Source of the DNA: Diplonema papillatum
Lineage: Eukaryota
Length of the DNA: 64,000 nucleotides
Reading direction: 5' to 3'
NCBI GenBank assembly: GCA_030068145.1
Contig: JAPJBO010000158.1
Location: 181,818-245,817, forward strand
Part shown: piece by piece, positions 1 to 64,000 of the stretch
Position numbering within the stretch: position 1 is the first letter of the stretch
Layout of the letters: the number at the start of each line of letters is the position of its first letter
Notes under the pieces: model-generated
What the model saw: only the letters and a program-made list of their open reading frames with translations
Databases searched by the model: none
Told to the model about the DNA's origin: nothing
Position numbers and translations under genes: made by a program

Positions 1-3000
1 TCCGAAAGCTTCTTGTGAAGACGACGCTCATGAAGAAAGCGACGACGGTACCGCCGAGGATAAGCCGTGTGATGACGTGAACACATCGGCGACCAGCAAA
101 GTTAAAGGCAAGCCGCCGCGCCCCCGTCACTTAACGGATCTTGCCATCGGCATGGAGCGTTGCTTAGAGGAGAATGCCTGCATCGTTGAAGCAGGCAGCG
201 ACGCGGGTTCGGTGGAAACGGTCTGCGAAATTGTTCCTGTATTGGTAGCGCGCGACGAGGCAGAACCAGGTGGCCGTTCCCGTGATATGAGACGGTGCGA
301 CACTCCTGGTGATCCGCGGTGGTGGCAAGAAATACCGACACTCGACGATTTAGCGGATCAGACACCAGACGACGACGAACAAACGGAGCAAATGTCGTTG
401 GCATCTTCCACACACCACCGTTCGACGTTCGAATCAAACGAGGATTTGCGGGAGAAAACTGAACCAGAGAATGGTCATCGAAAAAGTCCTTCAGCGGAAG
501 CCGAAAGTCATTCACCCAGTTCTGCCGGTGGCCGCTCGACGGCAAACGACGCAACAACATTGCAAACGGGAGAAAATAGCGCGCAAGAGGAATCGGGCAT
601 GGAGGTATCACGCGAATCAGAATCATGTCCAATACCGTCAATGGATGAGCCGGCAGAGGGGGAAACTACGCAACCTGCTCGTGTGCACGTAGAAGAACTT
701 ATAGACGACGAAGGCGAGGCGAAGGTACGGCAGCCGGTGAGCATGCCTGAGAAGCTGTTCGGGTTTGACGCATTTTGGTGCGAAAACTCTGTCGTCGGCG
801 TACCCGTGTTCTTCGCCAGAGCGGACACTGAGACTGATCACGGTCGTGGCGTCAAGCAGGTAGTGTCCTTGAGGGGGCCTGTGTCATTGCGCAACACAAG
901 CGCGATGGCGATCCACTTCACTGTGGGGCTCTTTTCGTTCACGTTGCCTCCTGCCATGCACGCGTCGGTGGCTATGCGGGTGCCAGTTGTGCTGGCGTAC
1001 TGCGAGGCGCGCAGCTTTCAGTTTTCCCCGGCTACGTTTTCGTCCACCGACGCGAACAACCGGACCCTCGGCTCACCGCAGATGTCATCGCCTGCTTCCG
1101 TCAGCACCGTGGCGCTCATCCGAAAAGTAGACCTGTTCACGACCCGAGACCCACCACATTCGCCATCCCTTGCGGTTCGTCCCGAATCCTCCGCTCTAAC
1201 CCAGCCCTCCGCGTTCCCTCCCCCGAACACCGTCGTCTCCTTCCCCAACGCGGACTCATCGCTTTTCTTCTTGTTTTCTACGACAGCAACTTCCAACGGT
1301 GATGCGTCGATCACCATCGAATCGCCGATTGTGGTGATAAACGACTTACCCCTCGACGTCACCGTGGCGTTCTCCCTTGTTCGTGTTCACACAATCGTCT
1401 CGAAGTCCGTCAGCAGAGGCTCAGAGGAAGCCGTCCACGAAGTTTCGCCTTCACACATCGACCAGTTGCATGCCGTGGTCTCGGCGACGAGCCCTTTTAC
1501 GGGGAAGCCGCAAACCTCGGTGCGCGTGGCCCTGTCGGAGAACGGGGAAGGCGGAAGCATGGAAGAAGAAGGCGGGCGGTTGAGGTCCTATTTCGTGCTG
1601 AGTCTACGCACGTCGCGGGAGCGCTCTGCCGACGAGCTGCTAGTCGAGGCGTGTTTCGAACGACCGGCCGCGTGCTTTCCAGACGCGGAACCCGTGCCGT
1701 TGCCGCACAGTGGCGATGGCAGCGACAGTCCCCAACGACACAGCTGCGTCCTCCACCTCTTCAGTAGGGTATGGGTAACCAACGGGACCCCACACTCACT
1801 CTCTCTCCAACCCCCTCCACCCGGTACCCCCCGGTCTGCCTCGACACCCCTGCGCATCTTTACCGAAGCTCTGCACATGTCCCAGTTCCAGCCTACGATC
1901 GACCCGACATCTCCATCGCGGTCCTCCACCGGCCATGCCTCTTCGCAATCACCCAATCACAACACAAACTGCTCCCTCCCGCGTGGGCTCCCCGTACCTT
2001 ACAGCTATGCTTGGGCACCGGGTGAGAACTCAATCTTCATCAACGACGTGCCCATCGAAGCGCAACCCGACTCTGTCACCAAGGTATTCGTCCCCGACGG
2101 GGGCTGCCTCCATGTAGTTATTCGAAATGCGGCAGGCGCGCAGTCGGCCTCGTCGTTTTCGAGCCACAGAGAGGTCCTCTTGGCCCCGCCAGCGGTCGTG
2201 CACAACGTCACTGCGAATGCACTGCGGGTCGAAACACCCAGCGAAGTGGTCTGCGTCCCTTCAGGCGAAACGCGGCTGCTGCGGCACGCGCTCAGCGGTG
2301 AGGCCAATGTCTGTCGGTTGAGCCACCCGCACCGAGATGCACTGGGCCGGTGCAAACCGACAGAACAGCCTTCCGTCGAGAACGTGAAGGGCAAGCGCGA
2401 CGTTGGAGAAGACGCGGCGCTTGCAGCGCCCTCGGTTCCGCCGAAGGAACAGCTCGTGGTCGGACGGGATCAAGAGCTCGATACCGCTGAGCACGCGGAG
2501 GACGACGACCTCGTCGCGATCGCGTGGCTCCCGCCAGTGTCCGTCGCGGTACCGGCCCCGGGGGACGGTGCAAAAAACGTATGCCTCCACGGCACGTGGG
2601 CACCCCTTTCAGCAACCGTCGACGACATCACCGAGTCTCTGCACATCACAGTCGGCACTTTGCACCCGGCGGTGGCTCCCCTGAAGATTTTGAACGACAC
2701 GTGGCAAACGGTGCGCGTGGGTGAGCCACCCAGCAGGATTGTCGTTCCCGCGTTCACCGAAAGGTTCGTGCATCTCCCAGACGCTTCCGTTCGCGAGGTT
2801 CCTATGTGGATAGGTGACCGAGAGGCGAAGTATACAATCCAAATGGGCAGTGCGGAAGAGGTTGTCGCTGTCCAGGGTGAGATGGAAGGCGACGACGAAG
2901 TTGTTGTGAACGTCGTATTCCGCGGCCGAGTGGGAGCTAGCGCCCTGATCCAAATTGGCAGGAAGGATGTCGCTCGCATGGAGAATGAAGAGAAGCAGCC

Positions 3001-3715
3001 CGCCGGGGTGTGGGTCGTAAAAGTCGACAAAGTGCGCGCCGTTGGGGAGGCTAACGGTGTGCCCGACCGGTTATTTGAAGGGGTCGTGCGCAAGATGCTG
3101 TTCGAACTCAGACAAGGGGCAGACGGAACCATCCAGCGGGCCCACTGGAAAGTCGATAGCGTCGTGGTGGACTCCCAGGCGATCCAGCACCTGCTGCAAG
3201 CCGGGGAGAAAATCCTGCAGTTCTACCCGGACGCGTTCCCTCGCGTCGCGCTGCCCCTCCGTTACACCGGATCGCCCGTGGCTTCATTGGAGGTCATCGA
3301 TCTACCTCCACTGACAACAGAAGCCTGGTGGCGATCCAACGGTTTGCGTGCGCTGCTAAGTGTGGCCAGTGTGCAGGCCGACACGTCGGTTGCCAAGTTC
3401 GTCGAGCTAGCCATCGCCGCAGCTATCGCGCCCGATGCCACCGCACGGACAGACGCGTTCTTTTCGTTCCTCTCACGGGAGGCCCCGGCGCTCGCCCGCA
3501 TCGTCCAAGCATCGCCCGAAGGCGCCCTGCTAACCCCGGGCAACCTGCTCGAACCTGAGAGAAGAGGTCCCATCCTCACGGCCGCCCTGTTGGAGGTGAG
3601 CCGCCTCTCCAACCCTGACGAGCTGCACGCATTCGGGCTCGGTGCCTTGCGCACGCTTTTGAAGTGGCGCTTCGGCGTCAACGCAGATCAAGGTGTGCGA
3701 CCCTCCGTCATCTGA
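1..3715 (+). CDS. hypothetical large protein, 5'-partial (reading frame open to the window edge); Ser/Pro/Thr-rich N-terminal half, mixed-composition C-terminal half
   Basis: 1212-aa ORF in the track (77..3715). The same frame has no stop back to position 1, so the gene starts upstream of the window. The C-terminal ~450 aa has non-repetitive, protein-like composition. Antisense ORFs are short. No family recognised. Confidence 0.45.
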   Translation, partial: PKASCEDDAHEESDDGTAEDKPCDDVNTSATSKVKGKPPRPRHLTDLAIGMERCLEENACIVEAGSDAGSVETVCEIVPVLVARDEAEPGGRSRDMRRCDTPGDPRWWQEIPTLDDLADQTPDDDEQTEQMSLASSTHHRSTFESNEDLREKTEPENGHRKSPSAEAESHSPSSAGGRSTANDATTLQTGENSAQEESGMEVSRESESCPIPSMDEPAEGETTQPARVHVEELIDDEGEAKVRQPVSMPEKLFGFDAFWCENSVVGVPVFFARADTETDHGRGVKQVVSLRGPVSLRNTSAMAIHFTVGLFSFTLPPAMHASVAMRVPVVLAYCEARSFQFSPATFSSTDANNRTLGSPQMSSPASVSTVALIRKVDLFTTRDPPHSPSLAVRPESSALTQPSAFPPPNTVVSFPNADSSLFFLFSTTATSNGDASITIESPIVVINDLPLDVTVAFSLVRVHTIVSKSVSRGSEEAVHEVSPSHIDQLHAVVSATSPFTGKPQTSVRVALSENGEGGSMEEEGGRLRSYFVLSLRTSRERSADELLVEACFERPAACFPDAEPVPLPHSGDGSDSPQRHSCVLHLFSRVWVTNGTPHSLSLQPPPPGTPRSASTPLRIFTEALHMSQFQPTIDPTSPSRSSTGHASSQSPNHNTNCSLPRGLPVPYSYAWAPGENSIFINDVPIEAQPDSVTKVFVPDGGCLHVVIRNAAGAQSASSFSSHREVLLAPPAVVHNVTANALRVETPSEVVCVPSGETRLLRHALSGEANVCRLSHPHRDALGRCKPTEQPSVENVKGKRDVGEDAALAAPSVPPKEQLVVGRDQELDTAEHAEDDDLVAIAWLPPVSVAVPAPGDGAKNVCLHGTWAPLSATVDDITESLHITVGTLHPAVAPLKILNDTWQTVRVGEPPSRIVVPAFTERFVHLPDASVREVPMWIGDREAKYTIQMGSAEEVVAVQGEMEGDDEVVVNVVFRGRVGASALIQIGRKDVARMENEEKQPAGVWVVKVDKVRAVGEANGVPDRLFEGVVRKMLFELRQGADGTIQRAHWKVDSVVVDSQAIQHLLQAGEKILQFYPDAFPRVALPLRYTGSPVASLEVIDLPPLTTEAWWRSNGLRALLSVASVQADTSVAKFVELAIAAAIAPDATARTDAFFSFLSREAPALARIVQASPEGALLTPGNLLEPERRGPILTAALLEVSRLSNPDELHAFGLGALRTLLKWRFGVNADQGVRPSVI

Positions 3716-3947
3716 GTGCATTCTTCTTCTGTTTGCCTGCACGAGCTCTTTTCGTTTTTACTTGCCCCATCGTAGTACGGGGGAGAACGCGGGAGTGGGC
3801 CCTGGGTGTTTGACCAGGTTTTTAGGATATCCAATCGTATAAATGGATCCTGTTGAGGAACACATGAGTCTGCAGTATACCCTTTTCCAGACGGGAGAGT
3901 TGAGAAGGTGACAACCTTGCTGGTGTTGGGTACAGCGCGTTGTCAAA

Positions 3948-6900
3948 GTGAAGACATGCTGTTGTGGATGCATTCGTACAGCCTGCTCCAGGGTCGCCCA
4001 TTTTGAGCCACAAACGGATAACAATTACGTTCGACCCGTTGTCTTTCCCTGCAAGTTTGCATTACCGCAAAACCCCCCACTTCTCAATCCGTTTGCCCGA
4101 ACCTTTCCCAAAACGCGCACAGCCACCGCGAAGGGCGTTGCCACGGCGGTCATCGCTGACGTGACGAAGGCCCGGTGGGGCACCGGCAGCGGCGTGCTGC
4201 TTGGGTTTGTCCTCCGCCACGTGAAGGTCGCCGACATCGCGAGGAAGCTGGCGGTGCAAGCCGACGCCGCGACCGAGGCGGGGGCCGCCCGCGTCAAGAC
4301 GCTGCAAGCGCTGTGCAGCTCCAGCAGCCTCGCAGACTTCAAGCGGCGCGCCCAGGCCGCCGCCGACGAGCTGCGCGACCAGCAGTTCCAAGAAGCTGTC
4401 GACGAGGCGTGCACGGCGAACTTCGACCCCAAAGACGTCAGGGCCGCTTTGTTGGAAGCCCTCCAACCACGAACCTCCCCCGACCAACGTCAACCGGGGC
4501 CGGCCAACACCGACGAAGCACAGCCGGAGGCGCAGGTTCAGCCAACCCGAGTGTCAAGCTCTGCGACCGCGGGCGGGCAGGAAGAGAGCGACGAGGAACG
4601 GGAGGTGGGCCGGCTGGTCAGGGAAGTCGAGCGGGCCGCTGCTGGCTTGTTGGATTCGGCGCTTGTCAAAAGGGTGCTGTCGGTCGTCCGCGACGCGGTC
4701 GAGCAGGAGGCCGGGGAGGCCACCCCGCAGCAGCAGCTGCGCAGGGTCGCCGCCGCCGCCGCGCGCGCCGCCGGCGCCGAAGCGAAGCAAGCCGCCGCCC
4801 ACCCGCTGGCGGACGGGAGGGACGCGTGGCTCGCAGCGGCCCTCTCCGGGCCCGCGCGCCGCGCCGCCGCGAAGGGGGAGGCCGCCGACGTCCTCGCCGG
4901 CGCCCGCTCGGCGTTTCCGGATGCCGAATCCGCGCCCGCAGCCGTGCTCGCTTTCAGAGAATCCCTCGAGGTCTTCATACGCGACGATGATGGCAATGCC
5001 GACGACGCCGACAACCCGCAATCAGCGGACGACAGCCGGGCGGCTCTGGTCGCCCGTGCTAAAGTCGCGCGGCAGGAGGACGGCGTGCCGAGCGAGCTGG
5101 CTTCGGGGATCGAACGCTTGGAACGGCTGCTGGGCAGCAGCAGCGACGGCGGCGGCGGCGGCGGCGGCTTCGTGCCGCTGGCAGCGCGGGCGTTGCTGGC
5201 GCGCGTGGACGGGATGGCGGCGCAGGGTGGCCGCGCCGGGCGAGCCGCCGCGGCGCTGCGGCGGGACCTCGCCGCTCTGGTCTCCGGGGCCGGCGGAGGC
5301 GATGCGGCGCGGAGCGTGGCGCGCGGGCTGGCCGAGTTTCCGGAGGAAGGCCTGCCAGCGCCCTTCCGCGTGCTTCGAAGCTGGGTCGGCGACCCGACGC
5401 AGCTCGACGGGTTCCCCGCCGCTGCGGAGGCGGTCCGAAACGGCATCTCGCGGGTGGAAGCGGGCGCGGCACGTGCGAGACAAACCTTGGCCGGTGAAGG
5501 TGACGGTGACCCGGCCGCACGCTTCGACCAGTTCCTGGACGGAGCGTCCGAGGCCCACCTCATCCGAGCCCTCCGGGGCTGGGCGGAGGACCGAGCGCAC
5601 GGCGGTTTCCCCGCCGCTGCGGAGGCGGTTCGGAACGGCATCTCGCGGGTGGAGGAGGGCGCGGCGGCCGCGAGGCGAGCCTTGGCCGGCGGCGATGACG
5701 GCTTCGACCAGTTCTCGCAGGCCCATTTCGCCCGCGTGCGCACCGCCCTGCGGTCCATCCAGGACGAGCTATCGACCGCCGACTCCGAACTGACCGGCCT
5801 TCCCCCCTGGGTGCAAGGCCGGCTCGCGTCCCTGCAACGGTCGCCTGCCGCGGAAAGCCTGCCGGCCGGCGTGCGGGCCGCGCTTTCGCAGGCGCGCGGC
5901 GCAGCGGCCGCCGAAGGCGGCCGAGTGGCAGACGGCGTCTCGCGGGCTCTGGCGCAGGTAGACGCGCTCGAGTCGCTGACCCGCGGCGGAGACGGAGCCT
6001 CGGCCGAAGCAGCGCGGGCGCTGCTCCCGGAATCGGTGCAGGCCGGGCTTCGACGGGTTGGACAGCCTGGCGAACAAGGCGCCGCGCCCATCGTGGACTG
6101 GCTGCACGAGTTGCTCGACGGCGTGAACGCAACCGCCGCGGCCGCGCGCCGCGAGGTGGACAATGCACTTGCGGCGGACGGCTCGGACGCCGCCCGCCGG
6201 CACCTGGCGGCCGCCGCGGCCGGAAGCCTGGACAGGTTTCAAACAGACGGGGCCCTACCCGGCCCGGTGCTCGATGCTCTGCGCCGGGCCCGAGACCTCG
6301 TATCGTCCGCCGGGGGGCAGGGCGCCGCGCGGGCTATGGCGAAGGCGGAAGCGCAGCTGCTGGGCGGCGAACGGGGGGCGGTCGGAAACGCGGTTGCCGC
6401 GGTCCAAAAGGAGCTGAGGGCCTTCGCCGAAGGGACGGACACCCTGGGGTCCGAGGCGCTCGGCAAGGCGCGGGCGCACCTGCGCTCTCTTGTGGGCCCC
6501 GACGAGCGGTCGTCAGAGACGGTGGTCCAGAAGCTGGCGGCGTTGGAAGAAGACGGTGGACTCCTCGAGCCCGTGCGCGACACTCTGCGCCAAGCTCGCG
6601 AACTTGCATCGGTCGGGGGACAAGGCGTGTCTCGGGCTTTGGCGAAGGTTGAAGCGATGCTAAGTGATCAGGCCGCAACCAGGGATGCTGTCGCTGCTGT
6701 GCAAGAAAAGCTGGGCTCCTTCGCCGAGGGAACAGACACTCTGGGGTCCGAGGCGCTCGGCAAGGCGCGGGCGCACCTGCGCTCTTTTGCGGGTTCCGAC
6801 GACCTGTCGCCAGAAACGGTGGTCCAGAAGCTGGCGGCGTTGGAAGAAGACGGAGCACTCCTCGAGCCCGTGCGCGACACTCTGCGCCAAGCTCGCGAAC

Positions 6901-7514
6901 TTGCATCGGTCGGGGGACAAGGCGTTTCTCGGGCTTTGGCGAAGATTGAAGCGATGCTGAGTGATCAGGCCGCAACCAGGGATGCCGTCGCTGCTGTGCA
7001 AGAAAAGCTGGGCTCTTTCGTGCAAGGTAAAGGAGAAGCAGCTTACGACGAGCAAGCACAGGGTGAGCCTGGGGATTCAACAGACCACGTCGATACCACG
7101 GATGCCGGTGATCCTGCTGCGCAGCAGAGAGATCCAACTAACCACGTCGATGCTGCTGTGCACCTTGAGGCTCACGACAAGCAAACACAGGGTGAACCTG
7201 GTGATCCAAAGGATCACGCCAATACCACGGATGCCGGTGCTCCTGCTGCGCAGGAGGAGGATTCAACTAACCACGTCGATGCTGTGCACCTTGAGGCCCA
7301 CGACGAGCAACCCCAGGATGAACCTGGTGATCCAAAGTATGGTGCCAATACCACGGACGTCCTTCCTACTGTACAACATGCTCTGGGCGAGTCCAGAAAT
7401 TCAACGGACCACGTCGATACCATAGATGTCGTTGCTCCTGCTGCGGAGCAGGGGAATCCACCGAAGCACGTCGATGCTGCTGGGCACCTTGAGGCTCACG
7501 ACGAGACAGGGTGA
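3948..7514 (+). CDS. Ala-rich repetitive protein of unknown function, with nested in-frame tandem repeats
   Basis: 1188-aa ORF. Internal ~100-aa units (LLEPVRDTLRQARELASVGGQGVSRALAKxEAMLSDQAATRDAVAAVQEKLGSF...) are repeated about 2.5 times. A GFPAAAEAVRNGISRVE unit occurs twice. A C-terminal acidic unit (QGEPGD.TDHVDTTDAGDPAAQ) occurs about four times. The antisense ORF 4538..6163 is a low-complexity S/A/R/P artefact. Confidence 0.5.
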   Translation: MKTCCCGCIRTACSRVAHFEPQTDNNYVRPVVFPCKFALPQNPPLLNPFARTFPKTRTATAKGVATAVIADVTKARWGTGSGVLLGFVLRHVKVADIARKLAVQADAATEAGAARVKTLQALCSSSSLADFKRRAQAAADELRDQQFQEAVDEACTANFDPKDVRAALLEALQPRTSPDQRQPGPANTDEAQPEAQVQPTRVSSSATAGGQEESDEEREVGRLVREVERAAAGLLDSALVKRVLSVVRDAVEQEAGEATPQQQLRRVAAAAARAAGAEAKQAAAHPLADGRDAWLAAALSGPARRAAAKGEAADVLAGARSAFPDAESAPAAVLAFRESLEVFIRDDDGNADDADNPQSADDSRAALVARAKVARQEDGVPSELASGIERLERLLGSSSDGGGGGGGFVPLAARALLARVDGMAAQGGRAGRAAAALRRDLAALVSGAGGGDAARSVARGLAEFPEEGLPAPFRVLRSWVGDPTQLDGFPAAAEAVRNGISRVEAGAARARQTLAGEGDGDPAARFDQFLDGASEAHLIRALRGWAEDRAHGGFPAAAEAVRNGISRVEEGAAAARRALAGGDDGFDQFSQAHFARVRTALRSIQDELSTADSELTGLPPWVQGRLASLQRSPAAESLPAGVRAALSQARGAAAAEGGRVADGVSRALAQVDALESLTRGGDGASAEAARALLPESVQAGLRRVGQPGEQGAAPIVDWLHELLDGVNATAAAARREVDNALAADGSDAARRHLAAAAAGSLDRFQTDGALPGPVLDALRRARDLVSSAGGQGAARAMAKAEAQLLGGERGAVGNAVAAVQKELRAFAEGTDTLGSEALGKARAHLRSLVGPDERSSETVVQKLAALEEDGGLLEPVRDTLRQARELASVGGQGVSRALAKVEAMLSDQAATRDAVAAVQEKLGSFAEGTDTLGSEALGKARAHLRSFAGSDDLSPETVVQKLAALEEDGALLEPVRDTLRQARELASVGGQGVSRALAKIEAMLSDQAATRDAVAAVQEKLGSFVQGKGEAAYDEQAQGEPGDSTDHVDTTDAGDPAAQQRDPTNHVDAAVHLEAHDKQTQGEPGDPKDHANTTDAGAPAAQEEDSTNHVDAVHLEAHDEQPQDEPGDPKYGANTTDVLPTVQHALGESRNSTDHVDTIDVVAPAAEQGNPPKHVDAAGHLEAHDETG
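6240..7510 (+). repeat. in-frame tandem repeats inside the Ala-rich gene (~300-bp units 6240-7020; ~120-bp acidic units 7060-7510)
   Basis: Near-identical DNA blocks: 6400-6700 vs 6700-7000, and 7060-7180 vs 7190-7310 vs 7320-7500. Confidence 0.7.
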
Positions 7515-7812
7515 ACCTGGCGATCCAAAGGATCACGCGAATACCACGGATGCCGTCACTCCCACAGGGCAACCGGAGTAAGGTACCCATGCCAAAGACG
7601 AAAAGACGAAGCATCCACATACGTGGTAGACCGTAGAAGACTGCCGAGCGCGGCACACCTTAACCCTGCAGGTTAACAAGTGCAGCCCCCCCTGTTTCAA
7701 CTGCATACGAAACTAGCATCTCTCCCCTTCCGAGACATCGCCACTCACACTTTCACCCTGTGGAAGTCGTGCTTCGTGGTGGTTGGTTGCGCCAAACCCT
7801 AGCAACCCCCTT

Positions 7813-7925
7813 TTGTTAACAATACAATGTTGGTACTAAAAATTAGTAGTTGGCAGCGTACTACCAAAGCAGGGGAGTTCTGCTGCGAGAATCAACCCTG
7901 CACGAAAGACAGCACTGCTGCCTGA
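7813..7925 (+). ncRNA. SL-RNA-like small element, degenerate copy a (donor reads CAGGGGAGT; internal deletion)
   Basis: Shares ttgttaacaat.caatgttggtactaaaaattagtagttggcagcgtactac...aaagcagg.gagtt with the copies at 32492, 42545(-) and 57900. Confidence 0.3.
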
Positions 7926-8127
7926 ACATTATTAACCCAAAATTCCCCCCCTTCCTCCGAAAACATCGCCACTCACCGCCGCGCTGGCTCACCGACGAGC
8001 CTCCGCAAGCACCTAGCTTCGCCTCCACCGCTTCAACAGCTGTTTAAAGTAGAGGCGAGTCCTTAATAAAAAAGGCCACACCGTCTCCGTTTCACTCCGA
8101 ATTCGCTTACGGCGGCCGTTTCTTTTT

Positions 8128-8255
8128 TATTTTCGAAAGTATGCTAATACTGCAGGAATAGTTGACTAGCCCTCTTGAGTTTGTGTTAACCACGATTTGG
8201 GGTGTCGGGAGAACCTAACGTAGCCTAAAGCAGGACCGACCCCTTCGTTCGTGAG
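8128..8255 (+). repeat. dispersed repeat (gaaagtatgctaatactgcaggaatagttgactagccctcttgagtttg...), second copy at 32300-32400
   Basis: Direct sequence similarity between 8128-8255 and 32296-32400. Both copies start after a T-run. Confidence 0.6.
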
Positions 8256-11200
8256 AAAAAGCGAAGAAACAAAACAGTCTTTTTTCCAGCTGTCTTCGTC
8301 AAGAGCTGCGACTCAACTATTCATTGAACAAGCACCTTCTTCGAGGGAAATGCGCAAAGAGGTCGTCAGTTGCGAAAGGGGGAAATGTGGCGTAAGCGTT
8401 CAACCAGACCAGATCGAGAAATCTTGTACCGAACATGAACTGTTGGAGGCAACGAGAGAAGCTCTCACTGCAGACCGCCTCTCACCAATTGAGCGCAAAA
8501 AATGTAAGGCCCTTGTTGCCGTGCATCGTTTGCTGTTGCGACGCACTTACCACAGTGCACCTCCGGTCGCTGGTTAGGCTGCGGAGCACATGAATACCGC
8601 GAAGTAAAACAAGATCTCAATGGGAGAGTCCAGTTAACCCGACCACGAATAACAGTTGTGGTGGAGGAGATCGGGTATTGTTGCTGGTTGGTTGCGTGTT
8701 TTCGGTGCAGCGGTTGTTCTACTGAACGTAAACCCTCCCATTCATAATGGCTCCCACCTTGGTCCGCCACTGGCTTGTTGTTCTGTCCACCACTTCCTCC
8801 ACCCACGTTGCGTAAGGTCTTGTCCCCTCTCTCTCTCTCTCTGCGGCCCCGCCGCCTCTAGCCTGCCCGCAGCCTTTTCTGCCCTCCAGAGGGCAAGGGG
8901 CTCACTAAACTTCGCACCAAAAAGATTTGTTCGCTCGTTCGTGCAAGGCTGACCGTGTCTCGCCTTGCAGACGCGAACATGCCCCTTTTCTTTCTTATCC
9001 TTCACAGTTCCCCACACGTCTCCCTTCCGCCTTTTTTTTTGCCGTATCTCGTTGGTGCTCCACCATCCCCTGGGCTCCGTGAAGTTTTGCAGTGGTTGCC
9101 TCGGTGCAACCGCTGTGCGAAAAAGCCGGCAGCAGGTCAGGAGACGGCCTACAACCGCAGATGCTCTTCTGTTCTGGACCTCCGGGACCCTACAAGCGAA
9201 TTTGACTTCCAAACCCATACCAGGAAATCAGGATCGGGCTGTGCTGCGGCCTCACAATTGGCACATCTCCCTTTCAGTGCGGCTTGTGGGGTTTGCCACG
9301 CTGCACGTATTAGGCTCCCACAAACTGGGATGCGGCGGCGATTGCATATCAGACAACAAGGAGCTCGCCCTGTGCTGCCCGAGACCACCCTCGGTCATTC
9401 ACGGATCCAGAATGCCACCGAAAGCCGAAGACCCGTCACTGCAGGGGCTTATATATGAATAGCAAACGTGGGCCGTCTCCCAAGTTTACTGTTTACCCGA
9501 AAAAAAACTTGGGCGGGCGGGAAAATAAACGATAATTTTCTGAACAGGCAGTTCTTTTTTTGGGTGTTGGCCAGGGTCAGTCAGGGCACCATGCCACCGA
9601 AGAAGCGGGCGAGATTCGATGGCACGGCTTTTTAGCTCCAAATGCAGAACCTGCTGGGCATGCTCGAGTGCGCCCAGGAAGGAGAAGTGTCAGCAGCTCA
9701 AGTCGAAAGCGCAACATCAGCCAATATTCGGGTTATCGCACCCACGACTGCCACTCTAGCCGACTTCATGAAACAACAACTCGCTCCCAGAGGATTCGCA
9801 TACATGCAGGAACTATGTGCGGGAATTATGCAACATCGCAGAGAAGTCTAGATTACGTAGACCTCTGTCTCCGTGGTGTCTTGTATTGACCGGAGCAGGT
9901 GCTGGCGCCAGGAAACTAGTTCGGGGCCAACGTTCTCAGTTGGAACACAAACAGACCCTGTTTCCCCAACGCCCTTACCCGATCTTCTTGCCGCAGCGCG
10001 TTCTGACTGCCAAGTTGGCACCTGCAGCAGTGTCCAACGTGGGACGAGAAGCGTCGGAAACTTCTGCCAAAAGGCAACATTCCAACTGCCCAAGTTTCAC
10101 CCACTGCACTCCCAACCTCCGCCAAATCTCTCAGACCCATATAAGTCCCTGGGCCCGTCAGTCTTAAATAATACTCTCCTCCTCGCCCGTCTCGCTGCTC
10201 CGTACTCGCTGCTCTCGTCCTTGCTGCTGCGTGATGTCAGATTGATGGTGCGTAACAAACGTAGAAAGGTCATGCAGAGATTCTCGTGTGTATGCCACGA
10301 ACTTCTTCGTGACGCCTCAGGACACTGGACTTGAAGATAAAAATGGGCAAGGGTGGGTGGGCAAGCGAGGGGTAAAATTACGGTGTTCTTCTCGGGAGCG
10401 ACGGGGTAATAACCTTTGTACAAGTGTTAGTTCTCGTCGGAATAGTATTAATCTTCTAAGATCTTCGATCTTATACGACTAAAAAGAATAAGACGAACCA
10501 GTTTGGCTACCTTGAAATGGACATAGTTATCCTGCCGTTCACCCGCCCCGCGCTGGACCTGGTCTCTCAGCGTTGACATTCAAGGCACTGGGCAGAAGTC
10601 ACCTTCCACTCGCCACCGCTGACACGAAGCGAAATGCAGTGATCCGTGTTGGGCGGGCGCTCCGTTCACTCAATTCACTCAGTGTTTGAGGCTGCTTTCC
10701 TGCGCTCCCTCGTTGCATCGGGCGGTCCTAGTTGTAAATTTGTTGCACTAGTGTGTGGGCCTTTGAAGCGTGGATGATGCCTCTCGCGCTGCTCCCCTTG
10801 AGGTTCCTGGCTCATGCCAAAGCGCCGCCGCCCGGGTTAAGGGGTTGCGGCATCAGGCGTGGGCCAGGGCCAGGGAGACTGTTCGGAGGGGTCACCACCC
10901 GGGCTTCGTTACTTCACTGCCCCCGGCTCTCCCCGGCCTTCGTCATCCCGGGGGAGGGTTTCACGGCCATCCCCCCCCGCGTGGGGAATGGACTGGTGCT
11001 GTGCCGCGGGTCCTTCCGTGCGTCCTCGCGACGTCGCCGCTGTCGATGTCGCTGCCGAATTTGTTGCATTAGTGTGATTGTCAGGCCTTCGACTACCCTG
11101 AGCAACGCACTTACACATCGGGCGGTCCTAGTTGATACGCTATGAACAGCCACCCGGACCAAACCCGCATGCGGGTCTACCCCTACACGACAAACCACAC

Positions 11201-11417
11201 AAACACAACAGGTCAAAAGTCCTGAGTGAGAAAACAACACACGGTGGTGTAAGCGAAGAACAAATCAGATTGTGTTTGTATTGTATTTGCCCCTTACCTC
11301 TATATTTCCCCCCTTCCATTCGGAGTCGAAGCAGCTACGTCGAGTATTTTGCCGCGTGCTACCCCTCGCGGCCTCTCTTCTCTGTGTGAAGGTCGAACTT
11401 TTCGAAGAAAGAGAAAG

Positions 11418-11572
11418 AAATACTCGAGGTTTGTTGAACGCTTACGCCCGCCACTAAACCCAGATTTACCTGTGTTTCGTGTGGGCTACAACACATTTAC
11501 CTCCTTTGATCTATCGCAACTGGCAGTCTCCTCAAGCATTTCCTACAAAGCAGGTGCTTATACAAAAAAAAC
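11418..11572 (+). mobile_element. SINE-like family A copy (+ orientation, A-rich 3' tail)
   Basis: Reverse complement of the ...ctgctttgtaggaaat.cttgaggag.ctgccag...gggcgtaagcgttcaac family that recurs at 36728, 50238, 53880 and 58715. This copy ends in acaaaaaaaac. Confidence 0.6.
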
Positions 11573-11939
11573 AAAGGTCGCCCTTAGCAATCGTCGCAGA
11601 GGTGGGTGACGTTAGGGGTCCGTCCACCGATTGTCTGTCCGAACTTTTCGAAAACATCGAAAAAACACAGGGGAAACATGTCAGTAGAAGCGGGCGAGAA
11701 TGGCGGCGGCGGCGGCGGCAGCGGCGGCGGCGGCGGCATCGGCGACCACCTCATCAAGAGCGCCGCTTCGGCGAAGAAGACGAAGGAGAAGGACGGCGAC
11801 GCGGTGGCGTACGCCGCGTTGAAGCACAACGTCACCGGCACCGTCGGAACCTTCGGCTACGTGACCAACCACCCGGGCGTGCCGCCTCAGAAGAGACGGG
11901 CGAACCAGCGAAAGACGGCGGAAGACGACGAAGCGAGAG

Positions 11940-12965
11940 CCGCGAAACCGTTCCTGCCTTGCGCCCGGTACAGAGGCAAGGGCGAAGACTGGACGCAGGT
12001 CCCGCCGGTCACCCGCGGGCTCGACCTCGCGGCCCGGAGGCACGCTGCCTCCGCGGATGCCCAGCGGTTCGAGCACTCGTGTTCGAAGGATCCGTGCCAC
12101 CCGCTCAACAACCCATCGCACCAACTTCTCGACGCGTCCTCCCGGCGGTCTGTCGTCGGCATGCTGCTGTCCGGCCAGCCCGTGGCGGAGACGGGATCGA
12201 CCCGAAGCACTCGCATTCCGCGCTCGTCCCCTGCTTCGGCGAACGACATGAAGTCGGTGCTGGCGTGCAGCGCGAAGCCGTGGCTCGCCGACCACAAGCC
12301 CCTGTTCACGAACACCCTTCGGAGCAGGGCCCGCTGGAACGGACGGTCGCAACTGGATTGATCCATTGCGCCTCCCTTCCAGCTGGCGCTCATGTACGCG
12401 CGTAGGCACCTATCCAGACAAGGGCCCCTGCCTGACAGTCTTGCCAGCTATTCTTTGTCTTCACGGCGGTCTGTTGTGGGACTACCTTCGGCTACGCGGC
12501 CAACCACCCGGGCGCGCCGCCGCAAGAGACGGGCGAACCAGCGAAAGACGGCGGAAGACGACTAAGCGAGAGCCGCGAAACCGTTCCTGCCTTGCGCCCG
12601 GTACAGAGGCAAGGGCGAAGACTGGACGCAGGTCCCGCGGGCTCGACCTCGCGGCCCGGAGGCACGCTGCCTCCGCGGATGCCCAGCGGTTCGAGCACTC
12701 GTGTTCGAAGGATCCGTGCCACCCGCTCAACAACCCGTCGCACCAACTTCTCGACGCGTCCTCCCGGCGGTCTGTCGTCGGCATGCTGCTGTCCGTGGCG
12801 GAGACGGGATCGACCCGAAGCACTCGCATTCCGCGCCCGTCCCCTGCTTCGGCGAACGACATGAAGTCGGTGTTGGCGTGCAGCGCGAAGCCGTGGCTCG
12901 CCGACCACAAGCCCCTGTTCACGAACACGCTGCGCAGGGCCCGCTGGAGCGGACGGTCGCAACTG
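11940..12965 (+). repeat. tandem segmental duplication (~425-bp unit at 11940-12365 and 12540-12965; third partial copy 13080-13170)
   Basis: ORFs 11606..12361 and 12366..12971 end in near-identical 140-aa tails. The DNA blocks are near-identical with small indels. Confidence 0.75.
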
Positions 12966-13479
12966 GATTGATCCAGAGCCTCGCCTCCAGCTCGATTTCA
13001 CGCTTGCGCTATGTATGCGTGCACCCAGCCAGGCACCCAGGCAAGGGATATTTTCCGGCTGTCAGACCAGCCATTCTTCACAGCGGTCTGTCGTGGGCAT
13101 GCTGCTGTCCGGCTAGCCCGTTGCGGAGACGGGATCGACCCGAAGTACTCGCATTCCGCGCTCGGCTCCTCCGATAGCAGTGCAGGTCAAGATTGTGCAC
13201 TGAGCAAGACACGCAACCAATTTGAATGACGCCGATCAGTTTGCACCACATGTTCATTTGCCGCTCCCGATATTGTCATCGTCCGACTGACCGAAGAGAA
13301 AATATCGCGTGTTGTGTCTTCTCTCCCCTAGCTGAATCCTCCGTCGTATGTTTTGTTGTATACCCTTCTTGCTTGTTGATTCTTACACGTTGCTCATCTC
13401 GATTTCTGTTCCCCCTCATTGCCTCAGTGCCGCCCCCCGAACCGTTGGAGCAAAAACCGTAGATGTTGCAATACACGGT

Positions 13480-13660
13480 GGACCGGTCATGGTCATGACC
13501 GCATGTTTGACCGGTCAGTTTTTGACCGGTCATCTGAGAAAGTTATGCGGTCATTGACCGCATACCTTGCGGTCAATGACCGCACCCTTGCGGTCATTGA
13601 CCGCACCCTTGCCGCACCCTTGCGGTCAATGACCGCAAGGTTGCGGTCATTGAACGTATC
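13480..13660. repeat. left subterminal array of the palindromic 17-mer (t)gcggtca(a/t)tgaccgca (about 8 copies)
   Basis: Read directly: accggtcatggtcatgaccgc, gcggtcattgaccgca, gcggtcaatgaccgca and similar. Confidence 0.8.
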
Positions 13661-15385
13661 CTGTGGTAAGCCACAAGGATTCCTGCCTTTTTGGGTTGAA
13701 AATCACCCGGTCTCGGTCTCTCTCTTTTCTGGTAAACGTGCTTCTGCGTTTCGGGGGTCAGAAACGCTGGTTGGAGAAAAGGTATGTTGGGTGTCACATA
13801 CAGGGCTTTTTGGTGGGATTTCTGAGGTCACAATCACACGGTGTGCTCCAGCACCGGGTGAACTGTGCAGTCCATTTTGCGGGTGTCACACCTGCACCTG
13901 TGTAAAGTTTAGATGGCTTCGAAGTTGTAGACGTTGGAGTGCCGCGGTCTTGACCAGGACTCGCCTGGCCGCTCGCGCTCCGATCTGTGCCAAGCAGTCA
14001 GGGCGCGAGCGGAGGCACCAAATTTATGGCCTCATACGTCAAGAACCTTGTGCGCCCTGGACGCCCGCATACTCGAGGTTCTAAGCAGCGCCAGAAACTC
14101 GCCCAGAATCTGGGGAGCAGCGCCGTGGTCATGGACGGCATCGAAGATCGTCCTGAACTCCTTCACGCCCGGCGGCTTCGCCCGCCGTGGGTCCGGCGAC
14201 TCCTCCTGAGGACAGCCATCATCCTACTCACGCTCTTTCATTGAGCGGGTCGTCGAGGACACACGCCGCCGCTTTGTTCTCCGCCAGCACGGACGCCATG
14301 ATGTTTAGGGGCACCCCATAGGCCCATTGTCGCCCATCAGCAACAGGCGACCACCGCCACCGTAGGGCCCGACGCCCATGCCTCGACACTTGGGCCTGTT
14401 GTCCGTGGCTCTCGGAGCAGGGAGCCCCGGGGCTGGTCGGTGCCCGGGGCTCAGCCCCGGAGCGCTCCAGGAGCCCGACAGGGACGGGCATAGAACACAC
14501 TTTCTACTGTTTTCCAGGTAGATCCGTTCCCAGCCGCGAGCGAGGCGACTCCTCGACTCGTCTGTGGGAGAGCGGCAGAAGAGGATAAAGGCCTCCCAGA
14601 GCTTGTATTTCCCAGCACCTTTCTTTCTTGTCCTGCTCATCCGCACCCAGTTCACTTTGGTCGTCAACGCAAACCCATCAACGCTCTCGTCCTCCGAATC
14701 TTCATCGACGGGTGAAGATCAGAGCCAAAGGGGACAGCTTTATCGGTCTCAGGGGTGAACACCGACGACCCCCTGCAGATGGCGCAGTACATGGCGCAGC
14801 TTGGGCGGCGGCCATCACTCAGCTGCCACCCGGACGGTGTTAACGAGTTTTCAGATTTTTCTGGACTCGGTGCCGTCGCCGCCGAAGAACCTGGCAGACC
14901 AGATCACTGCCTGGGGAGCTTGGCCGACGGCCGCCGCCCAGGCTTTGATGTGGCAAGGGGCGGTGCGGACTCGTTGCCGCTCCTCTGTCCGCATCGTGCT
15001 GCGGCACCTCGATGGGATCTCGGGCCCGAACCTCCTGCTTTTCCCGGGCCACGAGTACCAACAACTGCTCGGGACCTGAAGTCCTATTTCTTCCAATTCC
15101 CAGTAGGACGGCCGACGCCCGGGAGCCCAACGGGCTACGAGATGAGGCCAATTTTCCGCGGCGGCGAGGAGACGATGGGGGTCTTTGAGACGCAGCTGAA
15201 GGCGAGGCGTGGGGGATGGACCTTTTCCCGACGTACAGAAGAGAGAGGGCGGAGCGTGCAGCGAGATGGACGGCCTTCGACGACACCACGGAGAAGAAGA
15301 AGGGCAAGAAGTCGGCCGTTGTCGGAGGAGACCCGTGGCTCGTACCGGAAGGGATTTCCCGACACGAAAAGTGGGGTGAGCGGAA

Positions 15386-15830
15386 ATGTGTGCCGAGCAC
15401 CGGATGACGCAGTGCACCACATGTAAGACGACAACGGAATGCTGTCGCAACCATCACCACCGATGTCTCGACCATGAGATGCCGACGTGCGACAGCTGCA
15501 AGAAACACGCCGACCTGAGGAGTAGGAGACGCGGGCACTGCTGCAGGAAAGGGCACCACCGGGCGGCCGTGGCGAGAGGAGAAGAATCAACGACGAAGAA
15601 GAGGAAAGCGGAGCCGGAGGGCCCCGCGTCAGCGCCGAGACAGGCGAAGCGTGAGAGCGTGGTGCTCGTTCTGCCGGAAGCAGCGGAAGGCGAGCGAGGA
15701 CCCGCAACATCGACATCGACTTCAGCAGCGAAGGTCGGGAAGACGGCGCTTTCTTCGGGCTTCGGACCAGGAGACCCGACGGGGGCGTGGCTCTGTATTG
15801 GTGGCGCCTGGGCAGGTCGTTTTCTATGAT
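15386..15830 (+). pseudogene. fragment related to the Cys/His-rich plus Lys-rich C-terminal tail of the LINE at 37.5-40.4 kb
   Basis: CCRNHHH...CCRKGHH here matches ACCRHHHA...CCKKGHH in the LINE ORF. DNA ctgctgcaggaaagggcaccaccg matches ctgctgcaaaaagggccaccacg. Confidence 0.4.
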
Positions 15831-15837
15831 TGCGCAG

Positions 15838-16205
15838 GACTCTGATTTTGTTATCACGGAGGTTGCCGGGGACGACAGGATAGTCTGGTACGACGACTGG
15901 GCCCTCGTCGTTGCCTGTCCGGGCGCGCTTCGCGCTGTGCGCAACCGGGTCCTGCAGCGTGCCCGCATGATGGTCAAGGACGAGTAGTCTGTCCTCGAGC
16001 AAGGACGAGAAGTCTGTCCTCGAGCCCAGCTCGACGCCGGTTGTCCTGGGAGTCGAGTTCGACTTCGCAGCGAAGAGGTACCGGCTGAAGCAAGGGTGGG
16101 TGCAGAAGCCGCACCTCCTCTTTTGCTCGGTCGATTTGACGCAAATGACTCTGCGCGGCGTCTGGAAGTCGTCGAGACCGCAATTTGAGCGTGGATGGTA
16201 TGGGG
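15838..16205 (+). pseudogene. frameshifted fragment of an LTR/DIRS-type reverse transcriptase (motif C-D-E region)
   Basis: ...FVITEVAGDDRIVWYDDWALVV...LRAVRNRVLQRARMMVKDE / KSVLEPSSTPVVLGVEFDFAAKRYRLKQ fits the YxDD...L..L...G..N.KS.L.P....LG..D pattern. The two reading frames are joined across a short tandem duplication (gacgagtagtctgtcctcgagc x2). Confidence 0.3.
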
Positions 16206-17449
16206 CACACTGCACTGCAGGGTGAGCCCAGTGCTTGCGGATGGTGACCCGAGTCGCTAGTCCGCGTGAGGGACGATATCGTTTCGTTCCTGCGGGGGTG
16301 AGCCGGCGTCTATCGGACAACCGGTGGGTCGGCTTCGACTCGAAGCTGCACCCTCGTGGAGGCGTGGTCCGATGCCGTTTTGTTGTCGGCTCCGACGCAG
16401 AGTTCGTCCGCTTCTTCGCTCGCGTCAGTGCCGTCTTCTTCACCCTCACCGCTGGCTTTAATGTTGATGTTGCGGGTCTCTGATGTTGCTTGTCTTCTGC
16501 TGCTTCAGGTAGCATTCCGGGTGTGCTCTTTGTCGCTTTGACGATACGTGGCGAGCAACGTTTTTCCCTCATGTGGAAACCGAGTCAGTAATCGGTTCCC
16601 TCAATCCGCTGACCATGATTGGCGCTCATGCTCGATTCGATTGTATTTACGGTGAGGCAGTTTCTCACTGGCGTTGTGGTGGATGGAAGGTGACCTCGCC
16701 CAAGCTCGTTTCCCGGGTTAAGGCAGTCACTCAGCATTCCCTTGCGCTAGTCAGTTACAAATACGTGTTCTTACTTTTCCCTTTCTTCTGGGCAGTTCTC
16801 GTCAGACAATACGAAGAGCAGAAATTCCATGGCGATGTGGGCCCCGTAGAGATGTCCCGCAGCACATCTTCTTTGCCGAGCTGACGACGGCAAAGTTTGC
16901 GACTCCGCTGTCGACAAGTAGAATCTTTGTCGACAACTTGCCTTTGTTTGTGCGCTCGCAGCCTTTGTTCGCACTTTCTCTCGTTGAAGAGATATTGTGC
17001 TATTTGCAAAGGCTGCCTTCCTGTTGAAATCATCTGTTCTCATAGTAGTGGACGCCACACTAATTTTTGTGTACGCCGGTACACAACTGTTTGCGAGACT
17101 GGAGGCACTCGTTGCATCGAAGAGTTTGCAAAGGTCGACAGTCAACCTTGGGTTTTACATCGTCTGTTACGATGGAAAGGTGCGTGGCGTCCCGTGTCTT
17201 TCTTCGCACGGGCTCACCGTCGCATCGTTTGAGAGAGCTACACCACCAGGCTCGTTGCCAATCAAAAAACTGTCAGCTGCCCTGAAAGTGTCTCACTCCT
17301 CTGCGAGGTCGGTTTGAGACGCTTTCACGGGTAAAAACGGTGAGCCACTTACACGGGGGGGGGTACGTATAGTTGTAAGTGCGTACTTCGAGAATTAGGC
17401 CTTGCGTGGGTACACTTTGCTGCCTATTTTACCTTGCAAACTTTCATAA

Positions 17450-17590
17450 GTACCGGTTATTGACCGCAATGTTGCGGTCAATGACCGCATGGGTGCGGTC
17501 AATGACCAGTACCCTACCGGTCAATGACCGCAAGGTACCGGTCAACATTATTGCGGTCAGCGTGGTTGCGGTCATTGACCGCACCAGCCC
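17450..17590. repeat. right subterminal array of the palindromic GGTCAATGACC motif
   Basis: gcggtcaatgaccgca, accggtcaatgaccgca, gcggtcattgaccgca read directly. Confidence 0.8.
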
Positions 17591-17614
17591 TTGACCGGTC
17601 CACCGTGTGCAGGA

Positions 17615-19204
17615 GGGGGGGGGGGGGGGGGGTTTGGGCGGAAAAATCCCCGCATAGTTCACCAGGGTCTGACGGGTACTGAGGCCCCATACCCTTCCTA
17701 AAACATCATTCTGCGTTCAAATACGCCCTCAGAAGCCTCCGGAGAGCCTTCTATGATGTCCCAAATGCGATTTTGTGGGTTTTTAGGGGGTCCCCCCGTC
17801 TGCTGGCCGTAAACCGCCATAGAAGACACATATGCAACCTGATGCTGGGTCGCTCCTCGGAGCAAAATCTCGGCCTAAACACACGTTTTCGGCGTTCTCT
17901 ATCATTCTCCAGGTGCATTCGACCCTCGGACTTCATAAATTATCTCGCTTACAGGTGTTCCGGGGTGTGCAAAAACAAGGCGAATGGACCCTACAGACCG
18001 TACCACGCCCTGCCTGTCTATACAGGCTTTGGGGTCGAATTGCGCCGCCTTGGCGCCATGTGCACCGTTTTGGTCTCGTTTGTGCTGCTTTGGGATCCAC
18101 TAAGAACTCTGGTCTGATTTGCGGGACGCTTTGCTCGGTTTTGGTGCCCACTTTCACCGTTCAAAGTGCATCCAGTGGTGAAGACTTTGCGCCGAAGCTG
18201 GAGAGGAAGCGACCCAGTAGGCGCCACTTCACCGTGAGCGGGTCTCGGAACAGGACTCAAACTGTGGCCCAGGTGATACTGCCGACCATGGCGGGTGTGT
18301 GCGCCACACAGTTTGTCTGACCAAGCTCACTGCACAGGAGCTTGCCACACATCCCTCGGGTCATGTGCCGCCTGTGCAAAGACATCCAGCGAGAAGCACT
18401 TTGCAGCCATGGGTGAGAAAGATGCCAGAAGGGAAGACATTGCCAGGAAAGCTCTGAAAGCCTGCCCTGAAAGCGGTGAAGCCTGCTTCAAAATCATGAA
18501 GTGAACGCGTCGTAGTCAACCGCTTGAGAACGGCTGATGATCGCCTGTTACTTAACGCTTGTCCTACTTCGTTCACCAAGCCTTGCAGAATCACCAGAAT
18601 AGCATAACATGATGCAGGTAGAAGCCTGAACAGGCCTTAGAACAGTGAAAGTGGGCGCCAAAACCGAGGAAAGCGTCCCGCAAATCAGACCAGAGTTCTT
18701 AATGGACCCCAAAGCAGCACAAACGAAGCCCGAAACGGTGGATGTGGCGCCAAAGCCGGTGCAATTTGACCCCAAAGCCTGTATAGACAGGCAGGGCGTA
18801 GTTCGGTCTGTCCCCAATGCAGGGGGCCATTCTCCTTATCTTTGCACGTCCCGGAACACCTGTGAGTGAAAGAAACCACGAAGCCCGAGGGTCGAATGCA
18901 CCTGGAGAGTGCTAGAGAACGCCGAAAACGTGTGTTTGGGCTGGGATCTTGCACAGAGAAGCGACCCAGCTTCAGGTTGCATATGTGTCTACTATGGCGG
19001 TTTACGGCCAACAGGCGGGGGGACCCCCTAAAAACCCACAAAATCGCATTTGGGACATCATAGAAGGCTCTCCGGAGGTTTCTGAGGGCGTGTTTGAACG
19101 CAGAATGATGTTTTAGGAAGGCTATGGGGCCTCAGTACCCGTCAGACCCTGGTGAACTATGCGGGGATTTTTCCGCCCAACCCCCCCCCCCCCCCCCCCC
19201 CCTT
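17615..19204. repeat. large palindrome: G24 run, ~525-bp arm, ~480-bp unique spacer, inverted arm, C24 run
   Basis: 17637-18160 is the reverse complement of 18640-19180. The arm ends are near-identical and the interior is diverged. ORFs 17773..18117(+) and 18685..19041(-) encode the same peptide, which is an artefact of the symmetry. Poly-G 17615-17636 and poly-C 19180-19204 cap the structure. Confidence 0.85.
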
Positions 19205-19743
19205 TTGGCATCGTACCATATGATGTCGAACACCAAGCGTTGGCAACCCAGGAGTCTACGACATAGTGAATGATGGGAAACTGGAGAGCTTCGATAGAAG
19301 AAGCACTACTGCCGCATCGCCACGGCCAAGCGCAGGTGTTTTGAAGGGTGTTATTCTATTCGGTGTAAAGTTCTCTATTGCAAGAGCCTGCTACACCTCA
19401 AATGCAAACAGCAAGGAGGGCTGTCTTGTTTGCGCGTGCCGGTTGATGGATGGTGTTACGTCACCCGCAAGATTCTTTTGTACAGAACGTCCGCAACAGA
19501 CAACAAAGACACACTCTCACGCACGTGCTACCCTAAAAAAAGATATGCATGCCAATTTGCGATACCATGAAAAGAACCTGCTGGGCGCGTCACTTCGCGC
19601 TGCTTCGCGGCGGGCTGCGACCGACAGGGCCAGATGGCGCTGAACGCGAGGGTGGCGGCACGATACCACGAAAGTACTCTTTGAACCATCCCGCAGAGAA
19701 GAGGGAGAGGTCGGGGGGGGGGGGCGAATAAAGTTGAAGCGAG

Positions 19744-20197
19744 ATGGAAAACGCTAAATCGTGGGAAGCCACCCGCCACCTGCTGAGCGCGCTCACTTCG
19801 CGCTGCTTCGCGGCGGGCTGCGACCGGCAGAGTCAGATGGCGCTGAACGCGAGAGTGGCGGCGATGGCCGAGGGCTTGCTGAAGGAAGTCACGCCCGCGC
19901 AGGTCGCTTCGCTCGCGGCCGGGACCCGCGCCGTCGTCACCGACATCGAAGGCACCACGACGCCCATCCCCTTCGTGTCCACCGTCCTGTTCCCGTACTC
20001 CGACGCTCGCTTCGAAGAGTATGTGCGCAAGCACTACTCGTCTCTCTCCGCCATCATCACCACACTGCGTGCCCAAGCCGTCGCCGACCGGGCAGCCAAC
20101 CCGCCTGTAGCAGCGCCCCCTATCCGGGAAGAGGGCACCGACGCCGAAATCATCGCCGACGTCGTGGCCAACCTGCTCTACAACAGCAAAGCGAACC
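19744..20197 (+). CDS. ENOPH1: enolase-phosphatase E1 (HAD-family; methionine-salvage pathway), exon 1. The true start may be the internal ATG at 19837 or 19864.
   Basis: [22 protein letters not shown] matches the ENOPH1 N-terminus [22 protein letters not shown]. A phase-1 GTATGC donor lies at 20198. The segment 19783-19862 is a tandem duplicate of 19585-19665. Confidence 0.65.
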
Positions 20198-20369
20198 GTA
20201 TGCCCCTTCCCCTCGCGGCTAAACGAACAGTGCATGCTAATCCATGTGGTTCATGTACTTAAAAGAACTCAAGGCTAAACGAACATCCCACGGCACAGAG
20301 AAAGAAGAACTACTCTACGGCACCAGTTGTCGACAACGAAAGATAGAACAGAACAGAAAATAAGACTCT

Positions 20370-21110
20370 GCATTCCGCGAAGAAGACTTGAAGCTAGCAT
20401 CAAACACATGAGAGGCAAGTAGCGCCTGAACACGAAACTAAGATCTTCCCCTTAGAAGATCGTTTCCCTGGAGAAAGCTTAAACGCTTTCAACCCTTGAA
20501 AGTAGTGCCCCGTGGCGGTTGGTTACGAGCCACAATCCCATCCAAACCCGCACTCTTTTTACCTCTTGCTAATTTTGCATCTCTTTTCTCGACAACATCT
20601 TCCTAATTTTGCATCCATTTTCTAGACACCATCATCAAAGAAGACTTGACGCATGAGGCAGCGCCCTGCCTAGACATTAACCTAAGATTTCCCCCTTAGA
20701 AGGACGAGGTGCAACAACACCGCGGTGAAAGAGAATAAACAGGACTAATCCCTCACGGTTTCATACCCTACCTGCGGAGTCATACACTCCTTACGACCCC
20801 TTTACCCTTCTCCCTTTTCTATTTTACACTTTCTTCGAAGAAGAGTTGATGCTAGCATCAGTCCTGCCTGAACATTAAACTAAGACTTTCCCCTTGAGGT
20901 GCACACAACACCGCGGTGAAAAATAACAAAGAGGACTAGTCGAGTCCCTTAAGGTTTCGCACCTTCCTGCTGGAGTCTTACACTCCCTGCAACCCTTTTC
21001 CCTTTCCTTTTCTATCTTACACTTTCTTCGAAGAAGACTTGGTGCTAGGCAGTGCCCTGCCTAAACATTAAACTAAGTTTTTCCCCCGGACAGTATTTTG
21101 CATCCCCCAA
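20370..21110 (+). repeat. 4 tandem units (~180-250 bp) of dispersed repeat family C inside ENOPH1 intron 1
   Basis: Reiterated ...ttcttcgaagaagacttg.tgctagcatc...cctgcctgaacattaaactaagactttcccc... units. Related copies at 31590-31760, 31960-32010, 56895-57010 and 57390-57440. Confidence 0.75.
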
Positions 21111-21312
21111 CCACGCTACATCCGTCCCCCGAAGGATCCCGCCCCACCCTTCGGAGAGGAGTCACAGGACCCAAACGCAGCGCGCTGGAAACTCAACTCG
21201 ACGGATGAAAGTGGAATAGCCCGCAATACAGCGGGCTATTCTTCGCTTCGGACGTTACCCCGCTTTAAACCGTGCACTTTAACATCCGACACATGCACCC
21301 CTTCCCACGCAG

Positions 21313-21824
21313 GCAAAGTGACGCCGCTGAAGGAGCTGCAGGGCATGATCTGGAAGGAGGGTTACGCCTCCGGCGCCCTCGTGAGCCAGATATACGAGGA
21401 CGTGCCCCGGGCCTTCCGGCGGTGGAAGGCGCAGGGCAGGCGGGTGTACATATACAGCAGCGGCTCGGTCGCCGCCCAGAAGCTGCTGTTTTCGGGCGGC
21501 TCGGAAGGCAGCCTGCTCGGCTCCATCGACGGCCACTTCGACACGACGACGGGGCACAAGCAGGAGGTCGCGTCTTACGCCGCGATCGCGAAGGAGATCG
21601 GGGAAAAGCCGGCGGACGTGCTGTTCCTGACCGACATCGTCGGCGAGGCGGTGGCGGCTCGGTCGGCCGGCATGACGGCGATGCTGCTGCTTCGGCCTGA
21701 CAACAACCTCTTCTCGCCGGACGACCAACCGGCCGCTGCTTCGTTCCTGCAGCTCCTCGACTTCGACGACCTTTTCCCTGTTGACAACTCGGAGCCGGAG
21801 ACCAAGAAACAGCGGACCGTGTGA
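21313..21824 (+). CDS. ENOPH1: enolase-phosphatase E1, exon 2 (to stop codon)
   Basis: [39 protein letters not shown]...VLFLTD matches [39 protein letters not shown]...ILFLTD. The AG acceptor at 21311-12 joins SKAN|R|KVTPLKELQG in frame. Confidence 0.8.
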
Positions 21825-22589
21825 CCACAAGCACTCGGAAAGCTCGGGAAGAATGTACCAACGTGAATTGTGACGCCAAACGTGAAGGGAGTCGGATAGC
21901 CGAAAGACGTGCTCTGTAGCTGCTGCTGCTTTCCTGCAAATTGGATCACTGACCGCTCGGCACGCTCGGAAGAATGTGACCAATCGTGAAGGGTACAGGA
22001 TAACCTGAGGACGTGCTGCTCTTGTCGAACATCCTGCAAACCTGAACTCAACTTGAAATCTTCTTGGCCAACCTGTAGCTGCTGCTGCTTTCCTGCAAAA
22101 GTGGTTGACCAAGAACCAGCGGACCGTGCGACCACTGACCACTCGGCTCTTTTGCGCAGGTGTCTATAGTAAAGAAGACACAGGAAGTCGCATCTTACGC
22201 TAGTCACGAAAGGAGTTGGAGAGAAGCGCGTGAACCGGCAGCCAAGATGTGACAGGCCCTGTGGCGTAGGGCTCTCAAGGCGAGTTGCGCTGAATATCGG
22301 GGGACTTGTTGTTGTCAATGGGCCTGGCGCACTTTTCACCTTTTCGTCTGAGGTTTGTTGCGTTGATGCCCTCACGCACAAGACCTGGTGCCTGCGTGCA
22401 GGAAACCCACCGGAAATAGCAGTTCTTCAGGAGAGTGGAAGTTGCATTCTCTCCCTCATGTTGCATGCAACGGGCACGAGCCTTGCGCCAGCAAGCCTTT
22501 TTCTCGTCAGCTATCCCCTCTCGTCCGTTCGCCACCGCCGTATTCCGGCGCCAGTGATTCAAGAACTTCCGTTCTTTTCTTATCCGTTT

Positions 22590-23110
22590 CCCGACCCTCC
22601 ACCGCAAGTGCAGTCGAATGAACGTGTTGCTACTGCACACAAACACATTGGAAACATAGGCCAAGGCCTTCCAACTGCAAGTTCAGCTGAATGAACGGTT
22701 TGCTGAAGCCCGGCAAGCACGGCGAACACTGCGTGTCCGCAATACTCGAGCACGAGTGTTCAATGGCAACTGCAGTCGAATGAACGTTCTGCTGGGCGTT
22801 GCTACTGTACACAAACACATTGGAAACATAGGGCAAGGCCTTCCAACTGCAAGTTCAGCTGAATGAACGGTTTGCTGAAGCCAGGCAAGCACGGCGAACG
22901 CAATACTCGTTCAATGGCAACTGCAGTCGAATGAACGTTCTGCTGGGCGTTGCTACTGTACACAAACACATTGGAAACATAGGCCAAGGCCTTCCAACTG
23001 CAAGTTCAGCTGAATGAACGGTTTGCTGAAGCCCGGCAAGCACGGCGAACACTGCGTGTCCGCAATACTCGAGCACGAGTGTTCAATGGCAACTGCAGTC
23101 GAATGATCGT
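22590..23110. repeat. tandem repeat, ~150-175-bp unit x3
   Basis: ctgcaagttcagctgaatgaacggtttgctgaagcc recurs at 22674, 22848 and 22997. Confidence 0.7.
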
Positions 23111-23450
23111 TTAGCTAAAAGCCACTCGCTGCGTGACTGAGCCCAGTAAAATGGGCGTTTCGCTGTAAGCCAGCGACGCGCTACACGCAAATCAAGCACG
23201 AACCGGCCGAAACTTCACTTCCGAGTGCCGAAGCGTGCTGAAGCAACTCCGCCGATTCTTAAGATCCAACATCGATCAAGAAGTACAGCAGGACCTGGTC
23301 CATGCTAGAGAGCACGCGAGACCTCCCTGGCCCCGCAACACCGGCACACCTACTTTTCGGGCTTCCGCCCAAGTCGAACACAATTCAGGCCCAGGCCCAG
23401 GGGGGCGGACTCGCGCGGGGGCGAGGAGAGGGGAAGAAGGGCGGGGGGGG

Positions 23451-26400
23451 ATGCACGCCCTCGTCCGCGCTTGTTTCTACAAGCAAGAATGGACGGCCGC
23501 GGAGGAAGACGCCCCAATAGACGTCGAGGCGTGCCGGGCGGTGAAGGGCTCCGGCGTGGCGGACCAGCCGGGGCGGCCGGGGGTGCGCAGTGTGTGGTTC
23601 AGCGAAGCGGCGTACGCGGATCCGGAAAAGAGGGACCAGCTGCCCTCCGGCGCCCGGACGCTGTACTGCGGGGGGGACGGGAGGGTTGCCCTCAGGGGCT
23701 TGAACAAGTTCAACGAGGTCGAAGACCTCGCTGAACTTCTCTGGAGCCCTGCAGTCAGGGAGTGGGTGACTCCCGTCTGCTTGCAGCGCAAGCTGGCGGG
23801 CTTCGTCGTCGTCCTCGGCCCCTGCGGCGAGGTGTCGTCGAAGCACACCCTGGCGGGTCGCCACGTCGACCTCGCGAAAACCATGCTCCGCGGCCGCGCC
23901 CGAGACCCAACGGCGCCCCGCGAGAAGGATGCAACCGCATCCCCCGCGGGTGGACGCATCAGTCGGGACCCCCACCACACCCCTCCGGCGGTGCCCGAAG
24001 GTGTCGACCCTTCTCCGATCTGCGAAGCGAGAGCTTCGGAGACAAGGAGGGTTGGCGCTGATGTGATGCATGCCCCGTTGGATGAGGGTGTCGGAGCGTC
24101 GCTAGAGGGGATGGGTGGGGTTGACAAAGGGCTGACGTTGCGTGATGGGAAGCCGCTTGCGCTCGTTTGCGAGGCGGCGCCGGAGCAAGACCCAAAGCAC
24201 CTCGTCTGCGAAGCGAGAGCTTCGGAGACGATGGGTGGCGCTGGTCTGCTGCATGCCCCGTTGGGTGAGGGTGTCGGAGCGTCGCTAAAGGGCATTGCGG
24301 GGCTGACGTCGCGTGATGGGAAGCCGCTCGCGATCGTTTGCGAGGCGGTGGCACCGGAGCAAGACCCGTGGCACCCCGTCGTCGAGCCTTCGGAGCACCA
24401 CGGCCTGCGCCCTGTGGCCGTGATCGCGGCGCGCGAGAGGAGGGAGGAGAGTTACCCCGAGCTTCTGCTGCCCGTCTGCGCAGCCCTCGGCCTGCAGCCC
24501 GCGGACACCGCCCCGATGTCGTGGGCTTCCTTCGAAGCCGCGGTCCTCGGCGCCTCGCGATGCACGACAGACCCGCACGCCGAAACGGAGGGTCTCGTCG
24601 CAACGTTCTCGGTCCCGGCGGCCGTCGTGGCCGCCGTGTTCGCCGGCCGACCCCTCCCCGCCCGTCTGCCCCCGTCCGCGCCGCTAGCGCACTTCCGCGT
24701 CAAGATCAAGACGCTCAGGTACCGGCTCAAGCGCCGGTGGAGGCACTTGGTCCAGCAAATCCCGGCGGCAGCCGCGTGCGCGGAGGGCTCGGGCGCGGCC
24801 GCAGGGACCTCCTCTCCAGCCGGCGCCGCCGGAGTTTCCCGCAGCAGCCACGGCGAAGGGCTTCCGGATTCGATGCCGCGCGCCCACGCTCTCTCGTCCG
24901 AAGGCGAAGGAGAGTTGCACGCTGCATCCACCTCGCACCCCACAGCTGCAGCAGGCAACGTTCAACCTGAAAGCATCGACGGTCTCCCGTGCGAGCAGGT
25001 ATTGCGGGCCGCGCCAAGCACCAGCTCGACCGATCGCAAACTTCCACCTGACGGCACCAGCCTTTCCCGCACCCAAGTTCACCCGTCCGAAGGAGGGTTG
25101 CAGGTAGCAACCACCTCCCTCCCGACCGCCGCAGGCAACGCGCAACGTGAAACCCATGCCCCCCCGCCCGAACAGGACTCGCTGGCGACGGGCGGCCCTG
25201 CGCCGGCCGAAGCTGTCGAGACGAGCCCGGCGGCTGCCGCCGCCCCGTTCTGCCCGCCGCCGGCCGTCGCGCGGTGGCTCGCCCGGCAGTGGCCTGCGTG
25301 CGACGACGGCGAGAAGGCGCTGCTGAGCTACTTGTTCGGTGACGCCGGGCTCCCGAGCCGACTCCAGCTGCTGCGCTCCGGCGGCGGCGGGCCCGCGTCG
25401 CGGCTCGAGCGGGCGGCCCTGGCCGCGGCGGCCGGCGCAGCGCCCCAAGCCGAAGGCCGCGGGCCCCCCGCAGCTGAGGATTCGACCGCAGCCGACCCCG
25501 GCGAGTGGCCGTACTCGCGGGTTTTGAAGGGAGTCGGCGTGACGGAGGTGTTCGACGGGTTCGAGGCGTTCGTCCGGCACAGCCGGGGCGAGCGGGCGTT
25601 CGCGGCCTGGACGGACTACCTCCAGGGGCTGACCCCCCCTGTCCCCCCCCGTGCGCACACTTTGGTCATGTCCGTGGGGCTTCCGGGGAGTGGGAAAAGT
25701 GTGTTGATGTCCGAGTTGAGCCAGCAAATCGCCGTCGGACACGACGCGGTGTTCATCGCGCGGGACGACGTGACCGTCCAGGAGAGGACCCGCCTGCGCA
25801 AATCGGACGTGTCGCGCCACGTACACGCTGCGATCCAAAAGCTCACCCAGGCGGTCCTCAAGCAAGCGACGGCGCCGACTGTCGTTTTCGTCGACGGGTG
25901 CCACCTTACCCCGGGCAGTCGCGCTGCGGTCGCGAAGCACTTCGAGCGCGTGCTGTACCTCAACGCCCGCTGCCCGCCGGCCGTCGCCATCGCGCGGGTC
26001 AAGGCGAGGCACGGGCACCCCACGCTGGCCCCGGACAAAGCCGAGGCAGTCGTCAACCTGTTCTCGGAGCGGCTCTCGTTTCCGAGGGGCCGCGAGACCC
26101 TGCAACATTGCACCGCGAAGCCGCCGACTACCCAGCGACCGAAGCCGCCGACTACCCAGCGACCGACCCCCAGCGAAGCCGTTGACACCTCGATGGATGC
26201 GACAGTCGTCAACCTGTCCTCGGAGCGGCCCTCGTTCCCGGGGGGGTTTGAGATGGAACGGCAACCCGGCGTCGCCAAGCCGCCGACTACCCAGCGACCG
26301 ACCCCCGGCGAAGCCGTTGACACCCCGATGGATGCGACGGTCGTCAACCTGTCCTCGGAGCGGCCCTCGTTCCCGGGGGGGTTTGAGATGGAACGGCAAC

Positions 26401-27632
26401 CCGGCGCCGCGAAGCCGCCGACCACCCAGCGACCGACTCCCGGCGGAGCCGTTGACGCCCCATTGGATGCGGATGCGGACGCAGCCGAGGCACCCGCCGA
26501 CTGCCGCACGTCAACGACAAAGGTCGTTGACGTCGACACGACAGCACCGGTCGACCTCCGCAGTCTGCTGGAGGAGCTTGTTGTCTTCCACGCCGCGTCC
26601 GGGTGCGGCGCTGCGCGGAGGCCGCGGTTAACGCCGCTCGCCGACATTCCGTCGAGGTACCTGCCGGCGACGTCGGTCCTGCTTTCCGAGCTGTCGCTGA
26701 GCCCTCCCACCGCGTGCCTCTCCTCGCAGTTGACGACCGTTGCGATCAAACCGGCCGAGACGGCGGACCCCCCCGCGAACCCGTGGACCCGCGCGTTGCA
26801 GGACACCCTCTCGTACTGCACCGCGTGGGCGACCGGCAAGCGCCCCCTCCCCGCCGACGACGTCGGCGGAGCCTCCGCGAAGCGGCGGAAGCTGGCGGGC
26901 GCCTGGGCCCCTGCGGCCGGCGCCGCGCTGCGTGCCGTAGCCGCGTTCGCCATGGCAGGCGGCGCCGGGGGCGGGCCGGTGGGGGAGGGTGCCGTGGGGC
27001 TGTCGCCCGTGCACGGCGGGGCGTCGGTCCTGTGGCTGCGGGGAGCGCTGAAAAAGCAGCTGCACCACCGCCCGGGGCTCGGGGGTCCGGACGAGGCGCT
27101 GGCGTGCCTGTACAACACGGCGGCGGCGGCGGACGCGCTGCACTGCACCGTCGTGCATTTGGCGGGCAGGCTGCCCGACGACGACGGGGAGTTGACCGTC
27201 GCTCTCGAACTGCTCCGGAAGAGGGACCAGTACGAGAACAGACCGTGCGACCTGGTTTGCGACCGGCTCGTGTGCGATGCGAAGGGGATTTGTCTCGCGG
27301 TCGAGAAGCTGTCGCTGCTCGCGGGAGTAGAGGGAGAGGAACGTGACCCGGCGATGGGTGGAGCCGCCGCTTCGTTGCGGCTGCCGGCGGCTTGCGGGGC
27401 GCACGTAACCCTCGGCGTTGCGCAGGGGGTCCCGCCGAAGTACTGCGGCGAGCTCGTGAGGAGCGTTGACCAGTGGCACGCGCACAACGAGCAGCTGACT
27501 GCCGCCAGGAGTGACCGCAAGCGAGGGGGCCCCGCCGGAGAAGCGCCGCCGCCGAAGGCCAAGTTCCACAACTGCGCGTCGCTGGCCCTGCACCCGCCTA
27601 TCGTGTTGCGTGGCACTGTTGTGTTTGAGTAG
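23451..27632 (+). CDS. Trl1-type tRNA ligase / RNA end-healing-and-sealing protein: ligase-like N-terminus, P-loop polynucleotide kinase, 2H cyclic phosphodiesterase; several low-complexity insertions
   Basis: The continuous ORF 23235..27632 is taken from the first ATG at 23451. Candidate ligase motifs are KGSG, EGLVA and VKIKT. The Walker A motif is GLPGSGKS. Two H-x-T-x motifs (HCTVVH and HVTLGV) lie about 95 aa apart at the C-terminus, which is the 2H hallmark. A ~44-aa unit (AKPPTTQRPTPGEAVDTPMDATVVNLSSERPSFPGGFEMERQPG) is repeated three times. Confidence 0.5.
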   Translation: MHALVRACFYKQEWTAAEEDAPIDVEACRAVKGSGVADQPGRPGVRSVWFSEAAYADPEKRDQLPSGARTLYCGGDGRVALRGLNKFNEVEDLAELLWSPAVREWVTPVCLQRKLAGFVVVLGPCGEVSSKHTLAGRHVDLAKTMLRGRARDPTAPREKDATASPAGGRISRDPHHTPPAVPEGVDPSPICEARASETRRVGADVMHAPLDEGVGASLEGMGGVDKGLTLRDGKPLALVCEAAPEQDPKHLVCEARASETMGGAGLLHAPLGEGVGASLKGIAGLTSRDGKPLAIVCEAVAPEQDPWHPVVEPSEHHGLRPVAVIAARERREESYPELLLPVCAALGLQPADTAPMSWASFEAAVLGASRCTTDPHAETEGLVATFSVPAAVVAAVFAGRPLPARLPPSAPLAHFRVKIKTLRYRLKRRWRHLVQQIPAAAACAEGSGAAAGTSSPAGAAGVSRSSHGEGLPDSMPRAHALSSEGEGELHAASTSHPTAAAGNVQPESIDGLPCEQVLRAAPSTSSTDRKLPPDGTSLSRTQVHPSEGGLQVATTSLPTAAGNAQRETHAPPPEQDSLATGGPAPAEAVETSPAAAAAPFCPPPAVARWLARQWPACDDGEKALLSYLFGDAGLPSRLQLLRSGGGGPASRLERAALAAAAGAAPQAEGRGPPAAEDSTAADPGEWPYSRVLKGVGVTEVFDGFEAFVRHSRGERAFAAWTDYLQGLTPPVPPRAHTLVMSVGLPGSGKSVLMSELSQQIAVGHDAVFIARDDVTVQERTRLRKSDVSRHVHAAIQKLTQAVLKQATAPTVVFVDGCHLTPGSRAAVAKHFERVLYLNARCPPAVAIARVKARHGHPTLAPDKAEAVVNLFSERLSFPRGRETLQHCTAKPPTTQRPKPPTTQRPTPSEAVDTSMDATVVNLSSERPSFPGGFEMERQPGVAKPPTTQRPTPGEAVDTPMDATVVNLSSERPSFPGGFEMERQPGAAKPPTTQRPTPGGAVDAPLDADADAAEAPADCRTSTTKVVDVDTTAPVDLRSLLEELVVFHAASGCGAARRPRLTPLADIPSRYLPATSVLLSELSLSPPTACLSSQLTTVAIKPAETADPPANPWTRALQDTLSYCTAWATGKRPLPADDVGGASAKRRKLAGAWAPAAGAALRAVAAFAMAGGAGGGPVGEGAVGLSPVHGGASVLWLRGALKKQLHHRPGLGGPDEALACLYNTAAAADALHCTVVHLAGRLPDDDGELTVALELLRKRDQYENRPCDLVCDRLVCDAKGICLAVEKLSLLAGVEGEERDPAMGGAAASLRLPAACGAHVTLGVAQGVPPKYCGELVRSVDQWHAHNEQLTAARSDRKRGGPAGEAPPPKAKFHNCASLALHPPIVLRGTVVFE

Positions 27633-28669
27633 ACGTGCGTGCGCCGAAGGCTGCACTTCACAGCAGGCGACGCGGAGAAAAAAGCTATGAGAACAGCCGT
27701 CCTCCGTTGCGTCGAAAGCCTCATGTGCAGGAGAAGAGATCCGACGGGTGACAGGACCGATACTTCTTGAAGGCTGCCTTGTATGACATGACGACAAGGT
27801 CGAACGCCGTGCAGCTTCAAACACTTCCGGTGATGCGCGCTTGCCTCGTCTTTGATCAACTGCGACGGCAAGAAGTTGCACAACTTCTGGATGTTCGACC
27901 AACATCGAGAGCGAAGTTGTGTCAGCTACGTCCGACACTCATCATCTGCGCTCACGCAAAACAAATTGTTGAACGAACAAACATGGGAGTATTTGCAGCC
28001 CTTTGCCCGCCTCCCGCAATGCGTCTCACAGCTGCGTTGGGGGTATGGGCTCTTGTCGCGTAAGCGGGAGCACTCAAAATGAGTATCACACTATACACCG
28101 CCTGGCAGAGTGACCGTCCAGAGTGACTCACGGTTAGGCTCTGCGCGATTTGGCGTGTGGCTCGAAACCGGAACCTCGTCACTTTCTGGCCGCATCCTTT
28201 GCAGCGGTCGCAATGTCAAATTGACTGATCAAAACGGACCTTGCTTGCGCAATCCCATCTAGCCTCGCCAATAGCCGTGCCGGGACTTGAAGCGAGAACA
28301 CTTTCCCTTTTTTGTACGATCAAAACTTGCAGGAGGCCCTACAAAGTAGGTGCGAACACCAAGAAGACATCGACACGTGTGTTTTTGATGGTTGATCAAA
28401 GTTCCTGGCCTGAAAAAGGGAACCAGACAAAACCGATCAACCAGCAACTGTGTTGGCGAAATGTTGCGTGGAAATAAGCTTGGGCGAGGTCACCTGGGGT
28501 TACGGAGGGTGTACCGTTAAGCTTTCTGTAACCAACCACAGTGGGACTCCCGCGTCTGTGCCGAGAGTACAAAGCTGCAACCCAAGAACCCCACTCAGGT
28601 CACCAAAAAAGGAGAACCCCCTCCCAAAAAACACAAACGAAGCACAACCCACAACCCAAAAAGGCGAAC

Positions 28670-29491
28670 ATGGCGCCGCAGGCTGTCGTCATCCGGCTGA
28701 AGAGGGACGAGTACATCCACGTGCTGGACAACAACGAGAACACGACGACGTGCGTGATCGGCCCGGTGACGTTCACCCGGAAGAGCCACGAGGAGGTCGT
28801 GCTCGGGCCGCTGAAGTGCGTCGCGCTGCCGCCGCAGACGTACTGCCGGATCTTGAACCCATGCGCGCGGGGCGCCGGCGGCGCGCCGGAGGTCGACGGC
28901 AACGGAGAAGTGCGCGTGCGGTTCGGCGAAGAGGAGGTCCGCGTCAACGACGGCACGAAGTGGCGCACGCCGTTTCCCCTCTACCCGGGTGAGGAGCTGG
29001 TCGAGGGTGCCCTGAAGGGCGGGCAGCCTATCAAGAAGCTCACCGTCGTGGCAAAGAACACCGCGTTGAAGCTGCGCGCCGAGCAAGACTTCACAGCAGA
29101 AGACGGCACCGAGCGGAAAGCGGGCGACGAGTGGATGTTCGAAGGGCCGGCGACGTACGTGCCGAACGAAAAAGTGAAGTTCGTGTCGAAGGTAAACGCG
29201 CACATCGTCAGGTCCGACGAGGCGCTGCACATCCGGGCCCGCATCGCGTTCACCGACCGCAACGGGAAGGCGCGCAAAGGAGGCGAGGAGTGGCTCGTCA
29301 GAAACGACGGCGCCTACCTCCCGTCCGTCGAGGAAGAAGTGGTCGCCACCATCGGCGCCCGCGTCATCACCGACCGCAAAGCCATCGAAGTCGAGGCGCT
29401 CACCACGCACACCGACGCCTTCGGCAAGAAACGCGCGGCCGGCGAGAGATGGCTGGTCACTTCGAAGGAAACCTCCTCGTTCATCCATGAG
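28670..29491 (+). CDS. MVP: major vault protein, exon 1
   Basis: MAPQAVVIRLKRDEYIHVLDNNENTT..PLYPGEELVEG..AGDEWMFEGPATYVP aligns with the human MVP N-terminal repeat domains. A donor GTTTGC lies at 29492. Confidence 0.85.
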
Positions 29492-29754
29492 GTTTGCCGG
29501 TTTCTTGCTCACCCCAGCCCAGTGACGTGTGCGCACTCGTGCGCACCGATTTTCAAAAAACGTGCGCACGGCTGCACGGCGCAGTGTAGCCAAACGGTGC
29601 GCACGCGTGCGCACCGATTTTCAAAAAAGTGCGCACGGCCGCACCCTCGCACGGCATGCCGTGCGCACCCATCACTGCCCTAGCCTAGGGGCTGTCGCAA
29701 CCTCGGCAGCCCGAAGTGAAATTGCGCACACAAAATGGGAACCCGCTTCATTCG

Positions 29755-29912
29755 TGGCGCCGACGAGGCGATCCTCGTCCGCGCCGTCGAGAAGCTGAAC
29801 GACGGCAACCACGACCGCACCGCCGGCGACCGCTGGCTGCTGCGCGGGCCGCTTGAGTACGTTCCGCCGGTCGAAGTCGAGATCCTGGACAAGCGGAAGA
29901 CTATCCCGCTCG
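29755..29912 (+). pseudogene. 158-bp intronic duplicate of an MVP exon-2 segment (pseudo-exon)
   Basis: 29755-29912 is nearly identical to 30264-30421 ([52 protein letters not shown]). It is followed by unrelated sequence and lies inside intron 1. Confidence 0.6.
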
Positions 29913-30061
29913 ACTGCCATCCGGAACCAGATTACCGGGAAAGTGTCGATGGTCGGCCGGTGACTCTATATACCACCGCACCCGACCTTATATCTCCTCA
30001 ATCTCAAAAAGAATCGCCACACCGAAGAACAGTCAACATCAATCAAAAACTCTTAAACCAG

Positions 30062-31306
30062 GTCACGGAGAAGATCACGCGGACGGTGCCGCTCACGACG
30101 CTGAGCAACCGGCAGTACTGCGTCGTGATCGACCCCATCAAGAACGGGGTCCAGATGTTCGGGCACCGGGAGATCCGGCGGGGCGTCGGCGAGGGCACCA
30201 GCTTCTTCCTGTACCCGGGTGAGCGGCTCGAGAACGACAAGGTGCAGGACGTCCAGGTCCTGGGCGCCGACGAGGCGATCCTCGTCCGCGCCGTCGAGAA
30301 GCTGAACGACGGCACCCACGACCGCACCGCCGGCGACCGCTGGCTGCTGCGCGGGCCGCTTGAGTACGTTCCGCCGGTCGAAGTCGAGATCCTGGACAAG
30401 CGGAAGACCATCCCGCTCGACGAGAACGAAGGAGTGTACATCCGTAACCAGACCACCGGGAAAGTGTCGATGGTCACCAACACGGCGCACATGCGCGAAG
30501 CCGACGAGGTGCTCTGGGAGAAAGAGCTCCCGGATGTGGTCGAAAAGCTGCTGCAATCGTCTGGCACGTTGAACCGCGTCCAAGACGGAAAGCAGGCGGC
30601 CGCGGCCAGGGACAAGACCCGCGCCGTGCGGTTCAACATCGCGCACAACGCCGCAGTGCAGATCTACGACTACGCCGGAAAGGAGCCGACCGTCGTGTTC
30701 GGCCCCGACCTGGTGATGCTCAAGCCGGACGAGTGCTTCACGGTCCTGTCCCTCAGCGGGGACACGCCGAAGGTGCCGAACGTGATCAAAACGATCCAGC
30801 TCGGCCTCGGGCCGGACTTCATGACCGACGTCATCACCGTCGAAACTAGCGACCACGCCCGGCTCGAGCTGCGGCTTTCGTACAACTGGCGATTCGACGT
30901 TTCCGCGGCGTCCGACCCGGAGGAGGCGAAGAAGATATTCTGCGTGCCGGACTTCGTCGGCGACACGTGCAAGGCGATCGCAGGCCGCATCCGTGGACAG
31001 GTCGCCATGGAGTCCTTCGAGGCGTTCCACAGGAACTCGGCGCTGATCATCTGCACCGCGGTCTTCGGGCTGGACGACAACAAGAACGTGAAGAAGACGC
31101 TCGAGTTCCCAGCCAACAAGCTCGTCATCGTCAACGTCGACATCCAGAGCGTCGAGCCCGTCGACCAGCGCACCCGCGACTCGCTGCAGAAGTCCGTGCA
31201 GCTAGCCATAGAGATCATGACCAAGTCGCAGGAAGCCGCCGCCCGCCACAGGGCCGAGCGCGAGGCGCAGAAGGCAAACAGCGAGCTCGAGAGACGGAAG
31301 CTAAAG
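30062..31306 (+). CDS. MVP: major vault protein, exon 2
   Basis: The AG acceptor at 30060-61 keeps the frame (intron 29492-30061 = 570 nt). [45 protein letters not shown] matches [45 protein letters not shown]. ...SVEPVDQRTRDSLQKSVQLAIEI also matches. Donor AAG|GTATAT at 31307. Confidence 0.85.
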
Positions 31307-31589
31307 GTATATCACCCCTCCCACCTGGGCGGCCTCCGCCCGTGCGGTACCCATTCCAAGCACGTTCTTGCAATCCCACCTGGGCGGCCTCCACCCGTGA
31401 CGGATTCGCCTGTGCTCTGGTAGCACGGGTGGTCCTGGCTGTGGCGAGCTACGAACAGCCGCCTGACAAACCAGACTCACACCGCTGTCCTGTCTGCAGA
31501 CACTCAGGTTCCGCGCTGATGATGGTCCGCCTTATGTGTCCGTGGCTTGAAGGACCGAAACACGGCGCAGACGGGACCGGTGCGGCGTT

Positions 31590-31760
31590 GTGCACATACC
31601 CATTCATTCCACTTAATCCCACCGGGGCGGAGTCTTACACTCCCTGGAACCTGTTTCCCTTCTCTGTTTTACACTTTCTTCGAAGAAGATTTGATGCTAG
31701 CATCGAACATGCATGAGAGGCAGTGTCCTGCTTAGCAACAAACTAAGTTTCCCCCCGTGC
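31590..31760 (+). repeat. family C dispersed repeat copy (MVP intron 2)
   Basis: ...ggagtcttacactccctggaacc...ttttacactttcttcgaagaagatttgatgctagcatcgaac... matches the units at 20370-21110. Confidence 0.65.
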
Positions 31761-32047
31761 ACTCCCCACACTGAAATCGACTGGGAACAACCTGAGCGAT
31801 CTCTCTTGATACTGTACGTTCTCTCACTGGTCAAAGTGTAGTGAGTTCTGTACTGTAGTGAGTTCTTGTTTTTCGGGTTGAGGGGGCCTTGTAGAGGGGG
31901 TGGAAAAGGCCTCGAAGCAGGGAAAACGGTCCCCACGAGGGGCCCCGGAGCCCCTTTTCCTATTTTTGCATCCCTTTCCTAGACAGCTGTTGTCGTGTAA
32001 ACTAAGATTTCCGCCCCCGCTTCGAGTTCCTCGCCCCCTGCTCCCCT

Positions 32048-32232
32048 TCCTTCCAAGCAAAAAGCACGCGGCGCGGAAGCGCAGCATTCCAAGAACGGAG
32101 CCGCGTATCACCAGCCATCGTCCACCACATCGAGACCGTCCTCGGACGATGTCATCAAGTAACGCTAGCCCCTGACAAGGCAAGCCTGCCCGGGCATGGG
32201 GTACCTGCATTTCAAGTTCGCACTCCTCCTGG
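32048..32232 (+). mobile_element. 3'-terminal fragment of the LINE family annotated at 37.3-40.4 kb
   Basis: aaaaagcacgcggcgcggaagcgca...atcaccag...cgtcctcggacgatgt...taacgctagcc...gtacctgcatttcaagttcgcact matches 40070-40362. Confidence 0.7.
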
Positions 32233-32491
32233 GGAGAATGGGACGGGCAGGTGTTCCCTATCTTTGCCCGGGGCCTTTCTCCAACAGCTCGCGAAGCTTT
32301 AGTTTTTTGCGTCAAAACTAGAAAGTATGCCAATGCTGCAGGGAACAGTCGGCTAGACTTCTTGAGTTTGCACTGTTCACGATCGCGGGAGTCGAAAAGC
32401 CTGACGTAGCCCGAAACCGTACCGACGTAGCCCGAACCCGTACCGACCTCCCATTTCGTGCGGAAAAGCGCATAAAAGCACTTTCTTTTTT

Positions 32492-32665
32492 GTGTTAACA
32501 ATGCATTGTTGGTACTAAAATTAGGAGTTGACAGCGTACTACATGAAACTCACCAAAGCACGCGAGTTCCGCTAGATGCGCACAAACAACAGAAAGCGCC
32601 AGACTAATTTTTTCTCACCGTCTTGCCAACAGAAAGCGCCAGACTAATTTTTTCTCACCGTCTCG
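32492..32665 (+). ncRNA. SL-RNA-like element, copy b (donor reads CACGCGAGT; Sm-like tail duplicated)
   Basis: gttaacaatgcattgttggtactaaaattaggagttgacagcgtactacatgaaactcaccaaagcacgcgagttccgctag...ctaattttttctcacc occurs twice. Confidence 0.3.
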
Positions 32666-32708
32666 CCAAGAGCTGCGACTCAAGTCATCCCCCCTCAACA
32701 CACGCCAG

Positions 32709-33140
32709 GACGCGTCGTTCTCCGAAGGTGAAAAGAAGGCGTTTCTCCAGCTCCAAGCGGAAAACGAAGCCATCGAGGCCACCGGGCAAGCGAAGGCTGA
32801 GGCAGAGGCAAGGGCCGAGGCCATGATTATTGAAGCCAGCAGCGAGCTGGAACAGGCGACCCTGAAGGCTGACGCTCAGCGCATCAGTGCCGACGCTGAC
32901 CTGGAGATGCTGTCCAGCAAGAACAAGGCCGCCCTCGACTACCAGAAGCGGCTCGACGACATCGAGGTGGACAAGGTGTCGAAAATCAGCCAAATCGAAG
33001 CGGACAAGTTCGCCGCCACGATGGAGGCCATCGGACCCGAGACCGTCCTCGCCATGGCAAAGGCCGGGCCGGAGCTGCAGGCGCAGCTGCTGGAGGGCCT
33101 GGGCCTCAAAGGGTATGCCGACCTTCCTCCATTCACATGA
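32709..33140 (+). CDS. MVP: major vault protein, exon 3 (to stop codon)
   Basis: The acceptor ...ccag|GAC... follows a pyrimidine tract and enters in phase 0. DASFSEGEKKAF...ATMEAIGPETVLAMAKAGPELQAQLLEGLGLK aligns with the human MVP C-terminus without any gap (117 vs 117 residues across the junction). The total protein is 832 aa. Confidence 0.75.
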   Translation, partial: DASFSEGEKKAFLQLQAENEAIEATGQAKAEAEARAEAMIIEASSELEQATLKADAQRISADADLEMLSSKNKAALDYQKRLDDIEVDKVSKISQIEADKFAATMEAIGPETVLAMAKAGPELQAQLLEGLGLKGYADLPPFT

Positions 33141-33195
33141 TTTGTTCAGCAGGTGTAGCCAGAGGGAAGCTTCGGTGGTTCATGGAGCAAAGGGA

Positions 33196-35135
33196 GAAAA
33201 CATCCAGTCACACGGGAAAGAGGTGCTCTATATACGCCTTGTACATGTGTGTGTGCACGGGACGAGGTGCCTCATACATGTGTGTGCACGGGAAAGAGGT
33301 GCTCCATTTAACGCCTTGTACATGTGTGTGGTGCCTCGTACATGTGTGGGCACGGGAAAGAGGTGCTCCATTTAACGCCTTGTACATGTGTGTGTCACGG
33401 GAAGAGGTGCCTCATACATGTGCGTGCACGGGAAAGGTGCTCCATTTCCGCCTCGTACATGTGTGTGTGCACGGGACGAGATGCCTCATACATGTGTGTG
33501 CACGGGAAAGAGCTCCATTTAACGCCTTGTACATGTGTGTGGTGCCTCGTACATGTGTGTGCACGGGAAAGAGGTGCTCCACTTAACGCCTTGTACATGT
33601 GTGTGTGCACGGGACGAGGTGCCTCATACATGTGTGTGCACGGGAAAGGTGCTCCATTTCCGCCTCGTACATGTGTGTGTGCACGGGACGAGATGCCTCA
33701 TACATGTGTGTGCACGGGACGAGGTGCCTCATACATGTGTGTGCACGGGACGAGGTGCCTCATACATGTGTGTGCACGGGACGAGGTGCCTCATACATGT
33801 GTGTGCACGGGAAAGAGGTGCTCCATTTAACGCCTTGTACATGTGTGTGCACGGGAAGAGTTGCCTCATACATGTGTGTGCACGGGACGAGGTGCCTCAT
33901 ACATGTGTGTGCACGGGACGAGATGCCTCATACATGTGTGTGCACGGGACGAGGTGCCTCATACATGTGTGTGCACGGGAAAGAGGTGCTCCATTTAACG
34001 CCTTGTACATGTGTGTGCACGGGAAGAGGTGCCTCATACATGTGTGTGCACGGGAAAGGTGCTCCATTTCCGCCTCGTACATGTGTGTGTGCACGGGACG
34101 AGATGCCTCATACATGTGTGTGCACGGGACGAGGTGCCTCATACATGTGTGTGCACGGGACGAGGTGCCTCATACATGTGTGTGCACGGGAAAGAGGTGC
34201 TCCATTTAACGCCTTGTACATGTGTGTGCACGGGAAGAGTTGCCTCATACATGTGTGTGCACGGGACGAGGTGCCTCATACATGTGTGTGCACGGGACGA
34301 GATGCCTCATACATGTGTGTGCACGGGACGAGGTGCCTCATACATGTGTGTGCACGGGAAAGAGGTGCTCCATTTAACGCCTTGTACATGTGTGTGCACG
34401 GGACGAGATGCCTCATACATGTGTGTGCACGGGACGAGGTGCCTCATACATGTGTGTGCACGGGACGAGGTGCCTCATACATGTGTGTGCACGGGAAAGA
34501 GGTGCTCCATTTAACGCCTTGTACATGTGTGTGTGTGTGTGTGCACGGGACGAGGTGCCTCATACATATGTGTGCACGGGAAAGAGCTCCATTTAACGCC
34601 TTGTACATGTGTGTGTGTGTGCACGGGACGAGGTGCCTCATACATGTGTGTGCACGGGACGAGGTGCCTCATACATGTGTGTGCACGGGAAAGAGGTGCT
34701 CCATTTAGCGCCTTGTACATGTGTGTGTGTGTGTGCACGGGACGAGGTGCCTCATACATGTGTGTGCACGGGAAAGAGGTGCTCCATTTAACGCCTTGTA
34801 CATGTGTGTGCACGGGACGAGATGCCTCATACATGTGTGTGCACGGGACGAGGTGCCTCATACATGTGTGTGCACGGGACGAGGTGCCTCATACATGTGT
34901 GTGCACGGGAAAGAGGTGCTCCATTTAACGCCTTGTACATGTGTGTGTGTGTGTGTGCACGGGACGAGGTGCCTCATACATATGTGTGCACGGGAAAGAG
35001 CTCCATTTAACGCCTTGTACATGTGTGTGGTTCCTCGTACATGTGTGTGCACGGGAAAGAGGTGCTCCATTTAACGCCTTGTACATGTGTGTGTCACGGG
35101 AAGAGGTGCCTCATATATATATGTGCGTGCATAGT
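33196..35135. repeat. minisatellite: 31-bp unit (gggacgaggtgcctcatacatgtgtgtgcac) and 46-bp variant (gggaaagaggtgctccatttaacgccttgtacatgtgtgtgcac), about 50 copies
   Basis: Read directly. It begins about 55 bp after the MVP stop codon. The Cys/His-rich ORFs across it (33599..34708 and others) are repeat artefacts. Confidence 0.9.
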
Positions 35136-36359
35136 GGCGAGGTGACATGCATGTGTGTCATGGGTGATGGCAGAGTGTCGGAATGAGCACCCGTAACGAC
35201 AAATTGATCAAGCAAGCAAATGACAAAATCGTCCACCGCACAAAAAAATGCTGCAGGTACCTCATCACGGATGGCAACTCTCCGATCAACTTGTTCAACA
35301 CGGCGGGTGGCATGATCGGAGGCGCGCAGTAGGCAGGCTCGTCGTTGCCCCCTGTTTTTATACGCGTCGCAAAGGCTGCTAGGCTGGGATAGGTGCGCGA
35401 AAAGCCCTGGCACCCGGGCAGGCGCCACCGCGGCTTGCATACGTCGGAGTGCACCCGACAACAGCGGCGAAGACGAAGAAGAGGCCCCCTTCCCTTGTTT
35501 TAGCTCGTTTCTCGCGGGGATAGGTTTGCGGGGGGTGGGGTGCTTAGCTTAGTGTTCGGGCAGAACATGTTTGATGGGTGCAGGAACGTGCTTGGGATAG
35601 TATGTGCTCAACACCATGTCCTAGTAGTACGAAGATTCTTACGCAACGGGCAGCAGAGAAGTCGGGGGCAAAGAAAAGACCAGCCGAAGCGTTGTACCTA
35701 CAGTCAAGCAGGCGTGTTAGGCGAGCCCGAGTGGAGAGTGAACGGTCGTTCAACACGACGAAGTCCACGGCAGGTTGCTGAGAGTCAACCGCATCAGTGA
35801 GCGACCGTTTTCACTCGACCCCAACAAAGCTGGCGGCCGTGTTTTGCGCCACTTGCTCTCATCCCAGTACCTGAAAGAGGTTGTGGCTGGAGTTTTGACG
35901 GACGGCTCGTGCTTCAGGTGCGCGGCAATCCGGACTGCCACGCGCAGACGAATGGGCGTTGCTCGTCCTGCAGAACCTCTTGGAACGACGGCTTGGATGC
36001 CAACATCCCCACCACCAGAAGAGATTGTCTCTCAGAGTCGCACACGCCCCCAAACCTGTTGCAACCATCTTCGGCGGTTCTGAACTGCCCCAATCAATGC
36101 AAAGGAAAAAAAAATATGGTCTTATTCTCTCTTCCTTCGCCTTCCTCTTATTTTCAATGGGTGATCGGCCAGGCGTTTTCTTTGTTTTCTCCTAATTTCC
36201 TTTTCCGCTTAACAGTTCGCCTGTGCTCTTTTTTTGCGGTCTCCAAACGCGGCGTTGAGCACATGACCATTCCAAGTTGATTTTCTTTGGCAATGTGGAC
36301 AGGACTCATTTGCACGTTCGCATGAACAGCGCGTTTCCCTTCAAGAACTGTCTTCAACC

Positions 36360-36560
36360 AGTTCCTTTTTTTTTTTTTTTTAGCCACATGCAATGTGTGA
36401 GGAAACTGAACCGCTCAAGTAGGACCTTCTGATCATGATCATTTGCCAAATTTGCCACCTGAAACCACGTCCAGGATTTGGGCTCAGGGTAGTGCGGTCA
36501 ACGAAAACTCTAGTTTCCCTTTCTACTTTCTCCTACTCTCGCGGTGTACGGTTTTTTTTG
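36360..36560 (+). mobile_element. SINE-like family B copy (T-run at the 5' side)
   Basis: (t)14agccacatgcaatgtgtgaggaaactgaaccgctcaagtaggaccttctgatcatgatcatttgccaaatttgccacctgaaaccacgtccaggatttgggctcagggtagtgcggtcaacgaaaac is about 90% identical to 61325-61510. A partial copy lies at 42290-42345. Confidence 0.65.
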
Positions 36561-36727
36561 GGAAATTCTCGAGGAGGCCGCCGGCTGCAAAAATCTGCAA
36601 GCAGGAAATGCGCCGTAGCGGACGACGTACACCAGGTGACCCCATGAGCATTCGCCGCAGCTTCATGGTATCTGGCTTCAAAAGAGGGATTACACACGTG
36701 CACACAAACAATCCTCGTCCCCTCTTC

Positions 36728-36880
36728 TTCTTTTTTTTGTATATGCACCTGCTTTGTAGGAAATACGTGAGGAGACTTGCCAGTTGCGGGCGTAAGTGTT
36801 CAACAAGACCCACTTTGTTGTGTGTGCTGTATTCGAAATAAGCAAGGCAGTCCCTCGAGTATTTTCTGTTAAGGTATGCA
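36728..36880 (-). mobile_element. SINE-like family A copy (partial)
   Basis: ...gcacctgctttgtaggaaatacgtgaggag...gggcgtaagtgttcaacaag...ggcagtccctcgagtatttt. Confidence 0.5.
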
Positions 36881-37299
36881 ATCCTGGGGACTAGTTGCCA
36901 AGACCTCTTAACTTTGCTGCCGCTCACGATTGTGGGTGTGTCGGAAACCCTGACCGCAGCACCGTTTGTTAGAAACTATTCTCGTCTCCTGCGGATTGTG
37001 AAGTGTGTTGCCCCCTGGACATTCTTTCCCCTAGGGGGTGCTGTTACATCGGCGTTGTGGCTTATGAGCCAAAGAACAACGTTGCTACGTCACAATCAAA
37101 CCAATTTAAAAAAGAAGAAAAAAAGACTTCAACTAAAAGAAGAAGACGGAAAAAGCAGCTCGCACCGGCGACACCCGGTCATGTCCAAGCGCCGAGCCCA
37201 AGGCACGCCACACTTTGATGCTTTGAAACGGAAAATCGGGTAGGCCTGTGGCTCGCGAAGCTTGACTCGCATGTAGCGGTCTCACCCGCGCTCGCAAAA

Positions 37300-40200
37300 A
37301 AGCGAAGTTGCACTCTAGCAACCAGTCTCAATACTGCACCACCAAACCCTTGTCTAGAACCGAGTTTCATTTCTACGGACCTTAAGAAATGGGGAGATGA
37401 GACCGTGAGTACCCCAAATACGACACAGGGTAAAAACCAGGGACGCCGATTAACTGGCACATCTTGCTGCTGGGCCAGACCAGACGAGTTCTGAAACCGC
37501 TGAAGTCCATCTACGACACCCTCGTCAGGCGGTTCAAGCTCCCCCTCGGGGTCGGAAAGGAGTTTCAGGTGACGAACGGCATTCTGCAAGGGTGCCCTAT
37601 CTCGGTCATCCTGATCAACGCGCTGCTGTCAGTGTTGATGAAGGCGGTAAAAGTCGAGGCACCAGGCGTGTCGACGCAGTCGTACGCAGACGATGCGAAT
37701 TTGTTGGCGAAGCACTCCGAGGCAGATCTGCAACGGGGCGCGGACTTAGTCGATGAGTTCTGCGCGCTGACCGGCATGTCGCTGAACATGGAGAAGACGG
37801 TAACGTTCGCGACGGGGCTGGGCCGTAGGACGAAGATCTTCCGCAGCAGCACGGGCGAGCAGTTCGCACAGAAGGAATCGCTGAAGTGCCTGGGGGCTAA
37901 GGTGAGCACCTCACGCAGCGGCCGCGACCACTTTGACTCTTCCCGGTTTGAAGCAGCAGCAACCACAGCTCGGAACCTACGGCACGTCCCAATTCCGAGG
38001 CAGCAGAAAACCCTCATCGTTCAATCAGCCATCCTGCCCGCCGCTCTCGCGAGAATATCGTTCGCGCCCCCTACGACTGAAGCCGTGGAGAAGCTGGCGA
38101 CAGCGTTAACGAGAGCGATCTGGGGGCCGAAGAATCCGAAGCGCTCCTCGGAAGTAGTCTTGGGAGTCCTCGAAAAAGCCCACTTGACGCACCCTGCGAC
38201 GGCGACGGCGTACCGAATAACCGCGGATTTCTACAGCGCCTGTGGGAGACTGCCGCACCTGATGCCGCTGATGACGGAAGTCCGGCGCCTATACGGCGAA
38301 CGAGTGACCGCAGCCCTTGGCCCGGTGGGAACCGCGGTAAGGCACGGCCTGCAACCCTGCGGCCACACGTGGAACGGCGGCCCGCCGTCGTCCGTCAACC
38401 TGGACGGAGCTGCACTCCGACCCCTGGCAATGTCCGCCTCCTCGCGAAATCACATCATCCGCGACAACCTGCGGAACCGACTGTGGAAGCGGTTGGAAAC
38501 ACGACGGCCAAGCTTCTCCGGCATCACCAACATCGCGATCGAGTCCACCAACGCTCTATGGACAACGCGCCACTGTCCGCCCCAGAACGCGCTGCTGATC
38601 AGGGTTGCCCTCGCAGGTGGCGTGAACACCGCCGAATACACGTCGAGATTTCGCCAAGGCGGAAGCCCCGCCTGTACGTTGTGTGGCTCGGGAGCATTGG
38701 AAGACGAGCACCACGTCTACTGGGATTGCACGGCCTTCGAGAACATACGCACGAAGCCCGAGTACGCGGGGATCGCACAGTCCGACAGGAGGCTCTGGCC
38801 GAGCTGCCTGCGGGAGCACGGAATCGTGACGCCGGCGACACGGGAATTTGCCGGGCCGGTACAAGCGCTGATGGCAGAGATCCTGGCGGAGCGGGCGCGC
38901 CGGATCAGCGTTAGATGGCTAGAACGTAAGGCGGCGACCCCCTGGGAGCGCTGCGCGCAGATGCCAACGGCGAAACGCGAGTTCCCGTTCCGGCGCATCG
39001 CCCCGGCCTGGGCGTGGCTACGCTACTGGGACGAAGGGACATTCCTGGCAGCGATCGACTGGCTCTCGGGCCTCGAATGGTCATCGGATGGCGACATGGC
39101 AGCGGTAGAGGCAGCTATCGACTTCGAGCTGTTCTCGGGCCTCGACATCAAGGCACCTAGCAAGGCGGCCAAGACGCATCGGGAGAAGGCCAACGGGATG
39201 CGCTGCATGTTGAGCGCAATCAACAAGCTGGCCGTGCAACAACAACTCGGCAAGTGCCTCCCTGGCGACTTCAAGTCGAAAACTACAGCCTTGTCGTTCA
39301 TAGGCCTGAGCAGCGTACCCGGCTTCCAGCCCCGGCCCCGCCACCGCATGCCCGAAACCGGGCCGACCATCATGCAGCAGGTGAAAACCGGCTACGGCAC
39401 AGCGCCGGCGTACCCGCCCGAGCGGACGGACAGAGCGCGGCGATGGGTAATCCCCAGAGCGCCACTGGCCAACCCGGATCCCCTGCACCTCCCACACGCA
39501 GTGCCGGAGGCGACGAAGAATGCCCCCAAGTGCGCTACCCATCACAAAGGGAAGTGCGCAGTCTGTCGCGCACTCGGACACCACCACGGCCCTACGGTGG
39601 AGGCATGTTGCCGACACCACCACGCCGACAACGACGGCTTACCTCCGGCCGTCTGCGACCGGCACCGCATGACGAGATGCGTGGAGTGCAACACGCCAAC
39701 AGCGTGCTGCAAGGCCGGCCACCATGACTGCCGCGAACACGCCCGCGGTCCGTGTGACGACTGCCGCGGCTTACCGACGCTAGCGGAACGGCGGCCGTCA
39801 GCCTGCTGCAAAAAGGGCCACCACGTGCCAGCGCCCCCGAAGCCAGCCCCCGCTAAGCCGAAGCCAACAACGCCGCGGAAGAAGGGCCGACAGAAGCCGA
39901 CGACACCACCGCGCATGAAGAGGACGCGTCAAGCGTCCCCAAAGGCGGCCAAGATGGCGAAAAAGCACGCTCCGACCGAGCCGGCCCGAGCGACACCACC
40001 AAGGAAGGGGCAGAAAAGAGCCCGACTCCCGACACCACCGAATGACCCGGCGGGAAAACCCGGAAAAAAGCACGCGGCGCGAAAGCGCAACATTTCGAGA
40101 ATGGAGCTGGATATCACCAGCCCTGCCACCTCGACTTCATCCTCATCCATGTCAGGATCGCCCCCTCGAGCGACTGCTTCGGCAGGACAGCCGGCGCGAA

Positions 40201-40365
40201 AGCGCAACAAACGAAGAATGGAGCTGGATATCACCAGCCTATTATCACCGTCCTCGTCCGCTTTGAGATCGTCCTCGGACGACGTATTCAAATAACCCTA
40301 GCCTATGACAAATGCAAGCTTACCCCTGTGGTACCTGCATTTCAAGTTCACACTGCTCAACATGC
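37300..40365 (+). mobile_element. 5'-truncated non-LTR retrotransposon (LINE): partial RT, zinc-knuckle, long Cys/His- and Lys/Pro-rich C-terminal tail; no poly-A
   Basis: ORF 37464..40295 carries RT motifs FQVTNGILQGCPISVIL and SYADDANLL but lacks the upstream RT motifs and any endonuclease. The 3' end is set by comparison with the fragment at 32048-32232. Confidence 0.8.
37464..40295 (+). CDS. LINE ORF2-like polyprotein remnant (reverse transcriptase C-terminal part + CxxC...HHxxxxC zinc knuckle + basic tail)
   Basis: YADD box; CTLCGSGALEDEHHVYWDC. The tail contains a tandemly duplicated RKRN..RMELDITS unit. Confidence 0.75.
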   Translation: MLLGQTRRVLKPLKSIYDTLVRRFKLPLGVGKEFQVTNGILQGCPISVILINALLSVLMKAVKVEAPGVSTQSYADDANLLAKHSEADLQRGADLVDEFCALTGMSLNMEKTVTFATGLGRRTKIFRSSTGEQFAQKESLKCLGAKVSTSRSGRDHFDSSRFEAAATTARNLRHVPIPRQQKTLIVQSAILPAALARISFAPPTTEAVEKLATALTRAIWGPKNPKRSSEVVLGVLEKAHLTHPATATAYRITADFYSACGRLPHLMPLMTEVRRLYGERVTAALGPVGTAVRHGLQPCGHTWNGGPPSSVNLDGAALRPLAMSASSRNHIIRDNLRNRLWKRLETRRPSFSGITNIAIESTNALWTTRHCPPQNALLIRVALAGGVNTAEYTSRFRQGGSPACTLCGSGALEDEHHVYWDCTAFENIRTKPEYAGIAQSDRRLWPSCLREHGIVTPATREFAGPVQALMAEILAERARRISVRWLERKAATPWERCAQMPTAKREFPFRRIAPAWAWLRYWDEGTFLAAIDWLSGLEWSSDGDMAAVEAAIDFELFSGLDIKAPSKAAKTHREKANGMRCMLSAINKLAVQQQLGKCLPGDFKSKTTALSFIGLSSVPGFQPRPRHRMPETGPTIMQQVKTGYGTAPAYPPERTDRARRWVIPRAPLANPDPLHLPHAVPEATKNAPKCATHHKGKCAVCRALGHHHGPTVEACCRHHHADNDGLPPAVCDRHRMTRCVECNTPTACCKAGHHDCREHARGPCDDCRGLPTLAERRPSACCKKGHHVPAPPKPAPAKPKPTTPRKKGRQKPTTPPRMKRTRQASPKAAKMAKKHAPTEPARATPPRKGQKRARLPTPPNDPAGKPGKKHAARKRNISRMELDITSPATSTSSSSMSGSPPRATASAGQPARKRNKRRMELDITSLLSPSSSALRSSSDDVFK

Positions 40366-40775
40366 ATGCGCGTGGGGGGCCCAAGACTAAATTCAAAGCG
40401 AATTTCTTCTTCGTGTCGGTCGCAACACTTACAAACATGGCTAGCCGTAGTTAAAGTGTATAAGCATACCTACTACCCGCATACCACCCGCCTCACAGCC
40501 TCAATGGTCAACCGGAGACCCTAAACACCGAACCTCTAAACCACAATAAACGCTAAAAGATCACTGACAAACGATCCTTGGGGGGTATCTGCCGTTTCGA
40601 GTAACCGAACGCGGAAGTACAGCTAGCTAGTATTGTTCGCAACCTCTCCTTTCCCTCCATTTTTCCAACAAACACACGTCCTCCCGCTCCCGGCTTGGCA
40701 AAAAGAAGAACAGCAACAGCAAATAATACAAAAAAGGAAACGTCCAGCGGCCCGAACTCTTCTTCTTTTTAATTT

Positions 40776-40795
40776 GTGTGTGTGTGTGTGTGTGT

Positions 40796-40832
<37 letters not shown>
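40776..40832. repeat. (GT)n microsatellite
   Basis: read directly. Confidence 0.95.
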
Positions 40833-40833
<1 letters not shown>

Positions 40834-41175
40834 AATCCCTTTCTTTCCGTTTCTGGTCTTTCGAGCTTCTGGACCGCTTGTGGCATGGATTGCAGTGGGT
40901 GAACTCAGGACTAAAAGGCAGGAAAAGGATAAAGCACCGTTATGGGAAGCGGCCGGCCGGCAATACAAGGAGAAGAGGGCCGCGTGGGCGGCACACGGGT
41001 AAGGGGGAAGGGGGAGTACAAACAGCGGAGAGGGAAACAGCCTGGATGTTTGCGTTATACTACCCCTGTCCAACCTCTTAAAGAGTGGAACTAGGAGGCA
41101 TCGCGTACGTCAAATGGTGGAAACGGAAAACGGGATTCCACTAGACGCGCCTTCGGCGCTCAAGCAAGCTTGCTA

Positions 41176-41216
<41 letters not shown>
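41176..41216. repeat. (TG)n microsatellite
   Basis: read directly. Confidence 0.95.
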
Positions 41217-41218
<2 letters not shown>

Positions 41219-41644
41219 GAAGTTCTTCTTGACCTAAGGGTATAACCCACGGGCCACTTTCACAAGTCGGATTTGAGCTTCCGACACGCTGCTTTTGAAT
41301 CCTGTGACAGTCTGACTCCTCTCCGAAAGGGTGGATCCTTCGGGGGACGAGGTTGTCAGCTTCTCCATCCGGCACTTGGCTGAAGACTTCTGTTTTCATC
41401 TTGCGCTCTTGCTGTTCGGCCCCGTGCCACAGCTGAATGTCTTTACAAAGGCGGACCATCTTCCGAAGATGTGGCAAGCTCACTCAGTGCAATGAGCTTG
41501 GGCTGACTAACTGAACTCCTCCGGGTGCAAGCACCCGTCATAGTCGGCGCGTCAGGCTCACACTTCTAAGTCAAGTTCTTGTCCAGGCGTCCGAGAAAAT
41601 AGGGCATCACATTCCCAGCGAAGTGCAATGCTAACCCTTGAGTA

Positions 41645-41693
41645 TGTGTGTGTGTGTGTGTGTGCGTGTGTGTGTGTGTGTGTGTGTATGTGT
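41645..41693. repeat. (GT)n microsatellite
   Basis: read directly. Confidence 0.95.
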
Positions 41694-42544
41694 GTGGGAG
41701 GGGCGTCTGTTTTCATTGCTTCGACATCGTTCGACTACTTGGGCTCTTGTCGCCGCCGCGGGGCTTGCGCGTATCTTTTTGTTTCATCCTCTCTTGCGAA
41801 CACATGTTTTGGCGGGGTTTGGCTGCGGCGGCGCATGCGCATCATGTGTCCTTATGCAAACTCGGAACAGAAATCGTTGCTCGATACCCGATCCTCGCCT
41901 ACGAACGCATGGGCGACAGAGAAATGGCCGCAAGCCCGTTGCTTTTGGACCCTCTGATGTCGGCTCGTCCTGGCCTAGACGAGCAGAATTGTCTAAGGGC
42001 TGGTTCAACACCCTAACGTGAGCTGGGTGTAGACCATCAACCGTAGTTTAGCCCCCCTCAACCCATTTTGATCTTATCCCTCAAACCCAGCACCAATAAC
42101 AACGACGTCAGACACCACTTCAGTGCCGTCAGGCTTTAGCGAAAGTTTTTCGAGTGGGGCCCACCGTGGGAAGATCATTTTCTCGCAGCTTGTGCAGTTT
42201 GGATGAGGGGTTGTGGGTTCGGATCCTTGTCTTTTTTAGACGACAGTTTTCCTACACGTCGTCAATTCTTCCACATTCCAGTGTGTGACGAAACTGAACC
42301 GCCCGAGTTGGACCTCCGATCATGATCCAAATTCCACCTGCAACCACGAATTTACAGTGTCAGTGCAAACGACTAATCGGGTCCTGGCCGAATCCAACCC
42401 AGAGCTGACCGGATCTGGGGAGTTCTATATACTGCTCAGCCCATCATACTCTCCAGGAGGAAACATACAAGTCGAAAACGTATGGCGCTTTCTTTATTTG
42501 ACGTGGGCGGCTTTAGATTTACATCTGAATGACACCTCAATACA

Positions 42545-42702
42545 AAAAAAGTTGTCGACAACTAACAAGTAAAAGAATAAAACAAAACTACGCGTTTCTT
42601 TTGTATCTGGCGGAACTCACCTGCTCAGGCAAGTCTCGTGTAGTACGCTGCCAACGACTAATTTTAGTAACGTTTGCCAAAATGCATTGTTACCACAAAA
42701 AA
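42545..42702 (-). ncRNA. SL-RNA-like element, copy c (intact CAG|GTGAGTTCCGCC donor), divergent to and ~85 bp upstream of the FMO start
   Basis: The minus strand reads ...cgttactaaaattagtcgttggcagcgtactacacgagacttgcctgagcaggtgagttccgccagatacaaaagaaacgcg... Confidence 0.3.
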
Positions 42703-42786
42703 ACAGGCAACAGAGAGACCCACACACACACCGCGGTCAACTCGGTTGATCTGCCGAGGAAAAAAAAAAAAGGAAAAAAAGGAGAA

Positions 42787-44244
42787 ATGGCACATCAAGA
42801 CAGCGAACACCTCGATGTCATAATCGTGGGGGCGGGGCTGTCCGGGGTCGATGCAGCGTATTACCTGCAGAAGATGTGCCCGCAGAAGACGTACGCGATC
42901 CTTGAGGGGCGGGCGGCCCTGGGCGGCACGTGGGACCTGTTCAGGTACCCGGGGGTTCGGTCGGACTCCGACATGTTCACCCTGGGCTTCTCCTTCCAGC
43001 CGTGGCGCGATCCGACGTCGATAGCGGACGGCGGCAGCATATTGGAGTACATCCGCTCCGCCGCGGAAACCCAAGGCATCGACAAGAAAATCAGGTACAA
43101 CCACTGGGTGAAGTCCTCGTCCTGGAGTACGCCGGAGGCCCGCTGGACCCTCTCCGTCAAAACGGCGGCCGGCGAGGTTCGGCTGACGTGCCGGTTCCTC
43201 GTAATGTGCAGCGGGTACTACAGCTACGACAAGGGGCACACTCCGGCGTTCAAAGGAGCCGACCAGTTCGGGGGCCGCATCGTCCACCCGCAGCAGTGGA
43301 CCCCCGACATTGTGTACGAGGGCAAGAAAGTGGTCGTGATCGGCAGCGGGGCGACCGCCGTGACGTTGGTGCCGTCGCTCGCCGAAACCGCGGAGCACGT
43401 GACGATGCTGCAGCGGTCGCCGACGTACATCGTCCCGCAGCCGAAAACGGACCCTCTCGCGGCGACCCTCTTCAAGTGGCTCCCCGCCAGCTGGGCCTCG
43501 TTCCTCGCGCGCTGCAAGCAGATCTTCATGTCGCAGTTCGTGTACTGGATGTGCCTGATCCAACCCGCGAAGATGAAGGCGGAGTTCCTCGGCTTCGCGA
43601 AGCGGAGCCTGGGCGGCGACGCGGAGATGGTCGCCAAGCACTTCACGCCGTCGTACAACCCGTGGGACCAAAGGATCTGTCTGGACCCCAATGCTGTCTT
43701 TTTCAAGTCGATCCGAGCCGGGAAGGCTTCGGTTGTGACTGAGGAGATAGACCGGTTCGTGGATTCGGGTGTTAAGCTCGTGTCGGGCGAGGTTTTGCCC
43801 GCAGACCTCATTGTGACGGCGACCGGCTTGGACATGGTGGTGTGGGGGAACATGGCCTGCGAAGTCGACGGGAAGTGCGTCGTGTCTTCTGACATCATGA
43901 CCTACAAGGGCATGATGTTTACGGGCGTCCCCAACTTGGTTTCTATCTTTGGATACGTCAACGCGTCTTGGACGCTCAAGGCCGACCTCATCTGCGAGCA
44001 CACCTGCAGGTTGATCAACTACATGGATTCGCACGGGTACAAACAGTGCGTCCCGCGGTGCGACGACGAGGAAGTGCAGCAGTTGCCGCTGTTCACGCTG
44101 TCCTCCGGGTACATGCAAAGGGGGAGGTCCATCATGCCGAAGCAGGGCACCAAAGCGCCGTGGACCATCAACCAGAACTACTTCCGCGACCTGGTGGCTC
44201 TCCGGCACGCAACCGTTGCGAATGATGCCTTGAAGTTTGCTTGA
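42787..44244 (+). CDS. flavin-containing / Baeyer-Villiger-type monooxygenase (bacterial-type class B FMO), single exon
   Basis: 485 aa. FAD GxGxxG motif IIVGAGLSGV. A second nucleotide-binding motif VVVIGSGATAV. An FMO-like ...DLIVTATG...GNMA... region. Uninterrupted ORF. The antisense ORF 42664..44208 is spurious. Confidence 0.85.
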   Translation: MAHQDSEHLDVIIVGAGLSGVDAAYYLQKMCPQKTYAILEGRAALGGTWDLFRYPGVRSDSDMFTLGFSFQPWRDPTSIADGGSILEYIRSAAETQGIDKKIRYNHWVKSSSWSTPEARWTLSVKTAAGEVRLTCRFLVMCSGYYSYDKGHTPAFKGADQFGGRIVHPQQWTPDIVYEGKKVVVIGSGATAVTLVPSLAETAEHVTMLQRSPTYIVPQPKTDPLAATLFKWLPASWASFLARCKQIFMSQFVYWMCLIQPAKMKAEFLGFAKRSLGGDAEMVAKHFTPSYNPWDQRICLDPNAVFFKSIRAGKASVVTEEIDRFVDSGVKLVSGEVLPADLIVTATGLDMVVWGNMACEVDGKCVVSSDIMTYKGMMFTGVPNLVSIFGYVNASWTLKADLICEHTCRLINYMDSHGYKQCVPRCDDEEVQQLPLFTLSSGYMQRGRSIMPKQGTKAPWTINQNYFRDLVALRHATVANDALKFA

Positions 44245-54106: not shown

Positions 54107-56903
54107 CATCCGTACGAGGCTCCGCGAGACCCGCGCCTGGCGCCGTTGTTCGAAGACGACGCCGCGGCATCCCCGCCGACGTGCAGCGACGGTGCCGCGT
54201 GGCTGGCCGCGTACCCGCTGGCCGATGACCCGGGCGCCTCGTTTTCGGCGGCGCACAAGGACTCGCTCCACTGGGGCACCTACCGGCCGCACCTCTACTT
54301 CGGCGCGCGCACGCGCACGTTCCCGGCGGCCGCGGTCACGGGCGTCGCGTGGCGCCGCCCCCGGAACCCTTCAAACGACGGCGGACTGGGCCTGCGGCAC
54401 GACTGCGGCAGCGACGTGTACCGTTACGGGTACACGTCGCACGACGGCCGCACGTACGCCGAGCAGGCAGTCCACGACAAGGGGCTCGGGGTGGTCCTGG
54501 GGATGCAGCTTGCCAAGCCCGGCCTCCTGGACCCAACCGAGGCGTTTGCGGCCGGGGTTGCGTGGGTGCAGACGGTTACCGCGGCGCCCGTCGCGGCCGC
54601 GGCTCGGCACGCGAACCTGCTCAAGAAGCACGGCCCGCTGCAGATGTCGTTCTACGCGGGCGTCGACTGCGACGACGAGACCCTGCCGCTCGGAGAGTGC
54701 CTCTCCCCGTTGAACGGAGCCCGTCCCCTCGGTCCCGCAGTCCTCCTCGTCATCCAGGACCCCGCTGCCCTGGTTGACACACAACCGCCAGCCTCCCTCC
54801 TCGCCGAATCTCTACACACTCCTTGGTCAGTCGTCGTCGTGCCCATCCACGTGCCGGTTCGGCAAGACGTGCTGTCCCGCGTGGGGTTGTCCGCACCCCC
54901 CCAAACCTTCGAGCTGAAAACGCTCGTCGTGTACACGAACGCGTCGAACGTGCACGTGGCGTGCGCGACCAACGCCTCCTCCTCCGGCGTCGCAGACGCG
55001 GCGCAGGCGCCGCCCCGCCCCGCTGCAGCGGGGGATGCCGAGTGCTCGGTCGCGGTGGTGCGCGCGGAGCAGGAGCAGGCGCGCCCGTTTTTCTTCGTGC
55101 AAGCCGCGCTGCTCGACGGCGGCGCCGCCGCCGCCGCCGCCCTCGGCGCCGCCGGCGGCGGCCGCGGCCAGGCGCAGGCGGCCGGCGCGCTGCTTCGAAT
55201 CTCGCGCGCGGCGCGCGAAGCGGAAGGCAAGGGCAGGGCCCGGTTCGAGGCGAAGTTCCGCGCGGGCTTCGGCGGCGGAAAGGGGGGATCCGGTGGAAAA
55301 GAAGGCGAAAAAGACCGCGGAAAAGAGGGCCCCGGAGGTAGAGAAGTTGGAAAAGGGGGCTCCGACGGAAAAGAGGGTGAAAAAGACGGCGGAAAAGAGG
55401 GCCCCGGAGGTAAAGACGTTGAAAAAGGGGGCTCCGGCGGAAACGAGGGTGAAAAAGACGGCGGAAAAGAGGGCTCCGGAGGTAAAGGCGTTGGAAAAGG
55501 GGGCTCCGGCGGAAAAGAGGGTGAAAAAAACGGCGGAAAAGACTCCCTCGGCGAAAAAGAAGGCGCCGCAGCCCGCGCCGCGGTTGCGAACGTGGTCGGC
55601 GGCGCCGGATTTTGGCATGGGCGGCTGCTCGTAGCTGGTCGGCGCGCGCCGGCCGAGACCGCCGAGAAGGTGTCTCTCTTCAGCTTCACCCCGTCGAGGT
55701 CGTTCTTCCCGCGCGGGTTCCTCTGGGACGAAGGGTTCCACCTCCGCGTCGTCGCGAAGTTCGACAAGGCGCTTGCCGCGGAGTCCCTCACCTCATGGCT
55801 CCTCACAGCCCGCGGCCACACCGACCCCACCGCCTGCCCTGGTGCTTGGATTCCCCGAGAGCAAGCTCTCGGCCACTCGGCAAGGAGCCGGGTTCCTCGC
55901 GAATTTCTCGCACAGAGCCCCGCGGTCGCCAACCCGCCGACCCTTCTGTCCCTCGCAGCCCTGCCCGTCCTCGCGGACGACCGAGCAGCGGCAGGCCCGG
56001 CCTGCGAGGGGTCGCCGCTGTCGGTGGGCGCGTGCGGGGATTCGGCGCTTTTCGACGCGAAACCCCTGCGGGCGGCGCTGCTGCCGGTGTTCGAGGCGTG
56101 GGCGGCGTGGCTGGTCCGCACGCAGGCCGCCGCGCCGGCGGCGTATCCGGGGGGTGCGGACGCGGCATCCGGGCTGTATGCCTGGAAGGGCCGTGACCCG
56201 GGAGACGGCCGGCTCGTGCCCATGGCGCTTAGCTCAGGGCTAGACGACTACCCCCGCAGCTACTGGCCGAGCCCGCACGAGGCCCACGTCGACCTGGCTA
56301 GCTGGGTGGCCGCGGGGTACACAGCACTCGCTGCCCTCACCTTTCGACCCAGCCACCGGCAGCGAGCAGACGCCGCCGTGCGTGCCATCGAGACCCACCA
56401 CTACCACCCCGGGTTGCGTGTGTACGCAGACCGCGGCCTCACGGCCGGGTTGGATGCCTCCCTCCGGCGGGATGTCGTCGTCCGGTGCAAATATTCAGCC
56501 GGCAACGCCGTCGACGCGGGCGTGCCGGTCGATGAAGTGGCCGGCATGCGTCAGCGCGAGGCGTGGGCGAGGAGCCCGGAGATAACCCCAGGGATGCGCG
56601 TGGAGGTGGCCAAGGGGTTGAAGCTCAAAAACGGGCGGGCCGTGCCGCGTGGCAGCAGGGGCACCGTGGCCCGGGTCGACCCGGCGCGGGCGAAGCCGGT
56701 CGAGCTGCGGACAGACGCGGGGCCCGCGTTCTGGGCGCGGCGCGCTGACGTGGCGCCGCTGCTTAGCGCGGCGCAGATGGGCGACTTCTGCCCCGCGTCG
56801 CACCCGCACTTCCTCTGGCCCCTGGCCGCGCCGGACGGGCAGGGCCTCATGACGCGCATGAAATTCGTCTCCGCCGGCGCCCCTGAGCCGGGGCTCCTCA
56901 CAG
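54107..56903 (+). CDS. MOGS: glucosidase I (GH63), main exon; contains an in-frame 66-bp x4 Gly/Lys/Glu-rich minisatellite at ~55250-55560
   Basis: Family-diagnostic SLHWGTYRPHLYFG near the N-terminus. RGFLWDEGFH. Catalytic-region SSGLDDYPR. Phase-1 donor CAG|GTATCC at 56904. Confidence 0.8.
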
Positions 56904-57558
56904 GTATCCATCCCTCCTCACCAGGGCTGGACCCCTCAAAGTTTCATACCCCACTTGGGGAGCCCTACACTCCCCTTTTTACCTTTTTCCATTTTTGCAT
57001 CATAGACGAATGGTGTCTGGGGGGGGCCTTCACGAGACGACACTGTTGACCGCACCCTAATTGAGTTGCGGTCGCCGATCCCCAACCGCCAGCATCATGT
57101 ACTTGACGCGACGCGGAACGAACTGCTGCTTAGCAGCCAATGGCCTGTGATGGCTGAGTGCACACCTAAGCACGACTGCATCCTCGTGTTGTAGCCGTGT
57201 CGTGTAAAAGGCTTCGTGGGGGCCTGGTCAACCACCTCATTCACTATAGGCACAAACCTTTCGCGACCTCGGAACAGGACCGAAAGTCTCCGTCCGAAGG
57301 ACCCGCTGATGAGCTACCTTTGGATTGGTCTGCGTTCACGAGCGAACCTCGAGACAAAGAACGAGGTACTGCGGTGGAAAATAATAAAGAGGACCAGTCC
57401 CTCAAGGTTTCATACCCTGCCTGCGGAGTCTTACCATACACGCGTTTTTGAATGGAGCACACCAGCTTTTCGGGGTGTCTTGGGCATCTTTCCTTCACTC
57501 CGGCTGGATTCCACTGTGTGTGTATCACATCGGGGTTCGATTCCTGCCCACTACACAG

Positions 57559-57886
57559 AGCACGCCGGGTATGTCTCTCTGATGCCCGTTCTACTGAAGG
57601 TCATCCCGTACGAAGGCTCCGAAGAGCGAGTCGACGCAGTGATTCGGGCGATGGGCGACGAACGAATGCTGGGCCCCCACGGCCTGCGGTCGTTGTCGAC
57701 GGCGTCGCCCTTGTACCAGACGGAAAACGCCCCCGGGGACGCGCCCTACTGGAGGGGCGCCATGTGGATCAACATGAACTACCTAGCCCTCGACGCGCTG
57801 AAGCACTACGAGGACCTCGGATCCGAGGCCGCCGCGACTTTCCGGCTGCTGCTGCAGAAACGGATCGGCCGGAGCGTCGTCGACAG
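57559..57886 (+). CDS. MOGS: glucosidase I (GH63), exon 3
   Basis: MLGPHGLRSLSTASPLYQTENAPGDAPYWRGAMWINMNYLALDALKHY matches the GH63 C-terminal ...FGLRSLSKSSPFYGQRN...[23 protein letters not shown]. A phase-compatible AG acceptor follows a pyrimidine tract. Donor CAG|GTGTTC at 57887. Confidence 0.6.
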
Positions 57887-57899
57887 GTGTTCTTTTTTG

Positions 57900-58026
57900 G
57901 GTTAACAATGCATTGTTGGTACTAAAAATTAGTAGTTGGCAGCGTACTACATGAAACTTACCAAAGCAGGTGAGTTCCGCTAGTGCGCACATACAAAAGA
58001 AAGCGCCATGCTAATTTTTTTAGCAG
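57900..58026 (+). ncRNA. SL-RNA-like element, copy d (best preserved): upstream 20-nt palindrome, CAG|GTGAGT donor embedded in a hairpin, downstream U-run
   Basis: gttaacaatgcattgttggtactaaaaattagtagttggcagcgtactacatgaaACTTACCaaagcagGTGAGTtccgctagtgcgcacatacaaaagaaagcgccatgctaatttttttag. ACUUACC can pair with GGUGAGU, placing the donor in a stem as in known SL RNAs. Confidence 0.35.
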
Positions 58027-58714
58027 TACATCTGTACTAACGGGAACCTTTTACAACGGTTGCACATGAAAGAGAAAACGAAGCCACGAAAAAAGTGCTA
58101 ATGCAGGAAACCCCCCCCAGAGAGGTTACCCTGTACACGCGAAGAACAAGAAACTTTTGCCTTATCATTTTCATCACCTTTGGTCACTTGATGCTGTTCG
58201 TCCGTTGCTTCGTTTATCAGTGCACACCCCAACTCCGGGAATGTTCTTGAATACCCACCTTCACGTGGCGACACTGTTGACCGCACCTTAATTGAGTCGC
58301 GGTCGCCGACCCCCCAACCGCCAGCATCATGTGCTTGATGCGACGCGGAACAAGTGCTGACAGCACCGCCCAGGGCCACAAAAGTGGCAAATCGACCGGT
58401 CGGGGGGTGCTTAGCAGCCAATGGCCTGATGGCTGAGAGCAACACCTAAGCAGGGCTGCATCCTCGTGTTATAGCCGTGTTGTGTAGAAGGCTTCGTGGG
58501 GGGCCTGGTCAACCACCTCATCGCAATAGGCGCAAACTTTCTCGACAGTGATTGGACAGTCGGGATGCCGGGGGCGGGTCTCCATGAAGAAGAGAAAAGT
58601 AAGGCAAGACCTCTGCTGTCTCCGGCTGCTACGACACATACTCCTACTAGAATACTTGTGCAGTCTATCACAGATTGTTGCTGCATAACAACCTCAAACT
58701 ACTACTACTACTTA

Positions 58715-59050
58715 GAATACACACCTGCTTTGTCGGAAAAAAAATACTTGAGGAGGCTGCCAGCTGCAAAAGATCAAAGAAGGTAAATGTGCTGTAGCCC
58801 ACACGAAACACAGGTGAATCTGGGTTCAGTGGCGGGCGTAAGTGTTCAACGAAAAACACCCGCTTTGTAGTTGTATTGTTTCTCCCCCTCTAGCCTCCTC
58901 AAGGCAGCCCCTCGAGTATTTCTTGTACAAACACCTGCTTTGTAGGAAGTGCCGCCAGTTGCGAAATCGCAAAGGAGGAAAAATGCAACCCACACGAAAA
59001 CACGGTACATCCTGGGTTTAAACGACCCACCTCATAGTTGTATTGTTTCA
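58715..59050 (-). mobile_element. two adjacent SINE-like family A copies (the second degenerate)
   Basis: …gaatacacacctgctttgtcggaaaaaaaatacttgaggaggctgccagctgcaaaagatcaaagaaggtaaatgtgctgtagcccacacgaaacacaggtgaatctgggttcagtggcgggcgtaagtgttcaac…, then …acacctgctttgtaggaagtgccgccagttgcgaaatcgcaaaggagg…. Confidence 0.65.
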
Positions 59051-59931
59051 TCAGGCCTGCATGCCCCATCAAAAGCATCCGAAAAGAAAACAAAAGAGCG
59101 TTTTACCACCTTGCGCGGTGTCACGGGATGTTTGGCAGCCGCTGCTAAACAACAGGGCATGCTAATCCATGTGGTTCATGTACTTACAAAAGAACTCAAT
59201 GCTAAACAAAAGAGGGTGCTCGGCACCCCGAAGGAGAGCCTGCTCGCCGGCCGCAAGCGGAAGAAGGCGAAGGCGACCACACCCGAGTCAGGGGTGCAAC
59301 GAAGAAAGAGGAAGGCCCTTAAAGCAAGCAGCTACCAGAAACGTCCGACGTCCCCAAGCACTCCGGTGCCCTCGAGAGTGAAAACGTGCAAGCCTGTCCG
59401 CACCTGTGCCCCTCCACGCAATCTCCAGAACCGCAAGAAAGCCCAGCGCCCCTGGCGCCACAAGTACTCGACCTTGACGACGCAATGACAGGTGACGACG
59501 GCATAAAATAACCTTAAGCGGCGACACAGTGCATGCTAATCCATGTGGTTCATGTACTTAAAAGAACTCAATGCTAAACAAACATAACGTGGGCGGCGCC
59601 GAAGCTTTACCAGCTTCGGCTGACACCATTTGCGCACTTAAGCATGGTTAAGAAGACGACTGAAAGCACAGACACAAAGATAGCTCAAAGCATTTGCAAA
59701 ATAACACGAAAAGCCTCTAGGCAAAAACCCGTTTTCACATTTCTCCCCCTCTAAGCCACCGTCGAAATAAGCACAAGGCAGTTCCATGTGTTTGATTGTA
59801 TATTATTAGTGGGGCGACCGGATACTCCTCGGAGAGATGGTCCCTGCACTCTAACTCGTCTCTCTCTCTCTCTCTCTGTATATTTGTACTGACGGGAACA
59901 TTTCCGGTGCAACCGTGCAAGAAGAACGAAG

Positions 59932-60097
59932 CCGAATCCGTAATCAAAACGTGACCAATGACCACATCCACAGCTACAACTCAACCGGATTCTTCTGGGA
60001 GCAGTATGACGACAACACTGGCTTGGGGGCTCGGACGCACCCCTTTAGTGGCTGGACAACGCTGATTGCCAACGTACTAACAGAAAGCTACACGTAA
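59932..60097 (+). CDS. MOGS: glucosidase I (GH63), terminal exon
   Basis: HSYNSTGFFWEQYDDNTGLGARTHPFSGWTTLIANVLTESYT* matches the GH63 C-terminus [39 protein letters not shown]. The acceptor at 59930-31 is the only phase-compatible AG. It lacks a clear pyrimidine tract, so the exact boundary is uncertain. Confidence 0.55.
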
Positions 60098-60549
60098 GAG
60101 CCAGAGCAAACACGAAGGCGGGCTGATCGGCTTTTACCGTGACACACGTGAAACGTTTGGGGGGTGGGATACTGTGCTGTGATCGCATCACGATTTGGCT
60201 GATGCGCGTATCAGCGGAGGTGTCTGTCCTGTGAGAAGGCCATGACGCTACTTTCCATTTCTCTCTCCCCCACTTCTCTCAGAAGCCTTCCGTTCTTCTC
60301 CCCAAGCTAACGCAGCGTCTAGCACGCTATGTGCGTCAGCAGCCGATCGACAAATGTTCCCCGTTTCCCCTCGAAGGTCTTTTTAGTTGCAGAACAACTT
60401 TGCGGTGAAATTAACCAAGTTCGCGAATTTGGCCCCCGGAATTGATACGTGGGAACCTCTCGGAACGCGGCGTTGCTTCGATAGACCCCCACACATAGGC
60501 AGCTGCAAAGCAAAGGGAAAAGAACGAGAAGCCCGTTCTGCGAAGAACG

Positions 60550-61350
60550 ATGGTCCTCCTGCACATGAAGAGCACGACGGAGAAGGACGAGTGGCTGTTC
60601 AGTGCACCGGCAGCCACGGAGACCGACCCGCTGCTGGAAGAGCTGGTCGAAATCCACAACCTGCGGGTCCGGCTGAAGTCGCAGATGCTCGCCTTGTGGA
60701 ACGTGCGCCACGAGAACGACGGCCAGCACATGCAGGGCAACACCGAGGAGCAGCGGGGAGACGTCGAACGGCTGTTCGAGGACATAAAGCGGCTGATGCA
60801 CGCGGACAGGGCGGCGGAGCGGGTGGCGGTCGACAAGGCGAGTTTGCAGGACTGCGCCGAGAAGGCCGAGGCCGCTGCGCGCGCCTGCTTCCCGGCCGCC
60901 TGCGGCGCCGCCGACGCGGTTGACACGCTGTGGAAGCAGCGCGAGGATCCGGACACCAACGAGGACGACCGGCTTCGGGCGTGGTACTATCTCGAACTCA
61001 TCGACCCGATGTTCCGGGAGCGCGACTTCCTCACCGCCGCCAACGCGAAGCTCTGGTGGGCGGGCAAGGAAGTGGCGCGGGGCAGGGTGCTCAGCGACTA
61101 CACGGGCAAAAACGACAAGTCGAAAGCTGTGTGCAAGCTCGCCGCCGGCGACAAGGGGTGCCCGGCCCGCGAGCCGGCGATGCGGTGCGAGGACCAGCGG
61201 GCCGTGCGCCAGTACTTCACCGCGAAGCGCGAAGAGTTCAAAACTCTCGAGCCATCCGAGCTCGCCCACCACAAGAACGTCAGGCCGAAGCCGAGCGTAT
61301 GCGCAACCCCCTCTGTTTCTATATTTTTTTTAGCCACGCGCAATGTGTGA
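60550..61350 (+). CDS. CFAP298: cilia- and flagella-associated protein 298 (C21orf59/kurly/FBB18 family); the 3' end may continue after a GTATGC donor at 61297
   Basis: N-terminal MVLLHMK matches MVLLHVK. LWWAGKEVARGRVLSDYTGKNDKSKAVCKLAAGDKGCPAREPAMRCEDQRAVRQYFTAKREEFKTLE matches LWWAAKELRRTKKLSDYVGKNEKTKIIAKIQQRGQGAPAREPIISSEEQKQLMLYYHRRQEELKRLE. The antisense ORF 60319..61272 is spurious. Confidence 0.8.
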   Translation: MVLLHMKSTTEKDEWLFSAPAATETDPLLEELVEIHNLRVRLKSQMLALWNVRHENDGQHMQGNTEEQRGDVERLFEDIKRLMHADRAAERVAVDKASLQDCAEKAEAAARACFPAACGAADAVDTLWKQREDPDTNEDDRLRAWYYLELIDPMFRERDFLTAANAKLWWAGKEVARGRVLSDYTGKNDKSKAVCKLAAGDKGCPAREPAMRCEDQRAVRQYFTAKREEFKTLEPSELAHHKNVRPKPSVCATPSVSIFFLATRNV

Positions 61351-61510
61351 GAGAGAAACCGAACCGCCCAAGTAGGACCTTCTGATCATGATCATTTGCC
61401 AATTTGCCACCTGAAACCACGTCCAGGATTTTGGGCTCAGGGTAGTGCGGTCAACGAAAACTTTGGTTTCCTTTTCTACTTTCTGCTACTCTCGCGGTGT
61501 CGAGACATTG
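61325..61510 (+). mobile_element. SINE-like family B copy immediately downstream of CFAP298
   Basis: ttttttttagccacgcgcaatgtgtgagagagaaaccgaaccgcccaagtaggaccttctgatcatgatcatttgccaatttgccacctgaaaccacgtccaggattttgggctcagggtagtgcggtcaacgaaaac matches 36360-36560. Confidence 0.65.
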
Positions 61511-62289
61511 CAAAGGTAGACCTGCCCCTGCGCCTGCTGTCTCCGGCTGCTTCGGCAGACGACACGGAAAGGCCGAAGCATGCCACAACGCGTGCAAAGA
61601 GGTAGTCTGTAGCGGCTTGTGCAGTCTATCGTCACATCTTTGACTGGGCCGCGGCTCGCTCCGCGCCCACGACGTAACGACTTACACCCGCCGTAGTAGT
61701 ACGGGACAGTAGTGGGGCGTCCGGATACTCCCGGAGAGATGGTCCCTGCACTCTAACTCGTCTCTCTCTCTCTCATACTAGTGTGTGCGTATTGCGTCTC
61801 CAATTCCGCATCGTATGCTGCAAGAGCTTCAACCGTAACGTAAAGTGGCTGGGCCTGGGCTATACCCTGCGTCAGGTGTTACCCATCATTGACTTCCAAT
61901 CACGCACACCCACACATCACTCCTTCGCACCGAGTTAGATACTGGTGAAGGCATACCCGGGGGCTGTTAAATTTCCCCCGGAGGTTATCAAGCCGAACAC
62001 TTACCCCTGCAAACATCTCGTACAGGACTTCGTGGCATATTCGGCACCGACCTCCACGGGCAAGCAGTTCTTCGGCGATGCGTCGCGATCACCCGTCGAC
62101 GCTACGGCGGCAGCCGGGGGCTCCGGCATGGTGAAGCTGAACACCAATGTCCGTCCCATCTGCCCCGGAAAACGCACGGAGACGGAGTTGGCCCCGTGAA
62201 AGTTGCATGCACCCCGGCGAATGCGGAAGGGTCGCTTTTATTTTGGCGCGGGCTGCAGGCGCGAGGTGCCATTTCTTTTTTTTTTTTTT

Positions 62290-62610
62290 TGAAAGAAAGA
62301 AGAGAAAAAAAGAAAAAGGCCGTTCCTGGTCCAGGAACGTGACGGTCAACCACAGCTTGCAAAGGTTGAGTCGGAGGCAGCACAGTGCCACAACCCCGTC
62401 CGCTTTGCCCTGTGGCTGACCGCCTCGACGAGCTTGTGTTCAGCGCGAGCGCCAAGCCCCAAGGTGCGCCACGCCTTGATGCTTTAGTTTGGGAAATCGG
62501 TAGCCACTTGACCCGTAGGCCCGTGGCTCTGCAGTACCGCCGAACACGTGAAGCTTGGCTCCCGTGTAGCAGGCTTTCCCTGGTACCAACTTTTTTTTTT
62601 TTTTGAAAAA
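62290..62610 (+). repeat. second (inverted) copy of the ~300-bp dispersed repeat at 49960-50240, bracketed by poly-T/A tracts
   Basis: see 49960-50240. Confidence 0.7.
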
Positions 62611-64000
62611 AAGAAAAAAACATTGTCACCGCCTGCTGCAGCTGGACGGTCCGCTCGCGAAACCCGCCCTCATCCGCACGGCTGCTCACTCTTGGGGCCT
62701 CCAAAGACCAGCCAAAGCCGTGTCGGCCTGTGCGTGCCTTTGTGCCAAAGAGAACATGCCGCCTTGCCGCTTGCCCTTTACGCCCGATGGCACTCGACTA
62801 GTTCCCAGTCTTTTCACTTCGAGACCCCCACCCAAGGGTCGGCCCTTCTTTTTTCTAGACCCCCTGAAGGACAGTAGTCTTCCACTTCGTAGCCGCAAGG
62901 GACCAGGCCACCAGTCTTTCCCTACGAGTTCCTTGAGCGTGGGTTTGCGGGTTTGCGGGTCGGTCTTCCACTTCGTAGCCGCAAGGGACCAGGCCACCAG
63001 TCTTTCCCTACGAGCCCCTTGCTGGGCAGAAGTCACATTCCACTCGCCACCGCTGCGCTGATGAAGCGAAATGCTGTGGTTTAATTAGCCAGTTGGATCC
63101 CTCTTGTTCGTAACAGTTCCAAGCTGACACTTCATTGCTACTGCACCCCCCCGGACACACCACTCGCGCCGTCGACGTTGACTGAACCTGGTACTAGCTA
63201 CAGACCGGTCCCCCGGTGCACAGAACCCCCTCACCTGGCGCACGAGCGAAAGACGTATCGAACTGCAGCCGTACTGGCCGGCCGTACTGTCACTGGCACT
63301 GCTTTCGATCTGGAAAGCGTGGTCAGAACTTCAAGTCGTCAGCCGACACTTGCCCGGGAGCTTTTGGAAAAGCGACAAGCTGTCTCGCAAGTAGCATTGA
63401 TAGTGACTCGTCTTCAGATTTTGTGCGTGGCGCACAAAAAATCCGACACAACAGTCTTGATGCCGCCTTCCCTCCGTTTGCGTCGCTGGCATTTCCATTG
63501 GCACACGATTCGGTTTGCTTTGTCTCACGAAATCATTGAGGCAACGTCATGCCAGACCACCCGTCCAACAATGACGGATGATGTACTGTGCATACCTCGT
63601 ACTGCGGATGCTACCAGTCCACCCACTACGTATGGATGCGATGTGTGCTAGGCGTACCTCATACTCACCTGCGTGTTGGTACTACGGGCACGGACATGCT
63701 AGTGGTTGATCCGGTGAAGTGGCTGGGGGGCCCGCAGAATTGGTGCAGTCCTACGATAGATAGATCCCGCAAGCAAAGCTAACCAATAATGCTTCTGTCT
63801 CAGCTCCACTTGCTTAATGGTTTCCTTGGTTCGTTTGCGCGACGTGGCGGACTTTCAGTTCCGGCAATCCAGAGACAGGAGACAGTTGACATCGGTGGAA
63901 TCCGGCCACATCTACCTGTAAGCTGGCCACAGCGCCTCAAGCTGCCAAGTCACCTCCAGATGGCCAACACACCAAAGCATTGAAGTCCTCTCATCATCCT

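Follow-up and report, generated by a model that had tools for sequence, protein, structure and literature searches.

A putatively mobile repeat with palindrome-array ends in Diplonema papillatum, most likely a non-autonomous DNA transposon

Several described systems resemble the locus reported here in the way their ends or coding parts are built. Plant elements of the En/Spm (CACTA) and Ac/Ds types have a short CA(C) tip and many copies of a short, asymmetric motif of 6–12 nt in both orientations within 150–300 bp of their ends, and their non-autonomous copies lack a transposase. In Drosophila Foldback (FB) and Mutator-like long-TIR elements, including those of Pack-MULE type, the terminal inverted repeats (TIRs) consist of short tandem subrepeats and the ends fold back, while FB/Pack-MULE-type carriers have an interior of unrelated captured sequence. 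Among retroelements, DIRS1-type elements, VIPER and TATE have an RT/RNase H of the DIRS order and no target-site duplication, with inverted terminal repeats in DIRS1-type members and split direct repeats in VIPER and TATE (PMC12278014). Transib/RAG-like elements carry CAC at tip positions 1–3, and the Transib criteria further include a 5-bp target-site duplication and a spacer of 12 or 23 bp followed by an A-rich nonamer (PMC1131882). Finally, bacterial integrative elements can bear phased operator or arm-type arrays.

The 4.1-kb unit described here (positions 13473–17608; Table 1) lies in the window, i.e., the whole 64-kb stretch of Diplonema papillatum DNA that was analysed, and joins long, motif-rich inverted ends to broken retroelement genes inside. 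It is surrounded by a 15-kb repeat-rich intergenic gap with tandem repeats on its left. Most likely, this repeat unit is a non-autonomous DNA transposon with putative mobility, an ordinary kind of element so far undescribed in this protist group. Like En/Spm and Ac/Ds elements and their transposase-free copies it has a short CA(C) tip and motif-crowded ends, but its tip reads CACGG instead of CACTA, its motif is a perfect palindrome of 15–17 nt, and it shows neither a 3-bp or 8-bp target-site duplication nor a linked transposase. With FB and Mutator-like elements it shares subrepeat-built TIRs, fold-back ends and an unrelated interior, and MULE-type transposase ORFs exist in its genome (PMC10161547, Table S17), though it lacks a 9-bp duplication and falls far short of FB arms in the length of its ends. 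Its RT/RNase H of the DIRS order, inverted ends and missing duplication recall DIRS1-type elements, from which it differs in having no tyrosine recombinase, gag or recognisable internal complementary region; the split direct repeats of VIPER and TATE have no counterpart in it. Its heptamer CACGGTG resembles the CACAATG and CACAGTG of Transib/RAG-like elements, but neither the nonamer nor the 5-bp duplication accompanies it. A bacterial locus (L001, see below) has the same palindrome, TGCGGTCATTGACCGCA, at a period of 21–24 nt and, unlike the unit, has a single array without inverted tips.

Table 1. Coordinates of the unit, its parts and the palindrome beside it.
Position	Strand	Feature	Basis or remark
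13473–13489	+	Left terminal inverted repeat tip, ACACGGTGGACCGGTCA	Exact match, one of 2 in window
13490–13533		Left proximal motif block: GGTCATGACC without spacer at 13491–13500; two TGACCGGTCA sites at 13508–13517 and 13523–13532	Sequence, motif scan
13545–13660		Left array, five GCGGTCAWTGACCGC palindromes; centre-to-centre 22, 21, 32, 21 nt	Four perfect 17-mers
13661–14730		Left interior segment, without recognisable coding remnant	No Pfam match, no protein homologue, no gag/tyrosine-recombinase remnant
14731–15123	+	Reverse transcriptase (RT), N-terminal part, degenerate, frameshifted; ends with motif A (DLKSYFFQFPVGR, 15073–15117)	tblastn, Diplonema papillatum RT proteins
15126–15748	+	LINE C-terminal Cys/His fragment inside RT gene	tblastx to window LINE ORF 39651–39953; tblastn with P0002, P0034
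15733–16376	+	RT continuation including motif C (VWYDDWALV)	tblastn, 53–74% identity to P0006, P0012, P0015
16369–16515	-	Second LINE-tail piece, inverted orientation	tblastn with P0002 residues 226–271
16823–16943	+	RNase H fragment (…DVPQHIFFAELTTAKFATPLSTSRIFVDNLP…), C-terminal part absent	tblastn, 71% identity over 42 aa to P0006, P0043
16944–17450		Right interior segment	No Pfam match, no protein homologue
17451–17585		Right array, five palindromes; centre-to-centre 21, 21, 22, 51 nt	Two perfect 17-mers
17592–17608	-	Right terminal inverted repeat tip, exact reverse complement of left tip	Exact match
17611–19203		Adjacent 1.6-kb palindrome, arms ~555 bp, 89% identical; loop ~470 bp; outer G22/C22 runs	Neighbour of unit

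The original prediction, made from the sequence, had described short perfect tips, subterminal motif arrays and an interior without transposase, and we recovered all three; such anatomy is typical of class II elements. At both predicted positions the 17-nt tips are identical at 17 of 17 nt, and these are the only two occurrences of ACACGGTGGACCGGTCA in the window, where further copies are absent even at up to 3 mismatches (0.21 expected). If one mismatch is allowed, the inverted repeat of the tips reaches 20 nt. The tips form a perfect CAC…GTG pair, with CAC at the start and GTG at the finish (the left start reads A-CACGGTG), and the CAC-type left tip includes GGACCGGTCA at 13480–13489, an imperfect copy of TGACCGGTCA. 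At ~170–190 bp, the full TIRs are longer than these 17 nt, perfect at the tips and degenerate overall: the left end and the reverse complement of the right end are identical at 135 of 221 columns (~61%), and their motifs follow in the same order. Motif numbers and spacers differ between the two ends, which are far from identical outside tips and motifs; being collinear yet diverged, they follow the pattern usual for class II ends and not that of freshly copied LTR-like repeats. As single-stranded DNA, each end folds on itself (z = -13 for the left and -8.8 for the right).

When up to 2 mismatches are allowed, the palindrome GCGGTCAWTGACCGC is found 10 times, with five copies at 13547–13657 and another five at 17453–17582, and it is absent elsewhere in the window at the same threshold (0.17 expected; 0 of 100 shuffles reach 10). 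Six of the 10 copies, four on the left and two on the right, are the perfect 17-mer TGCGGTCAWTGACCGCA, and partial sites occur in the right array at 17535–17560. Tandem Repeats Finder reports a 21-nt period on both sides. Each end carries 5–7 palindromic sites built from the half-site GGTCA and mostly 21–22 nt, or about two helical turns, apart, and the spacings of 21, 22, 32 and 51 nt approximate multiples of 10.5. The half-site also occurs in another arrangement, TGACCGGTCA, within the TIR tips and at two more places in the left end. Arrays of 140–180 bp had been expected inside the termini, close to the ~171 bp (13490–13660) and 135 bp (17451–17585) that we measured on the left and right. 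The suggested likeness to an estrogen-response element holds for the half-sites but not for the spacer, which is 1 nt here and not 3; nuclear receptors are not known outside animals.

Inside the unit, a truncated RT/RNase H from a DIRS-order (tyrosine-recombinase) retroelement is interrupted by a Cys/His fragment from the C-terminal end of a LINE, and a Pfam search of the unit confirmed that no transposase is recognisable and found no integrase or tyrosine-recombinase domain either. What had been called a LINE-tail-like fragment has its homologue in the C-terminal portion of a LINE ORF located at a different place in the window (33% over 101 aa). Within the fragment lie the annotated 63-aa gene DIPPA_05168 (15216–15407) and a 147-aa Cys/His ORF (15386–15829), and P0020 is identical to the window ORF in it. 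The inverted LINE piece pairs as an inverted repeat with 15671–15750 (repeat search, blastn), and a 25-nt tandem duplication at 15975–16024 frameshifts the RT continuation. The predicted RT fragment of LTR/DIRS type falls into an RT/RNase H family whose relatives adjoin or are fused to a tyrosine recombinase: L003 has the order gag, Phage_integrase, RT, and P0067 of Diplonema papillatum fuses gag, tyrosine recombinase, RT and RNase H. When the gag and tyrosine-recombinase sequences of these two served as tblastn queries, no match appeared in the window. Another relative, the environmental L002, ends in 250-bp direct repeats without inverted repeats. Since the retroelement part of the unit is cut off at both ends, it has no termini of its own.

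This interior mosaic is multi-copy. Both of its junctions recur in Diplonema papillatum gene models at at least nine other loci, junction 1 in 3 proteins and junction 2 in 7 distinct proteins covering 9 accessions, so the mosaic had a single origin and was multiplied afterwards. A multi-copy interior is in keeping with a non-autonomous repeat. The evidence consists of annotated proteins that span 14779–15826 at ~90–97% amino-acid identity and does not include the ends; protein searches gave no copies of the remaining interior ORFs.

That TIRs plus subterminal arrays are the hallmark of DNA transposons of the CACTA, Mutator, hAT or foldback kind stands as far as class II anatomy is concerned (17/17-nt tips, ends collinear over ~170–190 bp), but no superfamily's features were found in full. 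No target-site duplication of 2–12 bp is present next to the tips (all lengths scanned with ±3 nt slack); the nearest candidates are TGCA, offset by 2–3 nt, and, with CACGG as the tip, TA on one side and TG on the other. CACTA/CMC elements need a CACTA(A/G) tip and a 2- to 4-bp duplication, whereas the unit has CACGG between flanks ATA and TGC, and its subterminal repeats are a typical but not a defining trait of that group. For Transib, CAC is present, but neither end has an A-rich nonamer and the 5-bp flanks CAATA and TGCAG differ. The hAT tip rule (T/C)A(A/G)NG (G at position 3: PMC1131882, legend to Figure S7) is contradicted by C at position 3, and the flanking 8-mers, GTTGCAAT and GCAGGAGG, mismatch, so that the 8-bp duplication of hAT elements is missing too. 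Long degenerate TIRs (>100 bp) as in Mutator and Foldback are seen, and the ends of the unit show no 9-bp duplication; a match at 6 of 9 positions arises only if the adjacent palindrome is counted in. Assignment to Tc1/mariner/pogo, whose target-site duplication is TA, with the tip as CACGG between TA on the left and TG on the right, would need one substitution and has nothing else in its favour. Of the DIRS order, the unit has the RT/RNase H lineage; gag and tyrosine-recombinase genes gave no match by tblastn or Pfam. Its inverted terminal repeats come with neither an internal copy of the terminal sequence, as in the DIRS1 type, nor split direct repeats, as in the Ngaro, VIPER and TATE type, though a degenerate copy could have lost its internal region.

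We give roughly even odds, a probability of about 0.5, to the unit being a non-autonomous class II (cut-and-paste type) element that carries retroelement debris, or a recent relic of one. This reading is supported by tips and ten palindromes that are confined to the two ends far above chance, by CAC…GTG tips, by spacings near multiples of 10.5, and by a transposase-free unit whose retroelement part lacks termini. Class II enzymes exist in Diplonema papillatum, as 46 ORFs with a MULE transposase domain and one Tc5-type ORF are listed for its genome (PMC10161547, Supplementary Table S17). From the sequence we infer protein binding to the palindromes, mobilisation via the ends and the class of the enzyme: a dimeric DNA-binding protein supplied in trans, either the transposase or an accessory factor, would bind the phased palindromes cooperatively, pair the two ends and cut at the CAC…GTG tips, and the interior would be cargo or accumulated debris. 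Against a class II element speak the missing duplication of 2–12 bp, which a copy diverged by a few percent should still show, the restriction of the multi-copy evidence to a part of the interior that excludes the ends, the lack of an autonomous partner linked to the ends, an empty protein search with the translated ends, and an interior RT of the DIRS order, which can have inverted terminal repeats and no target-site duplication.

Unlikely, but to be reckoned with, is that the 4.1 kb never moved as a unit, being instead a short foldback or MITE-like repeat, with tip and palindrome array on each arm, that was split by later insertion of retroelement debris, or two solo copies opposed by chance, with an interior that spreads independently. 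The strong self-complementarity of each end would suit such a history, as would the repeat-rich gap with its tandem repeats and a large palindrome abutting the unit, and copies are evident for 14779–15826 and neither for the ends nor for the other interior ORFs. (This palindrome was said to start 7 bp past the right TIR; it does adjoin, at a distance of 3–7 nt depending on how the G run is counted.) However, tip and motif occur nowhere in 64 kb but at these ends, which are correctly inverted and facing, the retroelement fragment lacks termini that would account for its insertion, and the arrays are set apart from the debris by unassigned sequence, ~1.1 kb of it on the left side and 0.5 kb on the right.

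Also unlikely is an internally deleted, non-autonomous retroelement of the DIRS order, whose own inverted terminal repeats would be the 170- to 190-bp ends and which would rely on intact relatives for the enzymes that copy it through RNA and on a tyrosine recombinase for insertion without target-site duplication. The gene orders of L003 and P0067, an RT in a single orientation between the ends, the multi-copy interior and a missing duplication, as in VIPER and TATE (PMC12278014), all agree with it. Against it, the terminal sequence does not occur a third time at up to 3 mismatches, which leaves no recognisable DIRS1-type internal complementary region, and there is no gag or tyrosine-recombinase remnant; moreover, the RT lacks both of its ends and is interspersed with fragments of LINE origin, including one in inverted orientation, the euglenozoan relatives VIPER and TATE bear split direct and not inverted repeats (PMC12278014), and L002 has direct repeats as well.

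It is improbable that the arrays are protein-binding structures outside transposition, serving replication, segregation or a boundary or derived from the sites of a bacterial integrative element, with inverted tips as a by-product of inverted duplication. Such an origin is suggested by L001 (Myxococcaceae MAG JBBAQZ010000059.1), in which four copies of the identical palindrome, spaced by 24, 21 and 24 nt, adjoin an HTH_17 gene, the surrounding island also encoding a tyrosine integrase, and by a metagenome contig with two copies at a 22-nt period; the genome paper reports that Diplonema papillatum acquired bacterial genes (PMC10161547). Yet L001 and the unit have no sequence similarity beyond the palindrome, searches of plasmid and phage collections and of viral contigs gave nothing similar, and a 15-nt palindrome has just 7 free positions, so that chance may account for a match or two across the whole range of bacterial repeat arrays. 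The sharing of the array with the myxobacterial island may therefore be coincidence, and inverted tips plus arrays at both ends are what a mobile element requires.

By analogy with the myxobacterial array, which lies beside an integrase and an excisionase-like gene, and because of the DIRS-order debris and the missing target-site duplication, the unit might conceivably, with a slim chance, be an undescribed diplonemid kind of TIR-bounded element that makes no such duplication and depends on a tyrosine recombinase for its movement, the phased palindrome arrays being accessory ("arm-type") binding sites as in bacterial integrative elements; this recombinase could be among the abundant DIRS-order recombinases of the genome. 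An assembly artefact such as a chimeric inverted join is very improbable: the unit does abut a large palindrome that carries homopolymer G/C runs, and the genome authors warn of possible artificial duplication or collapse in repeat regions (PMC10161547, section 8), but the ends are ~61% identical over 221 aligned columns and have different motif numbers and spacers, the asymmetric interior is unlike a mirrored read, and the palindrome arms are 89% and not 100% identical.

Repeats make up more than half of the genome of Diplonema papillatum, and the genome authors state that the definition of elements by their non-coding ends is still to be done (PMC10161547); no transposable element of this species has so far been defined in that way. 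In the sister group, Trypanosomatidae, only retrotransposons and no DNA transposons have been reported (PMC12278014). The palindrome of the unit is a ready-made probe for a protein that would bind it. If confirmed, a TIR element with a clear putative binding-site architecture would offer a first entry point to class II mobility among diplonemids. It would also be relevant to the shuffling and multiplication of retroelement fragments in these protists and to the proposed seeding, by inverted-repeat elements, of the base-paired non-canonical introns found in other diplonemids (PMC12621601).

The 4.1-kb unit is a real and well-formed structure bounded by inverted repeats, and we assign a probability of about one half to its being a non-autonomous DNA transposon (class II) mobilized in trans, its mobility being putative. 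The 17-nt inverted tips and the palindrome arrays inside them stand as originally predicted, since both were re-found by pattern search. Only 2 copies of the tip 17-mer are present in the 64 kb at ≤3 mismatches (0.21 expected), and the palindrome GCGGTCAWTGACCGC gave 10 matches at ≤2 mismatches (0.17 expected), 5 at 13547-13657 and 5 at 17453-17582, with none outside the 2 ends anywhere in the 64-kb window. These chance estimates derive from pattern-specific shuffles and not from second-order Markov simulations, which produced 17-nt inverted repeats in 32 of 100 runs, we assume from simulated low-complexity runs. Six of the palindrome copies are perfect 17-mers, the array period is 21 nt on the left and on the right, and variants with “A” or “T” at the center are opposite-strand readings of one site.

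The underlying GGTCA/TGACC half-site occurs in 3 arrangements at the ends: with a 1-nt spacer as the main palindrome, without spacer in the left end, and as an everted pair (TGACCGGTCA) that is imperfect in both tips and has 2 further occurrences in the left end. The 2 ends contain 16 and 12 half-sites versus 8 in the 3.8-kb interior, at a window mean of 2.1 per kb; the suggested likeness to an estrogen response element is superficial, and we dismiss it. Aligned globally, the left end and the reverse-complemented right end agree at 135 of 221 columns and keep their motif order, so that the ends can be described as long degenerate inverted repeats of about 170 to 190 bp with perfect tips, while the spacers outside tips and motifs differ between left and right. 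Center-to-center spacings (21, 22, 32, and 51 nt) approximate whole helical turns, so that most sites would share one helix face. Single-stranded self-folding of the ends is far above that of shuffles (z = -13 and -8.8). Peptides derived from both ends in 6 frames (e.g., AVNDR, RSMTA, or TRWTG) had no protein match at E ≤ 10.

Searching 596 Gb of prokaryotic genomes for the exact double palindrome returned a single match, a locus in a Myxococcaceae MAG (JBBAQZ010000059.1; 5450-5533 and 5830-5920) with 4 copies of GCGGTCATTGACCGC spaced by 24, 21, and 24 nt. This array overlaps the 3′ end of a small HTH_17 gene, and ACTGGATCACTGATCCAGT-like palindromes form another array directly upstream of the same gene; the island in question also encodes a tyrosine integrase. 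A looser pattern also found a tandem GGGCAGGGCGGTCAATGACCGG pair, its period being 22 nt, in an intergenic region of bacterial appearance on a metagenome contig (Ga0114129_10534436, 606-640), and plasmids, phages, and viral contigs yielded nothing resembling the palindrome arrays. The unit and the myxobacterial locus share no similarity beyond the palindrome, and we therefore rejected homology as unproven. A single identical bacterial array may be coincidence because the 15-nt palindrome has 7 free positions and bacterial operator arrays are many. We use the match to illustrate by analogy how arrays of this type could work, i.e., by cooperative binding of a dimeric protein, and not as evidence of common descent.

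Features of the unit and its surroundings (window positions)
Feature	Position	Strand	Remarks
Tandem duplication, left flank	11849-12992		~635 bp, 92% identity; further partial copy 13075-13170
Left tip, ACACGGTGGACCGGTCA	13473-13489	+	exact match
Half-site pair without spacer, GGTCATGACC	13491-13500		left end
RT N-terminal part	14731-15123	+	motif A at its end; Diplonema protein mapping
Cys/His-rich fragment	15126-15748	+	Diplonema protein mapping
RT continuation	15733-16376	+	frame shifted by 25-nt tandem duplication 15975-16024
Cys/His-protein tail, second piece	16369-16515	-	inverted; Diplonema protein mapping
RNase H fragment	16823-16943	+	matches P0006 (Diplonema papillatum RT/RNase H relative) by tblastn
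Right tip	17592-17608	-	exact reverse complement of ACACGGTGGACCGGTCA
Palindrome, 1.6 kb	17611-19203		3 nt past right tip; arms ~555 bp, 89% identical; loop ~470 bp
LINE-type ORF	37434-40292	+	953 aa; RVT_1 + zf-RVT

The interior was mapped by aligning Diplonema proteins back onto the unit. All proteins matching it are from Diplonema papillatum, and one of them, the annotated 63-aa DIPPA_05168, is identical to the ORF at 15216-15407. What emerges is a truncated RT/RNase H interrupted by a Cys/His fragment whose homologue is the C-terminal part of the window’s LINE ORF, just as its LINE-tail-like appearance had suggested. The first third of the RT and the C-terminal part of RNase H are absent or unrecognizable. 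The second RT half is flanked by 2 overlapping portions of the same LINE tail that face in opposite directions (15671-15750, + strand; 16427-16512, - strand), which suggests an inversion or template switch during mosaic formation. The segments outside the mosaic (1.07 kb left, 0.5 kb right) gave no match in protein or Pfam searches. Pfam scans of the interior and of neighboring ORFs found no transposase, integrase, or recombinase, in agreement with the claim of a transposase-less interior. The remaining interior ORFs, concatenated into a 2673-aa query, had no match at E ≤ 0.001 among the candidates considered, though sensitivity may have suffered from so long and chimeric a query and from the limit on candidates; the RNase H fragment, for instance, was missed although it matches P0006 by tblastn.

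The mosaic itself is not unique to this locus. Its first junction, from RT motif A into the LINE tail (…FPVGR|PTPGSPTGYEMRPIF…), recurs in 3 other Diplonema papillatum proteins, and the second, from the LINE tail back into the RT in another frame (…KVGKTA|LSSGFGPGDPTGAW…), in 7 distinct proteins (9 accessions). Because the junctions recur in proteins that match 14779-15826 at 90% to 97% amino-acid identity over the best-aligned part, we conclude that the mosaic had a single origin and was copied about 10 times, recently. The multiple copies of this interior mosaic, the short perfect CAC…GTG tips, the collinear but differing motif-packed subterminal regions, and an interior of unrelated debris together form the architecture that a class II element mobilized in trans would need, and this is the explanation we prefer. 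In its logic the unit resembles En/Spm and Ac, and its long ends composed of subrepeats recall Foldback or MULE elements.

The class II reading keeps the tips, arrays, and transposase-less interior of the original prediction, but the unit agrees in full with no superfamily tested, mainly because a target-site duplication is missing and the tip is non-canonical. No duplication of 2 to 12 bp adjoins the tips. None of the candidates is convincing: flanking TA (left) and TG (right) if the tip is taken as CACGG, a TGCA on both sides that is offset by 2 to 3 nt at the left, and a 6/9 match when the neighboring palindrome is counted in. This palindrome, which ends outwardly in G22/C22 homopolymer runs and contains an ORF (17823-18317) without Pfam match, may have disturbed the unit’s original right flank. 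The CACGGTG tip had brought up Transib, which was ruled out against its consensus (PMC1131882) for want of a nonamer and a 5-bp duplication. Insertion of the unit within the left-flank tandem repeat was likewise ruled out since the repeat is not continued in the right flank; the repeat resembles the “repeat-bounded gene structures” published for this genome.

A short foldback repeat that was split or doubled is a doubtful alternative, favored by the reach of the multi-copy evidence, which leaves the outer 1.3 kb on the left and 1.8 kb on the right uncovered. Rather improbable, in our view, is a non-autonomous DIRS-type retroelement, which would account for the RT, the inverted ends, and the absent target-site duplication. 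The RT fragment, originally called LTR/DIRS-type, does belong to the DIRS order, because its relatives carry a tyrosine recombinase. An exhaustive search for P0006 homologues found them in other diplonemids, kinetoplastid relatives, and environmental contigs, one of which (Logan ERR4592244, 3953 bp) encodes gag-like, Phage_integrase, and RT ORFs in this order. The same DIRS-order parts are fused in a single ORF in a 1238-aa Diplonema papillatum protein annotated “Gag-Pro-Pol” (P0067), where a tyrosine-recombinase-like stretch (…GHSLRRG…SRHST…VRYL; motif read by eye) precedes RT/RNase H. However, the window shows no detectable remains of gag or recombinase, and a tip search at ≤3 mismatches found no internal complementary region. 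Moreover, euglenozoan relatives carry split direct repeats (PMC12278014), and a different contig, from a distant relative, ends in direct repeats. Neither the ends of the unit as a whole nor the arms of the neighboring palindrome mirror each other exactly, which makes an assembly artefact unlikely.

The long ORFs on either side of the unit end at 7511 and start at 23169, leaving it in a gap of some 15 kb that is rich in repeats. All host genes of the window lie on the + strand, among them major vault protein, a GH63 glucosidase, and a flavin monooxygenase. This setting agrees with the published description of Diplonema papillatum genes as clusters with long repetitive stretches between them (PMC10161547); the supplement of that paper contains neither the palindrome motif nor the tip sequence or the gene identifiers. 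Elsewhere in the window, we observed a 1.9-kb satellite (33211-35126; 31-nt unit TACATGTGTGTGCACGGGACGAGGTGCCTCA, higher-order periods of 137 to 220 nt), 3 (TG)n microsatellites at 40775-41696, and 2 isolated 28S rRNA fragments (Rfam LSU_rRNA_eukarya; 47437-47652, + strand, 190 bits; 50744-50951, - strand, 105 bits) that match the about 3600 scattered 28S pieces published for this genome. One of these fragments is enclosed by a second inverted repeat (46244-46275/49359-49390; 18-nt perfect core CTCGGTTCATCCCGCGTC, arms 3.1 kb apart) with a G23 run just inside its right arm (49312-49334) and without subterminal motif arrays.

Elements of the kind to which the class II reading assigns the unit are already known in principle, and they had not previously been defined in this lineage. 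The oligonucleotide TGCGGTCAATGACCGCA is a possible probe for the putative protein that would bind the palindromes.

Follow-up and report, generated by a model that had tools for sequence, protein, structure and literature searches.

A Trl1-type RNA ligase gene of Diplonema papillatum enlarged by in-frame insertions and self-duplications

The three-in-one enzymes of the Trl1 family rejoin tRNA halves after intron removal in fungi, plants and trypanosomes. For the fungal members, the references are the S. cerevisiae enzyme (827 aa), the Chaetomium thermophilum ligase domain (LIG; 6n0v/6n67), whose residue roles have been described (PMC6379707), and the Candida albicans kinase-phosphodiesterase part (KIN-CPD; 6u00). 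Plant tRNA ligases have motif variants of their own (IIIa, Pnk; PMC4931112). In Trypanosoma brucei, mutation of K107, K403 or H802 of TbTrl1 abolishes rescue of TRL1 RNAi. Vertebrate CNPase and fish RICH consist of a P-loop-like N-domain and a 2H phosphodiesterase.

The window analysed here is the whole stretch of 64,000 nucleotides, from Diplonema papillatum, an organism also named Paradiplonema papillatum. One of its genes encodes, with good confidence from sequence, the D. papillatum orthologue of euglenozoan/fungal Trl1, a single polypeptide that would heal and seal 2',3'-cyclic phosphate/5'-OH breaks.

The gene and its three domains

The open reading frame runs on the + strand from ATG 23451 to the stop at 27632 (1393 aa). 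Under the bacterial start rule a longer ORF is called from a GTG (23235-27632, 1465 aa), and the preliminary description, which gave a single ORF of 1393-1465 aa, covered both forms. The first in-frame ATG, 23451, is taken as the true start because the N-terminus MHALVRACFYKQEW lines up with homologue N-termini and because the product equals the NCBI protein 'RNA ligase/AAA domain containing protein [Diplonema papillatum]' (100% identity, 100% coverage); the C-terminus also lines up with those of homologues. The 1393 codons contain zero stops while the other frames contain several per sub-region, an openness far from chance, and GC3 is 0.84-0.87 across the conserved parts. The orthologue P0003, in another genome, is likewise an uninterrupted ORF. 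The features of the conserved parts are as follows.

23451..27632, + strand: complete single-exon CDS of a Trl1-type RNA ligase, 1393 aa + stop (ORF call; NCBI protein; alignment of termini)
23451..23906, + strand: ligase domain, first part, aa 1-152 (PDB profile match to Chaetomium Trl1-LIG; invariant columns in 36 sequences)
within 23451..23906, + strand: Rnl1-like N-submodule, R69, K86-F87 (residue roles from PMC6379707)
23790-23801, + strand: motif I, K114-LAG (K114 opposite Lys148 of Chaetomium Trl1-LIG)
23838-23846, + strand: motif Ia, S130-K131-H132 (invariant columns, 36 sequences)
24207..24755, + strand: ligase domain, second part, aa 253-435 (alignments; hhalign against fungal LIG, 99.5-99.6%)
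24336-24347, + strand: motif III, E298 (VCEA), on repeat copy 2 (alignments)
24372-24374, + strand: H308, on repeat copy 2 (alignments)
24588-24602, + strand: motif IV, E380-GLVA (alignments)
24699-24713, + strand: motif V, VK418-IK420-T (alignments)
24732-24743, + strand: R428-x-x-R431 (alignments)
25251..25592, + strand: region between ligase core and kinase, aa 601-714 (conserved with diplonemid homologues)
25593..26105, + strand: polynucleotide kinase domain, aa 715-885 (Pfam AAA_33; hhalign against fungal KIN, 95-96%; PDB matches; invariant columns)
25677-25700, + strand: P-loop GLPGSGKS (invariant columns)
25764-25766, + strand: kinase D772 (invariant columns)
25920-25922, + strand: kinase R824 (invariant columns)
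25995-26009, + strand: kinase R849-x-x-x-R853 (invariant columns)
27003..27629, + strand: 2H cyclic phosphodiesterase domain, aa 1185-1393 (hhalign against fungal CPD, 97-98%; PDB 2H matches; invariant H/T columns)
27141-27149, + strand: H1231-C-T1233 (invariant H/T columns)
27402-27410, + strand: H1318-V-T1320 (invariant H/T columns)

In profile-profile comparison (hhalign) each third matches its cognate fungal Trl1 domain, with probabilities of 99.5-99.6% (LIG), 94.8-96.4% (KIN) and 97.3-98.1% (CPD) and all cross-domain controls at <=0.4%, which bears out the ligase-kinase-CPD order proposed earlier. Fungal-domain HMMs also recognise the D. papillatum sequence alone (LIG 3e-11, CPD 7e-5, KIN 2e-3). 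Searched against the PDB, the ligase part finds solved Trl1 ligase domains (1.5e-7 with a three-sequence profile, 2e-19 with a family profile), and K114 pairs with the adenylylated lysine of the Trl1 structure, a position where the K148M entry 6n0t has Met. The kinase domain scores 38 bits with Pfam AAA_33 (cut-off 27) and matches the Rhizopus kinase and PSTK, and the CPD profile retrieves 2H enzymes only (RICH 4e-6, CNPase 1e-4, fungal tRNA ligase KIN-CPD 0.03). By itself the sequence stays below the Pfam cut-offs for RNA_lig_T4_1 (18.3 bits, or 24.5 without the insertions, against 28.3) and tRNA_lig_CPD (14.2 against 23), so that the ligase and CPD assignments come from the orthologues and the profile comparisons. 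A CNPase-like protein of kinase plus CPD only is ruled out by the N-terminal ligase domain, which keeps its nucleotidyltransferase motifs.

Among the motifs named in the preliminary description, EGLVA (aa 380-384) and VKIKT (aa 417-421) align as motifs IV and V, and the Walker A GLPGSGKS lies at aa 743-750. The proposed motif I, KGSG (aa 32-35), falls in a variable region; motif I is instead K114 in QRK-LAG-F, which lines up with Lys148 of Chaetomium Trl1 and K107 of T. brucei and T. congolense Trl1. The H-x-T pair is found as HCTVVH (aa 1231-1236) and HVTLGV (aa 1318-1323), spaced by 87 residues and not ~95. The residues that correspond to the ATP, metal and 2'-PO4 sites of the Chaetomium enzyme do not vary in the aligned family. 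In motif IV, T385 occupies the place of the adenine-contacting Arg of fungal enzymes, and the aligned diplonemid sequences have no obvious aromatic residue of motif IIIa. The stretch aa 601-714, conserved helical segments broken by a Gly/Ala-rich insert, may correspond to the C-terminal subdomain of Trl1-LIG; its comparison with the fungal C-subdomain gives 6.6% probability and E 0.0056. AlphaFold models reached pLDDT 35 and 40, from an alignment of only three sequences.

An exhaustive HMMER profile search gave 268 matches: other diplonemids, a euglenid, kinetoplastids (among them T. congolense, with its orthologue of the essential TbTrl1) and, at greater distance and lower rank, fungal tRNA ligases. 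The 31 non-fungal matches aligned have 780-1393 aa, and the family alignment A3 holds 36 sequences, 34 of which contain Pfam RNA_lig_T4_1; the organisms looked up among them are R. humris, Sulcionema, Entosiphon, T. congolense and Bodo. In the NJ tree, with fungi as outgroup, the protein falls within a diplonemid group that adjoins groups holding the Entosiphon and T. congolense/Bodo sequences.

Proposed mechanism and substrate

The sequence shows that all three domains are homologous to those of Trl1, that the catalytic residues are conserved and that the insertions are in frame and kept open; what the enzyme does, on which RNA, and how it shares the work with RtcB is inferred, with the homologous fungal enzyme as the model for the mechanism. 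At the C-terminus, the 2H domain (H1231/T1233, H1318/T1320) would open the cyclic phosphate to give 3'-OH/2'-PO4 ends, and the central P-loop kinase (K749/S750, D772, R824, R849/R853) would phosphorylate the 5'-OH. In the N-terminal ligase, K114 would be adenylylated, AMP passed to the 5'-PO4 and the nick sealed, the 2'-PO4 being recognised, in all likelihood, by H308 and R428/R431. By the example of T. brucei, the most probable substrates are exon halves of those nuclear tRNAs that carry introns, with general RNA repair as a possible second role. Nuclear tRNA genes with anticodon-loop introns do exist in D. papillatum.

Does the enzyme splice tRNAs in the presence of RtcB? D. papillatum has three RtcB copies besides Trl1 (PMC12699882). 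One of them, RTCB2, has a predicted nuclear location, clusters with the tRNA-splicing ligases of the archaeal/metazoan clade and is regarded as the tRNA ligase by the authors of that study, where the Trl1-type gene goes unmentioned. In vivo, Trl1 may thus have a redundant or a different role. It is possible that RTCB2 joins tRNA exons and that Trl1, with its chemistry retained, serves RNA repair, the mending of stress-induced tRNA or rRNA cleavage, or another cytoplasmic ligation, the two ligase systems being known to coexist in trypanosomatids and Branchiostoma. We consider this unlikely. T. brucei belongs to the sister lineage, and there the essential tRNA ligase is Trl1 despite RtcB, with all three activities required; the D. 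papillatum enzyme shows full conservation of its catalytic residues, those of the putative 2'-PO4 site among them; and RTCB2 was assigned as tRNA ligase from phylogeny alone.

Insertions and internal duplications

At 1393/827 = 1.68, the protein has the ~1.7-fold yeast length noted before. The enlargement had been ascribed to low-complexity insertions; the insertions are in frame, but part of them consist of structured coding sequence of this gene, duplicated in tandem. The features involved are the following.

23907..24206, + strand: D. papillatum-specific ligase insertion, aa 153-252 (not in P0002-P0005 or other homologues)
24021-24206, + strand: extra repeat copy 1, aa 191-252, ending the insertion (direct repeats D5-D7; z = 29)
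24756..25250, + strand: D. papillatum-specific Ala/Ser/Pro/Gly-rich insertion after RxxR, aa 436-600, with a weak internal repeat, aa 485-508 vs 546-568 (gap in all homologues; repeat z = 3)
26046..26471, + strand: tandem array after the kinase (TRF; families D1-D4; unit translations; z = 28; absent from homologues)

The repeat in the ligase part does have two units, but of 62 and 58 aa (aa 191-252, 253-310) and not ~55, at a DNA spacing of 171-183 nt (local alignment z = 29, 0/300 shuffles). Copy 1 duplicates the helix-loop-motif III strand, ending ...LALVCEAAPEQDPKH, and copy 2, which retains the conserved W-H-P-V-x-E continuation, appears to be the functional one. After the kinase, the native C-terminal segment of that domain (AVVNLFSERLSFP...) forms an older proto-copy; behind it stand two complete units and part of a third, which read KPPTTQRPTP...VVNLSSERPSFPGGFEMERQPG. 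A 44-aa unit repeated three times had been described here; the repeat is present, with a unit of 45 aa (TRF at 26142-26471: period 135 nt, 2.4 copies, 94% identity) in addition to the proto-copy. The ~400 extra residues are lineage-specific in-frame insertions, including two tandem self-duplications, and most likely form tolerated surface loops or linkers. The gene belongs to the family as an ordinary member and has grown by duplicating parts of its own coding sequence in frame.

Could the insertions instead be unrecognised in-frame introns, leaving a mature protein of ~1000 aa as in the relatives? The best candidates are the blocks 23907-24206 and 24756-25250, exactly within which GC3 falls from 0.84-0.87 to 0.66 and 0.70 and which are missing from the transcript-derived R. 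humris protein and the other aligned homologues; the adjacent vault-protein gene has an intron, and high GC favours long chance open frames. This reading is nevertheless improbable. Both blocks are a multiple of three in length and stay free of in-frame stops, whereas their other two frames contain 5 and 6 in the first block and 1 and 3 in the second (P = 0.012 and 0.046 from sequence shuffles), and their overall GC is 0.66-0.70 against 0.53 in flanking non-coding DNA. The first block is an in-register duplication of coding sequence. The deposited NCBI protein equals the uninterrupted ORF, and the published annotation, in which introns are described as predominantly canonical GT-AG, was reproduced de novo from raw reads. 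Since they are open in frame yet lower in GC3, the blocks suggest young, weakly constrained loops.

A decaying gene, in which insertions and duplication in the ligase core inactivated at least sealing while RtcB covers ligation, is more doubtful still. The ~130 additional residues between motifs Ia and III, which include the duplicated motif III strand, could impair folding; the two repeat copies diverge almost neutrally (pN/pS about 0.9, small counts); and the lone sequence scores sub-threshold in Pfam. However, the 4.2-kb frame is intact, the conserved parts keep strong codon bias (GC3 about 0.85), copy 2 retains its continuation, and all three domains keep the catalytic and substrate-site residues that were checked, except at T385 and for the motif IIIa aromatic.

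Least credible is a diplonemid-specific role in joining mitochondrial gene-module transcripts or removing non-canonical introns: diplonemid mitochondria require many RNA ligations, the responsible ligase has not yet been identified experimentally, and a proposed route for non-canonical introns involves an RNA ligase, but the protein starts with the conserved acidic beginning of the ligase domain and no presequence, the part of the mitoproteome supplement that was covered, which lists RTCB1, gave no Trl1, module transcripts reportedly have 3'-phosphate/5'-OH ends that fit RtcB and not Trl1, and D. papillatum introns are mostly canonical.

Comparison with known systems

Kinetoplastid Trl1 (TbTrl1, 870 aa; T. 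congolense P0017, 872 aa) has the identical LIG-KIN-CPD order and near-identical motifs (KLAG/KMAG, SKH, ..VCE/SCEC.., EG.V.,.K.K, RxxR, GxGK[ST], RxxxR, two HxT). K114, K749 and H1318 stand opposite K107, K403 and H803 of the T. congolense protein, the equivalents of TbTrl1 K107, K403 and H802, and RtcB is present alongside Trl1 in both T. brucei and D. papillatum. Identity is only 23-26%, and the D. papillatum protein is ~520 residues longer because it carries insertions specific to its lineage and is duplicated in tandem at two internal sites. Unlike kinetoplastids, D. papillatum adds a nuclear archaeal/metazoan-type RtcB.

For fungal Trl1, all three domains are homologous in profile-profile comparison at 16-18% identity, and the residues of the ATP, metal and putative 2'-PO4 sites (R69, K86, F87, K114, K131, E298, H308, E380, K418/K420 and R428/R431) are kept. 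Motif I is KLAG instead of KxNG, and motif IV has Thr in place of the adenine-contacting Arg; in comparison with the fungal C-subdomain, the helical C-subdomain defining the 'Rnl6' clade is not demonstrable in D. papillatum. The CPD sequence is nearer CNPase/RICH, its best solved-structure matches (E 4e-6 to 1e-4, both HxT motifs aligned), than fungal CPD; CNPase has no ligase domain, whereas the D. papillatum protein has an N-terminal one of Trl1 type. The plant enzyme AtRNL (1104 aa), compared by description, is also a trifunctional ligase-kinase-CPD protein and requires a 2'-PO4 end. As for phage T4, the ligase lies on the Rnl1-like branch, and the P-loop/Asp/Arg arrangement of the kinase is one that we take to be of T4 Pnk type (Wang et al. 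2002). The T4 Rnl1 and Pnkp are separate proteins, unlike the one-polypeptide D. papillatum enzyme, and the pair has a 3'-phosphatase in place of the 2H CPD and does not need a 2'-PO4.

Coding frame and surroundings of the Trl1 gene

On the plus strand, the reading frame of the candidate RNA ligase extends from 23235 to 27632 under the bacterial start rule and encodes 1393 amino acids from its first in-frame ATG, at 23451. The single long ORF of the preliminary description is borne out: NCBI lists its 1393-aa product, with 100% identity over the full length, as 'RNA ligase/AAA domain containing protein [Diplonema papillatum]'. No intron interrupts 23451-27632 in that deposited model, and the match makes the window nuclear DNA of D. 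papillatum, a diplonemid within the Euglenozoa. The N-terminus read from this ATG, MHALVRACFYKQEW, lines up with the N-termini of the homologues, and position 23451 is the true start. Codon-position statistics single out the same ORF as coding: its conserved parts have a GC3 of 0.84-0.87, and it is free of in-frame stops, of which the other frames have several per segment.

The following features accompany the gene in the window:

77-3715, plus strand: ORF of about 1200 aa
3948-7514, plus strand: ORF of about 1200 aa
24684-26399, minus strand: 571-aa ORF, antisense to the Trl1 gene
25616-27883, minus strand: 755-aa ORF, antisense to the Trl1 gene
28541-31423, plus strand: major vault protein gene (Vault repeats, MVP shoulder domain), next downstream
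37464-40295, plus strand: 943-aa ORF with an RVT_1 (reverse transcriptase) match
42529-44244, plus strand: flavin-monooxygenase-like ORF, an ordinary eukaryotic gene on the strand of the Trl1 gene
54146-57049, plus strand: glycosyl hydrolase family 63 (glucosidase I-like) ORF, an ordinary eukaryotic gene

Elsewhere, the long antisense ORFs resemble nothing but the opposite strand of the orthologue at L001, the locus of a relative from another genome (P0003). They were set aside as genes, consistent with their being by-products of a GC-rich coding sequence lacking opposite-strand stops. Beyond the Trl1 gene itself, nothing is shared in synteny between the window and L001. Neither of the two ORFs of about 1200 aa matches Pfam at E <= 1e-4 (around the second, GC is 72%), and the ORF with the reverse transcriptase match is presumably a retroelement. 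The vault gene consists of two ORFs parted by an intron with its GT start at about 29492; this intron contains tandemly repeated GTGCGCACCGATTTTCAAAAAA and an in-frame stop, and served as the local intron example. Upstream of the Trl1 gene, at 22900-23110 on the plus strand, a motif of ~45 nt (GCAATACTCG...TTCAATGGCAACTGCAGTCGAATGA) occurs twice, ~165 nt apart, as identified by eye.

Family, domain order and active sites

Apart from the D. papillatum protein itself, three word-indexed protein searches retrieved two relatives, P0002 (Rhynchopus humris, 1008 aa) and P0003 (988 aa), and nothing more, probably because their candidate lists were taken up by low-complexity words. Reaching the family took an exhaustive search: HMMER with the three-sequence profile against 1.84 billion representatives gave 268 matches, the best of them proteins of 780-1393 aa. 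Exact look-ups among these matches identified Sulcionema specki (diplonemid), Entosiphon sulcatum (euglenid), Trypanosoma congolense (872 aa) and Bodo saltans, and a yeast protein named tRNA ligase (827 aa) stands further down the list. The matches also hold a large group of proteins of 710-780 aa (P0043, P0047-P0049, P0053, P0056 and others), in which a Rnl1/Trl1-like ligase module lies in the C-terminal half (matches at residues ~430-600), an architecture differing from that of Trl1.

In an alignment of 36 family members (31 non-fungal and five fungal), 34 match Pfam RNA_lig_T4_1 (PF09511) at E <= 0.001, and tRNA_lig_kinase and tRNA_lig_CPD are matched strongly by five, evidently the fungal ones. 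In a rough NJ tree, without support values, the D. papillatum protein falls among the diplonemids, which adjoin groups holding the Entosiphon and the T. congolense/Bodo sequences; the fungi lie outside. This placement fits vertical inheritance. Sequence comparison supports the view of the protein as the diplonemid orthologue of the well-studied Trl1; in other respects it is ordinary.

The order of ligase (LIG), kinase (KIN) and phosphodiesterase (CPD) claimed at the outset holds, since each third of the protein pairs with its cognate fungal Trl1 domain only:

hhalign, diplonemids only against fungal Trl1: LIG 99.5%, KIN 94.8%, CPD 97.3%; cross-domain <= 0.4%
hhalign, all Euglenozoa-type sequences against fungal Trl1: LIG 99.6%, KIN 96.4%, CPD 98.1%; cross-domain <= 0.4%

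Compared segment by segment with fungal Trl1 profiles and the PDB, as had been suggested, the protein gives ligase, kinase and 2H matches. HMMs of the fungal domains detect them in the D. papillatum protein alone with E = 3e-11 (LIG), 7e-5 (CPD) and 2e-3 (KIN). In the PDB, the Chaetomium Trl1 ligase domains are reached by the three-sequence profile (E = 1.5e-7) and by a 27-sequence profile (2e-19); the kinase part matches a Rhizopus kinase (4.5e-13) and also seryl-tRNA(Sec) kinase. A CPD-only profile matches 2H phosphoesterases only (RICH, 4e-6; CNPase, 1e-4; Candida-type tRNA ligase KIN-CPD, 0.03). A phmmer search of the PDB with the full protein found only shikimate kinases, via the P-loop; only profiles reached the ligase and CPD structures. 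The preliminary description had allowed that the N-terminal region might contain no ligase, leaving a CNPase-like protein with kinase and 2H domains only; this is ruled out, as a Trl1-type ligase domain fills the N-terminal third.

With the D. papillatum sequence alone, the curated Pfam cut-offs, which are a detection criterion and not a biological one, are passed for AAA_33 only. RNA_lig_T4_1 scores 18.3 bits, or 24.5 with the insertions trimmed, against a cut-off of 28.3, and tRNA_lig_CPD (PF08302) scores 14.2 against 23; the orthologue P0002 lies above the RNA_lig_T4_1 cut-off, at 43.5 bits. The helical C-terminal subdomain of Trl1-LIG gives 6.6% probability (E 0.0056) by hhalign in a region broken by insertions, where the resemblance to fungal (Rnl6-clade) Trl1-LIG is limited to a short G-x-G-[IV]-x-x-[LV]...F. 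AlphaFold2 models of aa 1-445 and aa 715-1393, built from three-sequence alignments, were uninformative (mean pLDDT 35.2 and 39.6), and Foldseek with the low-confidence model of aa 715-1393 gave 0 matches at E <= 0.001.

The columns invariant in all 36 sequences are R69, F87, K114, G117, K131, H132, E298, E380, G381, K418, R428 and R431 in the ligase, G748, K749, D772, R824, R853 and H856 in the kinase, and H1231, H1318 and T1320 in the CPD; K86, R849 and T1233 are near-invariant. Every motif string first quoted is found in the protein, and nucleotidyltransferase motifs I (KxxG), Ia (SKH), III (E), IV (EGxV) and V (KxK; K418/K420) are all present. KGSG had been the candidate for motif I, but this string falls in a variable part of the N-terminal region, and K114 occupies the nucleophile column. 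The PDB profile alignments set QRK(114)LAGF opposite TLK(148)ENG of Chaetomium, where 6n0t has Met at 148 (K148M mutant), and this marks K114 as the adenylylation site.

In the Chaetomium enzyme, Arg99, Lys120, Phe121, Lys148, Lys169, Glu218, His227, Glu300, Lys323/325 and Arg334/337 make the ATP, metal and sulfate contacts, the sulfate being taken as a 2'-PO4 mimic (PMC6379707). Invariant or near-invariant D. papillatum residues correspond to these contacts. In the Rnl1-like N-terminal submodule, R69, K86 and F87 are kept, equivalent to the ATP-contacting Arg99, Lys120 and Phe121, and the putative 2'-PO4 site consists of H308 and R428-x-x-R431, aligned with His227 and R334-x-x-R337; H308 is invariant in the 31 non-fungal sequences and the arginine pair in all 36. 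The kinase keeps the P-loop G748-K749-S750, D772, R824 and R849/R853 (GxGK[ST], Asp, RxxxR), and D772 is presumably its general base, by T4 Pnk and yeast mutagenesis. Two HxT motifs stand in the predicted 2H phosphoesterase domain, as first described, with a spacing of 87 residues rather than about 95. Between the second HxT and the C-terminus, a CPD segment specific to euglenozoans carries a basic cluster (R..RK, aa 1353-1357, window ~27507-27521; RKRRK in P0002 and P0003), which may be a nuclear localisation signal.

Insertions and internal duplications

Five blocks of the D. papillatum protein have no counterpart in any aligned homologue:

Block 1: aa ~153-252, with ~28 further residues within aa 261-289
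Block 2: aa 436-600
Block 3: aa ~640-690
Block 4: aa ~880-1007
Block 5: aa ~1140-1190

These are missing from P0003, an uninterrupted ORF in its own genome. Two of the five arose by tandem duplication within the gene itself. The in-frame repeats first described are thus present, with units revised from ~55 to 58-62 aa in the ligase and from 44 to 45 aa after the kinase. In the ligase domain, residues 191-252 (copy 1) are repeated as 253-310 (copy 2), with a DNA spacing of 171-183 nt (z = 29), and both copies contain the helix, loop and motif III strand (LALVCEAAPEQDPKH and LAIVCEAVAPEQDPWHPV). Copy 2 alone runs on into the conserved W-H-P-V-x-E segment and aligns with motif III of all homologues, and it is therefore likely the functional copy. 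The divergence of the copies is almost neutral (pN/pS about 0.9, from small counts). The post-kinase duplication is an array with a 135-nt (45-aa) unit, in which two complete copies are followed by part of a third, seeded by the native end of the kinase domain (AVVNLFSERLSFP...). The gene is a clear natural case of a catalytic ligase domain tolerating tandem duplication of its own motif III strand.

Are all the insertions translated? The two largest blocks that are not repeat-rich have a GC3 of 0.66-0.70, lower than in the conserved parts, as might be expected if one insertion were an unrecognised in-frame intron. However, their lengths are multiples of three, they hold 0 in-frame stops against 5 and 6, and 1 and 3, in the other frames (shuffles, P = 0.012 and 0.046), and their overall GC content far exceeds the 0.53 of the non-coding flanks, which makes such an intron quite improbable. 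Dispersed repeats were also considered and rejected: within the window, the insertions match only themselves and each other. We read the insertions, from these sequence features, as young, weakly constrained, translated loops or linkers.

Probable role beside RtcB and comparison with known Trl1

By homology, the enzyme would act in three steps. The CPD would open the 2',3'-cyclic phosphate to give 3'-OH/2'-PO4, the kinase would phosphorylate the 5'-OH, and the ligase would seal the break via K114-AMP and AppRNA intermediates. The 2'-phosphate that Trl1-type joining leaves at the tRNA junction is removed by Tpt1; in the searchable text of one supplement, no D. papillatum Tpt1 was found.

The preliminary description had pointed to spliced tRNA genes and RtcB as relevant, and D. 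papillatum has both (PMC10161547; PMC12699882). Some of its 211 nuclear tRNA genes contain anticodon-loop introns (PMC10161547), so a classical Trl1 substrate exists; the 64-kb window, in which no tRNA genes were found, gives no local evidence on tRNA introns. There are three RtcB ligases, of which the nuclear RTCB2 is the tRNA ligase homologue according to the authors and RTCB1 is proposed for mitochondrial transcript assembly (PMC12699882). Trl1 appears in that paper only within a reference title, and in the recent diplonemid literature consulted RTCB2 alone is named as tRNA ligase, with the Trl1 gene unmentioned. The model diplonemid carries both eukaryotic tRNA-ligation systems, its Trl1-type enzyme coexisting with a nuclear RtcB assumed by the literature to be the tRNA ligase.

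In Trypanosoma brucei, where RtcB is also present, Trl1 is the essential tRNA ligase and cytoplasmic. This precedent favours tRNA exon ligation for the D. papillatum protein, a role that we consider probable with moderate confidence. The main alternative is that it serves RNA repair or is redundant with RTCB2. A mitochondrial role is unlikely: the protein has no presequence, it was not found in the searchable text of the mitoproteome supplement, and the reported 3'-P/5'-OH ends of the module transcripts suit RtcB, not Trl1 (PMC12699882). We give very little credence to a further scenario, in which an ancestral euglenozoan Trl1, kept beside three acquired bacterial-type RtcB ligases, would have been redeployed to lineage-specific RNA joining, replacing or besides tRNA splicing, with assembly of fragmented mitochondrial transcripts or excision of non-canonical introns as candidate tasks; under this scenario, the in-frame duplications might provide surfaces for new interactions. 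Because D. papillatum is genetically tractable, the identity of its tRNA-splicing ligase can be put to a direct test, and the answer bears on the partition of Trl1 and RtcB pathways in Euglenozoa, where trypanosomes depend on Trl1.

Differently from fungal Trl1, which has an adenine-contacting Arg in motif IV, the D. papillatum protein has Thr385, and the aromatic motif IIIa residue of the fungal enzymes is not evident in the diplonemid alignment. The motif strings of the T. brucei enzyme (TbTrl1), KLAG, TKH, AAVSCECI, EGYVV, LKAK, GxGKT, RxxxR and two HxT (PMC4931112), are matched by those of the D. papillatum protein. K114, K749 and H1318 align with T. congolense K107, K403 and H803, equivalent to TbTrl1 K107, K403 and H802, mutants of which do not rescue TRL1 RNAi in T. 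brucei (bioRxiv 10.64898/2026.08.16.745097).
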